Assembly (NCBI RefSeq): GCF_050971785.1
Contig: NZ_JBPCCU010000012.1
Span: forward strand, 58,049 to 122,048
Length of the DNA: 64,000 bases
DNA from: Actinomadura scrupuli
GTDB lineage: Bacteria > Actinomycetota > Actinomycetes > Streptosporangiales > Streptosporangiaceae
Direction: 5' to 3'
How positions within the stretch are numbered: position 1 is the first letter of the stretch; the number at the start of each line of letters is the position of its first letter. Below are positions 1 through 64,000 of the stretch, piece by piece. Made by a program: the position numbers and the translations under genes. A model generated the notes under the pieces. The model saw only the letters and a list, made by a program, of their open reading frames with translations. It was not told the origin of the DNA and did no database searches.

Positions 1-33
1 GCAGCGACCTCATGGTATTCCCAGGAATCCCTA

Positions 34-1446
34 TTGCCACGTCTCGGCGCGGATATGGCCATCGGAGATGGGCTGGTGCGCCGTCAATTGCATGAGATCT
101 GCCGACGCCCGGTGAAGCCGGGTACCCGCGAACAGCGCACATTGAGCCTGCTGGCCGATGTGGTCGCCGAGGGATACCTTTCACGCTGGCAAGCGCTCAT
201 CGTCAAAGGACGTGAGCCGCACATGGAACGCGCCGCGCGATGTGTCGCCGCCCATATGCTCGATCAGGGCCTCCATCCCGCTCACCTGCGACGAGAGATC
301 AAGTCACGGCTCGGCGGCGCCGGCAGCGTTGAGGATCTGCTCGGGCTGTTCATCGAGATGGAGGCTGAGGGCGAGCGGGAGTTCTCTGGGTTCGTGCTTC
401 TCCAGGGCAAGGTGCCCGCCGCGGACGTCGCCTCGAAATCAGCGCGCTGGCTGTCGAAGGAGACCGTCAGCGCTCTCTTGGCGACGGACTTTCCTCAGCA
501 CACCTCCATCAGGAACAGCGGCGGGCTGTCCTTCCGGGTCCGTGCCCGAGACCCTTACTCCGCAGCACTCGAGATGACCGAAGTCTTCGATCGGTTACGC
601 AACCGCGTTCGCTATCTGCGGGGCTCCCGGGACCTGATCGCACACCCGAAGCTGTTCATCACGGGAGTGGCCGAGCCCCAGGACTTCGAGCGAGGTGACC
701 AGGCTGTGAGCATCCGTGCGCTGGAGAAGGCAGGTGTGCTTTTCGATGCGCCTGTCGCCGAAGCCGACGGGTTCAGGATCGATGACGCGCTCGAACTGGC
801 CGCGCCGCTGACCGGAAGCTCGCCGAGCACCGCCGTCGCAGGCGCATGGGCATCGCTGGAGTCCCTGCTCTTCTGCGACACCGATGAGGCGGATCGGGAC
901 GAGGGCCGGGCCGTTGCAGCGGATCGCGCCGCGGCACTCGTCGCGGCGGGATGGCCGCGTGCGGAACTGACCGCGCTCAGCTATCGAAAGGAGGTGCTGT
1001 CCGCCGACACGAGGCTCTGCCTGGAACTGGCATCGGTCGGGGACGAGAATCGGGATCGAGTCCGAATCCTGGTCCGGTGGCTCAATTCAGGTGTGCCACT
1101 ACCCCAGATCGCGCCACCTGACCTGGCCGCGCTCCGCCGTATGAGCGAGTTGGTGGAACACCCGTACAGGACTCTGGGACGGGTGAACGGCTACCTCCGA
1201 GGTGCGTTGCGGCGCCTTTATCGTCAACGCAACATCGTGCTCCACGGAGGGTCGACCAGGTCGGTGGCGCTGCGCGCATCTCTGCGTACGGCCGGGCCTC
1301 TCGTTGGTGCGGCGCTCGACCGTATCGCCCACGGTTACACGGCCACCGAGATCAGCCCACTCGATCTCGCGACGAGGGCACAACTGGCTCTCAGGATCGT
1401 CGAGGACCCCGACGGCTGGCCTCTGCACGAACTGCTGGGCACCTGA
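34..1446 (+). CDS. hypothetical protein with C-proximal HEPN-like RNxxxH motif (possible Abi/HEPN RNase-like); start uncertain, reading frame is open back to the window start (the listed start at 34 is TTG)
   Basis: 470-aa ORF. Motif R-Q-R-N-I-V-L-H-G-G at aa 397-406 (nt 1222-1251) matches the canonical HEPN Rx4-6H (RNxxxH) signature. No other recognisable domain. Confidence 0.5.
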   Translation: MPRLGADMAIGDGLVRRQLHEICRRPVKPGTREQRTLSLLADVVAEGYLSRWQALIVKGREPHMERAARCVAAHMLDQGLHPAHLRREIKSRLGGAGSVEDLLGLFIEMEAEGEREFSGFVLLQGKVPAADVASKSARWLSKETVSALLATDFPQHTSIRNSGGLSFRVRARDPYSAALEMTEVFDRLRNRVRYLRGSRDLIAHPKLFITGVAEPQDFERGDQAVSIRALEKAGVLFDAPVAEADGFRIDDALELAAPLTGSSPSTAVAGAWASLESLLFCDTDEADRDEGRAVAADRAAALVAAGWPRAELTALSYRKEVLSADTRLCLELASVGDENRDRVRILVRWLNSGVPLPQIAPPDLAALRRMSELVEHPYRTLGRVNGYLRGALRRLYRQRNIVLHGGSTRSVALRASLRTAGPLVGAALDRIAHGYTATEISPLDLATRAQLALRIVEDPDGWPLHELLGT

Positions 1447-1608
1447 TCCCGGATACCCACCGCTCGACTCGATGAAGTGTCCACCTGAAGCGGGGCCGGC
1501 GCCTCGGGGTGCGGTGGCGCACAGGGACACGGCCGATCGGCTGCTGCCCGGGCCGCGGTTCCGCCGCCATGCGCTGTGGCGCTACACGCGGACCAAGCGC
1601 TGAGGCGA

Positions 1609-2226
1609 TCAGCTTCCGTCGCGCAGTTGGGCCAGGCGGGCCGGCAGAAGGCCGATCCGGTCGAAGGTCACCGGGCAGCCGGGACCGGTGGGCGACTGCG
1701 CCTCGAAGCCGACCTCGACCGTGGCTGCGGTGTCGAGGTCGAAGTAGCGGACCAGCCGCCAGAAACGGCCGTCGTCGGCCGAGGCGTGGAAGGCGTAGGC
1801 CCGGCCGAGGCGGGAGACGCGCAGGAGGATCTCGTCTCCGTCGGCGGTGAAGGCGTTCGCGTCGTCGGAGACGCCGCGGGTGACGACGGTGACCACCATG
1901 GGCGTGTGCTGGGGTGAGTACTCGAAGCAGAGCTTGGCCCAGTGCCGGTCGTCGGCGTACAGCAGGAGCACACCGGCGTCGTAGTCATGGCCGAAGCCGA
2001 CCCGGACCCGGGCGCTCAGCTGAAAGTCGCCCTCGACGGGGGCGACCAGGCGCGGGGCCTTGACGGTGCTCGTGCCGTCGGCCGGGTCGACGAACATGTC
2101 GGTGCCCGGCCCTGCCGTCACCGTCAAGGCTCCGGAGACCTCGTCGAAGACCCAGCCGGCCGGCTCCCCGGCCGGGCGCAAGGGAACGGGCAGACCTGGC
2201 ACCACCACGAATCCGGTCACGGCCAC
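1609..2226 (-). CDS. DUF1349 family protein (concanavalin A-like lectin/glucanase fold)
   Basis: 205-aa ORF with the ConA-like/DUF1349 pattern (FDExSGALTVTAGPGTDMF...PRL...GDFQLSARV...YDxAGLLLY). Confidence 0.55.
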   Translation of the reverse strand: MAVTGFVVVPGLPVPLRPAGEPAGWVFDEVSGALTVTAGPGTDMFVDPADGTSTVKAPRLVAPVEGDFQLSARVRVGFGHDYDAGVLLLYADDRHWAKLCFEYSPQHTPMVVTVVTRGVSDDANAFTADGDEILLRVSRLGRAYAFHASADDGRFWRLVRYFDLDTAATVEVGFEAQSPTGPGCPVTFDRIGLLPARLAQLRDGS

Positions 2227-2443
2227 GAACGTACTGATCTCTCCCGACAGCCGCCAGTGCCCGGTCGTGAAGATCCAGAACCCCCGGGACGCCGGGAGCG
2301 GTTCAGCACGGGTCCGATCCGCCAGGGGTGGCGCAGCCGCACGTCACCATATAGTTTTGTAATGCAACTCACTCTGGTAGGGGGCGGGCGGCGCCGTATC
2401 ACCGACGAGTGACCGAGGTCGCTCGGGGAGCCGGGAGATCCGA

Positions 2444-4747
2444 ATGGCGATGTCAGGGCAGCGGACCACCACGGGTGACTGGCGGTCGAGCGCCTGCATC
2501 CTGTGCGAGTGCAACTGCGGAGTCGAGATCCTGATCGGCGAGAACGGCCGGTCGTTCGACCGGGTCCGCGGGGACAGGCTCCACCCCTCGTCACAGGGGT
2601 ACACCTGCAACAAGGCCCTGCGCCTCGACCACTACCAGAACGGCCGGACCGGCCGGATCACCCGGCCGCTGCGGCGCCGCCCGGACGGCACGTTCGAGGA
2701 GATCGACTGGGACACCGCGATCAGCGAGATCGCCGAACGCTTCAAGGGGATCCAGCAGGCGTACGGCGGAGAGTCGATCTTCTACTACGGCGGTGGTGGT
2801 CAGGGCAACCATCTGGGCGGGGCCTACTCGTCCGCCACGCTGGCGGCGTTCGGGGCGCGCTACCGCTCGAGCGCGCTGGCCCAGGAAAAGACGGGCGATT
2901 TCTGGGTGAGCGCCCGGATGCTCGGAGCGGCGCACCGGGCCGACATCGAGCACTGCGAGGTCGCGGTGTTCGTCGGCAAGAACCCGTACCAGTCGCACGG
3001 CTTCCCGCGGGCACGCTCGGTCCTCAAGGAGATCGCCAAGGATCCCGCCCGGTCCATGATCGTGATCGATCCGGTACACACCGAGAGCGCCGAGCTCGCC
3101 GACTTCCATCTGCAGGTACGGCCCGGCACGGACATCTATCTGCTCACCGCGCTGGCGGCGGTCCTGGTCCAGGAGGACCTGATCGCCACCGAATGGCTGA
3201 CCGAGCACGCCGACGGGCTGGAGGCCGTACGGGCCGTCCTGGGCGGTGTGCCGGTCGACCGCTACTGCGAGGTCTCCGGGGTGCCGGAGGACCTGGTGCG
3301 GGCCGCCGCCCGCAGGATCGCCGGCGCCTCCTCCGTCGCGGTCCTGGAGGACCTCGGCGTGCAGATGAACAAGGACTCGACGCTGGTCAGCTACGTGGAG
3401 AAGCTGGTCTGGCTGCTCACCGGCAACCTGGGCAAGCGCGGGGCACAGTACGTCTTCTCCAGCCTGGTGCCCATCGCCCGGGACCGCGGGCTGCCGTCCG
3501 AGCAGGTCCGCAGGAGCCCGGTCGTCAAGGCCCCCATCATCAGCGGCCTGGTGCCCTGCAACGTCATCGCGGACGAGATCCTCACCGACCATCCCGCTCG
3601 TTACCGGGCCATGCTCGTCGAGAGCGGCAACCCCGCGCACTCGGTCGCCGACTCGGCCCGGATGCGCGAGGCCCTCCGGTCCCTGGAACTGGTCGTGGTC
3701 ATCGACGTGGCGATGACCGAGACCGCCCGCCTCGCCGACTACGTGCTGCCGGCACCCACCCAGTACGAGAAGTACGAGGCGACCTTCTTCAACTTCGAGT
3801 TCCCACGCAACGTCTTCCACCTGCGCCACCCGGTCCTGGCGGCGCCGGACGGCGTCATGCCCGAGCCGGAGATCCACGCCCGCCTGGTCGAGGCCGCCGG
3901 AGCGCTCGGCGAAGCCGACTACGCCCCGCTCCGGGAGGCGGCGGCGCAGGGCCGTGCGCAGTTCGCCAAGGCCTTCCAGGAGACGGTCGCAGCCGAGCCT
4001 CGTCTCGCCAGGCTGGTCTCGGTGCTGCTGTACCGCACGCTCGGCCCGACCCTGCCCGGCGATGCCGCGGCCGCGGCCGTACTCTGGGCCGCCGCCCACC
4101 GGTGCGCCTTCGAGAACCCCGCCGGGGTGGCACGCGCCGGCCACGGTACGGGCCTGGAAGCCGGTGATCGCCTGTTCGACGCGATCCTCGCCGGACCGCA
4201 CGGCGTGGTCATCACCGATGACGAGCAGGACGAGACGTGGACCCGGCTGAAGGGCCGCAGGATCCAGCTGGACCTCGCCGAGCTCCTCGCACAGGTCGCG
4301 GCCGTCGCCGACCGGCCGCTCCCGGAGCCCGAGGGGGACTGGCCGTACGTGCTGTCCGCGGGCGAACGCCGGCCCTTCACCGCCAACACGATCCTGCGCG
4401 ATCCCGCCTGGCGCAAGCGCGACCCCGGCGGCGCCCTCCACATGAGCACCGCGGACGCGGAACGGCTCGGCGTGACCGCCGGCGACCGGGTACGGCTGAC
4501 CACCCGGCGTGGCAGCGCCGAGGTCACCGTCGAGCCCACCGACCGGATGCGCCCGGGCCATCTGTCCCTGCCGAACGGGCTGGGCCTGTCGGTCCCCGGC
4601 CCGGACGGCACGCCGGTCGTCACCGGCATCGCGCCCAACGAGCTCACCGCCGCCGAGGACCGCGACGAGTGGGCGGGCACCCCGTGGCACAAGCACGTCC
4701 CCGCCCGGCTCGAGGTCCTGGAGCCGGCGGTGGCCCCGGGACGATGA
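2444..4747 (+). CDS. molybdopterin (Mo-bisPGD) oxidoreductase family protein, FdhA/BisC-like catalytic subunit
   Basis: 767 aa. N-terminal Cys cluster CILCECNCGVEI (4Fe-4S of MopB enzymes), a molybdopterin-binding central region, and a C-terminal MopB_CT-like barrel (RVRLTTRRGSAEVTVEPTD). Confidence 0.8.
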   Translation: MAMSGQRTTTGDWRSSACILCECNCGVEILIGENGRSFDRVRGDRLHPSSQGYTCNKALRLDHYQNGRTGRITRPLRRRPDGTFEEIDWDTAISEIAERFKGIQQAYGGESIFYYGGGGQGNHLGGAYSSATLAAFGARYRSSALAQEKTGDFWVSARMLGAAHRADIEHCEVAVFVGKNPYQSHGFPRARSVLKEIAKDPARSMIVIDPVHTESAELADFHLQVRPGTDIYLLTALAAVLVQEDLIATEWLTEHADGLEAVRAVLGGVPVDRYCEVSGVPEDLVRAAARRIAGASSVAVLEDLGVQMNKDSTLVSYVEKLVWLLTGNLGKRGAQYVFSSLVPIARDRGLPSEQVRRSPVVKAPIISGLVPCNVIADEILTDHPARYRAMLVESGNPAHSVADSARMREALRSLELVVVIDVAMTETARLADYVLPAPTQYEKYEATFFNFEFPRNVFHLRHPVLAAPDGVMPEPEIHARLVEAAGALGEADYAPLREAAAQGRAQFAKAFQETVAAEPRLARLVSVLLYRTLGPTLPGDAAAAAVLWAAAHRCAFENPAGVARAGHGTGLEAGDRLFDAILAGPHGVVITDDEQDETWTRLKGRRIQLDLAELLAQVAAVADRPLPEPEGDWPYVLSAGERRPFTANTILRDPAWRKRDPGGALHMSTADAERLGVTAGDRVRLTTRRGSAEVTVEPTDRMRPGHLSLPNGLGLSVPGPDGTPVVTGIAPNELTAAEDRDEWAGTPWHKHVPARLEVLEPAVAPGR

Positions 4748-4769
4748 GCCGGGTCCGTACGCGGGCTCC

Positions 4770-5288
4770 TCACCCGGTGGCCGACCGGGCGGTGCGGGCC
4801 GGCGAGAGCCGCTGGTAGCCGAGGGCGGCGAGACCGAACGCCAGGCCCCCGATCACGAAGAGCACGTCGGTCGCGCCGCCGGCGAACAACGCCCAGGCCG
4901 ACGGATGCCCGGTCCCCATGACCTGTGCGGTCGTCAGCCCGGTGAGCCCCCGGGGCAGGATCCCGGTGGCGCGGCCCAGGCTGTCGGCCACGCCGATGAG
5001 CCCGCGTCCGCCGAGGAGCACGCACCCCGCCCACGCGGCGGAGACGAGCATCCAGCGCGGAATCCGGCGGCCCCACGGCCGGGCGAGGGCCACCGGCACC
5101 AGGATCCCGACGACGACCATGGTGAGGACGACCGCCGTGGACAGCTCCGCGAGGACACGCTCGGTCCCCTGGTGATCCGACGGCGTGGGGAACTCCAGGC
5201 CGGTGACGGCCCAGACGACATGCCAGGCGAGAAAGACCATCACCCACGTGAACGCCGCGTAGGCGGTCCTTCGGTTGACGCGCATACG
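4770..5288 (-). CDS. hypothetical integral membrane protein
   Basis: Start taken at MRVNRR. About four predicted hydrophobic helices. The ORF extends to 5396 with an Arg/Gly-rich, probably non-coding N-terminal extension. Confidence 0.45.
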   Translation of the reverse strand, partial: RMRVNRRTAYAAFTWVMVFLAWHVVWAVTGLEFPTPSDHQGTERVLAELSTAVVLTMVVVGILVPVALARPWGRRIPRWMLVSAAWAGCVLLGGRGLIGVADSLGRATGILPRGLTGLTTAQVMGTGHPSAWALFAGGATDVLFVIGGLAFGLAALGYQRLSPARTARSATG

Positions 5289-5510
5289 GTCATCGGCGGT
5301 GCCGCCGCCCGCGCGCCACCTGAGCGGTGCCCGGCCGGCCCCTGCCGGGTGGGCGAACGATGGGGAGCGATCCCGGGAACTGTTCATGCCGACCACGATC
5401 GCCCGGACGGCGGCACCGCCGCCTCCCCTCGCCGGGCAGTCCGTACCCCCTGCCGGCGGGAGCCGGTCTCCTCCCCGGGAAGGAGCCCCGCCCTCCGGAA
5501 CACCCGATGG

Positions 5511-6338
5511 TCAGTCGCAGCCCTCGAACTGGGGGACGTCGATGACGGACAGGTCCAGGCCGGTGCCGCCGAACCACTTCTGCATGAGCCTGCGGGCGGT
5601 GCCGTCCTGGTACATCCGGATGATGGCCCGGTTGAGGGCCTCGCACCCGTCCAGATCGCCCTTCCGTATGCCGATGCCGGTCCGCTGCTCGCCGAACTTG
5701 GCGTTGACCAGCCGCATGCCGCCCTCCCGTCGGATCAGGCCGACCAGGATCACGTCGTTGGTGGTGATGGCCTCCACGGCGCCGTTCCGCAGCATGGTCA
5801 CGCACTGGTCGTAGTCCGCGGCCGGGACCACCACGGCGGCCACCTTCCGCCCCTCCACCACGCGTTCGGCCGTGTCGGAGCCCCGCACCGCGCAGATCCT
5901 GCGGCCTTTCAGATCTCGTACGCCCCGGATCCTCCGCTCGTCCGACCGCACCAGGATGTCCTGGTACGAGGCGTAGTACGGCCCGGCGAAGGCGACTCTG
6001 GTCTTACGTTCCGGGGTGACGGAGAAGGTCGCCAGGATCAGGTCCGCCCTGCCGGACAGCAGCAGCGGCTCCCGGTCGGCCGCGAGCGCCGGGACGAACC
6101 GGACGCGCGCTCCGAGCCGGCCGCCCAGATATCGGGCCACGTCGACGTCGAACCCCTCGAACGTGCCGTCCGGCAGCCGCAGGCCGAGCCCGGGCAGGTC
6201 CGGCCGGACCCCCACCACCAACGTCTCCTTGTCCACGATCGACAGCCGCGACATGCCGCACGCCATCGGGAACAGCGCGAGCAGCAGCATCACCACCAGC
6301 AACCGGGCACTCGGGAATCCGCCGGCACTCTGGCCCAT
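5511..6338 (-). CDS. ABC transporter substrate-binding protein, family 3 (polar amino acid type), lipoprotein
   Basis: Start MGQSAGG at 6336-6338, followed by a signal/lipobox LALFPMACG. SBP_bac_3-like core (ICAVRGSDTAERV...TNDVILVGLI...GIGIRKGD...LNRAI). The six-frame ORF extends artefactually to 6833. Confidence 0.75.
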   Translation of the reverse strand: MGQSAGGFPSARLLVVMLLLALFPMACGMSRLSIVDKETLVVGVRPDLPGLGLRLPDGTFEGFDVDVARYLGGRLGARVRFVPALAADREPLLLSGRADLILATFSVTPERKTRVAFAGPYYASYQDILVRSDERRIRGVRDLKGRRICAVRGSDTAERVVEGRKVAAVVVPAADYDQCVTMLRNGAVEAITTNDVILVGLIRREGGMRLVNAKFGEQRTGIGIRKGDLDGCEALNRAIIRMYQDGTARRLMQKWFGGTGLDLSVIDVPQFEGCD

Positions 6339-7039
6339 TATTTGATCTTCGCGGTGATGGTCTGTACGAACTCGGGGAGGACGTCGTCGCGCCAGAACCA
6401 GGGGGCCGGAGCCGGTCTGCCCTTGAACGTCACGGTGGTCTGCCCGCCGACGGTGAACAGGAGCGGGCCCTTGCGGCAGAACCAGTCGCCCTGCGCCTGC
6501 CCGGTGATGGCACACTGATCCGCGCCCTTCGAGCCCTGGCCGGTGTCGACCGCCGGTGCGACACGCCGGTAGTAAGCGGCGATCAACGCGGGGTCGGCCA
6601 CACTCTCGATACGGATCCAGAACTGGGTGGCATGGTAGACCTCGCCCGGCAGACGCATGCTGTAGAGGCACTGGCCGGATTCGGAGCGAGCACTCTCCCT
6701 CCACGAGGGGTCCGCGGCGAAATCCTTGATCGACACGCTGTGGATCCAGCGCCGCTCCTGCTCGATGTCCTTGACACCGGGGAAGATCGACTTGATCTCC
6801 TCCTCGTCCACGAAGGAGCACGCGTCCGGCCATTGGTTCGCGGCCAGGATCTTGCCGTCCTTGAGCGCGGGAAACGTGACTCCCGCACCCCGGGGTGCGG
6901 CCGTTCCGATCACCACATCGCCCTCTTTCAAGGGGTTCGTCCTGGTCAGCACCAATACCCCGGCGAAGATCGAGATCGGCAAAGTGATGATCAGCAGGAA
7001 CGCCGGCAATACACAGGACCGGTTTGTCCGCATGGCCAC
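6338..7039 (-). CDS. hypothetical membrane-anchored extracytoplasmic protein
   Basis: 233 aa with one N-terminal TM helix (VLPAFLLIITLPISIFAGVLVL) and four Cys in the ectodomain. Its stop overlaps the downstream SBP start (ATGA at 6338). Confidence 0.5.
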   Translation of the reverse strand: MAMRTNRSCVLPAFLLIITLPISIFAGVLVLTRTNPLKEGDVVIGTAAPRGAGVTFPALKDGKILAANQWPDACSFVDEEEIKSIFPGVKDIEQERRWIHSVSIKDFAADPSWRESARSESGQCLYSMRLPGEVYHATQFWIRIESVADPALIAAYYRRVAPAVDTGQGSKGADQCAITGQAQGDWFCRKGPLLFTVGGQTTVTFKGRPAPAPWFWRDDVLPEFVQTITAKIK

Positions 7040-7243
7040 TGATTCCCCCTAGGAGCCCGGATTATTGGTCGCTTTCGCCCCAGCCTGGCTGTGGGCGGAT
7101 ATGTCGGTGGGCGCTGCTACGGTCGCGCCCGTGACATTGCTGCGCAGTGCTGCGGAACCATTCCGAACCCGGCGAGCCCGCCGGACCCGCCGGCTCGATG
7201 CTCCGGGCAGAAAGCCGGGGGTCCACCGGACGGAACCGTCCTG

Positions 7244-8095
7244 ATGACCATGCATGTGGCAAGCAGGCGTCGTTCGCCCGCGGCCATCGCGACGGCACAT
7301 CCGGGCGCGGTGGTCATCGACGTCACCTCCAGGGCGCCGGAGCCCTGGGTGCGGCTGAGTCCCTTCTACCCTCACGGCGGCATCCCCGTTCCCTTCTCAC
7401 CGGGCGCGGCGAGCCAGTCGGTCGAAGGCATCTGGCAGGCGCTGAAGGTGTTCGAGGCCGCCGACGTCGACCCGGCCAAGCGGACGAGCGGTAAGAGGAG
7501 CCCCGACATGCTGGAGCGCGACCGGACGACCGAGCCCTTCGACGAGCGGGAGGGGTTCCGGGACATCGTCGGGCTCCTGCCTGTCGAGCGCCGAGACGAA
7601 CCCGCCGACTTCTGGGACATCGGAGAGCAGGAGGGCGCTCTGGAGACCCTGGTCTCCGCCCTGCTCGACTGCCGGGTGCCGATCACCGGACTCGCTCGCG
7701 CACGACTCGCCGCCCTCGCCGAGCAGTGGGGCACCTGGGACGTGCTCGCCGGTCCGCTGGCCTCCTGCGAGAGCGCGGCCGAGGACGCGCCGTTGCGGCT
7801 GGTCGAGCGCACCGACCGCGGCACGGCGGTGGAGGAGGAGCTGACCAGGGAGATCGGCCTCGGCCACCCGCTGACCGGTCTGGCGGCCGTCGCCTGGTTC
7901 ACCTGCGGCCGCTGCGACGACGTCCTCATCCGGGTCCACGAGAACGAGCCCTGGGGCTTGTCGTTCACGGCCTCGCAGTACGCGATCACGCGTCCGACCT
8001 GGAGCGGCGGCGAAGAGCCGTACCCGCTGCCGACGACCGTCTTCTTCACCACCCCCTACGAGGCGATCGACACCCTCCTCGATCGCTGCCGCTGA
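7244..8095 (+). CDS. hypothetical protein (start uncertain; the ORF opens at a GTG at 7091)
   Basis: Start taken at MTMHVASRRR (ATG 7244). No confident domain. There is weak resemblance of PFSPGAASQSVEGIWQALKVFE to the NADAR/YbiA core motif. Confidence 0.4.
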   Translation: MTMHVASRRRSPAAIATAHPGAVVIDVTSRAPEPWVRLSPFYPHGGIPVPFSPGAASQSVEGIWQALKVFEAADVDPAKRTSGKRSPDMLERDRTTEPFDEREGFRDIVGLLPVERRDEPADFWDIGEQEGALETLVSALLDCRVPITGLARARLAALAEQWGTWDVLAGPLASCESAAEDAPLRLVERTDRGTAVEEELTREIGLGHPLTGLAAVAWFTCGRCDDVLIRVHENEPWGLSFTASQYAITRPTWSGGEEPYPLPTTVFFTTPYEAIDTLLDRCR

Positions 8096-8204
8096 CCTCG
8101 ATCGCTGCCGCTGAACCGCCCCGACGGCCCGGCCCATGCCGGCTGCACTCTGGAGGCGCTCGTGACCTCGTCCGGCATGCGGAAACGCGGTCGCCGCACT
8201 CGGC

Positions 8205-9338
8205 TCAGCTCACCGGGATGACGAAGATCCGGTCGTCGCCGGGCCGCGGGGTGAGGTGACCGTCCCGGTTGCTGGTGGTGACCCACAGCGATCCGTCGGC
8301 GGCCCGGGCGACCGCGCGCAAGCGCCCGTACGTGCCCTGGTAGTGGGCCACCGGGCGGCCCACCGAGCCCTCGGGAGTGAGCGGCACCTGCCACAGCCGC
8401 TCGCCGCGCAGCGCCGCGGCCCACAATGAGCCGTCCGCATAGGCCAGCCCGGACGGTGATGCCTCCGAGGTCGCCCAGGTCAGCAGCGGGTCGGTGTACT
8501 TGCCGCGGCCACCGACGCCCTCGACCTCGGGCCAGCCGTAGTTGTGGCCCGGCTCGATCCGGTTGATCTCGTCCAGGCGGTTCTGGCCGAACTCGGTGGC
8601 GTACATCCGCCCTTTGTCGTCCCAGGCCAGCCCCTGTACGTTGCGATGGCCGTAGGTCCAGACGCGGGTGCCGAACGGGTTGCCGGGCGCGGGCCTGCCC
8701 TCCGGAGTGACCCGGAGGATCTTGCCGCCCAGTGAGCCGCGGTTCTGGGCCAGCCCCTTCTCGCCGGTCTCCCCCGTCCCGGCGTACAGCATCTTGTCCG
8801 GGCCGAAGGCCAGCCGCCCGCCGTTGTGGATGGTGCCCTTCGGGATGCCGGTGACCAGGTTCTCCAGCCGCCCGATGCCGGTGCGGGTCAGGGCGAAGCG
8901 AACGATCCGGTTGTCCGAGGCGCTGGTGAAGTACACATAGACGAGGTGGTCGGCGTCGTAGGTGGGCGACACCGCAACCCCGAGCAGGCCGCCCTCACCG
9001 GCGGGCGCCACCCCGGGCACCGTGCCGAGCGGGAAGACCTTGCCCTGCGGGGTCACCCGTAGCAGCCGGGCGCTCTCGCGTTCGGTGACCAGGGCGTCGC
9101 CGCCCGGCAGGAACGCCACCGCCCACGGCACCTCGAGCCCGGTGGCCAGCTGCCGGGGCTGTCCGAGCCGGGCGGCGCCGGCCTGCCCGGTCGTACCGGG
9201 CCGCGCGGTCGTGGGCAGCGGAGCCGGTGTCCGCGCGGCGCCGTCGGATTCGGCCGAAGAGCAGCCTGCGGCCAGCAGTGTCACACCGGTCGCGATGGCG
9301 ATGGTCAAGCGTCGTCTCATGAACTCACCCCTCGTCAC
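8205..9338 (-). CDS. PQQ-dependent sugar dehydrogenase (soluble aldose/sorbosone dehydrogenase, YliI family), lipoprotein
   Basis: 377 aa with lipobox LLAAGCSS. GSDH beta-propeller motifs (LEVPWAVAFLPGGDALVTER, GGRLAFGPDKMLY, YGHRNVQGLAWD, EINRIEPGHNYGWP). Confidence 0.75.
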   Translation of the reverse strand: MTRGEFMRRRLTIAIATGVTLLAAGCSSAESDGAARTPAPLPTTARPGTTGQAGAARLGQPRQLATGLEVPWAVAFLPGGDALVTERESARLLRVTPQGKVFPLGTVPGVAPAGEGGLLGVAVSPTYDADHLVYVYFTSASDNRIVRFALTRTGIGRLENLVTGIPKGTIHNGGRLAFGPDKMLYAGTGETGEKGLAQNRGSLGGKILRVTPEGRPAPGNPFGTRVWTYGHRNVQGLAWDDKGRMYATEFGQNRLDEINRIEPGHNYGWPEVEGVGGRGKYTDPLLTWATSEASPSGLAYADGSLWAAALRGERLWQVPLTPEGSVGRPVAHYQGTYGRLRAVARAADGSLWVTTSNRDGHLTPRPGDDRIFVIPVS

Positions 9339-9672
9339 TGTTACATACGAGCGGGGACGGGCTCGGGTTTCGCCGGCGCTCAGGCGTGACCGTACCGTTT
9401 TCGTCTGTGGACGGCCTCCGGTTGCGATCAGCAGGGCTGGGTGGTCACGGTCTGCCCGTTGCTCGCCGTCGACTCGTTTCCGGCCGCGTCGACCGCGGTG
9501 ATCGTGATCAGCACCGGTCCGGGGTGATCGGCGTACGCCGCCGACCGGATCCAGGGCCGGTCACCGTGATCGTCAGTCCCGGTGAACACGACCGGACGCC
9601 GTCACGGTCGTGCGGCTCTCGTGCCGGGCCACGGTGCGCGGGTGCCCCGAGGGATGAAAGCTCGCGTCCCGG

Positions 9673-10440
9673 TCACCCCGAGCGCGCGCGGTCCTCCTCG
9701 ATCCGGCGTACGAGATGTTCCGCCAGGTCACTGATGTCGATCACCAGCCGCTGGACGCGGGTGCCGTCGGTATCGGTGAAGGTGCACCGCTTCGGCTCGA
9801 TCCAGATGTTCAGCCCACCACCCCGCGAGAGCGGGACGGTCACCAGGGACACGCCGCGCTCGTCCCGGTGGCCGACGCCCTCGGCTCCCCGCGCACTCAG
9901 CAGCGTGGCCAGGTGCCGGGCGGTACGGCCCGGCGGGGCGAACGATCCCGGGTCCGGCCAGGGGCCGGGCAGCCCGAAGGCGCTCCAGACCACTTTGCCG
10001 GGCTCCCGGCGCGGGCTCAGCCGGGCTCGGGACAGATGCGTGCCCCAGGCCTGCGCGACGGCGGCGACTATCCCGATCCCCTTGCCGTGCTCGTCCAGCA
10101 GTTCACCGTCGCCCACCCCGGGCCACTGATCGCGACCGGTGTCGAACACCGCCACCACCAGCTGCGGCGTCGGCGCGGTACGGGCCCAGACCCACAACTC
10201 GGCCGGGACCACCGGCTCGTACGATTCCGTACGCGTGCCGTGCAGCAGCGCGTTGGTCGCCTGCTCGCTGACGGCCAGAACCGCGGCGTCGATGAGCTCG
10301 GCGTCGAGGCCCAGCGTGGTCATGGTGGTACGAATCAGGGACCGGCTCGCCTGCGCGCAGCTCGGGTCCGGCGGCAGTTGCCAGGAGCAGACGCCGCCGG
10401 CGGCGATATCAGCAGCCTTACCAGTCACCATCCACCCCAT
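9673..10440 (-). CDS. HATPase_c (GHKL) ATP-binding protein, anti-sigma-factor/RsbW-like, of the XRE-DUF397-ATPase cassette
   Basis: 255 aa with an N-terminal GHKL-like region (EQATNALLHG...DEHGKGIGIV). It lies divergent to an XRE/DUF397 remnant, the typical Streptomyces WhiJ-type triad arrangement. Confidence 0.6.
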   Translation of the reverse strand: MGWMVTGKAADIAAGGVCSWQLPPDPSCAQASRSLIRTTMTTLGLDAELIDAAVLAVSEQATNALLHGTRTESYEPVVPAELWVWARTAPTPQLVVAVFDTGRDQWPGVGDGELLDEHGKGIGIVAAVAQAWGTHLSRARLSPRREPGKVVWSAFGLPGPWPDPGSFAPPGRTARHLATLLSARGAEGVGHRDERGVSLVTVPLSRGGGLNIWIEPKRCTFTDTDGTRVQRLVIDISDLAEHLVRRIEEDRARSG

Positions 10441-10703
10441 TGTGACCCGCTCCCCAGAACCAATGAATTCCGTTGTTCCAGGTCACAGCCTGCATTGGTG
10501 ACTTAGAGTTTCCATTGACTACAGAGCGATTAGAGACACCGACGATCGCGAGGCACCCCCCGTGAAGCTCAGAGAGTCCCGGATCCACGAGCGTCGATCT
10601 GGAACCTTATCGCCGTCCACCTGCACTCACTCCGGGTGAAGCGTGGATTCTCCTGCGCCCGGGTAGGCGAGATCACAAACGCCGCCCGGCAGACTGTCTC
10701 TCA

Positions 10704-11164
10704 TTGGGAGGCGGGCCGACACCGGACTACGCGCGAGCGTTGTTCCGGTCGGCCGGATCGACAGATGTCGAGAGGCAGGTCGCCAAGCGAATGGAGCGCC
10801 AGCGCATCCTGACGAAAGACGATCCACCCTTGATCTGGGTCCTGCTCGCCGAGTCGGCCCTCGAATGGCGGGTGGGCGGCCCTGATGTCCAGCGAGAACA
10901 ACTTCTCCGGCTGCTGGAGCTCTCCGAACTTCCGAACATCGCCCTGCGAGTGGTCCCCAAGACAATGGGCGCCCACCTGGGGCTCACCGGATCCTTCAAA
11001 ATCATGAAAGTGCCGGACTCGATGACACCGACTGCGTGGAAGTGGCCCACGTCCTGGGGAACATCGGCATCCGCGACAGCAAGAACCCCGGTCTCGGACA
11101 CCTCACCCTCCGGCCCGACCGCTTCTCGGCACTCCTCCACAGGATCAAGAACGACCACCTGTAA
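10704..11164 (+). pseudogene. decayed XRE-family (DUF5753/Scr1-type) regulator fragment frame-fused to a C-terminal DUF397 fragment
   Basis: The 10704 frame encodes only the middle of a DUF5753 regulator (LIWVLLAESALEWRVGGPDVQREQLLRLLELSELPNIALRVVPKTMGAHLGLTGSFKIM) and lacks the N-terminal HTH. A +1 frame from about 11000 reads ...DDTDCVEVAHVLGNIGIRDSKNPGLGHLTLRPDRFSALLHRIKNDHL*, the DUF397 C-terminal half, with no start codon. Confidence 0.5.
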
Positions 11165-11637
11165 GGCGGGCCAGCTGAACGCCCACCCATGGCCGGGACC
11201 TCCACGGCCGCGGTAAAACGGATCACTACCTTCTGGAGCAGCGGCGCCAGGCCCGTTCCTGTAGCGCGAGGTCTGTAGCGCGAGACCCGTAGGGCCGGTC
11301 ACGTCTTCCCGCGCATTTGCCCTGACCACTGATACGCGGCCTCGGGTCGTCGGGCTGTGCACAGGCCGCGCGGGAGTGGTCAGGGCAAAGCAAAGCGAGA
11401 AGCATCCACCACGGCCCAGTTCTGGACAGCCCCGCCTTGGCCGTGAACGGCACGGCCCGCCCAGGCCATGGCCCTCGCGCTCCGCACTGGCCATGAGTCG
11501 CGGTCCTGCCCTGGACAGCCCCGCCCTGGCCGTGATCGGTGTTGTGGCGGGCCCGACCAGGTACTCAGGCGGGATGAGTCGCCGGTCGAGTACGGCTACT
11601 CAGGCGCCGGCGGTTCCGCCCTGCGAGGGTCGGGACA

Positions 11638-11933
11638 TGAGCACCTCTCCCCAGGTTCAGCCGAAGAGCACCACCGCGTTCTTCGTACAGGCGGTCATCT
11701 CGTTCGCCATCTCCAGCTTCGCCGTCGCCATCGGCGTCATCTACCTCCCGGTCAACGTCTGGGTGCGGGCCTTCCTCGCCCTGGGTCTCCTCTACGTCAT
11801 CACCTCAACGTTCACCCTCGCCAAGTGCGTCCGCGACAAGCAGGAGAGTGACGCGGTCGTCAGCCGGGTCGACAAGGCCCGGCTGGACAAGCTGCTCGCC
11901 GAGCACGACCCCTTCCGGGTGGAGGGCATCTGA
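11638..11933 (+). CDS. YiaA/B two-helix domain membrane protein
   Basis: 98 aa from ATG 11638 (MSTSPQVQPKSTTAFFVQAVISFAISSFAVAIGVIYLP...LGLLYVITSTFTLAKCVRDKQE). Two TM helices and the YiaAB pattern. Confidence 0.65.
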
Positions 11934-12214
11934 CCAGCAGACCCGGAGACCCAGAGACCCGAGCTACGGTCGCCGGAAAATGCGTCGACGTCTGCGCGCC
12001 CGATCCGTACCATCTGAGCCATGTTCACCGCGGCCGGCATCCTCTCGCTCGCAGAGCTCGCAGCTCTGCCGGGCGCGGTGCCGGCTGCCGTCTCGGCAGC
12101 AGCACCCGCCGGCGGCCTGCGACTCTGACCCTCCTCCGTCCCGCCTTCGAGAACCCACGGAGGAGGGTGGTCGGCATTTCGGTTCTCCCGCAGGAAACGT
12201 AGCGAGGAGACATC

Positions 12215-13396
<1,182 letters not shown>

Positions 13397-13403
13397 GGGC
13401 CGC

Positions 13404-13481
13404 CCCCCACCGGCCCGACAACCTCCGTGATCATGCAATCAACCGACGAACGATTGCATGATCACGGAGGGGTGGGTGGGG
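13404..13481. repeat. palindromic element copy A (19-bp perfect stem, 11-nt loop, flanked by CCCCACC/GGTGGGG outer arms)
   Basis: CCTCCGTGATCATGCAATC (13422-13440), loop AACCGACGAAC, GATTGCATGATCACGGAGG (13452-13470). A near-identical copy lies at 33077-33125. Confidence 0.6.
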
Positions 13482-13663
13482 TCTACACCTTGTCCCGGGG
13501 GCGGTAAACCTGCCAGGGCTCGTTGACCACATGGGGTCAGTCACCTATCTTCCGCCGCGAACCTGAGTCACATTCACGTTCGTACATCGTGTTCGTACCG
13601 GGTCACGAAGTTCGCCTCCGGGCCGGCGCGGATCACGGTCAGACGCGGTCGCGGGAGACGTGA

Positions 13664-16600
13664 ATGCGGTGGATGTGCGCTGTGATGGCCGCCTTTCTCG
13701 TGATGTGCGGCCCGGTCGCCGCCGCTCGGGCCGGGTTCCCCCAGGGCCCGCCCAACGACCCGTCGTACGCCCCGGCCGAAGCCCCGGGTGAGTGCCGCAA
13801 CGTGCCCGACGGGGAACAGCACAATCTCTACTCGTTCATGCCGCGCTGCACTCCGGGCGCCAGGGACCCGGAGAACGCCTCGGGCATGTCGGTGGACACC
13901 GCCTGGCGCGACTACACCACCGGCTCACCCGACGTGGTGATCGCCTATGTCGAGGGCGGCATCAACTGGCACAACGGCGACGCCGCCGAACTGGCCGACA
14001 AGGTCTATCTCAACACCGGAGAGCTGCCCAGGCCGGCGGGCTCGGCCGGGTACGACCGTGACGGCGACGGGGCGGTCACCGCGGCCGACTACGCCGCCGA
14101 CCCCAAGGTGCGCGACGCCAACGGCAACGGCCGGATCGATCCGGAGGACCTGATCGTCGCGTTCTCCGACGGCACCGACGGCGACCACAACGGGTTCACC
14201 GACGACGTCGCGGGCTGGGACTTCTACGAGGGCCAGAACGACCCGGCCACCTACGACGCGACCTACGGCCACGCCAACGGGCAGATGAAGACGCTGGCGG
14301 CGCAGACCGACAACGGCGTCGGCGGTGCGGGGATCTGCCCCGAGTGCCGGATCCTGCCGATCCGGGCGGGCCAGGAGGCGCTCGACCGCACCGACGACCT
14401 CGCCCAGGCCTGGCTGTACGCGGCGCACATGGGCGCCAAGGTCATCGTCAGCACCACCGCGGACCTGGGGTACTCCTCGTACGCGCGCCAGGTCGTGGAG
14501 AAGCTGTGGCACGACGGTGTGGTCATCGTCGAGTCCAGCAACGACTTCGACTCCACCGACCACCAGGGCGGCATGTACTGGCCGCATGTGATCCCCGGCA
14601 ACGGGGTCGTCGCCAACACGGTCGGCGTGCCCGCGCCGCTGGCCAACACGCTGACCACGACCTTCCGGACCCGGTCCGACCTGACCTCGTACGGCGCGAA
14701 GGCGATGTTCTCGGTGGCCACGACCGGCGGCTCCACCTCCGAGTCGACCCCCACGACCGGCGGCGTCTTCGGGCTGCTGATGTCGTACGGCCTGAAGACC
14801 GGCCCGGGGACGGGCCTGAAGACCGGCGGACCGCTGACCAACGCCGAGGCCGTACAGGTGCTGCGCGCCACCGCGAGCGACATCGACGACCCGTCGCTGC
14901 CCTGGCCGGGCAAGCCGGGCTGGGACCGACAGTACGGCTACGGACGACCCAACGTCACCAAGGCGCTGCGGGCGATCTCGCGGGGCGACGTGCCGCCGGT
15001 CGGCTGGATCTCCAGCCCCGACTGGTACGCCCTGTACGACCCGACCCGTACCTCCTCGGTCGAGGTCACCGGGCATGTCGCCGCGCCGCGCTCGCCCGGC
15101 TACCGCTACGAGCTCCAGTGGGCACCGGGCATCGAGCCCGCCGACTCCGACTTCCGCACGGGCGGCTCGGGCACCGGCACCTCGGCGTACGACGGCCGGA
15201 TCGGCACGCTGGACCTGACGAAGGTGCCGCGCTCGGTGTGGGCCGCGCAGTACACCCAGTCGAAGGACAAGGCGCTGTCGGCCAGCGAGCAGTACACCGT
15301 GACGCTGCGGCTGCGAGTCTGGGACAAGGCCGGGCGCATGGGCGAGGAGCGCCGCGCCATCGCCGTCCACCACGACCCGTCGTGGCGGGCGGGCTTCCCG
15401 ATCAGGACGGGGACCAGCGGAGAGAGCCAGCCGGCGCTGGCCGACCTGCAGGGCACCGGCCGGCAGGCGCTGGTCTACGGCGACGCGGACGGACGGGTGC
15501 ACGCCCGTGACGCGGTGAGCGGCGCGGAGCTGCCGGGCTGGCCGGTGACCACCCGGCCGACCGTTCCCCAGCGCGCCTACCCCGGCATCGACCCCGGTCA
15601 CGAGCCGGTGCTGGCGCCGGTGGCGATCGGCGACCTCACCCACCAGGGCAGGCTCGCGGTGGTCGTCACCAGCACGACGGGCCGCACCTACGCCTTCGAC
15701 GCCGGCGGCAAGGCACTGTCCGGCTGGCCGAAGACGCTCGACACCGGCGTGACGAGACCACCGATCCCCCGGCCCGCGCTCGACTACACCCGGCTGCCCG
15801 CCCGGGGCGCGACCGCCGCTCCGGTGCTCGTCGACCTCGACGGCGACCACCGGCTCGACGTGGTCCAGGCGGGCTGGGACGGACGCCTGCACGCCTGGCG
15901 GCCGGACGGGTCGGACCTGCCCGGCTGGCCGGTCAAGGTGAGCATCGACGCGGCGCCGGCCGCCGGGTATGTGAAGATCAACGACCAGAAGCTGGACGCC
16001 ACCCCCGCGGTGGCGGACCTGGACGGCGACGGCAAGCCGGAGATCGTCGTCCGCTCGCAGTACTCCGAGAGCAAGGGCGGCGGGGAACAGTTCTACGGCG
16101 CCAACCACGCCTTCGCCTACCACGCCGACGGCAGCCCCGTCGCGGGCTGGCCGGTGCGCATGTCGTCGATCATGACGTTCTACGGCAGTGCCCAGGAGTT
16201 CGTCACCGAGGCGGTCAACCAGCCGGTGGTGGCCGATGTGGACGGCGACGGCAAGGACGAGGTGGCCACCGGTCCGTCGTTCGCGCCGACCTACCTCATC
16301 TCCGGTACCGGCAGGATCCTCAAGAACTACGGGCCGCTGGAGAACCCGGCGGCCGGCCTGTCACCGAAGGCCGTCCTCAACGGCAACCTGCCGGTGGACA
16401 TCCCGGCGTCCTTCACCACCACCGGCGCCTTCGGGCGCTTCGGGCTGTTCGGGCGGCTGGGCTACACCGAGGCGGGCTCGGGCGGCGTCTCGCTGGCGGC
16501 CGCCCTGCTCTTCCCCGGCAGCGGGGTCGGGGTCGGCAACTACGAGCGCGGCTACGACGCGGCCACCTCGCTGCCCGTGCCGGGATTCCCGAAGGCGCGG

Positions 16601-17176
16601 ACCGGCCTGGGCTTCCTCGGCGCGCCGGTGGTCGCCGACGTCACCGGCGACGGAAAGGCCGAGGTCATCGACGGCGGGGACACCTCCACCCTGCACGCCT
16701 TCTCCCCCGGCGGCTCCGCCACCGGCACCACGGTGCACTTCACCGGCGGCTGGACGATCTGGTCCCCCACGACCGGCGACCTCGACGCGGACGGCAGGAC
16801 CGACCTGGTGACCATGACCCGGGAGGGCTATCTGTTCGCGTGGTCCACCCCGGGCACGGCGGCGTCCAACACCGAATGGTGGACCTACCACCACGACGAG
16901 TGGCGCACCGGGCGCTACGGGCTGGACACCCGCCCGCCCGGCGTCCTGCGCCGTCCGGCCCGCCAGGGGACGGCGCTGACCTTCACCGCCCCGGGTGACG
17001 ACTGGTACGCCGGCCGGGTCACCTCCTACCTGGTGACGGCCGGCGGCCGTACGACCACCGTCCCCGCCACCGTCCCCGCCGGCTCCGTCCAGACCCTGCC
17101 GGTGCCCGCCGGAGCCGTGACCGTGCAGGCCGTCGACGACGGCGGCAACCTGAGCCCGGCCCTGGCGGTGCCCTGA
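13664..17176 (+). CDS. secreted S8 (subtilisin)-like peptidase domain protein with C-terminal FG-GAP/VCBS-type repeats
   Basis: 1170 aa with signal peptide MRWMCAVMAAFLVMCGPVAAARA. S8-like His region (YGHANGQM...GVGGAGICPECRILPIRAG) and Ser region (GGSTSESTPTTGG). More than 6 FG-GAP-like Ca-binding repeats (ADLDGDGKPEIV, VDLDGDHRLDVV, VADVDGDGKDEVATG, TGDLDADGRTDLV). Confidence 0.55.
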   Translation: MRWMCAVMAAFLVMCGPVAAARAGFPQGPPNDPSYAPAEAPGECRNVPDGEQHNLYSFMPRCTPGARDPENASGMSVDTAWRDYTTGSPDVVIAYVEGGINWHNGDAAELADKVYLNTGELPRPAGSAGYDRDGDGAVTAADYAADPKVRDANGNGRIDPEDLIVAFSDGTDGDHNGFTDDVAGWDFYEGQNDPATYDATYGHANGQMKTLAAQTDNGVGGAGICPECRILPIRAGQEALDRTDDLAQAWLYAAHMGAKVIVSTTADLGYSSYARQVVEKLWHDGVVIVESSNDFDSTDHQGGMYWPHVIPGNGVVANTVGVPAPLANTLTTTFRTRSDLTSYGAKAMFSVATTGGSTSESTPTTGGVFGLLMSYGLKTGPGTGLKTGGPLTNAEAVQVLRATASDIDDPSLPWPGKPGWDRQYGYGRPNVTKALRAISRGDVPPVGWISSPDWYALYDPTRTSSVEVTGHVAAPRSPGYRYELQWAPGIEPADSDFRTGGSGTGTSAYDGRIGTLDLTKVPRSVWAAQYTQSKDKALSASEQYTVTLRLRVWDKAGRMGEERRAIAVHHDPSWRAGFPIRTGTSGESQPALADLQGTGRQALVYGDADGRVHARDAVSGAELPGWPVTTRPTVPQRAYPGIDPGHEPVLAPVAIGDLTHQGRLAVVVTSTTGRTYAFDAGGKALSGWPKTLDTGVTRPPIPRPALDYTRLPARGATAAPVLVDLDGDHRLDVVQAGWDGRLHAWRPDGSDLPGWPVKVSIDAAPAAGYVKINDQKLDATPAVADLDGDGKPEIVVRSQYSESKGGGEQFYGANHAFAYHADGSPVAGWPVRMSSIMTFYGSAQEFVTEAVNQPVVADVDGDGKDEVATGPSFAPTYLISGTGRILKNYGPLENPAAGLSPKAVLNGNLPVDIPASFTTTGAFGRFGLFGRLGYTEAGSGGVSLAAALLFPGSGVGVGNYERGYDAATSLPVPGFPKARTGLGFLGAPVVADVTGDGKAEVIDGGDTSTLHAFSPGGSATGTTVHFTGGWTIWSPTTGDLDADGRTDLVTMTREGYLFAWSTPGTAASNTEWWTYHHDEWRTGRYGLDTRPPGVLRRPARQGTALTFTAPGDDWYAGRVTSYLVTAGGRTTTVPATVPAGSVQTLPVPAGAVTVQAVDDGGNLSPALAVP

Positions 17177-17216
17177 GGCGTGCGCCGCCGAAATGTTCGC
17201 CCCGAGATGTCCGCCC

Positions 17217-18845
17217 CTACGACTCCTCCGGCACCATCGTGATCGCACCGCTCGGGCACTCGGCGACGCAGAGCCCGCAACCCTTGCAGTAGTCGTAGTC
17301 GATCTCGAAACCCTTGCCCGCACCCAACTTGATCACGGCGTTGTCGGGGCAGACCCCGAAGCAGTTGTCGCACTCGAAGCAGTTGCCGCAGGAGAGGCAG
17401 CGGCGGGCCTCGAAGAGCGCGTTCGACTCGTCGAGGCCGCCCCGTACCTCGTCGAAGGTCGAGCCACGGCGGGCCAGGTCCAGCCGGGGGCGTTCGGTGG
17501 CGGGCGCGTCGGCGTAGTACCAGGTGTTGAGCAGGTCGAACCTGGCGGGTTCGGCCGGCTCGCCCTCCTCGTACGTCACCGAGCGCAGCCACGCGTCGAT
17601 CCGGTGGGCCGCCCTCCTGCCGTGTCCGACCGCGACCGTGACGGTGCGTTCCGCGGGCACCATGTCACCGCCGGCGAAGATGCCGGGATGACCCGTCATG
17701 AGGTCGTCGCCGACCCGCACCGTGCCGCCGGCCCGCTGCACTCCGGGAATCCCGTCCAGCAGGGACAGGTCCGCCTCCTGGCCGAGCGCGAGCACCACCG
17801 AGTCGGCCGGCAGTTCCTCGAACTCCCCGGTGGGCTGCGGGAACCCCGAGTCGTCCAGCCGCATCTTCTCGATGGTGATCCGGTCGCCGTCCGCGTGCGC
17901 GATGGTGGACAGCCACTTCATCCGCACGCCCTCCTCCACCGCCTCCTCCACCTCGAAGTCGTGTGCGGGCATGCGCTCGCGGGTCCGGCGGTAGACGACG
18001 ACCGCGTCGGTGGCGCCGAGCCTGCGGGCGGTGCGCGCGGCGTCCATGGCGGTGTTCCCGCCGCCGTACACCACGACGTGCCGGCCCAGCAGCGGCGGTT
18101 CCTCGCCCTCCATGCTGCGCAGCATGGAGACCGCGTCCAGGACTCGGGCACAGTCACCGGCCGGTATGTAGGCGCGCTTGCCGATCTGCGCGCCGACCGC
18201 GAGGAAGACCGCGTCGAAGCCGCCGTCGCGCATCTCGGCGAGCAGGTCGGTCACCTTCCGGCCCATTTCCAGGCGCACGCCCATGTCGGCGATGCGCCGC
18301 ACCTCGGCGTCCAGGACCTCACGTGGCAGCCGGTAGCGCGGGATACCGAAGCGCATCATGCCACCGGGAGCCGTACCGGCGTCGGCGACCGTGACCGCGT
18401 GGCCCAGGCGGGTGAGGTGGTAGGCGGCGGACAGCCCGGCGGGACCGGCGCCGACCACCAGCACGCGTTTGCCCGAGGGCTCGGCCTCGACCGGCATGGT
18501 CCAGCCGCGCCGGATCGCCTCGTCGCCGAGGAAGGCCTCGACGGAGTTGATCCCCACGGCCGCGTCGAGCCGCGCCCGGTTGCAGGCCGTCTCGCACGGG
18601 TGGTAGCAGACCCGGCCCATCACCGCGGGAAACGGGTTGTCGACCATGATCCGCCGCCACGCGTCCTCGTACGACCCGTCCTCGGCGTGGAACAGCCACT
18701 GCTGGATGTTCTCCCCGGCGGGGCAGGCGCTGTTGCACGGCGGAAGCCGGTCCTGGTAGACGGGGCGTTCTGTCCGCCAGGCCCCGGTCTTGTTGGCCAG
18801 GCTCGACCCGACGTCGAGCGTGATCGCGAACGGCTTGTCCTTCAT
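17217..18845 (-). CDS. GltD-like NAD(P)H/FAD oxidoreductase fused to a C-terminal 2x[4Fe-4S] ferredoxin (PorD-like) domain
   Basis: 542 aa. N-terminal Cys motif and GltD-type dinucleotide folds (VLVVGAGPAGLSAA, VVVYGGGNTAMD). C-terminal CLSCGNCFECDNCFGVCP...CKGCGLCVAECP. Stop/start overlap with porB (ATGA at 18842-18845). Confidence 0.75.
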   Translation of the reverse strand: MKDKPFAITLDVGSSLANKTGAWRTERPVYQDRLPPCNSACPAGENIQQWLFHAEDGSYEDAWRRIMVDNPFPAVMGRVCYHPCETACNRARLDAAVGINSVEAFLGDEAIRRGWTMPVEAEPSGKRVLVVGAGPAGLSAAYHLTRLGHAVTVADAGTAPGGMMRFGIPRYRLPREVLDAEVRRIADMGVRLEMGRKVTDLLAEMRDGGFDAVFLAVGAQIGKRAYIPAGDCARVLDAVSMLRSMEGEEPPLLGRHVVVYGGGNTAMDAARTARRLGATDAVVVYRRTRERMPAHDFEVEEAVEEGVRMKWLSTIAHADGDRITIEKMRLDDSGFPQPTGEFEELPADSVVLALGQEADLSLLDGIPGVQRAGGTVRVGDDLMTGHPGIFAGGDMVPAERTVTVAVGHGRRAAHRIDAWLRSVTYEEGEPAEPARFDLLNTWYYADAPATERPRLDLARRGSTFDEVRGGLDESNALFEARRCLSCGNCFECDNCFGVCPDNAVIKLGAGKGFEIDYDYCKGCGLCVAECPSGAITMVPEES

Positions 18846-19858
18846 CGGGACTCCTCCTCGGCGGATCCGGGATCGAGGAGCCCGAACCGGCGGATGTTAC
18901 GGTCGGCCATCGCCTGGATCCGCGCGATGACGTCGGTACGGGGCGGGTCGCCGAACAGGTGGGCATATCGTCCCTGCAGCTTCAGATACTCCTCGACGGC
19001 CACCCTGCGGCGGATCTTGGAGGCGCCCACCACCTCTCCGTGCTCGGCCTCGAAGACCGGGAACAGCCCGGACTCCTTGGCCAGCCGGGCCACCCGGATC
19101 GTGTCGCAGGACGCGCTGCCCCAGCCGAGCGGGCAGGGCACGAGGACGTGCAGGTAGCGCGCGCCCCGGAACTCCATGGCGCGCCGCACCTTGTACTCCA
19201 GGTCACGCAGGTCGGCGACGGTGGCGGTGGCCACGTAGGGGATCTCGTGCGCCATGGCGATCAGCGGCACGTTCTTGCCCTGCCCGAAGACGTTGCCGGG
19301 CTCCGCGCCGACCGCCTGCGTCGTCATGGTGCGGGCGGCGGGCGGCGTCGAACCGGAGCGCTGAACCCCGGTGTTCATGTACGCCTCGTTGTCGTAGCAG
19401 ATGTACAGGACGTCGTCGTCGCGCTCGAACATGCCGGACAGGCAGGCGAAGCCGATGTCGACCGTGCCACCGTCGCCGCCCTGGGCGACCACCCGCACGT
19501 CGGTACGGCCCTTGACCTTCATCGCCGCGGCGACGCCGGAGGCCACCGCCGGCGCGTTGCCGAACAGCGAGTGGAGCCAGGGCACCTGCCAGGACGTCTC
19601 CGGGAAGGGGGTGGAGAACACCTCCAGGCAGCCGGTCGCGTTGACGGCCACCATCCGGTTGCCGGTCGCGCGCATCGCCGCGTCCAGCGCGTAGCGGGCG
19701 CCGAGCGCCTCACCACACCCCTGGCAGGCACGGTGCCCGGAGTTGAGCGAGTTCGTCCGCTCCATGTCCGCCTGAACGGACCGCCGGCCGGGTTCCAGCA
19801 GGCGGTTCCCGACCACGAAACTGCCGGTCTGGTAGAACCTGATGGGCTGTACTGGCAT
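18842..19858 (-). CDS. porB: pyruvate/2-oxoacid:ferredoxin oxidoreductase beta subunit (TPP-binding)
   Basis: Start MPVQPIRFYQ at 19856-19858. Cys motif CQGCGEAL and TPP-binding region GGDGGTVDIGFACLSG...CYDNEAYMNTG. The listed ORF to 20632 is an upstream artefact. Confidence 0.8.
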   Translation of the reverse strand: MPVQPIRFYQTGSFVVGNRLLEPGRRSVQADMERTNSLNSGHRACQGCGEALGARYALDAAMRATGNRMVAVNATGCLEVFSTPFPETSWQVPWLHSLFGNAPAVASGVAAAMKVKGRTDVRVVAQGGDGGTVDIGFACLSGMFERDDDVLYICYDNEAYMNTGVQRSGSTPPAARTMTTQAVGAEPGNVFGQGKNVPLIAMAHEIPYVATATVADLRDLEYKVRRAMEFRGARYLHVLVPCPLGWGSASCDTIRVARLAKESGLFPVFEAEHGEVVGASKIRRRVAVEEYLKLQGRYAHLFGDPPRTDVIARIQAMADRNIRRFGLLDPGSAEEESR

Positions 19859-19863
19859 CTGTC

Positions 19864-21117
19864 TCACCCGATCCTGGCCGCGACGACGCCCACGTCGCGC
19901 AACATGTTCTCGGCGGTCGGCCCCGACCGGCGGGTCTCGCGGCGGCGCCGCAGCTCCCGCTCGACCAGCTCGCGGTCCAGGTCGAGGAAGGTCAGCGGTT
20001 CGAGCTCGTCCGCGACGGCGTCGGCGAAGAGCCGGTGCAGCGAGTCCTTGATGATGGCCCGGCCACCCAGGCCGGCGATGACGGTGTAGCCGTGCAACTG
20101 GATCCCGGACAGGGCCATCCTGACGTTGGCGGAGACGATCCCGCCGATACCGACGGCCAGCGCCTTCTCCAGCACGACGACCCGCCGCGCATGCCCCAGG
20201 GCCGCGCGCACCTGGTCGAGCGGGAAGGGCCGGAACGACGTGATGCCGACCACGCCGATCCGTGCCCCCTGGTCGCGCATCTCGTCGACGACGTCCTCGA
20301 TCGTGCCGAGCACCGAGCCGAGCGCCACGACGACGGTCTCGGCGTCCTCGGAGCGATACGTGCTGATCAGCCCGCCCGACGACCGGCCGAACGCCTCCGC
20401 GAACGACGCCGCGACCGCCGGGATGAGCTCCAGGGCCTGCATCTGCCGGGCGTGCGCGAGGTAGCGGACCTCGGTGAAGGCCTCCGGCCCTACCATGGCC
20501 CCGATCGAGACGGGGTCGTCCGGGTCCAGGACCTGGCGCGGTACGTACGGCGGCAGGAACGCGTCGACCTGCTCCTGCGACGGCATGTCCACCCGCTCGC
20601 AGGCGTGCGTCAGGATGAAGCCGTCCATGCACACCATCACCGGCAGCGACAGCTCCTCGGCGATCTTGAATGCCTGAATGTGCAGGTCGAGTGCCTCCTG
20701 GTTGGTCTCCGCGTACAACTGGATCCAGCCCGAGTCGCGCTGCGACATGGAGTCGCTGTGGTCGTTCCAGATGTTGATCGGAGCGCCGATCGCCCGGTTG
20801 GCCACTGTCATCACGATGGGCAGCCCGAGCCCGGAGGCGTTGTAGAGCGCCTCCACCATGTAGAGCAGCCCCTGGCTCGCCGTGGCGGTGTAGGTGCGGG
20901 CGCCGGCGGCGGAGGCGCCGATGCCCACGGACATGGCGGCGAACTCCGACTCCACGTTGACGAACTCGCAGGGCGCGAGCTCACCGGACTTCACCAGCCG
21001 GCTGAGCGCCTCCACGATGTGCGTCTGCGGCGAGATGGGGTATGCGCAGATCACCTCGGGGCGGCACAGCGCCACCGCCCTGGCGACGGCACGCGAACCC
21101 TCGGTCTGCTCAAGCAT
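19864..21117 (-). CDS. porA: pyruvate/2-oxoacid:ferredoxin oxidoreductase alpha subunit
   Basis: 417 aa with the PorA pattern (AYPISPQT...VESEFAAMSVGIGASAAGARTYTATASQGLLYM...). Confidence 0.8.
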   Translation of the reverse strand: MLEQTEGSRAVARAVALCRPEVICAYPISPQTHIVEALSRLVKSGELAPCEFVNVESEFAAMSVGIGASAAGARTYTATASQGLLYMVEALYNASGLGLPIVMTVANRAIGAPINIWNDHSDSMSQRDSGWIQLYAETNQEALDLHIQAFKIAEELSLPVMVCMDGFILTHACERVDMPSQEQVDAFLPPYVPRQVLDPDDPVSIGAMVGPEAFTEVRYLAHARQMQALELIPAVAASFAEAFGRSSGGLISTYRSEDAETVVVALGSVLGTIEDVVDEMRDQGARIGVVGITSFRPFPLDQVRAALGHARRVVVLEKALAVGIGGIVSANVRMALSGIQLHGYTVIAGLGGRAIIKDSLHRLFADAVADELEPLTFLDLDRELVERELRRRRETRRSGPTAENMLRDVGVVAARIG

Positions 21118-21691
21118 CGGCCGACTCCCCTATCTCGGTACGTACGAACTCGAAGGCCTCGGCGGCGGCGGCGCTGTTGCGGTCGCCGACCGGGCCCGGG
21201 AACCTCGCGCGGATCGCCGCCTGTACGGACTCCAGCGAGATCACCGCGCTGATCGCGGAGAAGCCGCCGAGGAGCACCGCGTTGGGCACCGGGCGGCCCA
21301 GGTGCTTGCGGGCCAGCTCGGTCGCCGGCACCGTCAGCAGGCGCTCGCGGCGGAAGCTCCCGGCGAACTCCCCCAGCCCCAGGCCGCCGAATCCGCGGGC
21401 GGAGTTGATGAGGATGTACCCGTCCGGGCTCAACCCGCTGAAGAGGTCGACCTGGTGCAGCAGCGTGGCGTCCTGGACGATCAGGGCGTCCGGCCGCATG
21501 ATCGGCTCCCGGACCCGGATCTCCTTGTCGTCGATCCGGCAGAAGGCCACGACCGGGGCGCCGGTGCGCTCCGAGCCGAAGGTGGGGAACGCCTGGGCGT
21601 ACCGGCCCTCGAGGAACGCGGCGACCGACAGCAGCTCGGCCGCCGTGACCACTCCCTGGCCGCCTCGCCCATGGACGCGTACCTGGAACAT
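21110..21691 (-). CDS. porG: pyruvate/2-oxoacid:ferredoxin oxidoreductase gamma subunit
   Basis: Start MFQVRVHGRGGQGVVTAAELLSVAAF (cat at 21689-21691), a POR_gamma-like fold. Overlaps the porA start. Confidence 0.75.
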   Translation of the reverse strand: MFQVRVHGRGGQGVVTAAELLSVAAFLEGRYAQAFPTFGSERTGAPVVAFCRIDDKEIRVREPIMRPDALIVQDATLLHQVDLFSGLSPDGYILINSARGFGGLGLGEFAGSFRRERLLTVPATELARKHLGRPVPNAVLLGGFSAISAVISLESVQAAIRARFPGPVGDRNSAAAAEAFEFVRTEIGESADA

Positions 21692-22012
21692 CGCGGGCCT
21701 CACTCTCTCTCGTCGCCGCCGGTCGCCGCGGGGTCGCCACCTGTCTAACCCGGCACCACGTGCCGGCAGCAGGGGCGAACGTCCCGGGTGGCGGGGACGT
21801 CCTTCGGCCAGGCGCCCGAGGGACCGGCCTGCCGCGACCACCGGGACCGATGTCACCGGCGGATGGGACCTCCGCACCTACGCCGGGCCGGCCGAATGGG
21901 CGAACGTTGCAGACAGGCCGGCCAGGAGCACACCGGAGCCACCTCGACCGTCGGGTACCTGGCCGGCCGAACCAGGCGAGCACCGCCGCGCAGAGAAGGA
22001 AGGGCTGACGCG

Positions 22013-22699
22013 ATGAGACGACGAACCGTACGAGACGTGATGACGACGGCGGTGGTGAGCGCCTACGAGGACGCCGACTTCAAGGACATCGTCACCATGA
22101 TGGCCAAGCGCGGTATCAGCGCGCTCCCGGTGATCGGCGACGAGCATCGGGTGATCGGCGTGGTCTCCGAGGCCGACCTGCTGGCCAAGGAGGAGCACAA
22201 GCAGGACGACGACCGGCGGCGGCTGCTGGAGAGCCGCCATGACCGCCTATCGCGGGCCAAGGCCCAGGGATCGACGGCGGGCGAGATCATGTCCGCTCCC
22301 GCGATCACCGTCCGGCCGGGGACGACGGTCGTGGAGGCGGCACGGATGCTGGACCGGCACCGGGTGAAGCGCCTGCCGGTGGTGGACGAGCAGATGCGTC
22401 TGGTCGGCATCGTCAGCCGCCGCGACCTGCTTCGGGTGTTCATACGCCCGGACAAAGAGATCCGCAAGGAGATCGTCGAAGAGGTCTTCAAGCGCCTGCT
22501 GTGGATCGACCCCGAGGCCGATGGCCTGACGGTGACGGTCGACAAGGGCGTCGTGACGCTGACCGGCGAGCTCGAGGTGGACAGCCTGATCCCGCTGGCC
22601 ATCCGGATGACCGCCGCGACCGACGGCGTCGTCGACGTGATCGGGCGGCTCACCTCCCCGGAGGACGCCGGATCCGCCCGGCCGCCACTGCGCACCTGA
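22013..22699 (+). CDS. CBS-pair plus BON domain protein
   Basis: Start ATG 22013 with RBS GAAGGAAGG. Two CBS motifs (VMTTAVVSAYEDADFKDIVTMMAKRGISALPVI; IMSAPAITVRPGTTVVEAARMLDRHRVKRLPVV) and a C-terminal BON-like segment (LTVTVDKGVVTLTGEL). Confidence 0.7.
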   Translation: MRRRTVRDVMTTAVVSAYEDADFKDIVTMMAKRGISALPVIGDEHRVIGVVSEADLLAKEEHKQDDDRRRLLESRHDRLSRAKAQGSTAGEIMSAPAITVRPGTTVVEAARMLDRHRVKRLPVVDEQMRLVGIVSRRDLLRVFIRPDKEIRKEIVEEVFKRLLWIDPEADGLTVTVDKGVVTLTGELEVDSLIPLAIRMTAATDGVVDVIGRLTSPEDAGSARPPLRT

Positions 22700-22744
22700 A
22701 CCCGGTGACGGTGCCGCCGGACAACCGGAAGACGAGGACATGAC

Positions 22745-23932
22745 ATGAGAACCAGCACGGTGGGGGTCGTCAGGGAGCGGGCACCCGGTGAGCGCCGGGT
22801 GGCCCTGGTCCCCGACTCCATCGTACGACTGCGATCGATGCCGGGACCGGCGGGCGGCGACGGCACGGAGCCGGCGGTCCTCGTCGAGTCCGGCGCCGGC
22901 AAGGCGGCCTGGTTCGACGACGACTCGTACGTGAAGGCAGGCGCGACGATCGTGCCGGCCGGTGAGCTCTACGAGCGAGCCGACATCATCGTCTGCGTGG
23001 GGCCGCCCGACCCTGCCCCGCTGCGCGCCGGGCAACTGCTGGTCGGAACGCTCGAGCCCCTTTCGCGCCCTGACCTCGTCCGCCGGCTGGCCCGCCAGGG
23101 CGTCACCGCGGTCAGCCTGGACATGGTGCCGCGAACGCTCAGCCGGGCCCAGACCATGGACGTGCTGAGCTCCCAGGCGAACATCGCCGGCTACAAGGCC
23201 GTCCTGCTCGCGGCCGGCGCGTACGGCGGCTATTTCCCGATGCTGACGACGGCCGCGGGGACGATGCGGCCCGCGGCGGTGCTCATCCTCGGCACCGGCG
23301 TGGCCGGGCTCCAGGCGATCGGCACCGCCCACCGTCTGGGCGCCGTCGTCACGGCCTACGACGTCCGCCCCGAGACCAGGGAGGAGGTCCACTCGCTCGG
23401 TGCCCGGTTCCTCGACCTCGCCGCACCAGGAACTGCTTCCGGCACGAACGGGTACGCCAGGGAACTGACCGGCACCGAACGCCGGGCTCAGCAACAGGCG
23501 CTCGACGAGCGCGTCGCCGACTTCGACGTGGTGATCACCACCGCCCGGGTCCCCGGCAGGCGCCCGCCGGTACTGGTCACCGCGGAAGCACTGAAGGGCA
23601 TGCGACCCGGATCCGTCGTCCTCGACACGGCGGCGGGCGCGCTGGGCGGCAACGTCGAAGGATCCGAACCCGACACCACCACAGTGCTGGAGAACGGGGT
23701 CACCGTGATCGGTGCCGGCAATCTGCCCGCGACCATGCCCACCGCGGCCTCCACCGCGTACGCCCGTAACGTCAGCGCACTGCTGACGTACCTGATGCAC
23801 GACGGCGCCCCAGTGATCGATCCGGCCGACGAGATCCAGGCCGGAGTGGTCATCACCCACGGCGGTGCCGTCGTCAACCCCGCCGTCGCCCGGCTGCTCG
23901 ACGGCGAACCCCGCACCGGAGGTCCGACATGA
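22745..23932 (+). CDS. pntAA: NAD(P) transhydrogenase subunit alpha part 1 (dI, NAD(H)-binding)
   Basis: 395 aa with the AlaDH/PNT-type Rossmann region (LILGTGVAGLQAIGTAHRLGAVVTAYD). Stop overlaps the next start (ATGA at 23929). Confidence 0.85.
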   Translation: MRTSTVGVVRERAPGERRVALVPDSIVRLRSMPGPAGGDGTEPAVLVESGAGKAAWFDDDSYVKAGATIVPAGELYERADIIVCVGPPDPAPLRAGQLLVGTLEPLSRPDLVRRLARQGVTAVSLDMVPRTLSRAQTMDVLSSQANIAGYKAVLLAAGAYGGYFPMLTTAAGTMRPAAVLILGTGVAGLQAIGTAHRLGAVVTAYDVRPETREEVHSLGARFLDLAAPGTASGTNGYARELTGTERRAQQQALDERVADFDVVITTARVPGRRPPVLVTAEALKGMRPGSVVLDTAAGALGGNVEGSEPDTTTVLENGVTVIGAGNLPATMPTAASTAYARNVSALLTYLMHDGAPVIDPADEIQAGVVITHGGAVVNPAVARLLDGEPRTGGPT

Positions 23933-24276
23933 GCATCGACCTGCTCACCGCCATCACCGTGTTCGTGCTCAGCCTGCTCCTCGGTTTCGAGGTCATCAGC
24001 AAGGTTCCGGCCACCCTGCACACGCCACTGATGTCCGGCGCCAACGCGATCCACGGAATCGTCGTCATCGGGGCGATGCTCATCACCGCCGCGGCCCACG
24101 ACACGGTCGGCTACGTGCTGGCCTTCGTCGCGGTCGCCTTCGGTGCGATGAACGTCGTCGGCGGATACGTGGTGACCGACCGCATGCTGCGCATGTTCCG
24201 CCCCCACCGCACCGAGCCGTCCCGCACCGGCTCCCAGCCGGCCGGGCACGGTGCGGCCGACCGATCGGAGCGCTGA
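23929..24276 (+). CDS. pntAB: NAD(P) transhydrogenase subunit alpha part 2 (membrane dII-alpha)
   Basis: 115 aa with three TM helices. PntAB pattern (LTAITVFVLSLLLGFEVISKVPATLHTPLMSGANAIHGIVVIGA). Confidence 0.8.
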   Translation: MSIDLLTAITVFVLSLLLGFEVISKVPATLHTPLMSGANAIHGIVVIGAMLITAAAHDTVGYVLAFVAVAFGAMNVVGGYVVTDRMLRMFRPHRTEPSRTGSQPAGHGAADRSER

Positions 24277-24281
24277 ACGTC

Positions 24282-25688
24282 ATGGGCACCACCGAGACCC
24301 TCGTCCGCTACCTCCTCCTCGGCGCCGCCGCCTGCTTCGTGCTCGGCCTGCACCTGATGAACCGACCGGCGACCGCCCGCCGGGGGAACCTGCTCTCGGC
24401 CACCGCCATGACGGTGGCGGTGGGCGGCACCGCCGCCCTGCTGGTCGAGGACGGCGCCATCGGCACCACCGGCTGGATCGTGCTGATCGTCGCGGCCGGT
24501 ATCGGATCCGCCGCCGGCCTGTACCTGGCTCGGTCGGTCCAGATGACGGCGATGCCGCAGCTGGTGAGCCTGTTCAACGCCGTGGGCGGGGGCGCCGCGG
24601 CACTGCTCGCGATCGACGACGTGCTGCGGGCCGGGCCCGGCGGGCCGCCTGTGCGGACCACCGTGCCCGCGGCACTGGACATCCTGATCGGTGCCGTCAC
24701 CTTCGCAGGCTCGCTCGTCGCCGCCGGCAAGCTCCAGGGATTGCTGCCCGGCAGGCCGATCGTGTTCCGGGGCGCGCGGGTGGTCAACCTCGCGCTGCCT
24801 GCGATGTTCGGGACCGGCGTCATCTGGCTGGTGGCCGACCCGGCGAGCTCCGCCCCGCTCCTCGTCCTCTCGTTCGCCGCGCTGGCCTTCGGCGTCACCA
24901 TGGTGCTGCCGATCGGTGGCGCGGACATGCCGGTGGTGATCTCACTGCTCAATGCCTTCACCGGCACCGCGGTCGCGATGGCCGGCTTCGTCCTCGGCGA
25001 ACTCGTCCTCATCATCGGTGGCGCCCTGGTGGGCGCGTCCGGCGCCATCCTCACCAAACTCATGGCGGACGCCATGAACCGGTCGATCATCAGCATCATC
25101 GTCGGCGGGTTCGGCACCGGCGACGGCGGGCCGGTGGCCGACGCCACCGCCGCCCCGGTCCGCACGGTCACCGCCGACGATGTGGCGATCCAGCTCGCCT
25201 ACGCCGGGAGAGTGATCATCGTGCCGGGCTACGGACTCGCCGCCGCCCAGGCCCAGCACGAGCTCGCCGAACTCGCGCACCTGCTGGAAGACCGTGGCGT
25301 CGATGTCTGCCACGCCATCCACCCCGTCGCCGGCCGGATGCCCGGGCACATGAACGTCCTGCTCGCGGAGGCCAATGTCCCCTACCCCCGGCTGAGGGAA
25401 CTGGAGGACATCAACCCGCAGTTCCCCCAGGCCGACGTGGCCCTGGTCATCGGCGCCAACGACGTCACGAATCCGGCCGCCCGCCGCCCCGGGAACCCGA
25501 TCTCCGGAATGCCCATCCTCGACGTCGATAAGGCCAGGAGCGTCATCGTCATCAAACGTTCCATGGGCCACGGCTACGCCGACATCGGCAACGAGCTCTT
25601 CACGGGCCCGAGGACGGGCATGTTCTTCACCGACGCGAAGCAGGGCCTCACCGAGGTGATCGCCGCGGTCCGCACCTTCGTCGGCTGA
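24282..25688 (+). CDS. pntB: NAD(P) transhydrogenase subunit beta (dII/dIII, NADP(H)-binding)
   Basis: Start MGTTETLVRY at 24282. Polytopic N-terminal region plus C-terminal dIII (VIIVPGYGLAAAQAQH...GANDVTNPAA...MPILDVDKARSVIVIKRSMGHGYADIGNELF). Confidence 0.85.
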   Translation: MGTTETLVRYLLLGAAACFVLGLHLMNRPATARRGNLLSATAMTVAVGGTAALLVEDGAIGTTGWIVLIVAAGIGSAAGLYLARSVQMTAMPQLVSLFNAVGGGAAALLAIDDVLRAGPGGPPVRTTVPAALDILIGAVTFAGSLVAAGKLQGLLPGRPIVFRGARVVNLALPAMFGTGVIWLVADPASSAPLLVLSFAALAFGVTMVLPIGGADMPVVISLLNAFTGTAVAMAGFVLGELVLIIGGALVGASGAILTKLMADAMNRSIISIIVGGFGTGDGGPVADATAAPVRTVTADDVAIQLAYAGRVIIVPGYGLAAAQAQHELAELAHLLEDRGVDVCHAIHPVAGRMPGHMNVLLAEANVPYPRLRELEDINPQFPQADVALVIGANDVTNPAARRPGNPISGMPILDVDKARSVIVIKRSMGHGYADIGNELFTGPRTGMFFTDAKQGLTEVIAAVRTFVG

Positions 25689-25747
25689 CGGCCGGGCCCG
25701 GCATCGCCGCGAGATCACCTGAAGCGGCCGGATAGCGTTGACCTCCT

Positions 25748-27388
25748 ATGAGTGCCACTGTTGTCGTGAAGAGTCTCGCCGCCGGGCACGGCGATCGCGC
25801 CCTGTTCTCCGGGCTCGACCTGGTCGTCTCCCCCGGTGACGTCATCGGCCTGGTCGGGGCCAACGGCGCCGGGAAGTCGACGCTGCTGCGGACCCTCGGC
25901 GGGCTGATCGCCCCCGAGGACGGCTCCGTACAGCTCAGTCCCTCGTCGGCGGCCGTCGGCTACCTGCCGCAGGAACCCGAGCGCCGTACGGGTGAGACCG
26001 TGGCCGGCTTCCTCGCCCGGCGTACGGGGGTGGCGCAGGCCCAGCGCGACCTGGACACCGCCACCGAGGGGCTGGTCGAGGGGCGTGACGGCGCCGACGA
26101 CGAGTACTCGGCCGCGCTGGAACGCTGGCTGGCCCTGGGCGGAGCCGACCTGGAGGACCGGGCCGGTGAGGTGGCCGCCGAACTGGGCCTGGCGATCGGC
26201 CTCGACCAGCCGATGACGTCGCTGTCCGGTGGCCAGGCGGCCCGGGCCGGAATGGCGTCGCTGCTGCTCAGCCGCTATGACGTCTTCCTGCTCGACGAGC
26301 CCACCAACGACCTCGACCTGGACGGCCTTTCGCGGCTGGAGCGCTTCGTACAGGGGCTGCGGGCCGGGACGGTGCTGGTCAGCCACGACCGCGAGTTCCT
26401 GACCCGGACCGTCACCCGGGTGGTCGAACTGGACCTGGCGCAGCAGCAGGTGAACACCTACGGCGGTGGTTACGCGGGCTATCTGGCCGAGCGCGAGGTC
26501 GCCCGCCGGCACGCCCGGGAGGAGTACGAGGAGTACGCCGACACCCGCTCCTCGCTGGAGGCCCGTGGGCGCACCCAGCGGGCCTGGATGGAGAAGGGCG
26601 TCAAGAACGCCCGCCGCAAGGCCCCCGACAACGACAAGATCGGCCGTAAGTTCCGGGCCGAGGCGACGGAGAAGCAGGCCGCGAAAGCCCGTCAGACCGA
26701 CCGGATGATCGAGCGTCTCGACGTGGTCGAGGAGCCCCGCAAGGAGTGGGAGCTGCGGATGGAGATCGCCGCCGCACCGCGCGCCGGTGCGGTGGTGGCC
26801 ACCCTGCGCTCCGCGGTCGTACGGCTCGGCGCCTTCACCCTGGGCCCGGTCGATCTGGAGATCGGCTGGGCCGAACGCGTGGCGATCACCGGGGCCAACG
26901 GAGCCGGCAAGTCGACGCTGCTCGCCGCCCTGCTGGGCCGGGTCGTCCCCGACGAGGGGCACGCGTCGCTGGGCGCGGGCGTGGTGGTCGGCGAGGTCGA
27001 CCAGGCCCGGGGGCTGTTCCTGGGCGACGAGGCACTGCTGGACGCCTTCGGCGCCGTGGTGCCCGAGCTGACCCCGGCCGACATCCGTACCCTGCTGGCG
27101 AAGTTCGGCCTGCGCGCCGCCCACGTGATGCGGCCCGCCGCGACCCTGTCCCCCGGCGAGCGGACCCGCGCCGCCCTGGCCCTGCTGCAGGCCCGCGGGG
27201 TGAACCTGCTGGTGCTGGACGAGCCGACCAACCACCTCGACCTGCCGGCGATCGAGCAGCTGGAATCCGCCCTGGAGTCCTTCCCGGGCACCCTGCTGCT
27301 GGTCACCCACGACCGCCGCATGCTCGACGCCGTCAGTGTCACCCGCCGCCTCCAGGTCGCCGACGGACGGGTCCAAGAGCTCGGCTGA
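25748..27388 (+). CDS. ABC-F family ATPase (two ABC cassettes, no TM domain; EttA/ARE-like translation factor)
   Basis: 546 aa with Walker A GANGAGKST twice, signature LSGGQ/LSPGE twice, Walker B LLDEPTN twice, and an Arg/Lys-rich inter-domain linker. Confidence 0.8.
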   Translation: MSATVVVKSLAAGHGDRALFSGLDLVVSPGDVIGLVGANGAGKSTLLRTLGGLIAPEDGSVQLSPSSAAVGYLPQEPERRTGETVAGFLARRTGVAQAQRDLDTATEGLVEGRDGADDEYSAALERWLALGGADLEDRAGEVAAELGLAIGLDQPMTSLSGGQAARAGMASLLLSRYDVFLLDEPTNDLDLDGLSRLERFVQGLRAGTVLVSHDREFLTRTVTRVVELDLAQQQVNTYGGGYAGYLAEREVARRHAREEYEEYADTRSSLEARGRTQRAWMEKGVKNARRKAPDNDKIGRKFRAEATEKQAAKARQTDRMIERLDVVEEPRKEWELRMEIAAAPRAGAVVATLRSAVVRLGAFTLGPVDLEIGWAERVAITGANGAGKSTLLAALLGRVVPDEGHASLGAGVVVGEVDQARGLFLGDEALLDAFGAVVPELTPADIRTLLAKFGLRAAHVMRPAATLSPGERTRAALALLQARGVNLLVLDEPTNHLDLPAIEQLESALESFPGTLLLVTHDRRMLDAVSVTRRLQVADGRVQELG

Positions 27389-27464
27389 CCGGCATCTGCC
27401 GGAGTGGATTCTCGAATCGATCATACGTTCGATAAATGTCGGTGGGGCCGCATAGGTTCGGGGC

Positions 27465-28949
27465 ATGCGGACGCTCGCGGAGCTGGAGGTGGCTTCCACC
27501 GGAGAGCTGGTGGAGCTGGTCCATGCCGCCCTGGGCCGGCTGGCAGAGCGTCCCGCTCCGGACTGCCCGATCACCGCGATGGAGCTGGCCGAGCGGCTGG
27601 CGGCGGGGCTGGATCTGGGTGAGGCCGCGATGGCCGGCATGGTGGCGGTGGCCGACGCGGCGGCAGCACCGGCGGCGCAGCGTTACGCCGGGACCCGTGG
27701 CTGGCTCAAGGTCGCGCTCGGAATGCGCAACGGCCGCGCCGACGAGCGGCTGACGCTGGCCCGGCAGTTACCCCGGCTGCCCCGGGTCACCGAGATGCTC
27801 GCCGCAGAGAAGCTGTCCTTCGGCCATGCGGCGACGATCGCCGACGCGGTCGCCCACCTGTCCGATTCCGACTGTGCGAAGGCCGAGGAGTTGTTACTCG
27901 GCATGGTCGCCGAGGGGTTCTCGGCCACCAAGGTCGCCAAGCTCGGCGCACGGATCAAGGACGTGATCGCTGAACGGGACGGCACGGAGGACCCCGGCGA
28001 AGACGCCCGGCGCGGCGATCGCTCCTGGTGGCGGCTGTCGAAGTCGCTGAGCGGCGCCGGAGCGGTCAAGGGCTGGTTCGACCCCGAGTTGCTCGCACTC
28101 GTCAACGACCGGCTCGGCCCGCTGGCGAAGCCCTCGGGTCCCGAGGACGACCGCGATCACGCCCAGCGGATGGCGGACGCGCTGCGCATGATGCTCTCCG
28201 GCGGCGGTTCCAACTGGAACGCCACCCTTGTCATCAAGCTCACCGGGGGCCGTGGTCAGAGCTCCCGCTCCGGCCACGGCTCTGCTGGGGCTCCGGGCGC
28301 CCACTGTGGTGCCGGCCCGGTCGCCCCTCGAACTGCGGCCCCGGACGGCGCTGAGGCCATCGCCCCCGTCTTCGACCTGAGCTCGGGCACCGGTGGCGGA
28401 GAGGCAGCCGGTTTGCCGCGGTGGGCCGCCGGTGCTGACGCGTGCGCCGGTAACGGCGGGGAGCCACCGCTCTCCCGGTCGGCCGGTGCCGTGCCTTGTC
28501 CGAGATGGCCGCTGGAGGACGCGCGAGTGTCGGCACGGCTGGCGGACGGCACGCCGATACGACCTGAGCAGGCCCGGATCATCGCTCTCAACGCTGGCAT
28601 CTCGACATTGATCCTCGGACCGGACGGAATTCCGCTCTACCTCGGGCGCCGGGTGCGGCTCGTGACCTCCGGCCAGCGAATGGCACTGGAGGCGCTGTAC
28701 GAGACCTGTGCCAGTGATGAGTGCGACATCCCGGTGCGGTTCTGCCAGCTCGATCACGTACTCAACTGGGTCGATGGCGGAACAACCGATATCGACCTTT
28801 TAGCCCCGGCATGCGCCTTCCATAACCGGCTGAAATACGCCCATTCCGAGTGGGTGACGGTGACTCGTGACAGGACCGGCCGGTGGCGCTACTCCATCCG
28901 CAGACCCCGTCCCCGCTGGGCAGGACGCGACCGCGCCCGTGGTCCGTGA
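27465..28949 (+). CDS. DUF222 (13E12-repeat type) protein with C-terminal HNH endonuclease domain
   Basis: 494 aa with a C-terminal HNH signature (CASDECDIPVRFCQLDHVLNWVDGGTTDIDLLAPACAFHNRLKYA). Confidence 0.7.
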   Translation: MRTLAELEVASTGELVELVHAALGRLAERPAPDCPITAMELAERLAAGLDLGEAAMAGMVAVADAAAAPAAQRYAGTRGWLKVALGMRNGRADERLTLARQLPRLPRVTEMLAAEKLSFGHAATIADAVAHLSDSDCAKAEELLLGMVAEGFSATKVAKLGARIKDVIAERDGTEDPGEDARRGDRSWWRLSKSLSGAGAVKGWFDPELLALVNDRLGPLAKPSGPEDDRDHAQRMADALRMMLSGGGSNWNATLVIKLTGGRGQSSRSGHGSAGAPGAHCGAGPVAPRTAAPDGAEAIAPVFDLSSGTGGGEAAGLPRWAAGADACAGNGGEPPLSRSAGAVPCPRWPLEDARVSARLADGTPIRPEQARIIALNAGISTLILGPDGIPLYLGRRVRLVTSGQRMALEALYETCASDECDIPVRFCQLDHVLNWVDGGTTDIDLLAPACAFHNRLKYAHSEWVTVTRDRTGRWRYSIRRPRPRWAGRDRARGP

Positions 28950-28982
28950 TCACCGGCGTTCACGGTACCCACCGCGGGCGTT

Positions 28983-29339
28983 TCAGTCATCGAGGTCGTA
29001 TGCCACCGGGTGACGTGGCTGGTAGAGAGAGAGTTCGGACCCGCTCGGCAGCCTGATCGACGCCAGCACACCCCAGCCCGCGTCGCTGATCGGCTGGGAG
29101 ACCTCGACTCCCTTCGCGGTCAGCGTTGCCAGCGTGGACTCGAGGTCGTCGCACATCAGGTAGAACTCGTGCTTCCCCTCCCCGTCGGTGGGGTGCACTC
29201 CCACCTCGGCGGGCGGCAGCTTGAAGATCAGCCAGCCTCCGCCGGCGTCGACGCCGGCGAAGCCGAGCACGTCGCGGATGAACTGCCGGTCGGCATCCGC
29301 ATCCCGACTGTAAATGATCACATGCGTGCCGTTGATCAT
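28983..29339 (-). CDS. VOC/glyoxalase-family small protein
   Basis: Start MINGTHVIIYSRDADADRQFIRDVLGF (cat at 29337-29339), 118 aa. The six-frame ORF extends artefactually to 29810. Confidence 0.6.
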   Translation of the reverse strand: MINGTHVIIYSRDADADRQFIRDVLGFAGVDAGGGWLIFKLPPAEVGVHPTDGEGKHEFYLMCDDLESTLATLTAKGVEVSQPISDAGWGVLASIRLPSGSELSLYQPRHPVAYDLDD

Positions 29340-29501
29340 ATTCCCTCTATCGTTCGCCGACGAAATGTCAGGTTCGACCCTCAGAAGGGCTGACTCGCGA
29401 ATACTGATCTGCAGGCTACGACAGCTCTTCCGTCCGCGCGCGGACGGTCGAAGGGTGGTGCCGCCGGAGCGGGGCTGATAGGACGGTGAGGAAGATCGGC
29501 G

Positions 29502-29945
29502 GTGGCTCCGGAGGTGTCCGTGCGGTACGAGATCGAGGTGGGCATCGACGCGGCGCCGGACGCGGTGTGGGCGGTGCTGGCCAACGTGGAGCACTGGCCG
29601 GACTGGACACCGTCGATGACCCTGGTGCGCCGCCTGGAGGACGGGCCGTTCGGCGTCGGCAGCACAGTGCGCGTGCGGCAGCCCAGGCTCCCGCCGGCCG
29701 TCTACACCGTCACCGAGTACGAGCCGGGCCGGTCGTTCGCCTGGGCGGCGACGGCACCGGGTCTGACGACCACCGGCGACCACCAGATCATCGCGCGTGC
29801 GGACGGTCACTCCACCGTACGGCTCGTCCTCGACCAGACCGGCGTGCTCGCACCGCTCGCCGGGCTGCTCGCCGGCCGGCTCGCTCGCCGGTACGTCACC
29901 CTGGAGGCCGAAGGCCTCAAACGACGCTGCAAATCCCGCCCCTGA
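29502..29945 (+). CDS. SRPBCC (Bet v1-like, polyketide cyclase/dehydrase-type) family protein
   Basis: 147 aa (VSVRYEIEVGIDAAPDAVWAVLANVEHWPDWTPSM...). Confidence 0.65.
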   Translation: MAPEVSVRYEIEVGIDAAPDAVWAVLANVEHWPDWTPSMTLVRRLEDGPFGVGSTVRVRQPRLPPAVYTVTEYEPGRSFAWAATAPGLTTTGDHQIIARADGHSTVRLVLDQTGVLAPLAGLLAGRLARRYVTLEAEGLKRRCKSRP

Positions 29946-30243
29946 TCGAAGGCACGTACCGGTGTCGTACCGCCCGACCCGGGACCCGGCGATGAACCCA
30001 GTGGTGAACGGACGACCTGCCGCCGAACAACGGCGTTGAAAGGCGCCGGCCGTCCCCGCTGCCGGCGGAAGTCACACCATGAGCAACGGTGCGCCACCCC
30101 GTGGAACCGACGCCGTTCGGCTTTCGCTGCTAGGACGGAACCAGGATCCGATCCCCTTGTTCTAAGGGAGATATAGGAGAGTAGTATCCAATTTCGGCCT
30201 CACGGGGAGACCCGGGCCGATACGGGGAGGGCTGTACGGGGCG

Positions 30244-30930
30244 ATGCACGAGTTCCTCCATACCGCACTCGGCTTTCCGGCCGTGATCTTCAGTTTCCTC
30301 CTCATCGTGGTCATCGGGTACTGGCTGCTCGTCCTGCTCGGGGGCACCGATCTCGACGCCGACGGAGACCCCGGCACCGGGCTGCTGGCGGGGCTGGGGC
30401 TGGGCGGTGTTCCGTTCATCGTCGCGTTCTCACCGCTGATCGCCCTGGCGTGGTTCCTGAGCCTGGTCGGCGGCGTGCTCATCGACCGGCGGCTCCTGGG
30501 CAACGCGCTGCTCGAACACTTCGGATCGGCCGCGGACGTACGCACCGGGCTGTCCGTCGCGGTGCTCGTGGTGGCCACGATCGTCGCCTGGCTGGCCACC
30601 CGTCAGCTGGTACGGCCGCTGCGCTACATGATGCCGGACGAGAAGCAGCCCTCCCGCAACGACTTCATCGGCCGCATGTGCGTGATCCGGACCGGGCGGG
30701 TCGACCTGAACTTCGGCCAGGCCGAGGTCCGGGCGGCGGATGGCTCGACGGCCGTGATCCAGGTCCGGCAGATGGCCCCCTCCGCCGAGAAGGACGGGAA
30801 CCAGATCGCCGGTTCTCCTCTCAAATCAGGCAGTACGGCTCTGATCTTTGAATATGACGCCGACGGCCGATTCTTCTGGGTGACGCCGTACGACGCCGAA
30901 CTCGACCCCGACCGCCGTCCGACCCCCTGA
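30244..30930 (+). CDS. NfeD/YqiJ-like membrane protein (flotillin-associated, C-terminal OB-fold)
   Basis: 228 aa with N-terminal TM helices and a C-terminal beta-rich segment (CVIRTGRVDLNFGQAEVRAADGSTAVIQVR). Immediately upstream of the flotillin gene. Confidence 0.6.
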   Translation: MHEFLHTALGFPAVIFSFLLIVVIGYWLLVLLGGTDLDADGDPGTGLLAGLGLGGVPFIVAFSPLIALAWFLSLVGGVLIDRRLLGNALLEHFGSAADVRTGLSVAVLVVATIVAWLATRQLVRPLRYMMPDEKQPSRNDFIGRMCVIRTGRVDLNFGQAEVRAADGSTAVIQVRQMAPSAEKDGNQIAGSPLKSGSTALIFEYDADGRFFWVTPYDAELDPDRRPTP

Positions 30931-30962
30931 TCAATGTTTGCCCACAGACAGAGAGACCTTTG

Positions 30963-33038
30963 ATGGATGCCATCACCACCGGGATCGGTGTACTCCTCGC
31001 CGTCGTGCTGCTCATCGTTCTGGGCACGTTCTTCACCCTCACCCGGCTCTTCCGCAAGGTCGAGCAGGGCAAGGTCCTGATCGTCTCCAAGATCAAGAAG
31101 GTGGACGTCACCTTCACCGGGGCGATCGTGCTGCCGGTGCTGCACAAGGCCGAGGTGATGGACATCTCGGTGAAGACCATCGAGATCCACCGGACCGGCA
31201 AAGAGGGTCTGATCTGCCAGGACAACATTCGCGCCGACATCCGCATCACGTTCTTCGTCCGGGTCAACAAGACCGTCGAGGACGTGATCCAGGTGGCGCA
31301 GGCCATCGGCACCGACCGGGCCAGCCACGAGGACACGCTGCAGGTGCTGTTCGCCGCCAAGTTCGCCGAGGCCCTCAAGACCGTGGGCAAGCAGCTCGAC
31401 TTCGTCGACCTCTACACCCACCGGCACGAGTTCCGTGACCGGATCATCCAGATCATCGGCACCGACCTCAACGGTTACCACCTCGAGGACGCCGCCATCG
31501 ACTTCCTCGAGCAGACCCCGCTGTCGAGCCTGGACCCGTCCAACATCCTCGACGCGCAGGGCATCCGCAAGATCACTGAGCTGACGGCGATCGAGCACGT
31601 CCGCACCAACGAGTTCCAGCGGACCGAGGAGAAGGAGATCACCCGCCAGAACGTCGACGCGCGGGAGGCCATCCTCGAACTGGAACGCCGGCAGGCCGAC
31701 GCCGAGAACAAGAAGAAGCGCGAGATCGAGACCGTACGGGCCCGCGAGGAGGCGGAGATCGCCCGGGTCCAGGCGGAGGAGCGGCTCAAGTCGCAGACCG
31801 CGCACATCAAGACCGATGAGCAGCTCGGCATCCAGACCGAGAACCGCAACCGTGAGATCGCCGTCGCGGAGAAGAACAAGGAACGCGTCATCGCCGTCGA
31901 GACCGAGCGGATCGAGAAGGACCGCATGCTCGAGGTGATCGCCCGCGAGCGGGAGACCCAGCTGGCGAGCATCTCCAAGGACAAGGAGGTCGAGGGCGAG
32001 AAGCGGTCGATCGCCGAGGTGATCCGCGAGCGCATCGCGGTGGAGAAGACGGTCGCCGAGCAGGAGGAGAGCATCAAGCGCCTGCGGACGGTCGAAGAGG
32101 CCGAGCGGATGCGCCAGTCCATCGTGATCCAGGCCGAGGCCGAGGCACAGGAGCACCTGGTCAAGGACATCAAGGCAGCCGAGGCGGCCGAGGAGGCGGC
32201 CAAGTTCAAGGCCCGCGAGTCGCTGCTGCTGGCGGAGGCGCGTCAGCAGACCGCCGAGCTCGACACCCAGGCCAAGCTGCGGCTGGCCGAGGGCGTGCAG
32301 GCCGAGGCGGCCGCCGCCGGGCTGGCCGACGTGCAGGTACGCGAGCGCAACGCCGACGCCGTCGAGAAGCTCGGCCGGGCCGAGGCCGTCGTGAACCGGG
32401 AGAAGGGGCTGGCCTCCGCCGAGGCCACGGAGAAGGTCGGCCGCGCCGAGGCCATCGTCAGCCGGGAGATGGCGCTCGCGGGCGCCGACGCGCTGCGCGA
32501 GAAGCTGAAGGGCGAGGCCGAGGGCCTCACCGCGAAGGCCGAGGCCATGGCCGCGATGGGCGACGCGACCCGGCTGCACGAGGAGTACCGGCTGCGGCTG
32601 GAGGCCGAGAAGGACATCCGGATGGCCGGCCTCGACACGCAGCGCAAGGTCGCCGAGGCCCAGGCGAACGTGCTGGCCTCCGGACTGGAGAAGGCCGACA
32701 TCGACATCGTCGGCGGCGACACCATGTTCTTCGACCGCGTCGTCGGCGCCATCGGGATGGGCAAGAGCGTCGACGGGTTCATGGAGCACTCCGAGGTCGG
32801 GCAGACGCTGGCCGGGCCGTGGCTGAACGGGTCGCGGAGCTTCCCCGACGACCTGTCGCATCTGCTCGGCGCGGTGAACACCGACGACGTCAAGAACCTG
32901 ACCCTGTCCGCGCTGCTGCTGCAGCGGATCAAGGCGGGCGGCTCCGAGGCGGGCAAGATGCAGGAGCTGCTGGACACGGCCGAGCGCCTGGGCGTCGCCG
33001 ACTCGGCCGTCTCGTCCCTCGCCGTCATCGAGAAGTGA
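30963..33038 (+). CDS. flotillin family protein (SPFH/band-7, YqiK-like)
   Basis: About 691 aa. N-terminal TM, SPFH domain, and a long E/A/R-rich coiled coil (EAEIARVQAEERLK...). ATG at 30963; the lister used TTG at 30960. Confidence 0.85.
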   Translation: MDAITTGIGVLLAVVLLIVLGTFFTLTRLFRKVEQGKVLIVSKIKKVDVTFTGAIVLPVLHKAEVMDISVKTIEIHRTGKEGLICQDNIRADIRITFFVRVNKTVEDVIQVAQAIGTDRASHEDTLQVLFAAKFAEALKTVGKQLDFVDLYTHRHEFRDRIIQIIGTDLNGYHLEDAAIDFLEQTPLSSLDPSNILDAQGIRKITELTAIEHVRTNEFQRTEEKEITRQNVDAREAILELERRQADAENKKKREIETVRAREEAEIARVQAEERLKSQTAHIKTDEQLGIQTENRNREIAVAEKNKERVIAVETERIEKDRMLEVIARERETQLASISKDKEVEGEKRSIAEVIRERIAVEKTVAEQEESIKRLRTVEEAERMRQSIVIQAEAEAQEHLVKDIKAAEAAEEAAKFKARESLLLAEARQQTAELDTQAKLRLAEGVQAEAAAAGLADVQVRERNADAVEKLGRAEAVVNREKGLASAEATEKVGRAEAIVSREMALAGADALREKLKGEAEGLTAKAEAMAAMGDATRLHEEYRLRLEAEKDIRMAGLDTQRKVAEAQANVLASGLEKADIDIVGGDTMFFDRVVGAIGMGKSVDGFMEHSEVGQTLAGPWLNGSRSFPDDLSHLLGAVNTDDVKNLTLSALLLQRIKAGGSEAGKMQELLDTAERLGVADSAVSSLAVIEK

Positions 33039-33076
33039 CCGAGCATTGACCCCCCACCCCCACCACCCCCGTCCAC

Positions 33077-33125
33077 CCTCCGTGATCACGCAATCAATCG
33101 TCGAACGATTGCATGATCACGGAGG
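33077..33125. repeat. palindromic element copy B (18/19-bp stem, palindromic loop centred on TCGA)
   Basis: CCTCCGTGATCACGCAATC, loop AATCGTCGAAC, GATTGCATGATCACGGAGG. Flanked by CCACCCCC/GGGGTGGGG. Homolog of copy A at 13422-13470. Confidence 0.6.
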
Positions 33126-33149
33126 GGTGGGGCTGGACGAGGAGCGCAC

Positions 33150-36100
33150 GTGACGGACACCGCGAAGACCGGAGCCGGAGCCGGTACGGGGGACACCGCG
33201 GCACGCGATGGCGCGACCGGGAGCGGGGCGGGCGGCACCGCGGCACGCAAGGGCGAGACCGCGGCGGGCGGCACCGTGACCGGCGGGAACGGGGCGGCAG
33301 AGAGCCGGGCAGCAGGAAGCGAGACGGCAGGGAGCGGGGCGGCGGAGAGCGAGACGGGCGGGGTGGCCGGCGCCGGGCTGGACGCGGGCACCTACGAGGT
33401 GCTGCGGGCACGGCTGGCGGAGCAGGCCGCCGAGCTGGCCCGCCGGGCCGGGACGCTGAACGCCCGGCGCCTGGAGGTCTTCGGCAGCGCCGAGCTGCGC
33501 CTGATCGGCACCGAGCGGATCCGCACCGAGCACAACTGCGTCCCCCGCGACGTGGTGTCGGTCGGCGGGTTGATGCTGTTCGGCTACAACGTCTTCATCG
33601 GGCTCAAGCCCGAGACCACCGTGGACGACGTGTTCTCCCTGCACCGGTTCAGCAGGGAGGCGGACGCCTTCCGGTTCGAGGACGCCGTCGACGGGGAGCT
33701 GCCGGGGCTGCTGCGCGACGCCCAGTTCCAGCGGGACTTCGCCGAGCTCTACCGCTACTACCAGGACACCCGGCTCCTGCAGCTACGGCGGACCGACGGC
33801 AAGTTGCTGGCCGTCTTCCAGACCGGCCTGCTGGCCGAGGACGCCAAGGTGCTGCGCTGGGCCATCGCCACCGACGGTTCGGTGACGTACCAGGACGCGC
33901 GGGGTGAGGAGGACCATGTCTTCCCGCCGTCGCACGACTTCGTGTGGACCGAGACCACCCGGGACGACCACGTCCTGGGCCGGCACCCGCACATCTCGAT
34001 CGAGGACGAGCTGTTCGTCGAGACGATCGGCGGCGACCTCACCATCAAGGTGGAGAACAACACCGAGACCGGTGAGGGCATCTACGCCGAGCCCGTGGCC
34101 GAGCCGCTGCAGAGCCTCGCGGACGCCGAGGTGCAGTACGCCCGGGTCGGCTCGCTCATCCTGCTGCGGATCCTGCCGTACAAGGAGACCGAGCGCCGCC
34201 ACCTGGTGTTCAACACGCGGACCAAGAGCGTCGTCCGGCTGGACGGCATCGGGCAGGCCTGCCAGCGCCTGCCGGAGGACCACGGGATCATCTTCCCCGG
34301 CGGCTACTACCTGGCCACCGGCACGGTGAAGACCTTCGACGCCGACGTGGACAGGCTCGAGTACGAGCAGGTCATCCGTTCCGTCAACGGCGAGGACGTG
34401 CTCTACGTCTTCCATGCCCGGGAGGCCGGGCGGTACCTGCTGCTGCCCTACAACCTGATCCGCAAGGAGATCACCAACCCGATCACCTGCCACGGCTACT
34501 CGCTGTTCGACGACGGCACGATGGTGGCCTTCCGCGCCGACGCCGGGGAGCCCACCCGGGTGCACCCCATGCAGGTGTGGCAGACCCCGTACGTCTCCGG
34601 TGCCCACGCCGCCGCCCAGCCGACCGGCACCGGACCGCTGGAGCGGATCGGCAACGCCGACCTGGTGCGCGGCATCTCCGACGCCCTGTCGGTGACCCGG
34701 ATGGTCGACGAGATGGGCACCCTGAGCACCGCGCATCAGGGCAGGTACTGCGAGTCCCTCATCTCGAGCGCGTCGCGGGTGTTCGACCACTACCACTGGC
34801 TGGGCGAGCGAGACCTCGACGACCTCCGTACGCCGCTGTCGGCGGTGCGGTCCACCGCCGAGCAGATGCTGGACGAGTTCGAGAAGGTCCAGTCGCTCAC
34901 CGCCCAGGCGGCGGCCGCCGTGGACGAGGCCGACGCCCGGATCACCTCGATGATCCGGCTGGCCCGGGCCGAGGCTCCGGCGACCGCCGACGCGTGGGTG
35001 ACCCAGCTGGCCGAGCTGCGCCGCGCCCAGGGCCGCCTGGTGACGCTGCGGGAGCTGCGGTACGCCGACGAGGCCCGGATCGACGCGCTCGCCACCGAGC
35101 TGGGCACGGAGCTGGACGCCGCCGCCCAGCGCGCGATCGCCTTCCTGCGGGGCGAGGACGCCTTCGCCGGTTACCGTGCGGAGGTCGACCGGCTGGTCGC
35201 CGAGGCGGAGGCCATCGGCACCGTCGCCGACGCCACCCCGATCGTGACCAGGCTCACCGAGCAGGCGTCCGGGCTGGAGCTGGTCACCGAGATCGTCGGA
35301 TCGGTGGAGATCGCGGACGCCACCGTGCGCACCGGCATCCTGGAGCGGATCGGCGAGGTGCTCGGCGGCGTCAACCGGGCCCGCGCCATCCTGGACGTCA
35401 GGCGGCGCGAACTGCTCGCGCGGGAGGGCCAGGCCCAGTTCGCGGCCGAGTTCGCCCTGCTCGGGCAGTCCGTCACCGGCGCGCTGGCGCTGGCCGACAC
35501 CCCCGACCACTGCGACGAGCAGCTGGCCCGGCTCATGCTGCAACTGGAGAACCTCGAGACCCGCTTCTTCGACGCCGAGGACCCGCAGGCCGGGGCCGGC
35601 CCCGGCGGCGACCGGCTGGCCGAGCTCACGGCCAAGCGGGAGAGCATCTACGACGCGTTCTCGGCGCGCAAGCAGGCCCTGCTGGATGAGCGGGCGCGCA
35701 AGGCCGACCGGCTGGCCGCCTCCGCGACCCGGATCCTGGCGGGCCTGCAGCGCCGGGTCGCCGGCCTGCGCTCGCTCGACGAGGTCAACACCTACTTCGC
35801 CGCCGACCCGATGGTGGTCAAGCTGCGCGCCGTCGCCGACCAGCTGCGCTCGCTGGGCGACGTGGTCCGGGCCGAGGAGCTCGAAGGGAAGGTCAAGACC
35901 GCCCGCCAGGAGGCCGGCCGGACGCTGCGCGACCAGGTCGATCTCTACGACGACGGCGGCGGGACGATCCGGCTGGGCAGGCACCGTTTCGCGGTCAACA
36001 CCCAGCCCGTCGACCTCACGCTGGTCCCGCACGACGGCCGGATGGCCTTCGCGCTCACCGGCACCGACTACCGCGCGCCGGTCCTCGACGAGGCGTTCGA

Positions 36101-38453
36101 GGCCACCCGGCCGTACTGGGACCAGCTGCTCATCTCCGAGTCCGCCGAGGTCTACCGCGCCGAGCACCTCGCCGCCTCGATCCTCGCCGAAGCCGAGACA
36201 CAGGCCGAAACCCAAGCCGAGACGCAAGCAGACGCCCGCACCGGCACCGGTGAGGCCGCCCCCTCGCTGGACGCGCTGCGCGCGGCCGCGGCCGAGGACG
36301 GCGGCCTGCAGGGCATCGTCCGCCGCGCCGCCGAGGCCCGGTACGACGAGGGATACGAGCGCGGCGTACACGACCATGACGCGGCCGTGATCCTCGCCGT
36401 GCTGCTGCGCCTGCACACCGGCGCGGGGCTGCTGCGCTACCCCCCTGACGCGCGCGCCGCGGCTCAGCTGTTCTGGATGTACGGGACCGACGAGGCGGCC
36501 CGGGCCTCCTGGACCACGCGGGCCGGTTCGCTGGCCCGGGCCCGCTCCGCGTTCGGCCGTTCCAGCACGGTCGACGCCCTGTGCGCCGAGCTCGGCTCCG
36601 ACGTCACCGCCTTCCTCCGCGACTCCGGCCTGCGGCCCGGTGAGCTCGCGGGTCAGGCGGGGCTCGCGGGTCAGGCGGGGCTCGCCGGGGAGTACCTGTT
36701 CGAGGAGCTGGCCGGCGACCGGCCCGGGTTCGTGACCAGTGCCGGAGCCAGGGCCCTGCTCCAGGGGTTCGACCGCGCGCTGGGCGGCCCGCAGGCCGAG
36801 TCCCGCCGGCGGTTCGACGACGACCTGCGGGCGCTCGGCGACGATCTGGCCGCCCGGCACCAGCTGGTCGAGGCCTGGCTCGGCTCCTACCTCGGCTCCT
36901 ACCTCGCCGCGAGCGGCCCCGGGGACGGGAGCGTACGGCCGTCGTCCGCGGACCTGCCCGAGGCGGTGGCGATCGAGCTGTGCGGGGGCGGCCTGCCCCG
37001 GTACGAGTCGCCGGCCACCCTCACCGCCACCGCCGACGGGCTCCTCGGCGTCCATCCGCGTATCGTCCAGCGCCGCCTGGAGCTGCGGATCGACGAGTTG
37101 CTGGCCCGGACCCGGCGGTTCCGGACCGAGCGGGTGCCCGCCTTCCGGGCCTACCAGCGGCAGCGCACCGAGCTCGTCGACCGCGAGCGGCGGCGCCTCG
37201 GCCTCGAGGAGTTCCGGCCGAAGGTCATGAGCGCGTTCGTGCGGAACCGGCTCCTCGACGAGGTGTACCTGCCACTGATCGGCGACAACCTGGCCAAGCA
37301 GCTCGGTGCCGCCGGCACCGCCAAGCGCACCGACCAGATGGGCCTGCTGCTGCTCATCTCCCCGCCCGGCTACGGCAAGACCACTCTGATGGAGTACGTC
37401 GCCAGCCGCCTGGGCCTGGTGCTGGTGAAGGTCAACGGACCGGCGCTCGGCCACGGCGTCACCTCGCTGGACCCCGCGGAGGCACCGAACGCCACGGCCC
37501 GCCAGGAGATCGAGAAGATCTCGTTCGCGCTGGAGATGGGCAACAACGTCCTGCTCTACCTCGACGACATCCAGCACACCTCACCCGAGCTGCTGCAGAA
37601 GTTCATCTCGCTGTGCGACGCCCAGCGCCGGATGGAGGGCGTGTGGGAGGGCCGCACCCGGACCTACGACCTGCGCGGCAAGCGGTTCGCCGTCTGCATG
37701 GCAGGCAACCCCTACACCGAGTCGGGTCATCGCTTCCGCATCCCGGACATGCTCGCCAACCGCGCCGACGTGTGGAACCTCGGCGACGTGCTGTCCGGCA
37801 AGGAGGAGCTGTTCTCGCTGAGCTACGTCGAGAACGCGCTGACCTCCAATCCCGTCCTGGCCCCGCTGTCGACCCGGGAGCGCGGCGACATCGAGCTGCT
37901 GGTCCGGCTGGCCGGGGGCGACCAGACCGTGCGGCCCGACCAGCTCGCGCACCCCTACTCGGCCGTCGAGCTCGACCAGATCTTGGCCGTGCTGCGCAAG
38001 CTGCTGCGGGTCCAGCAGATCGTCCTCGCCACCAACCGCGCCTACATCGCCTCCGCGGCACAGGCGGAGGCGTCCCGGACCGAGCCGCCCTTCCAGCTGC
38101 AGGGCTCCTACCGCAACATGAACAAGCTGGCCGAACGGATCGTCCCGGTGATGAACGACGCCGAGCTCGAAGCCATGATCGACGATCACTATCTGGGCGA
38201 GGCGCAGACCCTCACCTCCGGCGCCGAGGCCAACCTGCTCAAGCTGGCCGAGCTGCGGGGCACGCTGACTCCCGGCCAGGCCGGGCGGTGGGCCGAGGTG
38301 AAGGCCGGTTTCGTCCGGGCGCAGGCCCTCGGCGGTGCGCAGGACGACCCGGTGAGCCGGGCGGTCGGTGCCGTCGGGCTGCTCGCCGACCGGGTCGGGT
38401 CGGTCGAGACCGCCATCACCCGTGCCGCCGGCCGGCTGGCGTCCGACAGATGA
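33150..38453 (+). CDS. very large (1767 aa) hypothetical protein with C-terminal AAA_5 (MoxR/dynein-class) ATPase domain
   Basis: GTG start with RBS GAGGAG. N-terminal G/A/T-rich low-complexity region, a central globular plus long helical region, and a C-terminal AAA+ module at nt 37330-37900 (Walker A ISPPGYGKTTL; Walker B LLYLDDIQH; FAVCMAGNPYTESGHRFRIPDMLANRADVW). Confidence 0.7.
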   Translation: MTDTAKTGAGAGTGDTAARDGATGSGAGGTAARKGETAAGGTVTGGNGAAESRAAGSETAGSGAAESETGGVAGAGLDAGTYEVLRARLAEQAAELARRAGTLNARRLEVFGSAELRLIGTERIRTEHNCVPRDVVSVGGLMLFGYNVFIGLKPETTVDDVFSLHRFSREADAFRFEDAVDGELPGLLRDAQFQRDFAELYRYYQDTRLLQLRRTDGKLLAVFQTGLLAEDAKVLRWAIATDGSVTYQDARGEEDHVFPPSHDFVWTETTRDDHVLGRHPHISIEDELFVETIGGDLTIKVENNTETGEGIYAEPVAEPLQSLADAEVQYARVGSLILLRILPYKETERRHLVFNTRTKSVVRLDGIGQACQRLPEDHGIIFPGGYYLATGTVKTFDADVDRLEYEQVIRSVNGEDVLYVFHAREAGRYLLLPYNLIRKEITNPITCHGYSLFDDGTMVAFRADAGEPTRVHPMQVWQTPYVSGAHAAAQPTGTGPLERIGNADLVRGISDALSVTRMVDEMGTLSTAHQGRYCESLISSASRVFDHYHWLGERDLDDLRTPLSAVRSTAEQMLDEFEKVQSLTAQAAAAVDEADARITSMIRLARAEAPATADAWVTQLAELRRAQGRLVTLRELRYADEARIDALATELGTELDAAAQRAIAFLRGEDAFAGYRAEVDRLVAEAEAIGTVADATPIVTRLTEQASGLELVTEIVGSVEIADATVRTGILERIGEVLGGVNRARAILDVRRRELLAREGQAQFAAEFALLGQSVTGALALADTPDHCDEQLARLMLQLENLETRFFDAEDPQAGAGPGGDRLAELTAKRESIYDAFSARKQALLDERARKADRLAASATRILAGLQRRVAGLRSLDEVNTYFAADPMVVKLRAVADQLRSLGDVVRAEELEGKVKTARQEAGRTLRDQVDLYDDGGGTIRLGRHRFAVNTQPVDLTLVPHDGRMAFALTGTDYRAPVLDEAFEATRPYWDQLLISESAEVYRAEHLAASILAEAETQAETQAETQADARTGTGEAAPSLDALRAAAAEDGGLQGIVRRAAEARYDEGYERGVHDHDAAVILAVLLRLHTGAGLLRYPPDARAAAQLFWMYGTDEAARASWTTRAGSLARARSAFGRSSTVDALCAELGSDVTAFLRDSGLRPGELAGQAGLAGQAGLAGEYLFEELAGDRPGFVTSAGARALLQGFDRALGGPQAESRRRFDDDLRALGDDLAARHQLVEAWLGSYLGSYLAASGPGDGSVRPSSADLPEAVAIELCGGGLPRYESPATLTATADGLLGVHPRIVQRRLELRIDELLARTRRFRTERVPAFRAYQRQRTELVDRERRRLGLEEFRPKVMSAFVRNRLLDEVYLPLIGDNLAKQLGAAGTAKRTDQMGLLLLISPPGYGKTTLMEYVASRLGLVLVKVNGPALGHGVTSLDPAEAPNATARQEIEKISFALEMGNNVLLYLDDIQHTSPELLQKFISLCDAQRRMEGVWEGRTRTYDLRGKRFAVCMAGNPYTESGHRFRIPDMLANRADVWNLGDVLSGKEELFSLSYVENALTSNPVLAPLSTRERGDIELLVRLAGGDQTVRPDQLAHPYSAVELDQILAVLRKLLRVQQIVLATNRAYIASAAQAEASRTEPPFQLQGSYRNMNKLAERIVPVMNDAELEAMIDDHYLGEAQTLTSGAEANLLKLAELRGTLTPGQAGRWAEVKAGFVRAQALGGAQDDPVSRAVGAVGLLADRVGSVETAITRAAGRLASDR

Positions 38454-38579
38454 CCGTCCTCCACCCCCGGAACAGCGGTCTTCCGTGCATGCGGCGCCGC
38501 CTCGGGCGATATAGCCGCTTTACGGAGCCGGTGCGGTGGCTTGGTCTTGCCCCGGGACGGATGGGGCAAGGACAGACAT

Positions 38580-39128
38580 ATGTTGGAACAGCTGAGCCGC
38601 CACTGGTGGATGCTCGCCGTACGCGGCGTGTGCGCGATCATCTTCGGTCTGCTGGCCTGGATCTGGCCCGGGATCACCCTGCTGGTGCTGGTGATCCTCT
38701 TCGGGGCGTACGCGTTCGTCGACGGCGTCCTGGCCCTCGGCGCGGCCTTCAAGAGCGAGGGCGGCCGGTCCCGCGTCTGGCTGGCGGTCGTGGGCGTGGC
38801 CGGTGTCCTGCTCGGTCTGGTGACCCTGTTCTGGCCGCACATCACCGGGCTGGTCCTGCTGTTGCTGATCGCCTGGTGGGCCATCGTGACCGGCGCGTTC
38901 GAGATCGTCGCGGCGATCCGGATGCGCAAGGAGATCGAGGGCGAGTGGCTCTACATCGTGAGCGGCGCCGTCTCGGTGATCTTCGGTGTGCTGGTCCTGG
39001 TCTGGCCCGCCACCGGGGCCCTCGCCATCGTCTGGCTGATCGGTCTGTTCTCCATCCTCTTCGGCGCGACGCTGATCGCCGCCGCGATCCGCCTCCGCAA
39101 GCTCGGCCAGGTCGCCCAGCCCGTCTAG
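38580..39128 (+). CDS. HdeD-family (DUF308) membrane protein
   Basis: Start ATG 38580. Six short TM segments with the repeating HdeD pattern (GICAIIFGLLAWIWPGITL...). Confidence 0.7.
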   Translation: MLEQLSRHWWMLAVRGVCAIIFGLLAWIWPGITLLVLVILFGAYAFVDGVLALGAAFKSEGGRSRVWLAVVGVAGVLLGLVTLFWPHITGLVLLLLIAWWAIVTGAFEIVAAIRMRKEIEGEWLYIVSGAVSVIFGVLVLVWPATGALAIVWLIGLFSILFGATLIAAAIRLRKLGQVAQPV

Positions 39129-39184
39129 GCACGACCCGCGGGCGGCCTCAGCAGGCGGACGGGAGCATCAGCGAGCGGGCGGCC

Positions 39185-40234
39185 TCAGCGGGCGGCGGCC
39201 AGTTCCCCGGCCAGCCGTGCGACGGTGACGGCGGCGGGATCGGCCGTGACGTGCCGGAAGCCCTGCCCCGCCCACAGGGCCATGGTGTCGGGGTCCTCGC
39301 GCTGAGCGGCGGCCCGCCGCAACGGCGACGTCAGGTGGTGAATGTGCGGGTAGGCCGCGGGGGCGAGCGGTGAGTACTCGGCCAGGAAACGGTTCACCAG
39401 CCCCCGGGCGGGCCGGCCGGTGAACGCCCGGGTCAGCGCGGTGGCCGTGAAACGAGGGTCGGCCAGCGCGGCCTTGTGCGCCGGGCTGGCGCCGCTCTCC
39501 GGCGAGCGCAGGAAGGCCGTGCCCAGCTGAGCGGCGGTGGCGCCGCCCGCCAGGGCCCCGGCGAGGTCGGCGCCCCGCACCAGCCCGCCGGCCGCGATCA
39601 GCGGAAGGTCACTGACCTGGCGCACCTCGGCGAGGAGCTTGAGCAGGTCGGTGCCCTCATCGACCGTCTCGGGGTCGTTGGTGAAGGTGCCCCTGTGCGC
39701 GCCCGCCTCGATGCCCTGCACGCACAGGGCGTCGGCCGCCGCCGACTGGACGGCCTCGGCCGCCGACGTGACGGTGACGATGACGAAGACGCCCTTGGCC
39801 TGGAAGGCCTCGATCACCTCTTTGGACGGGCAGCCGAAGACGAAGCTCACCACGGCCGGCGGATCCGCGAGAAGGTCGGCCAGCTTGGCGTCCCAGTCGT
39901 CGTCGTCCCCGGTCGGCGTCCCCAGGGGCACGCCCAGCCGGGCGGCCTCGGGGGCCAGCCGGTCCTGGTAGGCGCCCACCGCCGCCAGATCCACGGCCGG
40001 TGCGGCGGCGGTGGCGCCGGCCGGCACGAAGAGGTTGACCCCGAAGGGCCGGTCGGTCAGCGCCCGCGTCTGCGTGATCTCGGCGCGTACCTGCTCGGCC
40101 CGCTTGTAACCGGCGGCCAGGAAGCCGAGCCCGCCCGCCGCCGACACCGCCGCGGCCAGCACCGGCCGGGACGCGCCGCCCGCCATCGGGGCTTGAATGA
40201 TCGGTACCCCGAACAGGTCGCGTAGATCGGTCAT
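39185..40234 (-). CDS. nitronate monooxygenase (NMO, 2-nitropropane dioxygenase family, FMN-dependent)
   Basis: Start MTDLRDLFGVPIIQAPMAGGAS (cat at 40232-40234). TIM-barrel NMO pattern. Confidence 0.8.
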   Translation of the reverse strand: MTDLRDLFGVPIIQAPMAGGASRPVLAAAVSAAGGLGFLAAGYKRAEQVRAEITQTRALTDRPFGVNLFVPAGATAAAPAVDLAAVGAYQDRLAPEAARLGVPLGTPTGDDDDWDAKLADLLADPPAVVSFVFGCPSKEVIEAFQAKGVFVIVTVTSAAEAVQSAAADALCVQGIEAGAHRGTFTNDPETVDEGTDLLKLLAEVRQVSDLPLIAAGGLVRGADLAGALAGGATAAQLGTAFLRSPESGASPAHKAALADPRFTATALTRAFTGRPARGLVNRFLAEYSPLAPAAYPHIHHLTSPLRRAAAQREDPDTMALWAGQGFRHVTADPAAVTVARLAGELAAAR

Positions 40235-40305
40235 GCGACTCACGATAGCCCGCCGCACCAGCCGGAACGGCGATCGCAGGCCGTACGGCGCCCCGGATCG
40301 GTCGT

Positions 40306-41457
40306 CTACCGGTAGGCGGAGACGCCGGTGATCTCCTGTCCGAGCGTCAGGAGATGGACCTCCTGGGTTCCCTCATAGGTCAGCACGCTCTCCAGGTTGT
40401 TCATGTGCCGGATCACCGGGTACTCCAGGGTGATCCCGTTGGCGCCGAGGATCGTACGGGCCTGCCGCGCCACGTCCAGGGCCGCCCGTACGTTGGCGAG
40501 CTTGCCGAAGGAGACCTGCTGCGGCGTCACCTTCCCGCTCTCCTTGATCCGCCCGATGTGCAGGGCCACCAGCCCGGCCTGGCCGAGCGCGACCTCCATC
40601 CAGGCGAGCTTCTCCTGGGTGAGCTGGAAGGCGCCGAGCGGCTTGCCGAACTGCTCACGCGTCTTCGCGTACGACACCGCCGCCTCGTAGCAGGACCGGC
40701 CGGCCCCGATCGCGCCCCAGACGATCCCGTACCGCGCCTCGGCCAGGCAGCCGAGCGGCCCGCGCAGCCCCTCCGCCTCCGGCAGCAGCGCGGAGCCGGG
40801 CACCCGCACGTCCTCCAGGATCAGCTCCGAGGTCACCGAGGCGCGCAGCGACAGCTTCTTGTGGATCTCCGGCGCGGAGAAGCCGGGGGTGTCGGTGGGC
40901 ACCACGAAGCCCCGGATGCGATCGTCGGTGCGGGCCCACACGATCGCCACGTCGGCGACCGAGCCGTTGGTGATCCACATCTTGGCGCCGTTGAGCACCC
41001 AGTCGCCGCCGTCGCGCTTGGCGTGGGTGCGCATCGAGCCGGGGTCGGAGCCGTGGTCGGGCTCGGTCAGCCCGAAGCAGCCGAGGGCCTCGCCCGTGGC
41101 CATCCGGGGCAGCCACTCCTGCTTCTGCTCCTCCGAGCCGTACTTGTAGAGCGCCGTCATCGCGAGCGAGCCCTGTACGGAGACGAAACTGCGCAGCCCG
41201 GAGTCGGCGGCCTCCAGCTCGCGGCAGGCGACCCCGTACGCCACCGGGCCCATCCCGGCGCAGCCGTACCCCTCCAGGTGCATGCCGAGCAGGCCCAGCC
41301 GGCCCAGCTCCAGGCCGATCTCGCGGGCCGGGAAGGCGCCGGTCTCGAACCAGTCCGCGACGTGCGGATCCACCTTGTCGGTCACGAAGGCGCGCACCGT
41401 GTCGCGGATCATCCGCTCCTCGTCGGTGAGCCGGTCGTCGATACGCAGCACGTCCAT
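40306..41457 (-). CDS. acyl-CoA dehydrogenase (glutaryl-CoA dehydrogenase-like)
   Basis: Start MDVLRIDDRLTDEERMIRDTVRAF (cat at 41455-41457). ACAD N/M/C domains (YEGTQEVHLLTLGQEITG C-terminal). Confidence 0.8.
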   Translation of the reverse strand: MDVLRIDDRLTDEERMIRDTVRAFVTDKVDPHVADWFETGAFPAREIGLELGRLGLLGMHLEGYGCAGMGPVAYGVACRELEAADSGLRSFVSVQGSLAMTALYKYGSEEQKQEWLPRMATGEALGCFGLTEPDHGSDPGSMRTHAKRDGGDWVLNGAKMWITNGSVADVAIVWARTDDRIRGFVVPTDTPGFSAPEIHKKLSLRASVTSELILEDVRVPGSALLPEAEGLRGPLGCLAEARYGIVWGAIGAGRSCYEAAVSYAKTREQFGKPLGAFQLTQEKLAWMEVALGQAGLVALHIGRIKESGKVTPQQVSFGKLANVRAALDVARQARTILGANGITLEYPVIRHMNNLESVLTYEGTQEVHLLTLGQEITGVSAYR

Positions 41458-41670
41458 GCGGGTTCCCTTCGCGCCGGGGCGGTTCGGTGACAGGGTACGA
41501 CTTCGTACCGTGCCGCGATTCAGGCGCCTGCCCCCGGCCGCTTCCACGCCGTACGGCCCGGCTCGGAGCCGCTCAGGGTGGTCGCGGCCGGGTCTCAGGG
41601 GCGGTTCTCAGGGGCGGCTCAGGGGGAATCCCGATGGTGGAGCGGACCCGGCCAGGGCAGGATCAAAGGC

Positions 41671-41940
41671 ATGAACACCACATCTGGCCCCAGCAAGCAA
41701 CTCGTCCGCACCCACGAAGGCCGCATGGTCGCCGGGGTCTGCTCCGGCACCGGGGAGTACCTCGGCATCGATCCCAACATCGTGCGCCTGGCGCTGGCCG
41801 TCTTCACCCTCCTCGGCGGTTCCGGCATCCTGGTCTACGCCCTGGGCTGGCTGCTCGTCCCGGAAGAGGGCAAGGACACCTCGATCGTCCAGGAGCTGAT
41901 CAACAAGCAGCAGCAGAAGACCCCGCAGAAGACCCCCTGA
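41671..41940 (+). CDS. PspC domain-containing small membrane protein
   Basis: 89 aa (RTHEGRMVAGVCSGTGEYLGIDPNIVRLALAVFTLLGGSGILVYALGWLLVP). Confidence 0.65.
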   Translation: MNTTSGPSKQLVRTHEGRMVAGVCSGTGEYLGIDPNIVRLALAVFTLLGGSGILVYALGWLLVPEEGKDTSIVQELINKQQQKTPQKTP

Positions 41941-43237
41941 CCTCTGCCTCCGTCTCCTGTTTCGAAGTCGGTTCGTACATCGAGACGATGAGACCGCCGC
42001 GCACCTGGGTCCAGGTCATGGAGAGCATGGCCGCCACCGACAGCCCGGTCACCCCCGCCAGTGCGACGACCGGCTCCGGGCCCAGAACCTGCGCGGCCGC
42101 TCCCCCCACGAGGATGCCCAGTCCCTGACCGGCCAGGATGCCGGACTGGGCGAGACCGAACGCCTGCCCCCGGCCGGACGGGGGCACGGCCGCCACGAAG
42201 GCCGCATTGGCCGCGAGCTGGTAGGCACTGCCGGCTCCCGAGATCGCCCACAGCGCCACCACCCCCCACAGCGGGGGGTGCAGCGCCGCCCCGATCAGCG
42301 GGGCACAGGCCAGCATCGACATCCAGCCCATCGCCCGGATGCGGTTCGAGGGCCGGACGAACCGGCTGAACAGAAAAGCCCCGATCACCATCCCGGTGGG
42401 CATCGCCGACATCAGTAACCCGACCGTCACCGGGTCGTTGTCGAAGGTGGCGGCGTACGGCGCGGCGATCCCCTCGGGCAGCACGTAGAACGTGCACAGC
42501 CAGGCGAAGCACACCAGTGACCGCAGCAGCGGATCCCCGAAGACCAGCCGGGCTCCGTCACGGGTGTTGCGCCACAGCGACATCATCTCCCCGCCGGACT
42601 CCGCGGGCGCCGGCCGCCGACGCAGCCCGAGCATGAGGATCACCGCCGACAGCGCGAAGGTGACCGCGTCGATGCCCAGCGCCTCGTAGGTGCCGACGGC
42701 GCCCACCAGCGCTCCCCCCACCAGGAAGCCCAGCATCTGGGTGGCCTGGTGGGTGATGTTGTTGATGGCCGAACCGGCAACGTACTTGTCACCGTGGAGT
42801 ATGTCCGGCATCAGCGCCGCACGGGCGGCGGTGAACGGCGCGCCCAGCAGCACCGTGAGGAACACCAGCCCGCACAGCGCCCAGAACGGCATGGCCTTCA
42901 GCGCCATGAGCGCGACCAGCACCGCACGCAGCAGGTCGCACACGATCATGACCCGGCGGCGCGGCAGCAGGTCGGCCAGCCCCGACAGCACCGGTCCGCC
43001 GAGGATGGGCGGCAGGTAGGTCAGCGCATACGTGATCGCGGTCAGCAGCGCCGAGCCCGTACGGTGGTAGACCAGGACCGCGAGAGCCACCTGGGCCAGC
43101 TGGTCACCGATGTAGGAGAGCGCCTGCGCCAGCCAGAGGGAACGGAACTCACGGACGGCGAAGACCTCGCGATAGGTCGCCTGTTCCTCGGGGGGCCGCC
43201 GATGCCTTCCACTGATCACGCATGCTCCACTCGGCAC
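41900..43237 (-). CDS. MFS transporter
   Basis: 445 aa with 12 predicted TM helices and MFS-like motifs. Convergent 41-nt overlap with the PspC gene (start may be internal). Confidence 0.75.
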   Translation of the reverse strand: MPSGACVISGRHRRPPEEQATYREVFAVREFRSLWLAQALSYIGDQLAQVALAVLVYHRTGSALLTAITYALTYLPPILGGPVLSGLADLLPRRRVMIVCDLLRAVLVALMALKAMPFWALCGLVFLTVLLGAPFTAARAALMPDILHGDKYVAGSAINNITHQATQMLGFLVGGALVGAVGTYEALGIDAVTFALSAVILMLGLRRRPAPAESGGEMMSLWRNTRDGARLVFGDPLLRSLVCFAWLCTFYVLPEGIAAPYAATFDNDPVTVGLLMSAMPTGMVIGAFLFSRFVRPSNRIRAMGWMSMLACAPLIGAALHPPLWGVVALWAISGAGSAYQLAANAAFVAAVPPSGRGQAFGLAQSGILAGQGLGILVGGAAAQVLGPEPVVALAGVTGLSVAAMLSMTWTQVRGGLIVSMYEPTSKQETEAEVRGSSAGSSAAAC

Positions 43238-43307
43238 GTCCGCCCGGCATCGGGCGGTCTCCCCTCAATGAAATCACGCTCAGTGGCAGTAACGTGACCT
43301 TCTGGAG

Positions 43308-43658
43308 TTACCAACCCAGCTCATGTAGCCGATCGTCGTCGATCCCGAAGTGGTGCCCGACCTCATGCACGACGGTGACGCGCACCTCCGCCACGACGTC
43401 GTCCAACGTCTCGCAGACCTTCAGGATCTCGTTGCGGTAGATGGTGATCTGATCGGGCAGTACCCCCGCGTACCAGTCGCCGCGCTCGGTGAGCGGCACC
43501 CCGCGGTAGAGCCCGAGCAAGCCGGGTTCGGGAGACTCGTCCTCGACCACCACGACCACGTTGTTCATATGGGAGGCGAGCTCGGGCGGAATCGTGTCGA
43601 GGGCCTCGGCGACAAGGTCCTCGAACTCCTGCCGATCCACGTCGATCACGGTAGACAT
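43308..43658 (-). CDS. zincin-like metallopeptidase family small protein
   Basis: 116 aa with HExxH (VTVVHEVGHHFGIDD), COG3824-like. Confidence 0.6.
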   Translation of the reverse strand: MSTVIDVDRQEFEDLVAEALDTIPPELASHMNNVVVVVEDESPEPGLLGLYRGVPLTERGDWYAGVLPDQITIYRNEILKVCETLDDVVAEVRVTVVHEVGHHFGIDDDRLHELGW

Positions 43659-43692
43659 TCTTACTTACCGCCAATCAAGAAGGAGAGGCCCT

Positions 43693-45417
43693 GTGGCGTT
43701 CGGACGGACCCGAGAGTGGATCCGCGGTCGTATCCGGCTACCGGCCTGGCTCCGGGCGGTCTGCCGGGTACCGCGCCGGGTGTGGACGAGGCTGTCCGGT
43801 GTGCGGTCGCTGCGCATGCTGACCGTGATGGTGGTCGGCCTGCTGGGCGGCTGGGTGGGCATGCTGCTCGGCGGCCATGTGCAGACCCCGGTGGGACCGG
43901 CCGACGTGGCGATGTCCGTACGGCCGTCCTGGAACGGCGGCACGGTCATCGAGATCCCGCCGCTGGGCACGCTGCGGCTCAACAGCCACTGGGGACCGCT
44001 GCGGCTCCAGGCCCAGGTCGCCCAGCTGCGCCCCGAGCCGTCCCGCCGGCTGATCGAGAACCCGGGTGAACTCGACCGGCTCACCGACACGGTCGCCGGG
44101 CAGGTCCGGCACGGCCTGATCCTGCTCACCCTCCGGGCCGCGCTCTTCGGGGTGGTCTGCGCCCTGTTCGCCGGAATGGTCATGTTCCGCTCCTGGCGGG
44201 CCGCCCTGCTCTCCGGCGGATCGGCGCTGCTCGGCATGGTGATCGTCGGCGGGCTGGCCGGGGCCACCTTCAACCCCCAGTCCGTCGTGGAGCCGCGCTA
44301 CACGGGCCTCCTGGCCAACGCCCCGCAGGTCGTCGGCGACGCCAAGACGATCGTCCGGAAGTTCTCCGAGTACCGGGTGCAGCTCGCCCAGCTGGTTGGC
44401 AACGTCTCCCGGCTGTACGCCGCCACCTCCACGCTCCCGACGTACGAGCCCGATCCGACGACCCTCCGGGTCCTGCACGTCTCCGACATCCACCTCAACC
44501 CGGTGGCGTGGAGCATCATCCGCTCGATCGCCGCACAGTTCCAGATCCAGGTCGTCATCGACACCGGCGACCTCAGCGACCACGGCTCCAAACCGGAAGA
44601 GCGGTTCGCCGACGACATCGCCTCGCTCAAGGTCCCGTACGTCTTCATCCGCGGCAACCACGACTCCCGCTCGATCCAGGCCGCCGTGGGGCAGCAGAAG
44701 AACGCGGTCGTCCTGGACGGCACGATGAAGGAGGTCGGCGGGCTCCGCATCTGGGGCGTCGGCGACCCGCGATTCACCCCCGACAAGACCACCCGAGACG
44801 ACGGCGTGGCGGCCTCCACCATGGCGCAGACCGGCTCCCGGCTGGCCGCGGGCCTGCACGCCGCCCGCGTCACCCCGGACGTCGTCCTCACCCACGACCC
44901 GTCCGAGGGGCAGGCGTTCGACGGGATCGCCCCGCTGGTGCTCTCCGGCCACACCCACCAGCGCTCCACCCGGCTGCTGCCCTCCGGCACCCGGCTCTTC
45001 GTGCAGGGCTCCACCGGCGGTGCGGGCCTGCGCGGCCTCGAAGGCGAGCAGCCGACCCCCATCGAGCTGTCGATCCTCTACTTCAACCGGTCCACCCACC
45101 GCCTGCAAGGCTGGGACGACTTCCGCCTGGGCGGCCTGGGCCTCACCTCGGCCCAGATCGAGCGGACCCTGGAGAAGCAACCCGACCGGACCTTGGGGCC
45201 TCCCCCGACCCCCACCCCGTCCTCGCCCTCTCCCGGCTCCGGCTCGCCGGGCTCCGGCTCCCCTGGCCTTGTCTCTCCCGGCTCCGGCTCGCCGGGTGCG
45301 TCCGGCTCGCCTGCGCCTGGCTCTCCTGCGCCTGCTGCTCCTGTGCCGGGGGCGCCGGCGGGTGCGTCGCTCCCGCCGGTCAGCTCGTCCCTCTCGTCAG
45401 CGCTGTCTCGCCGATAG
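43693..45417 (+). CDS. membrane-anchored metallophosphoesterase (calcineurin-like) with Pro/Ser/Gly-rich C-terminal tail
   Basis: GTG 43693 with RBS AAGGAGAG. Two or three TM helices. MPP motifs (LRVLHVSDIHLN, VVIDTGDLSDHG, IRGNHDS, LTHDP, SGHTHQ). Tail PTPTPSSPSPGSGSPGSGSPG... Confidence 0.7.
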   Translation: MAFGRTREWIRGRIRLPAWLRAVCRVPRRVWTRLSGVRSLRMLTVMVVGLLGGWVGMLLGGHVQTPVGPADVAMSVRPSWNGGTVIEIPPLGTLRLNSHWGPLRLQAQVAQLRPEPSRRLIENPGELDRLTDTVAGQVRHGLILLTLRAALFGVVCALFAGMVMFRSWRAALLSGGSALLGMVIVGGLAGATFNPQSVVEPRYTGLLANAPQVVGDAKTIVRKFSEYRVQLAQLVGNVSRLYAATSTLPTYEPDPTTLRVLHVSDIHLNPVAWSIIRSIAAQFQIQVVIDTGDLSDHGSKPEERFADDIASLKVPYVFIRGNHDSRSIQAAVGQQKNAVVLDGTMKEVGGLRIWGVGDPRFTPDKTTRDDGVAASTMAQTGSRLAAGLHAARVTPDVVLTHDPSEGQAFDGIAPLVLSGHTHQRSTRLLPSGTRLFVQGSTGGAGLRGLEGEQPTPIELSILYFNRSTHRLQGWDDFRLGGLGLTSAQIERTLEKQPDRTLGPPPTPTPSSPSPGSGSPGSGSPGLVSPGSGSPGASGSPAPGSPAPAAPVPGAPAGASLPPVSSSLSSALSRR

Positions 45418-45502
45418 ACGGCAAATCGCTTTCGTACCCGCGCCGGTTGTCCCCTATGCTTGTCAGGCGCCCTCAGGGAGGCTTTCCGAGGGTCAGTGCC
45501 AA

Positions 45503-45575
45503 GGTCCCCATCGTCTAGCGGCCTAGGACACCGCCCTTTCAAGGCGGTAGCACGGGTTCGAATCCCGTTGGGGGC
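45503..45575 (+). tRNA. tRNA-Glu (anticodon UUC)
   Basis: Cloverleaf by eye. Acceptor GTCCCCA/TGGGGGC with A73, D-arm TCGTCTAGCGGCCTAGGAC, anticodon stem-loop CCGCC-CTTTCAA-GGCGG (TTC), T-arm GGGTTCGAATCCC. CCA not encoded. Confidence 0.85.
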
Positions 45576-45585
45576 ACGGCTTACG

Positions 45586-45630
45586 AAGGCCCAGGTCAGA
45601 GAATGTTCTCTGCCTGGGCCTCTGCTTTGT
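45586..45630 (+). terminator. hairpin followed by T-rich tract immediately after tRNA-Glu (intrinsic terminator-like)
   Basis: AGGCCCAGGTCAGAGAA-TG-TTCTCTGCCTGGGCCT followed by CTGCTTTGTT. Confidence 0.55.
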
Positions 45631-45817
45631 TCAAATGCAGATCAAGGCGACGGCGCTGCGCGCCGAGGCAGCCGCCCGCTCCGGCGCGCCCTACGGGCGT
45701 GCGGCGTGGGTGCCGGTCCCTTCGGGCGTGCCGATCGGACGGCTCAACAAGGCGTAGCGCGGGCCCGTCCAATGGTCCCGTTACAATCGCGGCTCGGCAG
45801 CGCGACAAACCGGGAGA

Positions 45818-46345
45818 GTGTCCGTGCAGGAAACGAGCGCAGTGGAGTTGGCTTACCTGCCGACGACCGCGGACGCGGTGGGGGCGATCCGCGCGCGGAT
45901 GCGAGCCACCCCGTCTGGACGGCTACAGAACGGGATTCTCCTGGCCGGCGCGATCATTGTGCTGGGCGTTCTTGTCACGAACCTTACGGGGTCGAGGGAG
46001 CCCGGCTCGACCGTGCGCTGCCTCGCGGGGTTGGCCCTGCTCATCGGTATGTATGTGCTGCTTCCTACGCTCCGAGGGCGGCGCGTATACAGGATGGTCG
46101 CCACACAGGGGGAATTCCAGGCCATCGTGGACACCAGCGGGGTGCGGGTGACCTCACGGGATACCGAGACGAGGTACCAGTGGCCGATGCTCACCCGGTA
46201 TGCAGAGACGGATGAGCTGTTCGTACTGATGACGCCCGACAAGCACGGCATCGGCTTCGTCGTCCTTCCCAAGCGCGGCGCCGCAACACCGGCGGACCTC
46301 GACCGATTGCAAGCCGTCCTCGACCGGAACTCCACCCGAGCGTGA
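45818..46345 (+). CDS. YcxB-like hypothetical membrane protein
   Basis: 175 aa with two central TM helices and a C-terminal PH-like pattern (SGVRVTSRDTETRYQWPMLTRYAETDELFVLM). Confidence 0.45.
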   Translation: MSVQETSAVELAYLPTTADAVGAIRARMRATPSGRLQNGILLAGAIIVLGVLVTNLTGSREPGSTVRCLAGLALLIGMYVLLPTLRGRRVYRMVATQGEFQAIVDTSGVRVTSRDTETRYQWPMLTRYAETDELFVLMTPDKHGIGFVVLPKRGAATPADLDRLQAVLDRNSTRA

Positions 46346-46485
46346 CCCAGAGCAATCAGGCCTAGATCGAACACCCTCCGACGGGGGGTCACCCGATCCC
46401 ATGCATCCTTGAAACACCGCCCGGCACCCCGGTTTTCGACAGCCGCTCAGGAAAGCCCTGGCAAGCCAGGTGGCAGGTCGTTCTT

Positions 46486-46911
46486 CTACTCGGCCCATCC
46501 GATGACCTGGTCGACCTGGACACCATGCAGGACAGCACCCCCGAGATCGGCACCGGTGACGTCGGTCAGGCCATACGGGTGGACGCCGGTGTTGACGAAT
46601 CCGAGACGTCCCCCAGTGAGGTCAGCGTCGCGCAGATCAGCCTCACGAAGATCGCAGCCGGCGAGGCTCACACCTCGCAACGACGCCCCCTGCAGGTCGG
46701 CTCCTCGGAAATCGCACATTTTGAACGAGCATCCATCGAGAGTCGCGTGGCGCAGGTCGGCTCCAACGAAGGAGCAGCGGTCGAACCGCAACTGCCGCGT
46801 CCGGACCGACGCCAGATCCTGCCCATCGAACACCTGCCGCTTGACGGCCGCGCCGTAAGGAAGCAAGCCCAGTATCTGCTTCGGCGTCGCCTCGTGGGAC
46901 ATGACCGCCAT
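46486..46911 (-). CDS. pentapeptide-repeat protein (MfpA/Qnr-like)
   Basis: Tandem A(D/N)LxG-type pentapeptide repeats (ADLRHATLDGCSFKMCDFRGADLQGASLRGVSLAGCDLREADLRDADLTGG). Start taken at MAVMSHEAT; the ORF extends to a GTG at 46980. Confidence 0.75.
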   Translation of the reverse strand: MAVMSHEATPKQILGLLPYGAAVKRQVFDGQDLASVRTRQLRFDRCSFVGADLRHATLDGCSFKMCDFRGADLQGASLRGVSLAGCDLREADLRDADLTGGRLGFVNTGVHPYGLTDVTGADLGGAVLHGVQVDQVIGWAE

Positions 46912-46980
46912 CGTGCCAGGCTCCTCATCCCGAGAATCGTCTCGACTGGAGGCGCCCTCGCATGCCGATGAGTGGGTCAC

Positions 46981-47721
46981 TCAGCCCTGGCGAGTCGGTC
47001 GAATGGTCAGGTCCCCGATTTCGACGTCGTCGGGTTGGTCGATCACGAATGCGATCGCCCGAGCCACCGCCGTGGGGTCGATGCCGAGTTCGGCCATGTT
47101 CTGCCTGGCCTGCTCGCGCACGGTCGGATCGTCGACGGCGTTGTCGATGAGCTCGGTGCGGACGTAGCCCGGGGAGATCGACGTCGTCCGCAGGACCCCG
47201 TCGGTGCTCTCCTGTCGCAGGCCCTCCAGGAGGGTGCGTACCGCGTTCTTCGTCCCGGCGTACACCGCCTGGGTGGGGACGATCTTCAGGCCGGAGGTCG
47301 AGACGACGGTGACGAGGTGACCACTGCCCTGACGGCGGAACACCGGTAGGGCCGCGGCGATCCCGTGCAGGATCCCCTTGACGTTCACGTCGACCATCGC
47401 CGACCACCCCTCGACGTCCAGGTCGGCGATGGAGCTGATCCTGCTGATCCCGGCGTTGCCCACCAGGACGTCCAGCCGGCCGAAGCGCTCGACCGCGATG
47501 GTGACGAGTGAGTGGAGGTCGTCGGGATGGGTGACGTCCACGCGCGTGGCGGCCGCCGTGCCGCCGGCGGCTTCGATCTCGGCGACGAGCCGGTCCAGCC
47601 GCTCGGTGCGACGGGCTCCGAGGACGACGGTCGCACCGAGTGAGGCCAGGTGGCGAGCTGTTGCTTCACCGATTCCGCTGCTGGCGCCGGTGATGGCGAC
47701 GACCTTGCCGTGAATGGTCAT
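46981..47721 (-). CDS. short-chain dehydrogenase/reductase (SDR)
   Basis: Start MTIHGKVVAITGASSGIGEATA (cat at 47719-47721). Rossmann TGxxxGIG, catalytic YAGTK, NAG motif. Confidence 0.85.
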   Translation of the reverse strand: MTIHGKVVAITGASSGIGEATARHLASLGATVVLGARRTERLDRLVAEIEAAGGTAAATRVDVTHPDDLHSLVTIAVERFGRLDVLVGNAGISRISSIADLDVEGWSAMVDVNVKGILHGIAAALPVFRRQGSGHLVTVVSTSGLKIVPTQAVYAGTKNAVRTLLEGLRQESTDGVLRTTSISPGYVRTELIDNAVDDPTVREQARQNMAELGIDPTAVARAIAFVIDQPDDVEIGDLTIRPTRQG

Positions 47722-47739
47722 GCAGAACCTCCAGCTAGA

Positions 47740-48351
47740 ATGGGACACATGTCCGGTTATACCGACGACCTTAGCGGACACGTGTCCGGTTCTGTCAAAA
47801 GCGGCGGAACGCGGCGTGCGGACGCACAGCGCAACCGCGAACGGATCCTTCAAGCGGCACGCGATCTCATGCACGAGCCGGGAGAGCTGAAGCTCAACGC
47901 GGTCGCCAAGGCCTGCGGTATCGGGCAGGGCACGCTGTACCGGCACTTCCCGACACGTGAGGACCTCCTCGCCGAGGTGTACCGCCGTGAGGTGGAAGAT
48001 CTGGTTGCCGCGACTCCGCGTCTGCTGGCAACTCACCAGCCGCTGGATGCGTTGGCGGCGTGGTTCGACCGCGTGGCCGCCTACGCCCGGATCAAACGCG
48101 ACGTGTTCGCCGCCATCGAGGCGGCGACGTGGCGTGACCTCGCCGCCCACAGCCTCGGCCCGATCGGCGAGGCGGTGGAACTGCTGCTGGCCGCCGGTCG
48201 CTCGGTCGGCAGCGTCCGCGCTGACGCCGAAGCCCGCGACGTCATCGTGCTCATCAGCTGGTTGTCGCGGCTGGACGACGCCGAACTCGACGCGCGAGGG
48301 CCGCGGTTGCTGTCGATCCTCGTCGACGGTCTCCGCGCACACCGCCCCTGA
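47740..48351 (+). CDS. TetR family transcriptional regulator (true start possibly GTG at 47782)
   Basis: HTH region RNRERILQAARDLMHEPGELKLNAVAKACGIGQGTLYRHFPTREDL. Divergent from the SDR gene. Confidence 0.8.
   Translation: MGHMSGYTDDLSGHVSGSVKSGGTRRADAQRNRERILQAARDLMHEPGELKLNAVAKACGIGQGTLYRHFPTREDLLAEVYRREVEDLVAATPRLLATHQPLDALAAWFDRVAAYARIKRDVFAAIEAATWRDLAAHSLGPIGEAVELLLAAGRSVGSVRADAEARDVIVLISWLSRLDDAELDARGPRLLSILVDGLRAHRP
47743..47787. promoter_or_regulatory. pair of palindromic operator-like sites GGACAC(A/G)TGTCCGGTT, centres 33 bp apart, in the SDR/TetR divergent region
   Basis: GGACACATGTCC at 47743-47754 (10/12 palindromic) and the perfect 12-bp palindrome GGACACGTGTCC at 47776-47787. 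Both are followed by GGTT. Confidence 0.5.
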
Positions 48352-48526
48352 AGCGAATGCGCCGCGGGCGCCGTCCGTGCGGCACGGTCATGTCGCAGAT
48401 CGCGCGACCGGCCTCCGACAGTCTTGATCGTCTAGGCGGTATCGCCCGTGCCGAGGTGCGGATGAACGTTATGTGATGTCCGGTTTCCGCCAGCCCTGGG
48501 TGCCGGTGACGGGCACGCTGCGTTGC

Positions 48527-49144
48527 ATGGGTGACTTTCTCGAAGGGCTCGTTGATCGGTTCGTGCTGGCCAGTGCGGAGTTCGAGCGGAGACTACGGGC
48601 GGTGCGGTCCGAGCAATGGGCTTGGCCGACTCCGTGTACGGAGTGGAACGTGCGGCAGTTGGTCAACCACATGGCGCGCGGGAATCTCAACTACGTGAGC
48701 CTGCTGCACGGTGGCGCGAGGACGGAGTTCCTACGGCTGCGGGAGGCCGACGCGCTCGGCACCGACCCGGTCGGTGCGTACGAACGTTCGGTGCGAGTGT
48801 GCGCCGCGGCGTTCGCCGAGCCGGGTGCTCTGGACAGAGTCCTCGATTACCCCCTGGGCAAGGTGGCCGGGCGGCAGGCGCTGGCCGTGAGGACAACTGA
48901 CAGCACCGTTCACACGTGGGATCTCGCACGAGCCATCGGTGCCGATGACCGCCTCGACCTCAGCTTGATCACCTGGATCAACGACCATCTCGAGGAGATC
49001 TACGCCGGCCTGGCCGAAACCCCTACCGACGTCGACACGACTCACCGGTTCTTCGCCGCCCCGCAGGGCGTGCCCACCGACGAGGCGTCCGAACAGCAAC
49101 GACTGCTGCACCGCATGGGCAGGACACCCGAACGCGGCCGGTGA
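48527..49144 (+). CDS. DinB_2/MDMPI_N-like (TIGR03086-type, mycothiol-dependent maleylpyruvate isomerase N-terminal domain) protein
   Basis: Start MGDFLEGLVDRF. Pattern WAWPTPCTEWNVRQLVNHMARGN...HTWDLARAIG. Confidence 0.6.
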   Translation: MGDFLEGLVDRFVLASAEFERRLRAVRSEQWAWPTPCTEWNVRQLVNHMARGNLNYVSLLHGGARTEFLRLREADALGTDPVGAYERSVRVCAAAFAEPGALDRVLDYPLGKVAGRQALAVRTTDSTVHTWDLARAIGADDRLDLSLITWINDHLEEIYAGLAETPTDVDTTHRFFAAPQGVPTDEASEQQRLLHRMGRTPERGR

Positions 49145-49364
49145 GAGCGCAACCCACGTCATCTCATGCCGCAGTAAGAGTGCCGATCGGTCGGCGGTCT
49201 TTCAGGGGTGAGCGACGCGTACTCGTGCCGAATTGAAGGATGCTCAAACGGTGGGCACCCGGGAGTCGGGAACGCCGCCAACGGCAGATGGCCAACTGAC
49301 GGGTCGGACAGGGCACTGCGGATCGAACGCCGGTAGCCGCAAGTCGCCGTCATGCGTGAGTTGA

Positions 49365-49526
49365 GGATGGTTCCGACGCCTCCGTCGCTGCCTGATCAAA
49401 GCGACCCGGCTGGAGGGCGTACCGATGGCCGACTGCGCCCGCGGCTGCGCGACTCCTGCGAAGACGCTCTACAAGCAGCGGGAACGTGCCGAGGCGCGGC
49501 TGGCCACGGCGCTCCGGAACGGTTGA
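49365..49526 (+). pseudogene. remnant of an ECF sigma-70 factor C-terminus (region 4 HTH only)
   Basis: Open frame ...LIKATRLEGVPMADCARGCATPAKTLYKQRERAEARLATALRNG* matches the sigma-70 region-4 pattern (EIAExLGxSxGTVKSRLHRARxxL). No upstream regions 2 or 3 are present in frame. Confidence 0.35.
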
Positions 49527-49883
49527 ATCTCCGCAATCTCCGATGGCCACCTGTCGAAAACGGGGCCCAGTCGCGGTGCTTCATAGGGGCCAGGAGAGAT
49601 CACCACATCGGTGTGGTCAGGGCGGGCGGTTCACTCGGTCCCCACCGCATCCACCGTCACCTGAGTTCCAGAGGCCGCTCTTACACTGGCCTTCGAGATC
49701 CAAGAACGCTAGTGTTCATCATTGGGTGTCTCCCGAACACCCGAAGAGCCGAAATCCCACCCAGACGGTGCGCACCCCCATCCTGACCGTCCTTCGCGAG
49801 ACGGCGGTCCCACCCCCACGACAGCAAGGCCGAACCTGGCGCACCCCCGATGAGCCGTAGGAAACGATCTCGTAGGAGACCAC

Positions 49884-50336
49884 GTGCGACTGAAAGCATT
49901 CCTGATCACCCTCATGACCACCGACAAGATTCGGATGTCCTTCGCGGCCTGCCATCGCGGCAAGGTGATCTCACGAGTGGCCTCGATCGCTGCGGCCTTC
50001 ACGCTGACCGGGGCGCTCACGCTGAGCGCCGTCCCGGCCGAGGCAGCAGTCAAGTCCGAACCGGTCTGTACCGTCACGGTGCACAAGACGTGCACGAAGC
50101 TCTCGCCGGCGCAGCGTGAGCAGATCACCGCCCAGCTCCGCGCGAAGGGGGCGCCGGAGGCTGCGATCTCCTCGCTCGCCGCGTCGGGCCCGACCTTCGG
50201 CTGGGACGTGCTCGGCCCGTACGTCGACGGGTGGGCCCCGTACTGCAGGATCCACTACTTCCTGCCCTGGGAGTGGATCCTTTTCATTCCGGCGAACATC
50301 CTCCCAGGCCCCTACTCGGCGTGCTGGACCTTCTGA
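49884..50336 (+). CDS. small secreted hypothetical protein
   Basis: Signal-peptide-like ASIAAAFTLTGALTLSAVPAEAA with four Cys in the mature part. Start uncertain. Confidence 0.4.
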   Translation: MRLKAFLITLMTTDKIRMSFAACHRGKVISRVASIAAAFTLTGALTLSAVPAEAAVKSEPVCTVTVHKTCTKLSPAQREQITAQLRAKGAPEAAISSLAASGPTFGWDVLGPYVDGWAPYCRIHYFLPWEWILFIPANILPGPYSACWTF

Positions 50337-50433
50337 AGTCACTCATCCGCTCAGGCGGAATGTGCCGTGCGGCGGCCGGGATCACGGGTTATCCCTCTGC
50401 CGCGCGGCGCCCGCCTTTAGACGACCTTCATGA

Positions 50434-50619
50434 GAGGTACTCGTCGGCCTGGCCGTCTGCCTCGGCTTCGCCACCTACCGCGGCTGGCCACTCGCGCTGC
50501 CCGGCCAGGCCATCGCCGGCGGCGCACTCGCCCCCGTCGCCATCGGCGCCCTGGCGGGCCTGTACCCCGCCCGCCGCGCCGCTCGCCTCACCCCCACCGA
50601 AGCACTCGCCACCGTCTGA
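50434..50619 (+). pseudogene. C-terminal fragment of an FtsX-family ABC transporter permease (last TM helix only)
   Basis: The frame opens directly after a TGA with no start codon: EVLVGLAVCLGFATYRGWPLALPGQAIAGGALAPVAIGALAGLYPARRAARLTPTEALATV*. This is the canonical FtsX C-terminus (GLYPAxRAARLxPxEAL). Confidence 0.45.
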
Positions 50620-50673
50620 CACGGGCCGATGGCCCAGACCGGACGCAGATGTGGCGGGTTTTCGGGTGGCGAG

Positions 50674-52341
50674 TCAGGTCCACTGGGCGGCGGTCAGGAT
50701 GGCGTCCCAGCCGGGTATCGGGCCGTTGGTGATGACGAGGATCTTGGCTTGCGGGAGATACCACTCGCGCTGGGTGAAGGTGAGGGTGGCCTTGTCCTCG
50801 GTCCCGGTGGGCATCTTCGGCCCGCAGGGGACCTGGAACTCCCAGTAGCGCGCCTCGCGGCCACCGACCTGTACCGCCTTCCAGGTCGAGCGTCCGTTGA
50901 TGAGGGACGACCCGTACATCCACAGCTTGGTCCCCGGGCACTGCATGATGCCGCCTGCGGGGAAGTAGCCGCCGCGCGTGGTGTCGTACGGGGTGCCGTC
51001 GCCGAAGTAGAAGTCGATGCTCTTGGATCCCATGATCCTCACATGGGGGCAGCCCGTCTGCCAGTAGTGAACGATCCGGCAGCCGTTGCCGGGGCTGATG
51101 CCGACCTGGTCGTCGATGGTGGTGCCGGTCGTGAGCGTCGTCGTCTTCCAGGTCTGGGGCAGCCGGAGCTTCATGGTCTGGTAGCTGAAGGACTGCAGCA
51201 CTATCGACGCCGCCGGGGTCGGCGCGGGAGCGGAAGCCTTCTTGGTGGGGGCCGCGACGACGACGGCGGCGATCACTGCGGCGGCGCCGACGGCCGTGGT
51301 CCCCGCGGCGACGGCGGCTTTCACGCCTGTGAGTTTGCCCAGCAACGACTTGCCGGCGACGGTGCCGCCCGCGCTTGCCGCTCCCGAACCCGCGGTGCCC
51401 GCGCCCGCGGCACTCACGGCGCCCACCCCGGCGGCACCCGCGCCTCCGGATGCCGCACCCCCGATCGAGAGCGTGAGGGCGGCGAGTGGGAACAACGCGG
51501 CCAGCGCGGCGGCGGAGATGGCCAGCGCTCGAATCCCGCGGTCCTCCCAGTCGGTGCCGTAGGCGGCGGTGGCCACCGTTTCCAACTCGGCCACGAACTC
51601 CGCCGCGCTCGCGGGACGCTCCTCCGGCGCCTTGGCCAGGCCGTGGGTGAGGAGCGGGCGCAGCGCCTCGTCCACGGTCTCCACGGGTATCGGGGCGCTG
51701 GCGTGCGCGTACCTGAGCATCGGCTGACTGGGTGCGAGGTACGGCTGGCGGCCGGTGACGCATTCGAAGAACACGCAGGTCGCCGCGTACACGTCGGTGG
51801 CCGGGGTCGCGACGTTGGACTCCCACTGCTCGGGCGCCATGTAAGGCGGGGTACCCGAGCCGCCCGCCGAACTGCCGGCCAGCGCGGCGATCCCGAAGTC
51901 GATGAGCTTGCTGTGGCCGTCGCCGGTGACGACGACGTTGGCGGGCTTGTAGTCGTGGTGCACCACCCCTACGGCGTGGGCCGCGGCGAGCCCCAGCAAC
52001 GACCCTTTGAGGATCGCCAACGCCGCCTCGGGTGTCAGGCTCGTCTTCTCGGCCAGTACGTCGCGCAACGAGACACCGTCCACGGCCTCCATCAGGATCG
52101 CCGCGTCCGCCGTGTCCTCGAAGTGCCCGAACCACTGGGCGACGTACGGAGACCGCACCCGCTTGAGCAACACCGACTCCTGACGGAACCGGTCCAGAGC
52201 ATCTCGATCACCGGCGTACCGCACGTACTTCAGCACGGCGGGGCGGTCGGACCGCTCCTCCCGCACCAACACCGCTCGGCCCTGACCCCCCGCACCGAGC
52301 TCCCGAAGCTCGACGAACCCCGGCACCCGCCATTCAGCCAT
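50674..52341 (-). CDS. transmembrane Ser/Thr protein kinase with Cys-containing extracellular domain
   Basis: Start MAEWRVPG (cat at 52339-52341, RBS GGGAGAA). Hanks motifs GAGGQGRAV, VLK, HHDYKPANVV, DFG, PPYMAPE. Ala/Gly-rich linker, TM helix (AVGAAAVIAAVVVAA), and a roughly 200-aa ectodomain with six Cys. Confidence 0.8.
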   Translation of the reverse strand: MAEWRVPGFVELRELGAGGQGRAVLVREERSDRPAVLKYVRYAGDRDALDRFRQESVLLKRVRSPYVAQWFGHFEDTADAAILMEAVDGVSLRDVLAEKTSLTPEAALAILKGSLLGLAAAHAVGVVHHDYKPANVVVTGDGHSKLIDFGIAALAGSSAGGSGTPPYMAPEQWESNVATPATDVYAATCVFFECVTGRQPYLAPSQPMLRYAHASAPIPVETVDEALRPLLTHGLAKAPEERPASAAEFVAELETVATAAYGTDWEDRGIRALAISAAALAALFPLAALTLSIGGAASGGAGAAGVGAVSAAGAGTAGSGAASAGGTVAGKSLLGKLTGVKAAVAAGTTAVGAAAVIAAVVVAAPTKKASAPAPTPAASIVLQSFSYQTMKLRLPQTWKTTTLTTGTTIDDQVGISPGNGCRIVHYWQTGCPHVRIMGSKSIDFYFGDGTPYDTTRGGYFPAGGIMQCPGTKLWMYGSSLINGRSTWKAVQVGGREARYWEFQVPCGPKMPTGTEDKATLTFTQREWYLPQAKILVITNGPIPGWDAILTAAQWT

Positions 52342-52591
52342 TGTTCTCCCTCGCCCCGTGCCAACCGTTTCACCCCACATAGCGCAGCTTTGCAGAGAGA
52401 CGTCACGTTCCGACACACTTCGGGTACATAGGGGCGGCGTATTACGGCACCGGCTGGTGATCGAAGGGCCGAGATCGCCGCTGAGAGGCACCGGCTGATC
52501 CGCGTCCCTTCCAGGGAGGCCGGCAGATCTCCGTGCCACTCGGCGTCGGTGGCCTGTTGACCTGTCTGATGGCCGCGTACGCCGGCAAGGG

Positions 52592-53569
52592 GTGATGATT
52601 GCGGTCATGGCGTTGTCGACGGCATTCACGGAGTTGTTCGGTGTGCGGCACCCGATAGTCCTGGCGCCGATGGGCGGGTCGGCCGGTGGTGCGCTGGCGG
52701 CGGCTGTTTCGCGCGGCGGAGGGCTCGGGCTGCTGGGCGGCGGAAACGGGGATCGGGACTGGCTGGCCCGCGAGCTGCCAATCGTTGCCGAGTGCACCGG
52801 GAGGCCCTGGGGTATCGGCTTCCTGACCTGGGCGATCGATGTCGAGGTGGTCGAGCGTGCGCTGGAGTACGGCCCCGGGGCGGTGATGCTGTCCTTTGGA
52901 GACCCGAGCCCGTTCGCTGCACGCATCCGCCGGGCGGGTGCGGCGCTGATCGTTCAGGTCACCGATCTGGAGGAGGCCAGACGGGCGGTGGACCTGGGCG
53001 CCGATGTCATCGTGGCGCAGGGGACCGAAAGCGGTGGGCATGGCGCTCGGCATGGGCGGTCGACGTTGCCGTTCGTGCCGGTCGTGGTGGACCTGGCCGC
53101 CCCGGTGCCGGTGCTGGCGGCCGGCGGGATCGCCGATGGCCGCGGCGTGGCCGCCGTCCTGGCTCTGGGGGCCGCCGGAGCGCTCATCGGTACCCGTTTT
53201 CTGTCCACGACCGAGGCCCTGGTCGCCCCCTCGACCGCCACGGCGATCGTCGAGGGACGCGGGGAGGACACCGAGCGCAGCCGTGTGCTCGATATCGCCC
53301 GAGGCTCGGCGTGGCCGTCGAGATACACCGCCCGCACCCTCGGCCACCCCTTCCTTGATCAATGGCGCGGCAGGGAAGCCGAACTCGCCGCCGATCCCCA
53401 GGCCAAGCAGGCCTACCAAGAGGGCGTGACGCAAGGCGAGATACCCCCGCTGCCGGTGTGGGCCGGCGAAGCCATCGATCTCATCAACGACCGGCCTTCC
53501 GCAGCCGATCTCGTCGGCACCCTCGCCGCCCAGGCCGAGGACGCGCTGGCCCGAGCGGGAAGGCGATGA
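52592..53569 (+). CDS. nitronate monooxygenase (NMO family) paralog
   Basis: FGVRHPIVLAPMGGSAGGALAAAVSRGGGLGLLG...GADVIVAQGTESGGHG. Confidence 0.8.
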   Translation: MMIAVMALSTAFTELFGVRHPIVLAPMGGSAGGALAAAVSRGGGLGLLGGGNGDRDWLARELPIVAECTGRPWGIGFLTWAIDVEVVERALEYGPGAVMLSFGDPSPFAARIRRAGAALIVQVTDLEEARRAVDLGADVIVAQGTESGGHGARHGRSTLPFVPVVVDLAAPVPVLAAGGIADGRGVAAVLALGAAGALIGTRFLSTTEALVAPSTATAIVEGRGEDTERSRVLDIARGSAWPSRYTARTLGHPFLDQWRGREAELAADPQAKQAYQEGVTQGEIPPLPVWAGEAIDLINDRPSAADLVGTLAAQAEDALARAGRR

Positions 53570-53750
53570 CCCGAACGGTCGATCAGGAGTCAGCGCGTCC
53601 ACTACGACCAACTGCAGATCTACACCCGGCTCGGGCTCCAGCTTCCGCTCGAGTTCATAGCTCCTGACTCAATGAACTGAGCCCCGATCCAGGTGGGCAT
53701 TGGTGCATGAACAGGGCCGGTACCGGAAGGTACCGGCCCTGGCCGCGCGG

Positions 53751-54134
53751 TCAGCCTCCGCAGGCGGACTTCAGTTCAATACCGGCACTGATCAGACCCG
53801 ACGAATTCGGCATCTGTGGTGTGGTGCTGCCACCGCTCGCCGCCGTCTTCACCTGCTGGCCGATCGTCTCGAGCGCCGTCGCGGCGTGGTTCGCCGCCTT
53901 CTCGACGTCACCGTCGCCGGCCTCCTTGCCCTCCTGCCGCAAGGTGCCGGCTGCCTCTGCATACGTCTGAGCCAGTCCAGCCGGATCATTGATCTGGGTC
54001 ATGCCCTTACGACCGACATCCGCGATCGTCTTCTGCAACTTGTCGCAGGCCGCCTTCTTATCTCCGCCGCCTGAACACGCGGTGGCGGACAGTGCCAGCG
54101 CCGCGGTGAGGGCACCGACGCCGACGATCCTCAT
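53751..54134 (-). CDS. small lipoprotein, hypothetical
   Basis: Start MRIVGVGALTAALALSATACSGGG (lipobox LSATAC), 127 aa with two further Cys. Confidence 0.5.
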   Translation of the reverse strand: MRIVGVGALTAALALSATACSGGGDKKAACDKLQKTIADVGRKGMTQINDPAGLAQTYAEAAGTLRQEGKEAGDGDVEKAANHAATALETIGQQVKTAASGGSTTPQMPNSSGLISAGIELKSACGG

Positions 54135-54381
54135 CAGGGGTGTACGCACTAAAATCGACTCCTTGCCGTTTCGCCGGCGACGAACCGTTCCTGCCGCCGT
54201 CCGGATCGGTCTCTTCGACACCTCCGGCGCAGAGGCGGTTCCGCCTGATTCCGAAAACCCGCTCACACAACTCCGCCGAAAAACGGCGGCCCGGTCCGAC
54301 GGGTGACCACCAGCCGGCCGGTCGCGCAGGGCGCCTGCGGCTGTGACGGTGCCGATCGAGGTCGGCCACAGCCGATCGACG

Positions 54382-54837
54382 TTAACCGCAGTGGACCTTC
54401 TTGCCGGTGACCTCACCCTTGTTCGCGCCGTCGGTGTTGATGAAGGCGCGCACGTAGAGGCATCGATGGCGGGCCCAGACGTAGAGCGGCCCGGCGTACC
54501 AGTGGTTCCTCTTGCTGTACCCGTCGTACTTGCAGTTGGCGTACTTGGTCCTGGCCGTGTTGTAGACGCAGAGCTTGAGCTGGATGTTGTAGAGCGGGGT
54601 CGAGCCCTTACGGATGGCCAGCGCGCAGTTATAGCCGTTGGAGGAGTTGTAGTAGACCTTGAGGTAGCCGCGGACCTTGGAGGCCACGTAGATCGAATGG
54701 GTGCTGCGCCAGGCGTAGCCACTCCCACATGACGGACCTGCGGCACTCGCCGGCGTGCTGGAGGCGAGCACGGTCGTCAGCGTCAAGGCGGGAAGCACGG
54801 CGGCCAACAGGGACAAGCGTTTACCAGTACGGATCAT
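54382..54837 (-). CDS. small secreted Cys-rich hypothetical protein
   Basis: Start MIRTGKRLSLLAAVLPALTLTTVLASSTPASA (signal peptide). Seven Cys in a mature domain of about 120 aa. Tyr/Asn/Lys-rich. Confidence 0.5.
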   Translation of the reverse strand: MIRTGKRLSLLAAVLPALTLTTVLASSTPASAAGPSCGSGYAWRSTHSIYVASKVRGYLKVYYNSSNGYNCALAIRKGSTPLYNIQLKLCVYNTARTKYANCKYDGYSKRNHWYAGPLYVWARHRCLYVRAFINTDGANKGEVTGKKVHCG

Positions 54838-55170
54838 GAGCCGTACCGTCCAACGACCGGTCGGATCCGCCACGTTGTCCGCATGGGCCGGTTTGGACGG
54901 AAGGGCTCAAGGCGATCAGGCGCCGCACGGCGCTGCCGGCCGCCCGGTGAGGTCGACGCACTGCGCTGGTACGGCCTCGGCGGCGCCCGGGAAATGTCAC
55001 CGGCGTCCGCGATGCTGTCTCCCGGACCCGCCGAGAAGAGAGGCTTCCATGTCGATGCATGGCGTGCGCGCAGATCAGGTGGTGAATCGGTTCGGGCACT
55101 CACCGCGTCCCCTGGGAGGTGGGTTGCCGGCCCCCGGCCGGCCGCACCGGTGCCCGGCCGGGGGTCAGGA

Positions 55171-55665
55171 GTGACGGACGCGGACACCGCAGTGGGCGAC
55201 CAGAGCAGCGTGGTCCGGGTGGTTCCTCCCATCCGGCCCCGCAAGCTGGCGAAGGTTCCATTCGTCGAGCTGGCGGACGGGAGGCTGCAGGGGGTCGTGT
55301 CCAGTGGTTCGGACATCGCCCGGGTGTACGTCTCATCGATCGCCGCGCGGACCCACGGCTACAACTGCAGCACCAACAACAACCGGCCGTGCGGCGGGCT
55401 GCGCGGCGCACCGTGCAAGCACCTGCGGGCGCTCGTCGATGAAGCGGTGCTGCAGTACGGCCTGGGCCGCGTCGCCCGATATCTGCATGTCGAGGTCGGC
55501 GACGGCGAGGATCTGATGGGCTGCCTGCGCGGTGCTCCGGAGTCCGCGCCGGCGGCGGTCGTGTTCAGCCGCTTCCTGCGCCACCTCGCCTATCTGGAAC
55601 TGCCGAACACCACGGAGCCCATCGCCGAGTTGCACTGGTTCCCCGCGATGGGGGTGGTTCGCTGA
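55171..55665 (+). CDS. SWIM-like zinc-finger protein (first gene of MoxR/VWA operon; start uncertain; ORF open from 54883)
   Basis: C-x7-C-x7-C-x-H (NCSTNNNRPCGGLRGAPCKHLRAL), SWIM-like. Stop TGA overlaps the next ATG (TGATG at 55663-55667). Confidence 0.45.
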   Translation: MTDADTAVGDQSSVVRVVPPIRPRKLAKVPFVELADGRLQGVVSSGSDIARVYVSSIAARTHGYNCSTNNNRPCGGLRGAPCKHLRALVDEAVLQYGLGRVARYLHVEVGDGEDLMGCLRGAPESAPAAVVFSRFLRHLAYLELPNTTEPIAELHWFPAMGVVR

Positions 55666-57059
55666 TGCTCGGTGTGCAGCTCGCGGAACTGCTCGACGGG
55701 TCCGAGCCGGGTATCGAGGAGACACTCGATCTGGTGGCCGGGTTCGACGATGCCCTGGTGCACGGGCTCGCGCGGCTCGACGAACGGCGTGCCGGGTCGC
55801 TCGCCGCGCTGGCCGGCGCGCTGCGGGCCACACCGCTGGGCCCGGCGGTGGACGAGGCGGCCGAGAAGATCACTGCGGGCTCGATCGCGGAGGAGCAGCT
55901 GGCGGTGCTGGCCGGTGGCCGTACCGCGTTGTTGGGTGCGGTGCACGACGCACAGCTCGCCCGGCTCGACGCGGCGCTCGGCCGGACCCGGGCACCGTGG
56001 GAGGGGCCCCCTTCCGCGGCGGCACCGGCGGCGGAGAACCTGCTCGCCGGGTGCCGGTCCTGGCTCCAGGAGCTCGCCATCACCGGCTGGCGGGGAGTCG
56101 ACCACGACCTCGTCTCCGCCTCCGACCAGGTGATCGCCGCACTGCTGGCCGAACCCGCTCTGCGGCGGCCGGCGGTGCTCCTCGACGGCCTGGCCGCGGA
56201 GCTACGGGCGTCGTGCCCGGTGGCGACGATGGAGCGGCTGCCCGCCCGGCGCTGGGCCGACCTGTGGGCCCGTGGCCTGCTGTCGTCACAGCCGGGCGGC
56301 CTGGCCGGCTCCGCGCCCGCCGGCCCGGTGTCGGGGCGGCTGCTGCCGCTCGGCGTGGACGTGCACGAACACGGCACCGCGGTGCAGATACAGGTGCACG
56401 GGGTGCTCGAGCCCACCGGTGGCGCAGCACCCCGCCTGGTACGGACGAGTGTGGGCGCCGCGAAGGTCGACACGATCGTGGGCCCGGCGCTGTGGCGGCT
56501 GCTGCAGGGACATCCGGTGCTCCTGACGGCGCTGGCCGAGCACCGGAGCGTCAACCTCACCGACCTGCCCGTCCTGGCGAGCGGCGACCTGCTGTGGCGA
56601 GACGGCCAAGCCACCATGGGCGAGCCGGCCTCCCCCTTCGAGACGGCCCGGATCCAGCTCGCCGGGGCGCTGGCCCCGGCGGTGCCTCCCCTGGACCGCC
56701 ATCCGGTGCGCATCGCCGAGCCGGTGCTGCTGGAGGGTTATACGACCGATGGCGGCGTGCTCGATCTGGACGGCAACACCCTCGCCCTCGACCTGGACCG
56801 GCTCCCGGCCTGCGGGCCGCTCACGCCCGCGCTGGTGGCGGCCTCCTCGGCGTGCATCGGCCTGCTCCGCTGGGACGGCGGCCGGTGGCTGCTGCAGCCG
56901 CTCGCGGTCCAGGCGACGATCAAGCGCAAGCCCGTGTCGGCGCACAACGGCGACTGGGCGCTCGGTCCCACCGACCCGAAGGCGGTCAAGGCCGAGGCCG
57001 CGGCCGGTGACGCGGTGGCCGTGCTGCGGGAGCGCGCCGGGCGGCTGCTGCGGCGATGA
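55665..57059 (+). CDS. hypothetical Ala/Leu-rich protein (operon gene 2)
   Basis: 464 aa with no recognised motif. Start overlaps the upstream stop, and its stop overlaps the next start (ATGA at 57056). Confidence 0.55.
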   Translation: MLGVQLAELLDGSEPGIEETLDLVAGFDDALVHGLARLDERRAGSLAALAGALRATPLGPAVDEAAEKITAGSIAEEQLAVLAGGRTALLGAVHDAQLARLDAALGRTRAPWEGPPSAAAPAAENLLAGCRSWLQELAITGWRGVDHDLVSASDQVIAALLAEPALRRPAVLLDGLAAELRASCPVATMERLPARRWADLWARGLLSSQPGGLAGSAPAGPVSGRLLPLGVDVHEHGTAVQIQVHGVLEPTGGAAPRLVRTSVGAAKVDTIVGPALWRLLQGHPVLLTALAEHRSVNLTDLPVLASGDLLWRDGQATMGEPASPFETARIQLAGALAPAVPPLDRHPVRIAEPVLLEGYTTDGGVLDLDGNTLALDLDRLPACGPLTPALVAASSACIGLLRWDGGRWLLQPLAVQATIKRKPVSAHNGDWALGPTDPKAVKAEAAAGDAVAVLRERAGRLLRR

Positions 57060-58417
57060 GCGACACCGGCCCGAGCGACAAGAACAACGACAACGACGAG
57101 AACAACGGCGACACGCACGGAAGCGAGACGGCCTTGAGCGAGGCGGATGAGAACCGGCGGCAGGTTCTCTACTGGCGGCTCCTGGCGCGGATGTTCGACC
57201 ACGAGGAGCAGCCCGCGCTGGAGGCCGCCAGCGTGGCCATCGTCGATGACCTCGGGCTGCCGCCCGCGCTGCTCGATCCGGCCGTGTCGGTGGACAACCT
57301 CGTACAGCGCTTTCCCGGCCTGGCAGCCGAGCTCCAGGGCCTGATGGCCCCTGAAGACGGCACCGACGACGATCCACGGCGGCGGGTGCGCCGGGCGGCC
57401 CTGGTCTCCAAGCTCCTGCTCAACGTGTTCTCCACCGGCACCGGCAGCGTGACCGCCACCCAGCTGGCCGGTTGGCAGCAGGACTCGGGCTGGTTGAAGC
57501 AGGCGCTCGGCACCGACGGCGCGGCCGAGCTGACCGGTGTGCTGTCCACCATGGAGAGCGACCTGGTCAGCCGGATGCGGCTGCGCGAAGTGCTGGCCGA
57601 TCCGATGCTGGCCCGCAGGTTGACGCCGAGCATGTCGCTCATCGAGCAGTTGCTACGGGACAAGGCCAACCTGTCGGGGGTCGCCCTCGCCAACGCCAAG
57701 GCGCTCATCCGCAGGTACGTCGACGAGGTCGCCGAGGTCCTGCGCACCCAGGTCGAGCAGACCAGCGTCGGCACGATCGACAGGTCGGTGCCGCCGAAAC
57801 GGGTGTTCCGCAACCTCGACCTCAAGCGGACCATCTGGAAGAACCTCCCCAACTGGAGCGCTGAGGACGAGCGGCTGTACGTCGACCGGCTGTTCTACCG
57901 GCAGACCGCCAAGCGCACCACGCCCGCGCGCCTGATCGTGGTGGTCGACCAGTCGGGGTCGATGGTCGACTCGATGGTGAACTGCACCATCCTGGCGTCG
58001 ATCTTCGCGGGCCTGCCCAAGGTGGACGTCCACCTGATCGCGTACGACACCCGGGCGCTCGATCTGACCCCCTGGGTGCACGATCCGTTCGAGGTGCTGC
58101 TGCGCACGAAGCTCGGCGGCGGCAACGACGGCCCCGTCGCGATGGCCATGGCGACGCCGAAGATCTCCGACCCGCGGAACACCGTGATGGTCTGGATCTC
58201 CGATTTCTACGAGTTCGACCGGTCGCAGCCGCTGTTCGACGGCATCGAGGCGGTGCACCGCTCAGGGGTGAAGTTCATCCCGGTCGGCTCGGTGAACAGC
58301 TCAGGGCACCAGAGCGTGAACCCCTGGTTCCGCCAGCGCCTCAAGGATCTGGGCACCCCCGTGATCTCAGGTCACATCCGCAAGCTCGTGTTCGAGCTGA
58401 AGAACTTCCTCGCTTAG
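57056..58417 (+). CDS. von Willebrand factor A (VWA) domain protein (operon gene 3)
   Basis: 453 aa with an acidic N-terminus and a C-terminal VWA domain with MIDAS DxSxS (LIVVVDQSGSMVDS) ... WISDFYEF. Confidence 0.75.
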   Translation: MSDTGPSDKNNDNDENNGDTHGSETALSEADENRRQVLYWRLLARMFDHEEQPALEAASVAIVDDLGLPPALLDPAVSVDNLVQRFPGLAAELQGLMAPEDGTDDDPRRRVRRAALVSKLLLNVFSTGTGSVTATQLAGWQQDSGWLKQALGTDGAAELTGVLSTMESDLVSRMRLREVLADPMLARRLTPSMSLIEQLLRDKANLSGVALANAKALIRRYVDEVAEVLRTQVEQTSVGTIDRSVPPKRVFRNLDLKRTIWKNLPNWSAEDERLYVDRLFYRQTAKRTTPARLIVVVDQSGSMVDSMVNCTILASIFAGLPKVDVHLIAYDTRALDLTPWVHDPFEVLLRTKLGGGNDGPVAMAMATPKISDPRNTVMVWISDFYEFDRSQPLFDGIEAVHRSGVKFIPVGSVNSSGHQSVNPWFRQRLKDLGTPVISGHIRKLVFELKNFLA

Positions 58418-58429
58418 GAGATCGAAGCA

Positions 58430-59548
58430 ATGACCGATGAGATGCTGCGCGCCCCTGCCGAGGTGAAGTACGCCGAGGAGCTCGACTGGCTGGAGTCCCT
58501 CGATGACGGGCCCAAGCCGTTCTCCTGGCGTCTCAGCCCCCGGATGACCCGGCTGTTCATCCTCGGTTCCGAGCGCTCCGACGGGCTCGACCGAGAGATC
58601 CCGCAGAAGTGGTTCGGCGACCGCAGCCTCGTCGAACGCGCCATCGTCACGCTCGCCTCGGACCGCGGGCTGCTGCTCATCGGCGACCCGGGCACCGGCA
58701 AGAGCTGGCTCGCCGAGCTGCTCTCGGCCGCCATCTCCCGTAACTCGACCCTGGTCGTCCAAGGCACGGCCGGCACCACCGAGGACCACATCAAGTACTC
58801 GTGGAACGTCTCGATGGTGATCGCCAAGGGCCAGTCACGCGAGTCGATGATCCCTTCGCCGATCATGACGGCGATGGAACAGGGCGTGATCGGCCGCTTC
58901 GAGGAGCTGACCCGCTCGACCAGCGACGTGCAGGACGCGCTGATCTCCATCCTGTCCGAGAAGTACGTGTCCGTCCCGGAACTCGACGATGACAACATCG
59001 TCTTCGCCCAGCCAGGCTTCTCGATCATCGCTACGGCCAACAGCCGGGACCGCGGCGTGAACGACCTTTCTTCCGCGCTGAAGCGGCGGTTCAACTTCGT
59101 CCGCATTCCGATGGTGACGAGCAAACGCAGCGAGGCGGAGATCGTGCGGTTCCGCACCACGGAACTGCTGCGCCGGCACCAGATCGACCTGGACGTGCCG
59201 CCCACCCTGCTGGACATCCTGCTGCAGAGCTTCGCCGACCTGCGGGCCGCGGCGGCGTCGGCCACCAGCGACGACGAGAAGCTCGAGTCGGCGCTCTCCA
59301 CCGCCGAGCAGATCGGGGTACTCGAGGACGCCATCCTGCACAGCCAGTTCTTCGGCGACCGTACGCTGCGCGCGGGGACGCTCGCCGGCTCGCTGGTGGG
59401 CTCGCTCGCCCGCCGCAGCCCCGAGGACCTGGCCATCCTGAACAAGTTCTGGCACGGCGTCGTCGAGCCGCGCAGCAAGCAGGACGACGGCGGACCCTGG
59501 CAGGAGTTCCTCGAAGGCGGGCGCCAGGCCATCGCGACGCTGTCATGA
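58430..59548 (+). CDS. MoxR-class AAA_5 ATPase (CbbQ/NirQ/NorQ/GvpN-like) (operon gene 4)
   Basis: RBS TAGGAG, ATG 58430. Walker A LLIGDPGTGKSWLA. Walker B-like FEELTRSTSDVQDALISIL. Sensor region FSIIATANSRDRGVNDLSSALKRRF. Confidence 0.85.
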   Translation: MTDEMLRAPAEVKYAEELDWLESLDDGPKPFSWRLSPRMTRLFILGSERSDGLDREIPQKWFGDRSLVERAIVTLASDRGLLLIGDPGTGKSWLAELLSAAISRNSTLVVQGTAGTTEDHIKYSWNVSMVIAKGQSRESMIPSPIMTAMEQGVIGRFEELTRSTSDVQDALISILSEKYVSVPELDDDNIVFAQPGFSIIATANSRDRGVNDLSSALKRRFNFVRIPMVTSKRSEAEIVRFRTTELLRRHQIDLDVPPTLLDILLQSFADLRAAAASATSDDEKLESALSTAEQIGVLEDAILHSQFFGDRTLRAGTLAGSLVGSLARRSPEDLAILNKFWHGVVEPRSKQDDGGPWQEFLEGGRQAIATLS

Positions 59549-62394
59549 GCGACCCGGTTCCGGCGAGCACATCGAGTCCATTCGGCGCGCTCCGCGAGCG
59601 GCTGCTCGATGCCGCCGCCGCCTTCGCCACGACGTCCGCGACATCCCCTGGCGGCGCGGGCACGGTGCCCGGCATCCTGGCGGGCATGGTCGACGACGTC
59701 GACCGGGCGTTGCGGGAGGAGCTCGAGATCTTCCCGGTGTGCCACCACTCTCCGGCCTCGGCGCTGGCGATGGTAGGGCGGCTGCGCGAGAAGCAGCCCA
59801 AGGTCATCTATCTGGAGCTGTGCGAGGACCTGCGGCCGTTGCTCGGCGAGCTGCGCAACTGCCGGTTGCCCATCGCGCTGCAGGCGTTCGCGACCGAACT
59901 CGACGACTTTCCCTCGGCCTGGGCGCCGCTCAGCGTCATCGCGCCCATCACCGAGGCGTCCGCCGAGTACCAGGCCATCTCCTACGCCCTGGACACACCC
60001 GGCGTCGAGCTGGTGCTGGTCGACCGCTCCACCGATCACGTCTTCCAGTGGACGCCGCGCGAACCGCCCGAACCCACGCCCGCCGGCGGCGACGACGCGG
60101 CCCTGCACGGCGACGCGGTCGGCATCGAGATCGGTGACCTGCGGCCCCGCTTCGCCGAACTCGAGGAGCACCTGCTCCACCACGGCAAGGTCCGGCACTG
60201 GTCCGAGTGGTGGGACCAGTACGTGGAGCAGGCCCTGGTCGGCGCCGACTACAACACCTACCGGCAGGTCATGGTCATGATCGGCAGCCTGTTCCGGAGG
60301 CTGCGCCCGGACCGCGACGCGCGGGATGACCGGGACGAGGACCGCGAACGCTACATGTGGACCCGGATGCGCGAGCATCTCGCCACATCCGGGACCGACC
60401 CGGCGCAGTGCCTGTACGTCTGCGGCGCCTTCCACGCGGCCAGCCGGGTCGAACAGTTCGGGCTGACCGCCCAGCCGGCGGAGCCGTACGAGATCACGCC
60501 CCGCACGGCGACCCGCTGGCGGTACGGGCTGATCCCCTCCAGCCACTCCGCCATCGAGTCGCAGTTCGGGCTGGCCCCCGGCTCGGTGTCGATCGCCGCG
60601 GCGACCTGGTCCAAGGCGGTGAAGAGCAGCGGTGTCACGCCGTACCGGCTCGAAGGCCAGAAGGGGACGAAGCCCAGGAGGACCGCCCGTGCTCGCCCTG
60701 CGGCGCACGACCCACAGGCACCGGTCTCCGACCACCTGTCCGGCTTCCTCGCGCAGCCGTCCCGCCGGGGCGAGTTCGACGAGGCCGAACTGCTCGGCTG
60801 GTGCGTGGACATCGTCCGGCTGGCCCGCCGCAACGGCTATCTGGCGAGCACGGCCGACGCCATCGCCGTGTTCGAGACGTCGATCCTGCTGGCGGGCCTG
60901 CGCGGCCGGAGCCGCCCCACTCCGTACGACTTCGAGGACGCCGCGGTCACGTGCATCGAGAAGGACGCCGTGCCGGGCCGCCGCGACGTACGCCGCCTCT
61001 GCGAGATCCTGCTGGGCGGCGACCGGGTCGGGCAGGTCGGCTACGAGTCGCTCCCGCCGCTGGCCCGCGATGTGCTGGACCGGCTGGAGCCGTTGGGGCT
61101 CGACCTGGGGAAACGCACGATCCAGCGGGCGCTCCTCGACCTCGGCGCCGACCCGGAACTGGTGCCGTGCTCCGACCTGCTGTGGGTGCTGCGCCGCCTG
61201 CTGCCGGACGACGCCGTCCGCCCCATCATGGGGGCCCGGCGGCTGAACGAACGGCCGATCCAGGAGAGCTGGGACCTCGCGATCGGTCGTCACCAGCGAT
61301 CCATCGTCGAGCTCGGCTACGAGGGCGTCACCATCGAGCAGGTGCTGGAGCAGCGACTGCGCCGGACCGTGGGGGATCCCAAGGCGACCGCCGCCATCGC
61401 GCTGGAGGCCGTGGAGGAGGCCATCCTCTACCTCGGCAGCCGGCGGATCAGCGATGACCTCGGCACCCGGGCCGTGGAGCTGCTGGCCGCGGAGCGCACC
61501 GTGGACGACGCCCCCGAGGTGTTGCGGCGGATCCGCAGGCTGCTCACCCACTACCGCGCCACGGAGCCGACGCTGCCGGAGTGGTGCGAAAGGTTCGTGG
61601 CCGCGGGCTACGCGCATTACTGCACGTTGCTGCCGACCGCCTTCGTGGACGAGGACACCGGGGTGCGCCAGGTGGCCGCCATGCTCGGCTTCCTGTTCAG
61701 CATGGAGAGCCTCGCGCTGTCGCTCGGATGTGATCACACCCAGCTCGAGCTCGCCGTCCAGCAGTCGCATCCGGAGGCACCGGCCAAGGTGGCGCTGCTG
61801 TGGGCGGCAAGGTCCCAGGTCGGCCTGCTGCCACTGGCCGAGCTGCGGTCGCGGTGCGACGAGTTGCTGGCCAACCCGCTCGTCGTCCCGGCCATCCCCC
61901 TGTATCTGAGCGGATTCGTCCAGGCGCTGGAACCTGCGCCGGCTCTGGCACCTTTCGTGGTCGAGGCGATGTCCAAGGCATTCGCCCGGTTGCCCGATAC
62001 GGTGCTGCTCCCGTGGCTGCCCAAACTGATCACGACGCTGCGCGATCAAGCGCACGAGCTGGTGCCGGTGCTCGTACGCGAGGCGGGCCGTACGTTCCCC
62101 GCCGCTCTGCCCGCCATCGACGCCTGGTCGCCGCCGTGGGCCGCGCGGTCGGCGCCGCCGGTGCCGGACGCGGCGGGCGATCCGGTCTTCTCGTCGTCCC
62201 AGGCGGTGGCGGAGCTCGTGGCCGCCCAGCCGGCGGCGTGCGACGCCGTTGCCGGGCTGTTCGGCTACGACACCGGATGGCGGCCGACCATGGACCCCGC
62301 CGGCGGATCTCCTCGAGACCGCCACCAGGTGGGCGCGCTACCGGCCCGGTACACCGAGACCGCAGCCGCCGTCGCGGAACTGCTCCGGCGGTGA
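59545..62394 (+). CDS. large (949 aa) hypothetical protein, translationally coupled to the AAA_5 ATPase (possible DUF5682/YehM-like partner)
   Basis: ATGA overlap at 59545-59548. No known catalytic motif seen. Predicted largely alpha-helical. Confidence 0.65.
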   Translation: MSDPVPASTSSPFGALRERLLDAAAAFATTSATSPGGAGTVPGILAGMVDDVDRALREELEIFPVCHHSPASALAMVGRLREKQPKVIYLELCEDLRPLLGELRNCRLPIALQAFATELDDFPSAWAPLSVIAPITEASAEYQAISYALDTPGVELVLVDRSTDHVFQWTPREPPEPTPAGGDDAALHGDAVGIEIGDLRPRFAELEEHLLHHGKVRHWSEWWDQYVEQALVGADYNTYRQVMVMIGSLFRRLRPDRDARDDRDEDRERYMWTRMREHLATSGTDPAQCLYVCGAFHAASRVEQFGLTAQPAEPYEITPRTATRWRYGLIPSSHSAIESQFGLAPGSVSIAAATWSKAVKSSGVTPYRLEGQKGTKPRRTARARPAAHDPQAPVSDHLSGFLAQPSRRGEFDEAELLGWCVDIVRLARRNGYLASTADAIAVFETSILLAGLRGRSRPTPYDFEDAAVTCIEKDAVPGRRDVRRLCEILLGGDRVGQVGYESLPPLARDVLDRLEPLGLDLGKRTIQRALLDLGADPELVPCSDLLWVLRRLLPDDAVRPIMGARRLNERPIQESWDLAIGRHQRSIVELGYEGVTIEQVLEQRLRRTVGDPKATAAIALEAVEEAILYLGSRRISDDLGTRAVELLAAERTVDDAPEVLRRIRRLLTHYRATEPTLPEWCERFVAAGYAHYCTLLPTAFVDEDTGVRQVAAMLGFLFSMESLALSLGCDHTQLELAVQQSHPEAPAKVALLWAARSQVGLLPLAELRSRCDELLANPLVVPAIPLYLSGFVQALEPAPALAPFVVEAMSKAFARLPDTVLLPWLPKLITTLRDQAHELVPVLVREAGRTFPAALPAIDAWSPPWAARSAPPVPDAAGDPVFSSSQAVAELVAAQPAACDAVAGLFGYDTGWRPTMDPAGGSPRDRHQVGALPARYTETAAAVAELLRR

Positions 62395-62465
62395 CCGGCC
62401 GGGTAGCCCGCGCCCGGCCGGTGACCCGACGCCGGGCCCCTCGCCTCCGCTCGTTCCGGATCGCT

Positions 62466-63041
62466 TCAGCCGGGGTCGGCGCGGCGATGAGGCCGCCAGT
62501 GTCGGAACAGCTCGGTCGCCCCTTCGGCATCGGCCGGCACAGCGGCCGCGACCAGGGCCTGCGCCTTGAATGCCTGTGCCGCCACGCTCAGCCGGTGGCG
62601 TACCGAGCCGGCTTCGTCGGCGTCCGCCGACCGCGGGTCGCCCCAGAGGCTCACCTCGGCCGACCTCTGGTCATGGGCGTCGAGCACCATCCGCCGGACC
62701 CGCTCGTCGGAGTCGTACAGGTCCGCATGGACCGCGATGGCCTGCGGGCTGCCCCGGACCGGCGAGGCCAGCACCGGCTCCAGGTACGCCACGCGGGCCC
62801 CGAGGATCCGTACGGGCCTGGAGTCGGCGTGGTCCGCTCTGAGAACCGTGACGTCCCAGCCGTCCATCACCCGGTCGAACACCAGGCCGCCCGCGAACCG
62901 CACGGCCTCGGACAGGCTCGGCGTGACCACCACGAGCCGGCGCCGCAACGGCCGTCCGGCCCAGGAACCGCTCGCCGCGTGAGCGTGGCGGTGTACTCCC
63001 TGAACGCTTCGGCTGCCGGAATCGAAGGACCGAGCGGCCAT
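62466..63041 (-). CDS. hypothetical protein
   Basis: Start MAARSFDSGS (cat at 63039-63041), 5 nt after the stop of the upstream small ORF. The six-frame ORF extends to 63158. Confidence 0.45.
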   Translation of the reverse strand: MAARSFDSGSRSVQGVHRHAHAASGSWAGRPLRRRLVVVTPSLSEAVRFAGGLVFDRVMDGWDVTVLRADHADSRPVRILGARVAYLEPVLASPVRGSPQAIAVHADLYDSDERVRRMVLDAHDQRSAEVSLWGDPRSADADEAGSVRHRLSVAAQAFKAQALVAAAVPADAEGATELFRHWRPHRRADPG

Positions 63042-63046
63042 GACGT

Positions 63047-63187
63047 CTACCGCTCCGCCACGGCGATCGACGGCCTGGGCACGTTGCGCCGGCGCAGCGA
63101 GTACGCCCGGCACTGCCCGGCCACCTCGCGGTAGGTGCTCTGCACGGTGGGCCGACACGCTGTGCCTTCGGGCAGGTCGGTGGTCAT
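63047..63187 (-). CDS. small ORF (46 aa, two Cys), hypothetical
   Basis: MTTDLPEGTACRPTVQSTYREVAGQCRAYSLRRRNVPRPSIAVAER. Strong SD CCAGGAG 5 nt upstream. Sits between the ACAD stop and the next start. Confidence 0.35.
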   Translation of the reverse strand: MTTDLPEGTACRPTVQSTYREVAGQCRAYSLRRRNVPRPSIAVAER

Positions 63188-63232
63188 GCGAACTCCTGGA
63201 GGGTCGGAGCGGAGTGGCCTGGAGGTGCCCGG

Positions 63233-64000
63233 TCAGCTTGGACGAGGGAGACCCAGCGCGTGCTGGGCGATGATGTTGCGCTGGATCTCGCTGGTACCGG
63301 CGTAGATGGTGGTGCCCTTCGCATGCCGGACCATGTGCTCGATGATCCCGCCCTCGATGGCCGTGGGGTCGTCCAACGCCCGGACCCCGTCGGGCCCCAC
63401 CAGCTCCAGCGTCTCCTCCGCCTGGCGTTGCAGGCGTTCGGTGCTGAACAGCTTGGACATCGATCCCCTTCCGACCAGCGACGGGTCCTTCTGGGCCCGC
63501 AGCAGGGCGGCCCGGCGGAGCAGCAGCTTGGAGACCTCAAGCTCGGTGCGGGACCGGCCGATCCGTTCCTGCACGTCGGGGTCCGCTGACCGTGGTCGCC
63601 CGTCGCCGTCGGCGGTGGCGCACGCCCATCGGGTGAGCGCCTCGACCAGACGATGCTGCTCACCGCTGAAGGAGGCGGTGTGCTCGGAGGCCAGCCCCGC
63701 GGTCATCACCCGCCAGCCACCGTCGACCGCGCCGATACGCAGCGCGTCACTGACGAAGACGTCGTTGTAGAAGGTGATGTTCGTTCGTTCACCTGACAGC
63801 GTCTCCACCCCCCGGATCTCGACGCCCGGCTGGTCCAGCGGCACCAGGAACGTCGTGAGCCCACGGTGCTTGGGGGCATCGGGGTTGGTGCGCGCGAGCA
63901 TGAACACGTAGTCGGCGACGCTCGCGTTGGTCGTGAACATCTTCGAACCGGTGATCAGCCAGCCGTCACCGTCGCGCACCGCCCTCGTGGCGGCCGCGGC
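63233..64000 (-). CDS. acyl-CoA dehydrogenase, C-terminal part (gene continues beyond window end)
   Basis: ACAD middle and C-terminal domains (GWLITGSKMFTTNASVADYVFMLAR...YAGTSEIQRNIIAQHALGLPR). Confidence 0.75.
   Translation of the reverse strand, partial: AAAATRAVRDGDGWLITGSKMFTTNASVADYVFMLARTNPDAPKHRGLTTFLVPLDQPGVEIRGVETLSGERTNITFYNDVFVSDALRIGAVDGGWRVMTAGLASEHTASFSGEQHRLVEALTRWACATADGDGRPRSADPDVQERIGRSRTELEVSKLLLRRAALLRAQKDPSLVGRGSMSKLFSTERLQRQAEETLELVGPDGVRALDDPTAIEGGIIEHMVRHAKGTTIYAGTSEIQRNIIAQHALGLPRPS

Follow-up and report, generated by a model that had tools for sequence, protein, structure and literature searches.

A lineage-specific family of REP/TRIT-like gene-end palindromes in Actinomadura and related Streptosporangiales

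A 64,000-nucleotide stretch of the Actinomadura scrupuli genome, referred to here as the window, carries two almost identical palindromes, one (copy A) behind a tuf paralog and the other (copy B) inside a flotillin operon, and these raise the question of whether we are dealing with the binding sites of a regulator, with transcription terminators, or with members of a repeat family. The preliminary description of copy A as a palindrome of roughly 50 nt with a 19-bp perfect stem and an 11-nt loop is borne out by an inverted-repeat search, in which the arms are 100% complementary across the 11-nt spacer, and the outer arms that it reported, CCCCACC (13405-13411) and GGTGGGG (13475-13481), are present and are paired by RNAfold. 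The stem begins 25 nt after the tuf-paralog stop codon (TGA, 13394-13396) and ends 193 nt before the start of the S8/FG-GAP gene. The nearly identical second element placed at 33077-33125 is there as well, with arms at 33077-33095 and 33107-33125 that contain one mismatch (C-A on the plus strand and G-U on the minus strand), flanked by the outer arms CCACCCTCCG and CGGAGGGGTGGGG. The coordinates of these and other features are given in Table 1.

Table 1. Palindromic elements, neighboring genes and sister-family loci (window coordinates unless a locus is named; a dot denotes no strand).
Feature	Coordinates	Strand	Remarks
tuf paralog (EF-Tu, 393 aa; GTP_EFTU, D2 and D3 domains)	12215..13396	+	Upstream gene; copy A follows its 3' end
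Copy A, whole element	13405..13481	.	Includes outer arms; sits 3' of tuf paralog
Copy A, left arm CCTCCGTGATCATGCAATC	13422..13440	.	CCTCCG + TGATCATGCAATC (conserved box)
Copy A, spacer/apex AACCGACGAAC	13441..13451	.	Family consensus GTTCGACGAAC; central CGACG conserved (alignment)
Copy A, right arm GATTGCATGATCACGGAGG	13452..13470	.	GATTGCATGATCA + CGGAGG
Promoter-like site TTGACC-17-TATCTT, putative, for S8/FG-GAP gene	13523..13551	+	Consensus match and conservation only
S8 peptidase/FG-GAP repeat gene	13664..17176	+	Downstream of copy A; product 100% identical to a protein of A. scrupuli
Flotillin/SPFH family gene	30960..33038	+	Upstream of copy B; homologues contain PF01145
Copy B	33073..33132	.	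Between flotillin gene and DUF3686/AAA gene; 72.9 bits against model R1
DUF3686/DUF7902/AAA ATPase gene	33150..38453	+	Downstream of copy B
Sister-family loci	L043-L080; L030:907-960; L039:7326-7383		L043-L080 are metagenome contigs

The 19-mer arm occurs four times in the window when up to three mismatches are allowed, against 0.01 occurrences expected from shuffles, and the looser pattern CGTGATC-N15-45-GATCACG matches only copies A and B (0.08 expected); neither the pattern scan nor the covariance model R1 described below finds a further copy, strict or diverged, within the 64 kb. The hairpins predicted for both strands of the two copies have folding energies of -48 to -64 kcal/mol (z-scores of -4.2 to -6.9 relative to shuffled controls); copy A itself gives -55.8 kcal/mol on the plus strand and -52.2 on the minus strand, and scores 72.3 bits against model R1. 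The 49-nt core has a GC content of 53%, compared with 70% for the window. The lack of a U-tract recorded in the preliminary description holds for both copies, since a terminator-pattern scan has no matches and the 10-nt tails past the outer stems are TCTACACCTT and CTGGACGAGG. A canonical intrinsic terminator, with a GC-rich hairpin followed by a U-tract, was set aside on these grounds. Rfam returns one tRNA only for the whole window at gathering thresholds, and its matches to the element at E ≤ 10 are limited to spurious microRNA hairpins and a single weak hit that lies outside the element.

Several other features of the window were recorded. Upstream of the tuf paralog, at 11316-11389, is a strong inverted repeat with 27-nt arms that are 85% complementary (TTTGCCCTGACCACTGATACGCGGCCT / AGGCCGCGCGGGAGTGGTCAGGGCAAA), and whose sequence is unrelated to that of copies A and B. 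A C-rich run, CCCCCCACCCCCACCACCCCCGTCCACC, occupies positions 33050-33076 immediately to the left of copy B and is G-quadruplex-prone on the minus strand, and its CCCCCCACC motif is also present at copy A. Small open reading frames that start at an ATG within the arms were discounted, as they are without conservation and one that runs antisense to tuf is typical high-GC noise. Exact-protein look-ups with the flotillin and tuf products of the window matched no record.

Copies A and B belong to a lineage-specific, dispersed family of palindromic repeats of about 55-65 nt in A. scrupuli and related Thermomonosporaceae and Streptosporangiaceae. A genome scan with one genome per species, in which two boxes were sought with a free spacer between them, recovered at least 35 loci, with at least 25 strict copies in a single related metagenome-assembled genome (MAG), RYN_229. 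This is a close relative, with a flotillin that is 95% identical in protein and 86% in nucleotide sequence. Other hosts among the matches listed are Actinomadura vinacea, A. rugatobispora, Streptosporangiaceae MAGs and a few other Actinomycetota MAGs. Model R1, built from 28 copies, adds five diverged copies to the RYN_229 loci (E < 0.001), and extrapolation from these loci, as distinct from a count, suggests that the genome has about one copy per few tens of kb; the known A. scrupuli copies are the two within 64 kb. The preliminary description proposed counting copies and would read a large number as a generic REP with no particular regulatory role, and RYN_229, with at least 25 strict copies and the diverged ones, speaks for that reading. 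Searches of viral contigs, plasmids and phages yielded no copies of the family. Full-text literature searches found no paper for the arm sequence and nothing relevant for Actinomadura combined with palindromic repeats, and both this family and a sister family described below appear to be undescribed. One copy, whose outer stem is long and perfect, was found in a contig of 238 kb and 68% GC that is labelled as an Albidovulum sp. MAG (L006, JBAOHB010000022.1); its occurrence in an alphaproteobacterial MAG could reflect either a binning error or horizontal transfer.

The family consensus is (C)nCCCTCCG-TGATCATGCAATC-GTTCGACGAAC-GATTGCATGATCA-CGGAGGG(G)n, and it is palindromic through its very centre. 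Its constant part is the 13-nt box with a flanking CG (CG-TGATCATGCAATC), present as an inverted pair whose members are separated by 5-20 nt across the family, and solo boxes are nearly absent, with one in 42 loci. The basal stem is C-rich on one side and G-rich on the other (CCCTCCG...CGGAGGG), and it encloses a variable apical stem with a CGAC-containing apex. About half of the copies add 5-11 outer pairs of differing sequence, such as CTTCCG/CGGAAG, CACCG/CGGTG, ACTCCG/CGGAGT and CGTGG/CCACG, and the outer stem has a mean of 4.0 contiguous pairs, compared with 2.2 when the flanks of different copies are paired with each other. Length variants form new apical stems, as with CCGTGCAC/GTGCACGG in L006, and diverged copies have compensated changes within the box itself, including GCGACC/GGTCGC, GGGATC/GATCCC, TGATCTTGCA/TGCAAGATCA and TGATCTC/GAGATCA, and the deepest common signature is the base CGTGATC...GATCACG. 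In a model-based alignment, which was fitted to the structure and in which each element is counted on both strands, 18 of the 25 pairs have changes on both sides, and none of 500 shuffles reached the observed covariation. The hairpin is thus maintained by compensatory changes. The spacers are genome-specific: RYN_229 uses GTTCGACGAAC (several identical copies and one-step variants), those of RYN_225 are GC-rich, and GGCGGGGKC is found in the two Actinomadura species. Copies from one genome are alike, and those of RYN_229 are grouped in a star-like cloud about a single consensus. In one locus (L017:5285-5348) an element sits within the apex of another, and in a second (L019:2035-2108) an extra solo box lies in the loop of a larger hairpin, and these two cases hint that hairpin tips are sites of insertion or duplication. 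We also considered that the GGAGG of the right arm might hide a downstream Shine-Dalgarno sequence, but this fits very few copies (e.g. L002) and was discarded as a function of the family in general.

The elements are situated at the ends of genes. With flanking genes called by third-position GC bias, all 37 strict copies listed are either intergenic or reach no further into a gene than its last codons, the median distance from stop codon to box is 15 nt, and the distance is at most 20 nt for 73% of copies; the TGA of the element itself is the stop codon of five open reading frames. Thirty-five of the strict copies listed have both flanks callable, with 16 between convergent genes, 17 in tandem contexts and two doubtful divergent cases that adjoin open reading frames of only 80-100 aa. 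In many of the convergent pairs the element makes up approximately the entire spacer, and when the main and sister families are taken together convergent contexts outnumber divergent ones by 27 to 3 (p = 8e-6). The neighboring genes are unrelated, and encode EF-Tu, S8 peptidase, flotillin, DUF3686, PI-PLC, DeoR, SDR, FAD oxidase, IlvD, PfkB and beta-lactamase products. No transposase was seen near the elements, and Pfam scans of ten genes between or beside element pairs identified housekeeping families only; those between pairs are ordinary (PI-PLC, DeoR, SDR and FAD oxidase).

These positions bear directly on the view that the palindrome is the operator of a dimeric regulator, with TGATCA and GCAATC-N-GATTGC half-sites controlling the S8/FG-GAP and DUF3686 genes. 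Such an operator is suggested by the perfect palindrome, its two half-sites and its place in front of two plus-strand genes, but the 5-20 nt range of half-site spacings would be intolerable for a rigid dimer on duplex DNA, and the 16 copies between convergent genes are at places where there is no promoter. Most of the tandem copies are closer to the upstream stop than to the downstream start, copy A is upstream of the conserved promoter-like region rather than over it, the neighbors share no common function, and the sequences in and around the box covary in a manner that preserves the hairpin. We take variable spacing, gene-end and convergent position, unrelated neighbors and covariation together to exclude an operator, and regard this explanation as extremely improbable. 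The preliminary description, which had preferred an operator or a REP-type repeat to a generic terminator, thus loses its first option to the spacing, the gene-end rather than promoter position and the hairpin covariation, and retains its second, as the element is multi-copy and extragenic, hugs stop codons, has unrelated neighbors and is present or absent at shared sites. A false lead is also removed, in that the two palindromes do not mark the tuf paralog, the S8 peptidase and the flotillin operon as parts of one regulon.

Comparison of orthologous sites shows that copies are gained or lost between related genomes. In a metagenome contig (L039) whose first 1,181 bp (L039:1-1181) are 94% nucleotide-identical to the tuf paralog, an unrelated 14-bp hairpin lies at the place of copy A. 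The spacer between the convergent PI-PLC and IlvD genes contains the element in RYN_229, a different palindrome with 25-bp arms in L041 (87% identical protein), and a plain GC hairpin in Thermomonospora echinospora. In three other cases (L007/L009, L008/L026 and L025/L032) orthologous copies are kept in both species, and between L007 and L009 two pairs of the apical stem have changed with compensation, from TT/AA to CC/GG. Where relatives lack the element they have other hairpins, so that what is constant at these sites is a hairpin as such, with turnover as to which one is present, and this suggests that a hairpin is wanted there. In L039 there are 6 kb of genes (L039:1-7261; a Ser/Thr kinase with PASTA domains, an FHA-ABC transporter and others) between the tuf paralog and the S8/FG-GAP gene, which are directly adjacent in A. 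scrupuli, indicating a rearrangement at the site of the element. The L041 palindrome (L041:7158-7219, CCGATGATGTTGTTCTGGCCCCCTC / GAGGGGGTCAGAACAACATCATCGG) fills the PI-PLC/IlvD spacer and may be a member of another repeat family; no second copy of it is present in the loci examined.

Copy B offers a second view of turnover. The order of the flotillin and DUF3686 genes is the same in relatives (L036-L038), where the intergenic spacers are 12-104 nt long as in a tight operon, and three relatives lack copy B in the orthologous spacer: RYN_229, with a 49-nt spacer, and two more, one of them an Actinoallomurus genome. When the filled spacer is aligned against the empty ones, no clean insertion boundary or target duplication is seen for copy B, and the filled and empty spacers align only at the downstream ribosome-binding site and start codon. 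The DUF3686/AAA gene begins with a low-complexity N-terminal extension rich in Gly, Thr and Ala (33150-33368, about 190 nt) that is missing from the RYN_229 and Actinoallomurus orthologues.

What, then, do these elements do? We think it probable that they are lineage-specific REP/TRIT-like gene-end hairpins that serve on both strands as terminators, attenuators or 3'-end protectors, a role that we infer from position and structure. Transcription of an element from either strand would give the upstream message a very stable 3'-terminal stem-loop of 19-28 bp, which would stop or attenuate RNA polymerase, block 3' exonucleases, or do both, as has been proposed for long U-poor hairpins in GC-rich actinomycetes. 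Such a role at transcript 3' ends is favored by the location at gene ends and by the finding that these sites can hold other hairpins instead. Copy A would close the tuf-paralog transcription unit ahead of a promoter belonging to the S8/FG-GAP gene, which fits with the promoter-like site and the conserved S8 leader downstream of it; sequence conservation with a relative resumes downstream of copy A, at the promoter-like site. Copy B would be a recent insertion into the flotillin-DUF3686 operon and a partial barrier at most. A strong terminator within an operon would be polar, and the position of copy B therefore counts against a simple terminator.

The literature on actinobacterial termination points in both directions. 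Term-seq 3' ends in Streptomyces are associated with long, very stable hairpins with only three or four U residues in the next 10 nt (PMC12207403), which makes a role for U-poor hairpins plausible in this phylum, and our elements resemble these in being long, very stable, close to gene ends and followed by few U residues. Relatives carry ordinary GC hairpins at sites shared with the family. Unlike ordinary terminators, which are mutually unrelated in sequence, the family copies share the 13-nt box, which is AT-richer than the genome, and a common box implies that the copies share either descent or a recognition requirement. The mycobacterial RNA polymerase is reported to require a U-tract at intrinsic terminators (PMC3993855), and predicted TRITs overlap very little with mapped termination sites in Mycobacterium tuberculosis (bioRxiv 10.1101/2022.06.01.494293), which leaves a termination role for this class of element unproven; both reports count against a simple terminator.

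The two strands of the element appear equivalent. There is no sense-strand bias in G-U pairs, with 18 sense and 16 antisense pairs across 17 tandem contexts, only 10 of which have the more stable hairpin on the sense strand. With no asymmetry between strands, nothing shows selection on RNA rather than on DNA, although two-way use between convergent genes would also erase a strand bias. The palindromic centre, the nested element of L017 and the solo arm of L019 point to a copying or repair process at the DNA level, and we propose that the family would be spread or homogenized by a DNA-level process that requires the hairpin, such as an HUH-type single-strand transposase acting in trans, or gene conversion. 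No direct target-site duplication flanks the elements, the flanks being inverted complements of each other (e.g. CCG...CGG); this speaks against a DDE-type MITE and would fit an HUH single-strand mechanism or gene conversion.

The same features permit a reading in which the element is purely selfish or neutral non-autonomous palindromic DNA that is found near stop codons only because insertion is tolerated there, with the hairpin needed by a mobilizing enzyme or by intrastrand repair. Presence/absence polymorphism at the copy B site, the genome-specific spacer 'flavours' and star-like cloud in RYN_229, nesting and the solo arm in a loop, the lack of a G-U bias, and a consensus that is palindromic through its centre, which is unnecessary for an RNA hairpin, are all as expected of such DNA. 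However, relatives without the element have other hairpins at the same place, orthologous copies are kept between species, and a mobilizing gene was not found among the scanned neighbors, and we consider the selfish reading possible but unlikely. A further alternative is that the element is a site on DNA, as duplex or as cruciform, for a protein that handles the chromosome, such as a nucleoid-associated protein or gyrase, or that it is a tag resembling an uptake signal. Gyrase acts at REP/BIME elements, and paired DUS and USS sequences are found at terminators in Neisseria and Haemophilus; a strict 13-nt box amid variable surroundings, and symmetry on both strands with no RNA-strand bias, would suit a site of this kind. 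Yet uptake and recognition tags are mostly single, whereas one solo box is present in the 42 loci, and the diverged copies alter the box while retaining pairing, so that we judge a DNA site to be improbable.

Judged by its published description, the TRIT element of Mycobacterium is the closest analogue. TRITs are palindromic, mostly bidirectional, present at about 147 copies per genome, confined to one lineage, and closely tied to stop codons, where they often run into the last part of the coding sequence (Gardner et al. 2011, PMC3152330). The present element is similarly conserved in sequence and structure, is bidirectional, and has a narrow distribution around stop codons (the 15-nt median and five open reading frames ending inside it), but its hosts are Actinomadura and Streptosporangiaceae (Streptosporangiales) rather than Mycobacterium. 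This likeness rests on the description of TRIT, and no Rfam family matches the element.

There are also clear parallels with REP and REPIN sequences. These too are short extragenic palindromes in which a conserved unit forms an inverted pair, here with a 5-20 nt spacer and rare solo boxes. REP and REPIN sequences number tens to hundreds per genome; of the present family, at least 25 strict and five diverged copies are known from RYN_229 and two from 64 kb of A. scrupuli. Genome-specific master sequences are typical of REPIN populations, and the element family has them as well. REPIN-RAYT systems are described as mostly vertically inherited (Bertels and Rainey 2011, PMC3116915, PMC3337134; RAREFAN preprint 10.1101/2022.05.22.493013), and apparently vertical inheritance is shared by our element, for which searches of plasmid and phage collections gave no match. 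Unlike REP and REPIN sequences, the element has no GTAG-type tetranucleotide at the base of the hairpin, where a C-rich (C)nCCCTCCG flank is followed by TGATCA with the base CGTGATC. No RAYT or other Y1 transposase was found among about 0.4 Mb of scattered loci. REPIN-RAYT systems have been described mainly in proteobacteria. We propose that the element works in the manner of REP and TRIT elements, and class it by resemblance to these rather than as a member of either named family.

Two other classes of small repeat were considered. MITEs such as the Correia elements of Neisseria are likewise small, non-coding and multi-copy, with terminal inverted repeats and a hairpin in the transcript, and Correia elements can serve in termination or as substrates of RNase III. 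Our element differs from these in that direct target-site duplications are lacking and that no insertion sequence was seen whose ends match and that could be the parent, and a DDE-derived MITE was rejected because the flanks are complementary and inverted and there is no clean boundary between filled and empty sites. Integron attC sites, which have conserved R/L boxes and stand in arrays of co-oriented cassettes beside an integrase, were rejected because the present copies are scattered, are found with every orientation of the flanking genes and do not form arrays.

These findings have some practical use. Model R1 is an easily applied annotation aid for an undescribed repeat family in Actinomadura and other Streptosporangiales, where gene-end signals are poorly understood, and near-identical natural hairpins behind many different genes are a ready set with which to test how transcripts end without U-tracts in GC-rich actinomycetes. 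The conserved box in a covarying stem could be used as bait for a hairpin-binding protein, an idea raised earlier for the mycobacterial TRITs.

The element is not alone in this architecture. A metagenome scan with a variant box identified a sister family, GTGATCTTGCA - covarying inner stem - TCGAC - TGCAAGATCAC, on about 30 high-GC soil contigs, with the same architecture and apex motif as the main family, and the two co-occur in RYN_229. Sister-family elements are in 11 convergent, seven tandem and one divergent context, and several open reading frames stop at the TGA of the element. We raise as a tentative and rather doubtful idea that the two families form part of a large superfamily of actinomycete gene-end hairpins, with an invariant CGTGATC/GATCACG base and a TCGAC-type apex, that would be read by a dedicated hypothetical protein: either a hairpin-specific single-strand transposase, as an actinobacterial counterpart of REPIN-RAYT systems, or a stem-binding factor that helps to end or process transcripts in GC-rich genomes without U-tract terminators. 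The sister-family pattern also picked up tandem or overlapping GTGATCTTGCAAGATCAC palindromes on unrelated contigs of 33-40% GC (L045, L066, L073 and L075), and these are probably a different element. In L039 a sister-family hairpin lies in the 5' leader of the S8/FG-GAP gene; at the equivalent position in the window (13588-13640) only the right base GATCACGG is left, and the sequence otherwise has the look of a decayed relic.

Follow-up and report, generated by a model that had tools for sequence, protein, structure and literature searches.

A DUF3686-family ATPase of 1767 residues encoded in a conserved three-gene unit with a flotillin-like protein in Actinomadura scrupuli

In the window (the whole 64,000-nt stretch of Actinomadura scrupuli DNA that was analyzed), positions 30244-38453 are one conserved three-gene unit, encoding a YqiJ/NfeD2-like protein with three transmembrane (TM) segments, an SPFH scaffold protein and a 1767-aa ATPase (Table 1). 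Judged by gene order, the ATPase is tied obligately to this flotillin subfamily, its gene lying immediately behind the flotillin gene in many phyla. By sequence it is a typical member of an uncharacterized, though catalogued, family with DUF3686, DUF7902 and AAA_5 domains, and neither an orphan nor a member of a new class. To a one-line mention in the literature we add a quantitative test of the linkage in both directions and an anatomy resolved to domains and backed by confident models.

The ATPase gene and its family

More than 5,587 homologues of the ATPase were found. Each of the best 120 is full length and 70-85% identical, most of them at a query coverage of 90-98%. The non-AAA part alone retrieved at least 446 clusters (50% identity) at E ≤ 1e-30. 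Both counts contradict the first-pass annotation of this DNA, which had called the protein an orphan. Identity to the ATPase amounts to 57-75% across actinomycete genera, and the family ranges over Actinomycetota, Myxococcota, Acidobacteriota, Bacteroidota, Deinococcota, Gammaproteobacteria, and Clostridia; a homologue from Flavobacterium is full length and 39% identical over 1,696 aligned positions. The distribution is patchy across phyla, at GC contents from 30% to 70%, with a Zn-ribbon gene and ankyrin fusions as lineage-specific additions.

The same annotation had implied that both the family and its link to flotillin had escaped recognition. NCBI, however, names the family "DNA repair ATPase", and the three-gene unit has already been described by comparative genomics and placed in sub-membrane dynamics (Ravi et al. 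2024, mSystems, PMC11237479). The literature, when searched for DUF3686, for PF12458, for "DNA repair ATPase" with flotillin, or for flotillin with MoxR, yielded nothing relevant, and no experimental work on any DUF3686-family member or on the three-gene unit was found there.

The open reading frame reported for the ATPase was recovered at its full length, with a GTG start preceded by GAGGAG. The T/G/A-rich N-terminus ascribed to it was recovered as well, the first 75 residues including 21 G, 20 A, and 12 T. The GC3 of the gene is 0.85 in the first 225 nt versus 0.96 in the rest, and the alignment of most homologues begins only around query residue 45-80. This N-terminal extension, as far as the alignments go, is lineage-specific, and it may be partly untranslated. 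Owing to the lower GC3 and the late alignment starts, GTG 33150 is the best candidate for the start rather than a certain one; the alternatives GTG 33276 and GTG 33363 both lack a Shine-Dalgarno sequence, so 33150 was kept with this caveat. An antisense ORF (33783-37577, 1264 aa) was dismissed as a high-GC shadow, since homology marks the + strand as coding. No TM segment was predicted in the ATPase.

Table 1. Features of the three-gene unit; positions are those of the window, residues (aa) those of the ATPase unless a gene product is named
Feature	Residues	Position	Strand	Remarks
YqiJ/YuaF (NfeD2)-like membrane protein, first gene of unit	228 aa	30244..30930	+	3 predicted TM segments and C-terminal beta (OB-like) domain
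Flotillin/YqiK-type SPFH protein, second gene	692 aa	30960..33038	+	one N-terminal TM segment, SPFH domain, E/A-rich coiled coil
REP-like palindrome in 111-nt flotillin/ATPase spacer		33076..33126	.	inverted repeat, 25-nt arms, 88% complementary
Shine-Dalgarno-like GAGGAG		33139..33144	+	5 nt 5′ of ATPase GTG; read from sequence
Giant ATPase gene, third of unit	1767 aa	33150..38453	+	GTG start; soluble; DUF3686, DUF7902, and AAA_5
G/A/T-rich low-complexity N-terminal extension	1-75	33150..33374	+	from composition, homologue alignment starts, and GC3
Pfam DUF3686 region	95-549	33432..34796	+	takes in end of N-terminal helix (model aa ~81-111), then beta domain
Helical rod, spectrin-repeat-like bundles	~496-932	34635..35945	+	includes DUF7902
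Pfam DUF7902	670-754	35157-35411	+	within helical rod
Small beta element and helical mid-domain	~939-1350	35964..37199	+	AlphaFold pLDDT 90.4
MoxR/AAA_5-type AAA+ core	~1390-1600	37317..37949	+	
Walker A SPPGYGKT	1404-1411	37359-37382	+	
Walker B LLYLDD	1468-1473	37551-37568	+	
Beta-hairpin preceding sensor 1	~1494-1507			
Sensor 1, N1520 in MAGNP		37698-37712	+	
Arginine-finger candidate R1538		37761-37763	+	
C-terminal helical region	~1601-1767	37950..38450	+	AlphaFold secondary structure, invariant columns

Linkage to the flotillin-like gene

The two genes directly upstream were assigned to an NfeD-flotillin pair by the first-pass annotation, and we likewise see an NfeD-like and a flotillin-like gene there. 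It took an hhalign comparison with E. coli YqiK to settle the identity of the flotillin-like protein: the family profile matched the K-12 protein at a probability of 99.9% (E = 1.2e-31, 420 columns). The match to NCBIfam FloT is weak (E = 4.6e-5), Pfam Band_7 and Flot matched neither the window protein nor nine family members, and the family profile returned nothing from the PDB. Its counterpart on plasmid pQBR103 carries the PGAP name "SPFH domain-containing protein". In the protein a long E/A-rich coiled coil is followed by a conserved C-terminal segment, and the true start of the gene is probably ATG 30963. For the first gene, the family profile matched E. coli YqiJ weakly (hhalign probability 49%, E = 1.7e-4), as it did the YuaF structure 2k14 (E = 0.26). 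One family member matches Pfam YqiJ_N, individually weakly (E = 1e-4); the Pfam scan of the window's own YqiJ-like protein gave no match.

Seen from the ATPase, 76 of 76 genome loci with upstream DNA have a flotillin-like gene immediately before the ATPase gene and on its strand; among them are Myxococcus, Corallococcus, Acidobacteriota, and MAGs of Clostridia and proteobacteria. Stop and start codons of the flotillin and ATPase genes overlap by 4 nt in about 20 loci. A YqiJ-like homologue upstream of the flotillin-like gene was detected by tblastn in 62 of 80 genome loci. The reverse test started from the flotillin subfamily and recovered the ATPase downstream in 58 of the 64 metagenome loci with enough downstream DNA. 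The ATPase is missing from the other six and also after E. coli yqiJK, so this flotillin type can function without the ATPase. Across 118 loci, the identities of the ATPase and of the flotillin-like protein to their window counterparts co-vary (r = 0.92). When the ORFs of six reference loci were compared by tblastn with all 80 loci, no further neighbor conserved across phyla emerged, and one upstream neighbor was common to 28 loci, mainly Streptomyces. Around the unit, the window holds metabolic genes, the upstream one being a divergent glyoxalase-family ORF. No VWA domain was found in ten neighboring ORFs scanned, in line with the absence of a VWA partner reported earlier.

The first-pass annotation had left open whether the vicinity to flotillin is meaningful or coincidental. 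A coincidentally placed orphan gene could draw on the 111-nt spacer seen here, whose strong hairpin (-49.6 kcal/mol for the spacer RNA, z = -3.4) could terminate transcription. The palindrome had been described as separating the flotillin pair from the ATPase gene, and it does occupy that position. A near-identical copy, however, lies at window positions 13422-13470, with four arm matches against 0.06 expected. We rejected the hairpin as an operon-specific operator or terminator since this copy is 20 kb away and relatives lack the spacer; as a dispersed repeat, it is not a conserved operon boundary. The REP-like hairpin would have been inserted at the flotillin/ATPase junction in this genome, where it may reduce expression of the ATPase relative to flotillin. 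Together with the homologue and cluster counts, the constant adjacency, the overlapping stop and start codons, and the reverse test refute a coincidence, to which we assign next to no probability; the linkage is meaningful.

Domain anatomy and AAA+ core of the ATPase

The region before the ATPase core had been described as devoid of any recognizable motif, a statement that does not hold. PF12458 (DUF3686) matches with 717.4 bits against a cut-off of 25 (E = 7e-216), covering profile positions 1-448 of 448, and PF25472 (DUF7902) matches between the N-terminal domain and the ATPase with 105.1 bits against a cut-off of 26 (E = 2e-30). AlphaFold models of the ATPase reached pLDDT values of 87.6 and 90.4. 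Their modelled anatomy comprises (i) a propeller-like domain, (ii) a spectrin-like rod, (iii) a helical domain, and (iv) a MoxR-type AAA+ core. The mechano-enzyme or scaffold suggested in the first-pass annotation would be compatible with such an anatomy. Within the DUF3686 region, aa ~117-478 are modelled as about 28 beta strands with distant similarity to beta-propellers. Alignment columns reveal an invariant GVHDxDA motif (G1072, H1074, D1077) and an invariant R1102 in the mid-domain, and an invariant GSYRNM motif in the C-terminal helical region, where R1655 is a candidate for sensor 2. No Pfam family matched the mid-domain or the C-terminal tail at E ≤ 10, and PDB sequence searches returned nothing past the P-loop, whether the query was the single protein or the family profile. 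Neither nuclease nor protease, toxin, or DNA-binding domains were found in the ATPase by Pfam scans.

The C-terminal AAA_5-type ATPase proposed in the first-pass annotation was confirmed: when the core was scanned alone, AAA_5 was the best and most complete Pfam AAA model (E = 7e-8, profile 2-126 of 139). The Walker B segment LLYLDDIQH and the stretch FAVCMAGNP...RFRIPDMLANRADVW were also found as described, at aa 1468-1542; the Walker A motif had been given as GPPGYGKTT and actually reads SPPGYGKTT. The nucleotide-binding motifs are strictly conserved in the family. SPPGYGKT is kept in 72 of 73 full-length cluster representatives, and K1410, T1411, D1472, D1473, N1520, R1538, and R1655 are all invariant in the family alignment, which settles the conservation of the Walker B aspartate and of the arginine-finger candidate. 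In the Walker B motif LYLDD, D1472 and D1473 are invariant in 26 diverse sequences, so that the motif deviates from the canonical hhhhDE. The core has a MoxR-like fold, with the MoxR chaperones CbbQ and NorQ as its closest structural relatives; placing the ATPase in the MoxR clade, with a Walker B that is invariably DD, is a further addition of the present work. With DD in place of the catalytic DE, hydrolysis could be weak. The invariant DD suggests an ATPase that works slowly, in the manner of a switch, and not as a fast translocase. Threading of the Vps4 or ClpB kind finds no support, as the sequence shows no evident aromatic pore-loop motif.

This core also bears on the name given to the family by Pfam and NCBI. 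Apart from the name, a DNA-repair ATPase would be in keeping with long helical rods that superficially resemble SMC and Rad50 and with a RuvB-like P-loop, which stayed below threshold (22 bits versus cut-offs of 282-299; E = 0.003 over about 70 residues in the PDB). The AAA+ core belongs to the MoxR clade, however, and not to the ABC-type heads of SMC and Rad50. The domain scans gave no hint of DNA binding or cleavage, no repair gene is conserved nearby, and the invariant partners are membrane proteins. We therefore consider a role in DNA repair very improbable; the widespread annotation has no support in the present evidence and is likely to mislead genome interpretation.

Proposed function and comparison with known systems

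With slightly better than even confidence, we propose that the ATPase of the unit is an ATP-driven remodeller of flotillin assemblies and, in some lineages, of PspA assemblies. The proposal draws on family membership, the linkage, the match to YqiK, the PspA genes next to some relatives, the conserved ATPase motifs, and the modelled fold, as well as on the predicted location: the YqiJ-like protein has three predicted TM segments, the flotillin-like protein has one, and the ATPase has none. The AAA+ cores would oligomerize, probably as a hexameric ring like those of CbbQ and NorQ. The arms of propeller and rod would reach the flotillin oligomer on the inner side of the membrane and bind its cytoplasmic coiled coil or C-terminal parts, and ATP binding and hydrolysis would power assembly, disassembly, or turnover of the scaffold. 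Where lineages have the unit fused to CesT/YjfI-PspA genes, PspA/ESCRT-III-like polymers would be handled likewise. The ATPase would thus serve membrane maintenance or the envelope-stress response, much as Vps4 serves ESCRT-III.

Alternatively, the ATPase might act, like the canonical MoxR ATPases CbbQ, NorQ, and RavA, as a client-directed chaperone that matures, inserts, or extracts another membrane protein complex, flotillin and the NfeD-like protein being only a platform that concentrates the client. Its kinship with CbbQ and NorQ would fit such a task, the large region of propeller and rod could serve to bind the client, and flotillins are generally held to be scaffolds for other complexes (Ravi et al. 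2024, PMC11237479). Against this, the neighborhood in no phylum encodes a third conserved partner or a VWA or MIDAS protein; the invariant partners are only the flotillin-like and, less consistently detected, the YqiJ-like protein. We regard a client of this kind as unlikely.

Defence islands commonly hold giant multi-domain NTPases beside membrane proteins. An anti-phage or conflict system, with the giant NTPase sensing infection and the flotillin-like and 3-TM proteins as membrane-disrupting effectors, would share this layout and agree with the patchy spread, the wide GC range, the Zn-ribbon gene and ankyrin fusions, and weak P-loop-level matches to IetA/IteA. PADLOC, however, matched only IetA and mad8, over about 30 P-loop residues at E-values of 0.003-0.05, and an assignment to defence or RuvB from the PADLOC and NCBIfam scans was rejected since the matches (IetA/IteA, RuvB) are at P-loop level only. 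The family has no match in 50,697 phage records, and of 72,556 plasmid records only 13 gave one, most of these being megaplasmids or chromids. The lack of nuclease, protease, or toxin domains, the identity retained across actinomycete genera, the upstream neighbor common to many loci, and the metabolic surroundings in the window likewise speak against defence, which we judge quite improbable.

A bolder form of the remodeller proposal is put forward tentatively, as possible rather than probable: the DUF3686 protein may be the first dedicated ATP-driven machine for assembly or disassembly of a flotillin (SPFH) scaffold, a MoxR ring whose propeller-tipped, spectrin-like arms grip the cage from the cytoplasm to open, close, or recycle it. 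If so, the dynamics of bacterial flotillins would be actively driven and not passive, and flotillin domains, in some phyla also PspA/ESCRT-III polymers, would be coupled to energy-dependent membrane repair. The function of bacterial flotillins and the control of their assemblies are still debated. The ATPase family offers a concrete handle: a strongly conserved large ATPase with the flotillin gene always directly upstream in the loci sampled, often translationally coupled, and in Bacteroidota and Gammaproteobacteria embedded in PspA envelope-stress operons.

The closest known system is the operon of Ravi et al. (PMC11237479), whose gene order matches that of the window unit, with all genes on the + strand, and whose three architectures the window proteins appear to share. 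Both a full CesT/Tir-PspA-YqiJ-flotillin-ATPase operon and an "abbreviated operon" were described there (Ravi et al. 2024, PMC11237479), with no Pfam names, structure, or mechanism given for the ATPase. The Flavobacterium homologue sits in exactly the full arrangement. In Flavobacterium tegetincola the locus reads CesT_Tir, PspA, a 221-aa protein, a 686-aa protein, and the DUF3686 ATPase, and on plasmid pQBR103 YjfI and PspA precede, with genes in between, the SPFH protein and the "DNA repair ATPase". A tblastn search with the Flavobacterium PspA and CesT proteins found neither CesT/Tir nor PspA in the window. Lacking the CesT/Tir-PspA dyad upstream, the unit corresponds to the "abbreviated" operon (PMC11237479), from which the window copy differs in its own REP-like hairpin and in the 75-aa low-complexity N-terminal extension. 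Within the PF12458/PF25472 family, the ATPase shares domain order and length with thousands of homologues, with no structural difference.

The second gene and, by a weak match, probably the first have their homologues in E. coli yqiJ-yqiK and B. subtilis yuaF-floT, which are NfeD2-SPFH2 operons (Hinderhofer et al. 2009, PMC2636767) and likewise have the NfeD-like gene first. In E. coli, unlike in the window, no ATPase gene follows yqiK, and the flotillin subfamily of the window is so divergent that it misses Pfam Band_7 and Flot. Compared with the MoxR ATPases CbbQ, NorQ, and RavA and with the AAA_5 domains of dynein and midasin, the ATPase has DD and not DE in Walker B. MoxR proteins are about 300 aa long, whereas the core found here makes up the C-terminal fifth of 1767 residues, and in place of a VWA/MIDAS partner it is accompanied by flotillin and an NfeD-like protein.

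FtsH and Vps4 belong to the classical AAA clade and have pore loops, to which FtsH adds a protease domain; the ATPase of the window differs from them in its MoxR-type core and in having neither a protease nor a MIT domain. HflK/C with FtsH, prohibitin with the m-AAA protease, and ESCRT-III/PspA with Vps4 each pair a membrane scaffold with a dedicated AAA+ machine. By analogy, the unit would likewise join an SPFH scaffold to an AAA+ machine.

The ATPase family and its architecture

The first-pass annotation had described the gene at 33150-38453 as encoding an orphan 1767-aa protein. The ORF is present as described, and among the candidate starts only its GTG has a Shine-Dalgarno sequence (GAGGAG, 5 nt upstream). 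Residues 1-75 are indeed of low complexity and rich in G, A and T; this segment is absent from most homologues, and has a lower GC3 than the rest of the gene (window GC ~70%). The large region that had been thought to contain no recognizable motif matches two Pfam families: DUF3686 (PF12458; aa 95-549, E = 7e-216) and DUF7902 (PF25472; aa 670-754, E = 2e-30).

Nor is the protein an orphan. A search of 5.8 billion proteins yielded more than 5,587 homologues, the best 120 of which are all 1,600-1,760 aa long with 70-85% identity, derive from many actinomycete genera and bear the NCBI label "DNA repair ATPase". With the non-AAA part alone (aa 95-1290) as query, an exhaustive HMMER search gave 446 clusters (50% identity) at E <= 1e-30, including full-length members at identities as low as 28%. 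When one of the most distant members served as the query of a further search, proteins of identical Pfam architecture were retrieved from Flavobacterium, Carboxylicivirga and Ferruginibacter (Bacteroidota) and from a Lachnospiraceae MAG. Plasmid records contained further members in Pseudomonas, Proteus, Vibrio, Halomonas, Deinococcus and Hymenobacter, and the GC content of the hosts ranges from 30% to 70%. The N-terminal part thus falls into an existing, catalogued family with a C-terminal AAA domain, but not into a characterized one: neither a mention of DUF3686/PF12458 nor experimental work on the family was found in the literature searched. While the original observation is real, its framing as an orphan is refuted; the ATPase is an additional member of a known family that has been described computationally and is experimentally untouched. 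For a role in DNA repair, as the name has it, the searches made gave no supporting evidence, and we regard it as highly improbable.

Two AlphaFold2 models, each built from 49-sequence alignments, cover aa 76-960 (pLDDT 87.6) and aa 930-1767 (pLDDT 90.4, pTM 0.82). They predict a MoxR-type core joined to a long rod and a propeller-like head. The helical mid-domain and the tail matched no Pfam family at E <= 10.

Features of the window and of the ATPase
Feature	Location	Strand	Description or basis
YqiJ-like ORF	30244-30930	+	228 aa, three predicted TM segments
Flotillin-like ORF	30960-33038	+	692 aa, one N-terminal TM segment, then long E/A-rich region
ATPase ORF	GTG 33150 to stop 38453	+	1767 aa, read from sequence
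N-terminal helix	aa ~81-111		AlphaFold2
~28-strand beta domain	aa ~117-478		AlphaFold2
Helical rod	aa ~496-932		AlphaFold2
Small beta element and helical mid-domain	aa ~939-1350		AlphaFold2
Alpha/beta AAA+ core	aa ~1390-1600		AlphaFold2
Helical tail	C-terminal, after AAA+ core		AlphaFold2
Palindrome, junction copy	33076-33126		25-nt arms
Palindrome, second copy	13422-13470		near-identical
DUF222-family protein gene	27465-28949		494 aa, two genes upstream of the three-gene unit
tRNA gene	45504-45576	+	sole Rfam match in window at gathering threshold

The C-terminal ATPase motifs noted earlier are present, except that the P-loop reads SPPGYGKTT and not GPPGYGKTT; as also noted, no VWA partner is adjacent (0 of 10 neighbouring ORFs scanned had a VWA domain). 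Across 26 sequences with identities down to 30%, invariant residues were K1410 and T1411 (Walker A), D1472 and D1473 (Walker B), N1520 (sensor 1), R1538 (where MoxR proteins have their arginine finger) and R1655. Of 73 full-length cluster representatives, 72 retain an intact P-loop. Homologues show no degeneration of the Walker motifs. The ATPase is soluble and its nucleotide-site residues are strictly conserved. In all 26 diverse members aligned, Walker B is DD (D1472-D1473, window 37563-37568) rather than DE, the catalytic form usual in AAA+ proteins, MoxR included.

Also within the helical mid-domain lies a GVHDxDA motif (aa 1072-1077, window 36363-36380), whose G1072, H1074 and D1077 are invariant, as is R1102, and whose D1075 is kept in at least 90% of sequences; together with R1102, it could bind a metal or a ligand, or serve as an interface. 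Non-actinomycete homologue ORFs of 1,838-1,905 aa (L043:9908-15625, L050:9646-15207 and L064:9986-15502, all from related loci) appear to extend C-terminally by up to ~200 aa past the end of the window protein. In one family member (P0283), ankyrin repeats are fused to the ATPase, and at another locus (L083:1-5000 and 20532-20866) ankyrin-repeat genes lie around the operon and a PspA gene follows 6 kb downstream.

Linkage to the flotillin-like gene

The NfeD-flotillin pair reported directly upstream was recovered, both ORFs being on the strand of the ATPase. The 692-aa protein had no Pfam Band_7 or Flot match and no PDB sequence match by HMM search, and matched NCBIfam FloT weakly (E = 4.6e-5). 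Its identity as a flotillin is settled by the alignment of its subfamily profile with E. coli YqiK (hhalign probability 99.9%, E = 1.2e-31, 420 columns); its counterpart on the megaplasmid pQBR103 carries the PGAP name "SPFH domain-containing protein". This partner is membrane-anchored. By sequence, the 228-aa protein is tied only weakly to YqiJ/YuaF: its family aligned weakly with E. coli YqiJ (hhalign 49%, E = 1.7e-4) and with the YuaF structure (E = 0.26), and one member matched Pfam YqiJ_N. It does fit the NfeD2 pattern (Hinderhofer et al. 2009; PMC2636767) in its position, in having three TM segments and in its C-terminal beta domain.

As listed, the flotillin ORF starts at TTG 30960; homologues start with "MD", which makes ATG 30963 the likelier start. 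A 430-nt gap 5' of the YqiJ-like gene includes an AT-richer stretch at 30140-30200 (ttgttctaagggagatataggagagtagtatccaattt), a plausible promoter region of the three-gene unit, where a consensus sigma-70 scan found nothing. Actinomycete DUF222 domains, such as that encoded further upstream, usually occur in HNH-endonuclease-associated genes that are often repeated.

Conservation of the flotillin adjacency was assessed from both sides. Of 80 genome loci collected with the ATPase family alignment, 76 contain upstream DNA, and every one of these has a flotillin-like homologue (50-81% identity to that of the window) directly preceding the ATPase gene on the same strand; the remaining four begin at a contig end. 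A YqiJ-like gene was detected ahead of the flotillin-like one in 62 of these 80 loci. No other neighbour is conserved across phyla in this set, including the DUF308 and nitronate-monooxygenase genes downstream in the window. In ~20 loci the flotillin stop and the ATPase start overlap by 4 nt, as is typical of translationally coupled genes. For the converse search, nine flotillin-like proteins were aligned and used to collect 80 metagenome loci, 64 of which had at least 700 nt downstream; the ATPase follows within 1.5 kb in 55 of these, is placed slightly differently in three and is absent from six. Across 118 loci, the identity of the ATPase to its window counterpart correlates with that of the flotillin-like protein to its own (r = 0.92). 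The linkage is thus obligate for the ATPase and often translationally coupled: the ATPase was never seen without this flotillin subfamily, and the flotillin/NfeD-like pair occasionally stands alone, as in E. coli yqiJ-yqiK.

One sub-clade, whose proteins are ~47% identical to those of the window, encodes a 181-aa, Zn-ribbon-like protein with several CxxC pairs between the two genes (L129:12181-12726; also L120, L123, L125, L132, L147 and L153). The start of this protein and the flotillin stop overlap by 4 nt.

The palindromic element first noted between the pair and the ATPase lies inside the 111-nt spacer (fold -49.6 kcal/mol, z = -3.4); in relatives the two genes overlap or are closely spaced. 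A near-identical copy elsewhere in the window, around the start end of a minus-strand ORF (11792-13438) and upstream of a plus-strand ORF (13664-17176), rules out the hairpin as a feature of the operon. Both copies read CCTCCGTGATCA(C/T)GCAATC...GATTGCATGATCACGGAGG and share C-rich and G-rich outer arms; the arm matches four times in the window, against 0.06 expected by chance. The element resembles an intergenic repeat of REP-like type, dispersed in the Actinomadura scrupuli genome, that landed in the junction, where its hairpin may attenuate read-through into the ATPase gene.

A possible action on flotillin scaffolds

We propose that the AAA+ cores assemble into a ring, that the arms engage cytoplasmic parts of the flotillin oligomer, and that nucleotide cycling drives assembly, disassembly or turnover of flotillin scaffolds, probably in a setting of membrane maintenance or stress. 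The same action may extend to PspA scaffolds in lineages that have them. The DD Walker B, and the fact that no aromatic pore loop is evident in the ATPase, argue for a slow, switch-like remodeller over a threading unfoldase. That the ATPase is instead a client-directed MoxR-like chaperone, with the flotillin as its platform, seems unlikely to us. A defence system is an improbable reading of the unit, given its core-like conservation and the lack of PADLOC, phage or effector-domain signals. An ATPase dedicated to bacterial flotillin would be attractive, testable biology.

Relation to PspA operons

Ravi et al. (2024, mSystems; PMC11237479) described operons joining CesT/Tir-PspA with a 3-TM protein typified by YqiJ/YuaF, and noted how widespread abbreviated forms lacking PspA are. 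We confirmed that the ATPase of these operons is of the DUF3686 family. In Flavobacterium tegetincola, the gene order is CesT_Tir_1, PspA_IM30, a 221-aa gene, a 686-aa gene and a 1616-aa DUF3686/DUF7902/AAA protein, the last three sharing 21%, 44% and 39% identity with the window proteins in gene order. On pQBR103 of Pseudomonas fluorescens (NC_009444.1, 84437-97641), the trio forms the tail of a same-strand run of YjfI, PspA, rhomboid protease, DUF2491, DUF350, DUF1190, glutathionylspermidine synthase, YqiJ-like, SPFH and ATPase genes, an arrangement that merges both of the classes of PspA operon given by Ravi et al. (2024). The ATPase unit is thus recurrently associated with PspA systems. 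The window contributes no system of a new kind. As it contains neither PspA nor CesT genes, its three-gene unit is the abbreviated form of the operon of Ravi et al. (2024).

Follow-up and report, generated by a model that had tools for sequence, protein, structure and literature searches.

Five co-directional plus-strand genes of Actinomadura scrupuli, joined by start/stop overlaps in the list of open reading frames and on direct reading, very probably form the actinomycete version of the YehL-type MoxR system represented in Escherichia coli by yehLMPQ, as judged from sequence comparison. They lie in a window of 64,000 nucleotides, the whole stretch of DNA analysed here. The yehLMPQ-type ATPase system is widespread yet uncharacterised, and its DUF5682 member may contain a previously unnoticed TIKI/TraB-like hydrolase domain. 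Our main reading, to which we assign a probability of roughly 45%, is that the cassette encodes a five-protein machine in which a MoxR/VWA pair acts on its own DUF5682 hydrolase or scaffold.

A co-inherited block of five genes

The features of the cassette are as follows.

54874-55170, plus strand: upstream non-coding leader/promoter region; no codon-position GC signature, and O1 homologues do not align there
55171-55665, plus strand: O1, 164 aa, predicted derived SWIM-like zinc finger protein; start from alignment to 79 orthologues
55366-55422, plus strand: O1 finger C66-x7-C74-x7-C82-x-H84, a conserved pattern
55663-55667, plus strand: O1/O2 junction, TGATG, 1-nt overlap, read directly; -1 nt geometry in 66/79 loci
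55665-57059, plus strand: O2, 464 aa, unnamed family; helical N-domain (1-207), beta-rich half (218-427), basic C-terminal tail
57024-57056, plus strand: O2 flexible basic C-terminal tail LRERAGRLLR[KR], described as invariant, with the motif in 96/111 family representatives
57056-57059, plus strand: O2/O3 junction, ATGA, 4-nt overlap, read directly; -4 nt in 61/79 loci
57056-58417, plus strand: O3, 453-aa CoxE-type VWA protein, YehP homologue; Pfam VWA_CoxE 6.6e-29
57947-57961, plus strand: O3 predicted MIDAS, D298-Q-S-G-S302, from motif comparison across subtypes
58415-58432, plus strand: O3/O4 junction; TAG stop within an AGGAG Shine-Dalgarno-like sequence (TAGGAG), 12-nt gap, then ATG 58430
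58430-59548, plus strand: O4, 372-aa MoxR-family AAA+ ATPase, YehL subfamily; Pfam AAA_5 6.3e-36
58682-58705, plus strand: O4 Walker A GDPGTGKS, canonical
58895-58915, plus strand: O4 Walker B RFEELTR
59545-59548, plus strand: O4/O5 junction, ATGA, 4-nt overlap, read directly; -4 in 45/79 loci
59545-62394, plus strand: O5, 949-aa DUF5682 protein, YehM homologue; Pfam DUF5682 4e-28
59722-60444, plus strand: O5 N-terminal putative TIKI/TraB-like domain, about residues 60-300
61342-62094, plus strand: O5 C-terminal alpha-solenoid, about residues 600-850

A preliminary description had proposed a five-gene operon with these overlaps, and all four junctions were recovered when re-read in the sequence. 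The same geometry recurs across 79 related loci, which argues that it is not due to chance; the O3/O4 gap is 9-15 nt in most of them, and the -52 values found at O4/O5 in a further 21 are tentatively read as an artefact of start-codon picking. The original open reading frames spanned 54883-55665, 55665-57059, 57056-58417, 58430-59548 and 59545-62394, all on the plus strand, and codon-position GC showed all five to be coding, with a GC3 of 0.90-0.94 in the second to fifth. The first ~290 nt of the O1 frame (54883-55170) lack a coding signature and homologues align from GTG 55171, so that O1 has 164 residues rather than 260 and the start initially placed at 54883 was over-extended by 288 nt. The leader thus delimited sits between this GTG and a divergent 163-aa minus-strand open reading frame (54382-54873).

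All five genes occur in the same order at 79/80 actinomycete loci with varying flanks, and a distant metagenomic relative of O2 keeps the same five. Conserved junction geometry and gene order show that the five genes are coupled in translation and inherited together. Within the cassette, a search for sigma-70-like promoters and intrinsic terminators found none, which fits one transcription unit but is weak support in DNA of 70% GC. No sixth family was present in more than 13 of the 80 loci, and among the 112 immediate neighbours any one Pfam family recurred at most 4 times. A linked client gene was found neither at these 80 loci nor at those of E. coli, Rhizobium, Bacillus and Fulvitalea, and no Rubisco, NOR, CODH or other client adjoins the cassette, in line with the earlier remark that no client enzyme is adjacent. 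The DUF5682 gene invariably comes directly after the ATPase gene, whichever of the three operon subtypes is considered (with members from E. coli, Bacillus, Rhizobium, Streptomyces, Fulvitalea and actinomycetes), while the VWA gene changes position.

The ATPase, its partners and a putative hydrolase domain

O4 has the complete set of catalytic motifs of a MoxR-class AAA+ ATPase. The proposed AAA_5 assignment held (Pfam 6e-36), and BLASTP aligned O4 over its full length with E. coli K-12 YehL at 40% identity (E 9e-86). Together with the 31% identity between O3 and YehP (E 2e-44), this places the system in the YehL subfamily and not with CbbQ/NorQ, the class named in the preliminary description; YehL is a recognised, separate MoxR subfamily (PMC3893208), and the GvpN/CGN model gave O4 41 bits against a cut-off of 267. 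No solved structural relative of O4 was detectable by sequence. The protein is 88-94% identical across actinomycete orders. Its Walker A, Walker B and sensor motifs, described earlier as intact, are indeed conserved across orthologues and Walker A is canonical, but Walker B reads EE instead of DE, as in every operon subtype.

O3, a VWA protein of the CoxE type, has a predicted MIDAS site. The claim of an intact MIDAS was borne out for the DQSGS and SDFYE motifs but not for the Thr position, which is Asn here (GGGN) and polymorphic within the clade (41 Thr versus 38 Asn). Given the Walker B EE and the MIDAS Asn, activity of the O4 and O3 sites is best called putative.

The accessory subunits O1 and O2 are specific to the clade. 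The O1 finger, C-x7-C-x7-C-x-H, is invariant in 79/79 orthologues, and the broader pattern C-x7-C-x(6-9)-C-x-H, again in 79/79, extends to Fulvitalea and metagenome members. The Pfam SWIM model did not match O1, so that the SWIM assignment stands as a derived finger only; hhalign comparison with SWIM fingers of sister operons gave E values of 0.0023 and 0.014, comparable to a SWIM-versus-SWIM control (0.0055), and a Zn site in O1 is probable. O2 was correctly called an unknown, its family having no Pfam, PDB or fold match that we could find and no detected E. coli counterpart. Its tail is predicted to be disordered. Foldseek returned faint, non-significant tandem-OB (RPA/SSB) matches for the beta-half (E 0.65-1.4), and identity with DUF5691, the ~470-aa protein of the Rhizobium-type cluster, was rejected at a deep profile-profile probability of 0.4%. 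O2 identities are at odds with taxonomy, suggesting transfer.

O5 belongs to DUF5682, as had been expected; its BLASTP match to YehM is weak, and membership of DUF5682 is common to both. The literature searched does not mention this family. In the N-domain, H67/H68, E91, E141, R267 and H297 do not vary between subtypes. They form a 2His/2Glu+Arg signature, which matches the definition of TIKI enzymes by 2His/2Glu plus a basic residue (PMC6254334). Against the TraB/GumN profile, hhalign scored the N-domain at 33.8 (E 6e-4) and type A/B members at 36.8 (E 1.7e-4, probability 49%), with all motifs colinear. Controls stayed lower: 200 column shuffles averaged 13.0 with a maximum of 20.5, six unrelated profiles gave 12.6-21.6 and the reversed template gave 14.4. 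The scores thus exceed all controls, but the HHalign probabilities of 29-49% fall short of what usually counts as confident. Pfam scans at E <= 10 gave no match to TraB, ChaN or Ere, and a PDB search with the DUF5682 N-terminal profile brought up chains of neither ChaN nor Ere. The link is transitive for the Actinomadura locus because the actinomycete subtype by itself gave no TraB/GumN signal (score 15.3). On balance, we lean slightly towards a TIKI/TraB-like N-domain in DUF5682. In the AF2 model the N-terminal half of O5 is of low confidence, and residues 600-850 form a confident solenoid resembling HEAT/ARM-like repeat proteins.

A proposed self-contained machine and competing explanations

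In the reading that we favour, the cassette would be a self-contained five-protein machine. The O4 ring would carry out ATP-driven remodelling, by analogy with CbbQ/CbbO, NorQ/NorD, CoxD/CoxE, and CobS/CobT with CobN, and on the same MoxR-VWA analogy O3 would tether the ATPase to a partner, on which its MIDAS metal would engage an acidic residue. This partner would be the co-encoded DUF5682 protein, named as target on the sole basis of gene adjacency, and not an unlinked client. DUF5682 would combine an N-terminal TIKI/TraB/GumN-type 2His/2Glu hydrolase with an alpha-solenoid scaffold in its C-terminal half, and the ATPase-VWA pair would assemble, gate or load the hydrolase; the gating mechanism is put forward tentatively. 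O1, through its SWIM-like finger, and O2 may select the substrate or regulate access, with the flexible O2 tail and its conserved Glu456 as a candidate handle that the MIDAS site or the pore of the ATPase could grip. We infer zinc binding by O1 and a function for the O2 tail from conservation.

A different role, in conflict or phage defence, appears unlikely. Here the MoxR-VWA pair would be a threshold switch that senses an invader via O1/O2 and releases the DUF5682 hydrolase as effector, comparable to Aravind-type ternary systems and the Esr pathway. Predicted conflict systems do use MoxR-vWA pairs as switches, and the type A/B YehL P-loop, GxPGTAKS, is a variant noted for FtsH- and beta-propeller-type MoxRs (PMC7159879); a threat-sensing pathway of similar kind was shown experimentally in Actinomycetota (bioRxiv 10.64898/2026.09.08.750141), and H-NS/StpA silence E. 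coli yehLM (PMC3686432). The transfer suggested by O2 and the variable genomic contexts also fit, the cassette being found on large plasmids, including one of Bacteroidota (70% ATPase identity) where it adjoins a type I R-M system. Against this, yehLMPQ is core in E. coli (5353/5426 genomes, in a single chromosomal copy), and the high ATPase identity across orders with no hypervariable component contrasts directly with the diversifying effectors by which conflict systems are defined. VMAP, iSTAND, FtsH and beta-propeller components are all missing from the cassette, which is essentially absent from phage genomes. No defence-island signal was seen: PADLOC gave only weak generic ATPase or VWA matches, and 3/112 surveyed neighbours (about 30 loci) matched defence models, all of them Ser/Thr kinases.

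We also regard as improbable that the ATPase-VWA pair is a maturation chaperone in the manner of NorQ/NorD, CoxD/CoxE, CbbQ/CbbO or RavA/ViaA, serving an unlinked enzyme by remodelling it or by inserting its metal or cofactor, with DUF5682, O1 and O2 as adaptors or metal/cofactor carriers. The CoxE type of O3 and the probable Zn site in O1 are compatible with it, high conservation and E. coli core status fit a housekeeping role, and ChaN, which binds haem, represents a branch of the TIKI superfamily that binds a cofactor and is not proteolytic. Such chaperoning is the mode of every MoxR-VWA pair characterised to date (PMC3893208, PMC7159879), and the TIKI superfamily includes the non-proteolytic ChaN (PMC6254334). 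However, known clients are usually adjacent and none is linked at the loci surveyed; the cassette moves as an autonomous block between widely differing genomic settings and between phyla, as would hardly be expected if it depended on one particular host enzyme, and known chaperone pairs need fewer than five tightly coupled subunits. Finally, it is very unlikely that the finger (plus DUF4132 in type A operons) brings the ATPase complex to DNA or the nucleoid. In favour of this, some proteins associated with DNA contain SWIM domains, every subtype has a SWIM or SWIM-like finger, and in the E. coli, Bacillus and Streptomyces type A operons, which represent three phyla, the gene just before that of the ATPase encodes a large DUF4132 protein. 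Against it, such fingers can also serve in contacts between proteins, DUF4132 is lacking from the actinomycete subtype, the OB-like matches of O2 are not significant, and the searches showed none of the five proteins to contain a nuclease, helicase, HTH or other DNA-binding domain.

Comparison with known systems

The preliminary description had also likened the cassette to the MoxR-vWA ternary conflict systems (Kaur, Burroughs, Iyer and Aravind 2020). The likeness holds for the architecture, a MoxR + vWA core with conserved operon partners, and for the occurrence in multicellular actinomycetes and probable CoxD/CoxE ancestry (PMC7159879). It does not extend to the third components, as the cassette has no VMAP, iSTAND, FtsH, beta-propeller or variable effector and is conserved rather than diversifying, nor to the bpMoxR model, which gave O4 14 bits against a cut-off of 27; the survey names none of YehL, DUF5682 and SWIM (PMC7159879). 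CoxD/CoxE, NorQ/NorD, CbbQ/CbbO and RavA/ViaA share the MoxR-type ATPase with a MIDAS-containing VWA partner, and O3 is of the CoxE Pfam type, but these characterised pairs belong to other MoxR subfamilies, whereas the cassette has two extra dedicated subunits and no adjoining client. The CobS/CobT/CobN and ChlI/ChlD/ChlH chelatases also pair such an ATPase with a MIDAS-containing VWA protein, and in them the work is done with a third, large subunit encoded alongside. We propose this part for DUF5682, in which no similarity to CobN or ChlH was detected.

Like the TIKI/TraB/PrgY/GumN/Ere/ChaN superfamily, the DUF5682 N-domain presents His, Glu, Glu, Arg and Gly-x-x-His in the same order with similar spacing. 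It differs in its first motif (HH[SG]P versus G[ST]xH), in being missed by HMM-to-sequence searches, and in the fusion of the putative domain to a ~600-aa helical region within an ATPase operon.

The Rhizobium-type operon (SWIM-DUF5691-AAA-DUF5682-VWA) likewise has five genes with overlapping junctions, opens with a finger protein, has a ~470-aa protein in second place, and contains the AAA-DUF5682 pair. Its SWIM protein is 460 aa long with a canonical C-x-C, DUF5691 stands where the cassette has O2, the VWA gene is last instead of third, and the ATPases are ~41% identical.

The E. coli cluster differs in gene order (AAA-DUF5682-VWA-SWIM versus O1-O2-VWA-AAA-DUF5682), in its P-loop (GEPGTAKS versus GDPGTGKS) and in a shorter, weakly alignable DUF5682 protein (759 versus 949 aa). 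Its finger protein YehQ has 614 residues, in contrast to the 164 of O1 with a C-x7-C knuckle missed by Pfam SWIM; the 464-aa O2 is extra here, and the cassette lacks the DUF4132 neighbour (YehI). The likeness to yehL, yehM, yehP and yehQ first noted for this locus is nevertheless upheld: the two ATPases are of orthologous grade and agree in their motifs, down to the EE of Walker B, both VWA proteins are of the CoxE type and carry DQSGSM at the MIDAS, and in either cluster the DUF5682 gene directly follows that of the ATPase, one gene encodes a Cys3His finger protein, and gene junctions overlap.

The five-gene cassette and its relation to yehLMPQ

ORF calling on the window returned five + strand ORFs at the coordinates proposed in the preliminary description, and the junctions between them, read directly, are also those claimed: TGATG at 55663-55667, ATGA at 57056, TAG-GAG plus 12 nt before the ATG at 58430, and ATGA at 59545. 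The junction geometry is also kept across related loci. The G+C content of the window is 65-74%. ORFs 2-5 reach a third-position GC of 0.90-0.94 and are thus genuine genes. ORF1 contains the predicted gene with a different start: its first 288 nt are without codon-position bias and orthologues align only from GTG 55171, so that the real product, the finger protein O1, has 164 aa. No consensus promoter, terminator or Rfam family was detected inside the cassette or around the operon.

Pfam searches returned the three families that had been expected, AAA_5 for the ATPase O4 (E 6.3e-36), VWA_CoxE for the VWA protein O3 (E 6.6e-29) and PF18934 (DUF5682) for the 949-aa protein O5 (E 4e-28), which is named 'DUF5682 family protein' at NCBI; O1 and the 464-aa protein O2 gave no Pfam match. 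O2 and O5 are 100% identical to annotated proteins of Actinomadura scrupuli, the source of the window. NCBIfam and PADLOC added nothing further for the five proteins except sub-threshold generic matches, and no relative with a solved structure could be detected by sequence for O2, O3, O5 or even the ATPase. The suggested homology to the E. coli K-12 yehLMPQ cluster is borne out by BLASTP, in which O4 aligns end to end with YehL (40% identity, 363 aligned residues, E 9e-86) and O3 aligns with YehP (31% identity, E 2e-44), while O5 matches YehM weakly and has the DUF5682 family in common with it. The operon has three features of a YehL-type cassette, namely a YehL-like ATPase, a CoxE-type VWA protein in the same operon and DUF5682 directly after the ATPase. 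YehL is one of seven MoxR subfamilies and stands apart from the CbbQ/GvpN/NorQ group (PMC3893208). The CbbQ/NorQ-class label originally given to O4 had to be abandoned, since the TIGR02640 GvpN model scores 41.4 bits on it against a cut-off of 266.8 and YehL is a separate subfamily.

Judged by their motifs, O4 is an intact MoxR ATPase and O3 is a MIDAS-bearing CoxE-type VWA protein. The ATPase motifs GxPGTxK[ST], R[FL]EE[LI]TR (the EE Walker B), ATAN, RD[RK]GVN and ALKRRF are invariant between operon subtypes. In the MIDAS, the VWA metal site, of O3, DQSGS and SDFYE are conserved, with DxSGS and [ST]D[FL] as the subtype-wide form. The MIDAS Thr position (GGG-T, residue ~356) is occupied by Asn; it is polymorphic among actinomycete orthologues (41 Thr versus 38 Asn) and is Thr in Fulvitalea, E. 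coli, Rhizobium and Bacillus.

The core of O1, PRKLAKVPFVELADGRLQGVVSSGSD...RVYVSS...CSTNNNRPCGG...CKH, is near-invariant; within it, C66, C74, C82 and H84 are conserved in all 79 loci compared and in distant members. The C-x7-C-x7-C-x-H pattern described earlier therefore stands, but membership of the Pfam SWIM model does not: PF04434 gave no match to O1 at E <= 1, and only one of 23 orthologues matched (E 0.15). The pattern can be read as C-S-[TNNNRP]-C, i.e., a six-residue insertion in the C-x-C knuckle. With hhalign, the O1 finger aligned onto the SWIM fingers of Rhizobium (E 0.0023) and of YehQ-type proteins (E 0.014), two accepted SWIM proteins giving E 0.0055 against each other as a control. 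We read O1 from these alignments as a derived SWIM-like finger that falls outside strict SWIM membership. BLASTP between O1 and YehQ was not significant, and the remainder of YehQ has no counterpart. A split of YehQ into O1 and O2 was considered and rejected: BLASTP patches seemed colinear, but profile tests recovered the finger (O1) only and nothing for O2.

Conservation, transfer and architectural variants

A scan of the genome collection with the ATPase yielded 80 loci, all actinomycete (Streptosporangiales, Micromonosporales, Streptomyces, Nocardia and Kineosporiaceae), with ATPases 88-94% identical. The expected co-conservation was found: all five genes are present and their order is unchanged in 79 of these loci; the exception is a 3.9-kb contig. 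Identity of all five proteins across orders is 58-94%. The five genes show coupled translation and obligatory co-inheritance.

The cassette is flanked in the window by a Ser/Thr kinase, a nitronate monooxygenase, a 163-aa unknown protein and an acyl-CoA dehydrogenase, none of which accompanies it in the other loci. When flanking ORFs were clustered, no additional family occurred in more than 13 of the 80 loci; among 112 immediate neighbours no Pfam family appeared more than four times, PADLOC matches came only from three Ser/Thr kinases, and defence genes were not enriched. The cassette thus has no linked client and no defence-island signature. The earlier statement that no client is adjacent holds: Rubisco, NOR and gas vesicle genes are missing from the flanks, and none of the neighbours recurs from locus to locus. 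The search for a sixth gene or conserved client likewise found none.

The window also holds a second, unrelated large ATPase cluster (30858-39128, +) and a large subtilase-domain protein.

Other features of the window (coordinates, strand, description)
30858-33038, +, 726-aa ORF without Pfam match, in the second ATPase cluster
33117-38453, +, 1778-aa protein with DUF3686 ('ATPase involved in DNA repair', 7e-216), DUF7902 and a weak AAA_5 match
38454-39128, +, 225-aa ORF abutting the ORF of the 1778-aa protein
13664-17176, +, 1171-aa protein with a subtilase S8 domain and FG-GAP repeats

Identity of O2 to the window's protein is 76% in two Streptomyces loci versus 65-75% in most other Actinomadura loci, and the cassette phylogeny, as judged from sequence, is probably incongruent with taxonomy. 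A complete five-gene cassette, its ATPase 70% identical, lies at 5492-13014 on the 62-kb plasmid pFA9 of Fulvitalea axinellae (Bacteroidota), which looks like a cross-phylum transfer. Together, the O2 identity pattern and the plasmid copy suggest that the block is occasionally transferred. On pFA9 the cassette adjoins another AAA ATPase and a type I restriction-modification system. A metagenome contig with a distant O2 relative has the same arrangement as the window's cassette. In the phage collection the sole match was a YehL-type ATPase (12861-13934, 41% identity) on MT835988.1, an unannotated 14-kb 'Bacteriophage sp.' contig from human faeces of candidate viral origin. The yehLMPQ block is present in 5353 of 5426 complete E. 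coli genomes as one chromosomal copy, and its repression by H-NS/StpA has been reported (PMC3686432).

Operon architectures of YehL-type cassettes
Type A; E. coli, Bacillus, some Streptomyces; DUF4132 - AAA - DUF5682 - VWA - SWIM or large protein
Type B; Rhizobium; SWIM - DUF5691 - AAA - DUF5682 - VWA
Type C; window, Fulvitalea, metagenome; O1 - O2 - VWA - AAA - DUF5682

The AAA-then-DUF5682 pair is invariant in all subtypes, whereas the VWA gene changes place. The E. coli order L-M-P-Q is absent from the window, where finger, O2, VWA, AAA and DUF5682 follow one another. Fulvitalea, the metagenome contig and 79 of the 80 actinomycete loci all keep this type C order. The comparison shows that the system is modular, with an invariant AAA-DUF5682 pair to which a VWA protein and a finger protein are added, and that at least three architectures exist.

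In E. coli (YehI, 2280-5912 of the locus compared), Bacillus mycoides (5518-8952) and Streptomyces (5312-8899), the ATPase gene is directly preceded by that of a DUF4132 protein of ~1150-1210 aa, which is therefore probably a fifth type A component; it is lacking from the window's subtype. The YehL ATPases of types A and B carry an unusual P-loop, GxPGTAKS, and those of type C the canonical GDPGTGKS (window 58682-58705). The GxPGTAKS variant is also seen in FtsH- and beta-propeller-type MoxRs (Kaur et al. 2020, PMC7159879), and this common variant hints that the YehL and bpMoxR lineages may be closer kin. E. coli YehL matches the bpMoxR model with E 0.0012.

The O2 family and the N-terminal domain of DUF5682 proteins

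The family of O2 comprises more than 2100 'hypothetical' proteins, which at 50% identity form 323 clusters, almost all stand-alone, and it has no Pfam or PDB match. Its hallmark is the extreme C-terminus, ...ER[AS]G[RK]LLR[KR], found in 96 of 111 representatives. Identity with DUF5691 (PF18944), the positional analogue in Rhizobium, was rejected: there was no Pfam match, and an O2-family profile (up to 71/107 sequences) compared with a DUF5691 profile (up to 71/114 sequences) gave an hhalign probability of 0.4% and E 0.14, the test failing with single-sequence and deep profiles alike. Apparent O1-O2 fusions in databases were likewise discarded as Rosetta-stone evidence, since the long members proved to carry low-complexity insertions or to come from gene calls garbled by frameshifts. 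Some public gene calls for the cassette (P0332, P0377) are frameshift chimeras of O1 or O3 with an Arg-rich out-of-frame translation, and such garbled calls may explain the few O2-homologue UniRef clusters named 'SWIM zinc finger family protein'. In the predicted O2 model (m55a7b433ab9b), the best Foldseek matches of the beta-rich half (218-427), all non-significant, include the tandem OB-fold ssDNA-binding proteins RPA70 and SSB (E 0.65-1.4, probability <= 0.28), which we treat as a hint only.

The AF2 model of O5 is confident only for residues ~600-850, predicted as an alpha-solenoid resembling HEAT/ARM-like proteins. Within the N-terminal ~300 residues, H67, H68, P70, E91, S139, E141, D160, R267, M271, G294 and H297 are invariant across the three subtypes, and a set of 2His/2Glu plus a basic residue (H67/H68, E91, E141, R267, H297) is kept in the three subtypes and in 32 orthologues. 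Enzymes of the TIKI superfamily have an alpha/beta core, a 2His/2Glu motif and a conserved basic residue (PMC6254334), a pattern that the invariant O5 residues fit; which O5 residues equal the TIKI motif residues rests on a low-confidence alignment.

Pfam TraB, ChaN and Ere gave no match to DUF5682 N-terminal domains at E <= 10, a DUF5682 profile search of the PDB gave none, and hhalign against E. coli YbaP alone aligned only the GxxH motif (E 0.033). With a seven-member TraB/GumN alignment as template, all DUF5682 members together scored 33.8 (E 6e-4, probability 29%), compared with 13.0 +/- 2.0 (maximum 20.5) for 200 column-shuffled templates, 12.6-21.6 for six unrelated profiles and 14.4 for the reversed template. 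In a relaxed alignment the motifs are all colinear: HH~G-S-I-H, I-E~V-E, S-P-E~G-I-D, I-D~L-E, R-E-x-x-M~R-N-x-x-W and G-A-x-H~G-A-x-H. Members of types A and B alone gave E 1.7e-4 (probability 49%), and members of type C, the window's subtype, gave no signal on their own. On balance we favour a TIKI/TraB-like DUF5682 N-domain as a probable, unproven assignment.

A putative AAA+-coupled hydrolase and its alternatives

The most far-reaching reading, at a probability of roughly 30%, is that YehL-type cassettes, from E. coli yehLMPQ to the window's operon, form a hitherto unrecognised class of AAA+-coupled hydrolase. Its TIKI/TraB-type 2His/2Glu peptidase, the DUF5682 N-domain mounted on an alpha-solenoid, would be gated by the MoxR ATPase and the MIDAS adaptor, and zinc-finger and O2-type subunits would choose the substrate. 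If true, E. coli and most filamentous actinomycetes would have, as part of their core equipment, a new machine for ATP-dependent proteolysis or processing.

A conflict system is an unlikely alternative. In Actinomycetota, epibionts are sensed through a MoxR-vWA pathway of the beta-propeller type (bioRxiv 10.64898/2026.09.08.750141), which is, by analogy, a precedent from a different family for a switch role. In the ternary systems of Kaur et al. the third component is VMAP, iSTAND, an FtsH-type ATPase or a beta-propeller, and their survey makes no mention of YehL, DUF5682 or SWIM (PMC7159879). O1, O2 and O5 contain no VMAP, iSTAND, FtsH-type or beta-propeller domain by Pfam, and the bpMoxR model scores 14.2 bits on the cassette (cut-off 27). 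The diversifying effectors and defence-island context of ternary systems are also absent here, with identities of 58-94%, no PADLOC system and unenriched neighbours. The resemblance to such systems drawn in the preliminary description thus fails on third component, variable effectors and defence context. A defence island or known defence system was rejected, PADLOC being negative, the neighbours ordinary and phages almost devoid of matches. We also hold improbable a maturation chaperone for an unlinked client. A DNA-directed remodeller, with which the OB-fold hint in O2 would agree, is very improbable.

The YehL subfamily, the yehLMPQ neighbourhood and the names DUF5682 and VWA_CoxE are already known. 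What is new is the distinct actinomycete architecture with strict five-gene conservation, the invariant AAA-DUF5682 pairing across subtypes, the O2 family without Pfam or PDB relatives, the derived finger in O1 and the TIKI/TraB-like signature in DUF5682. Our literature searches on DUF5682, yehLMPQ and MoxR+SWIM returned nothing on function, and no assigned function, structure or phenotype for the YehL subfamily. This subfamily, which specialists already treat as an open 'known unknown', is functionally blank, yet it belongs to the E. coli core genome and its actinomycete members are very strongly conserved (ATPase ~90% identical across orders). If confirmed, the signature would yield a concrete hypothesis that mutagenesis could test, namely that the MoxR-VWA pair gates a hydrolase, and would give E. 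coli geneticists specific yehM residues as targets.

In our main reading of the mechanism, the ATPase-VWA pair would work on the DUF5682 protein of its own operon, whose putative hydrolase domain it would assemble, gate or load. O1 and O2 would provide specificity or regulation, and the tail of O2, which includes the conserved Glu456, is a candidate handle for the MIDAS or the pore. Chelatases offer a likeness: there, too, the AAA and VWA subunits have as their target a large subunit encoded alongside them.
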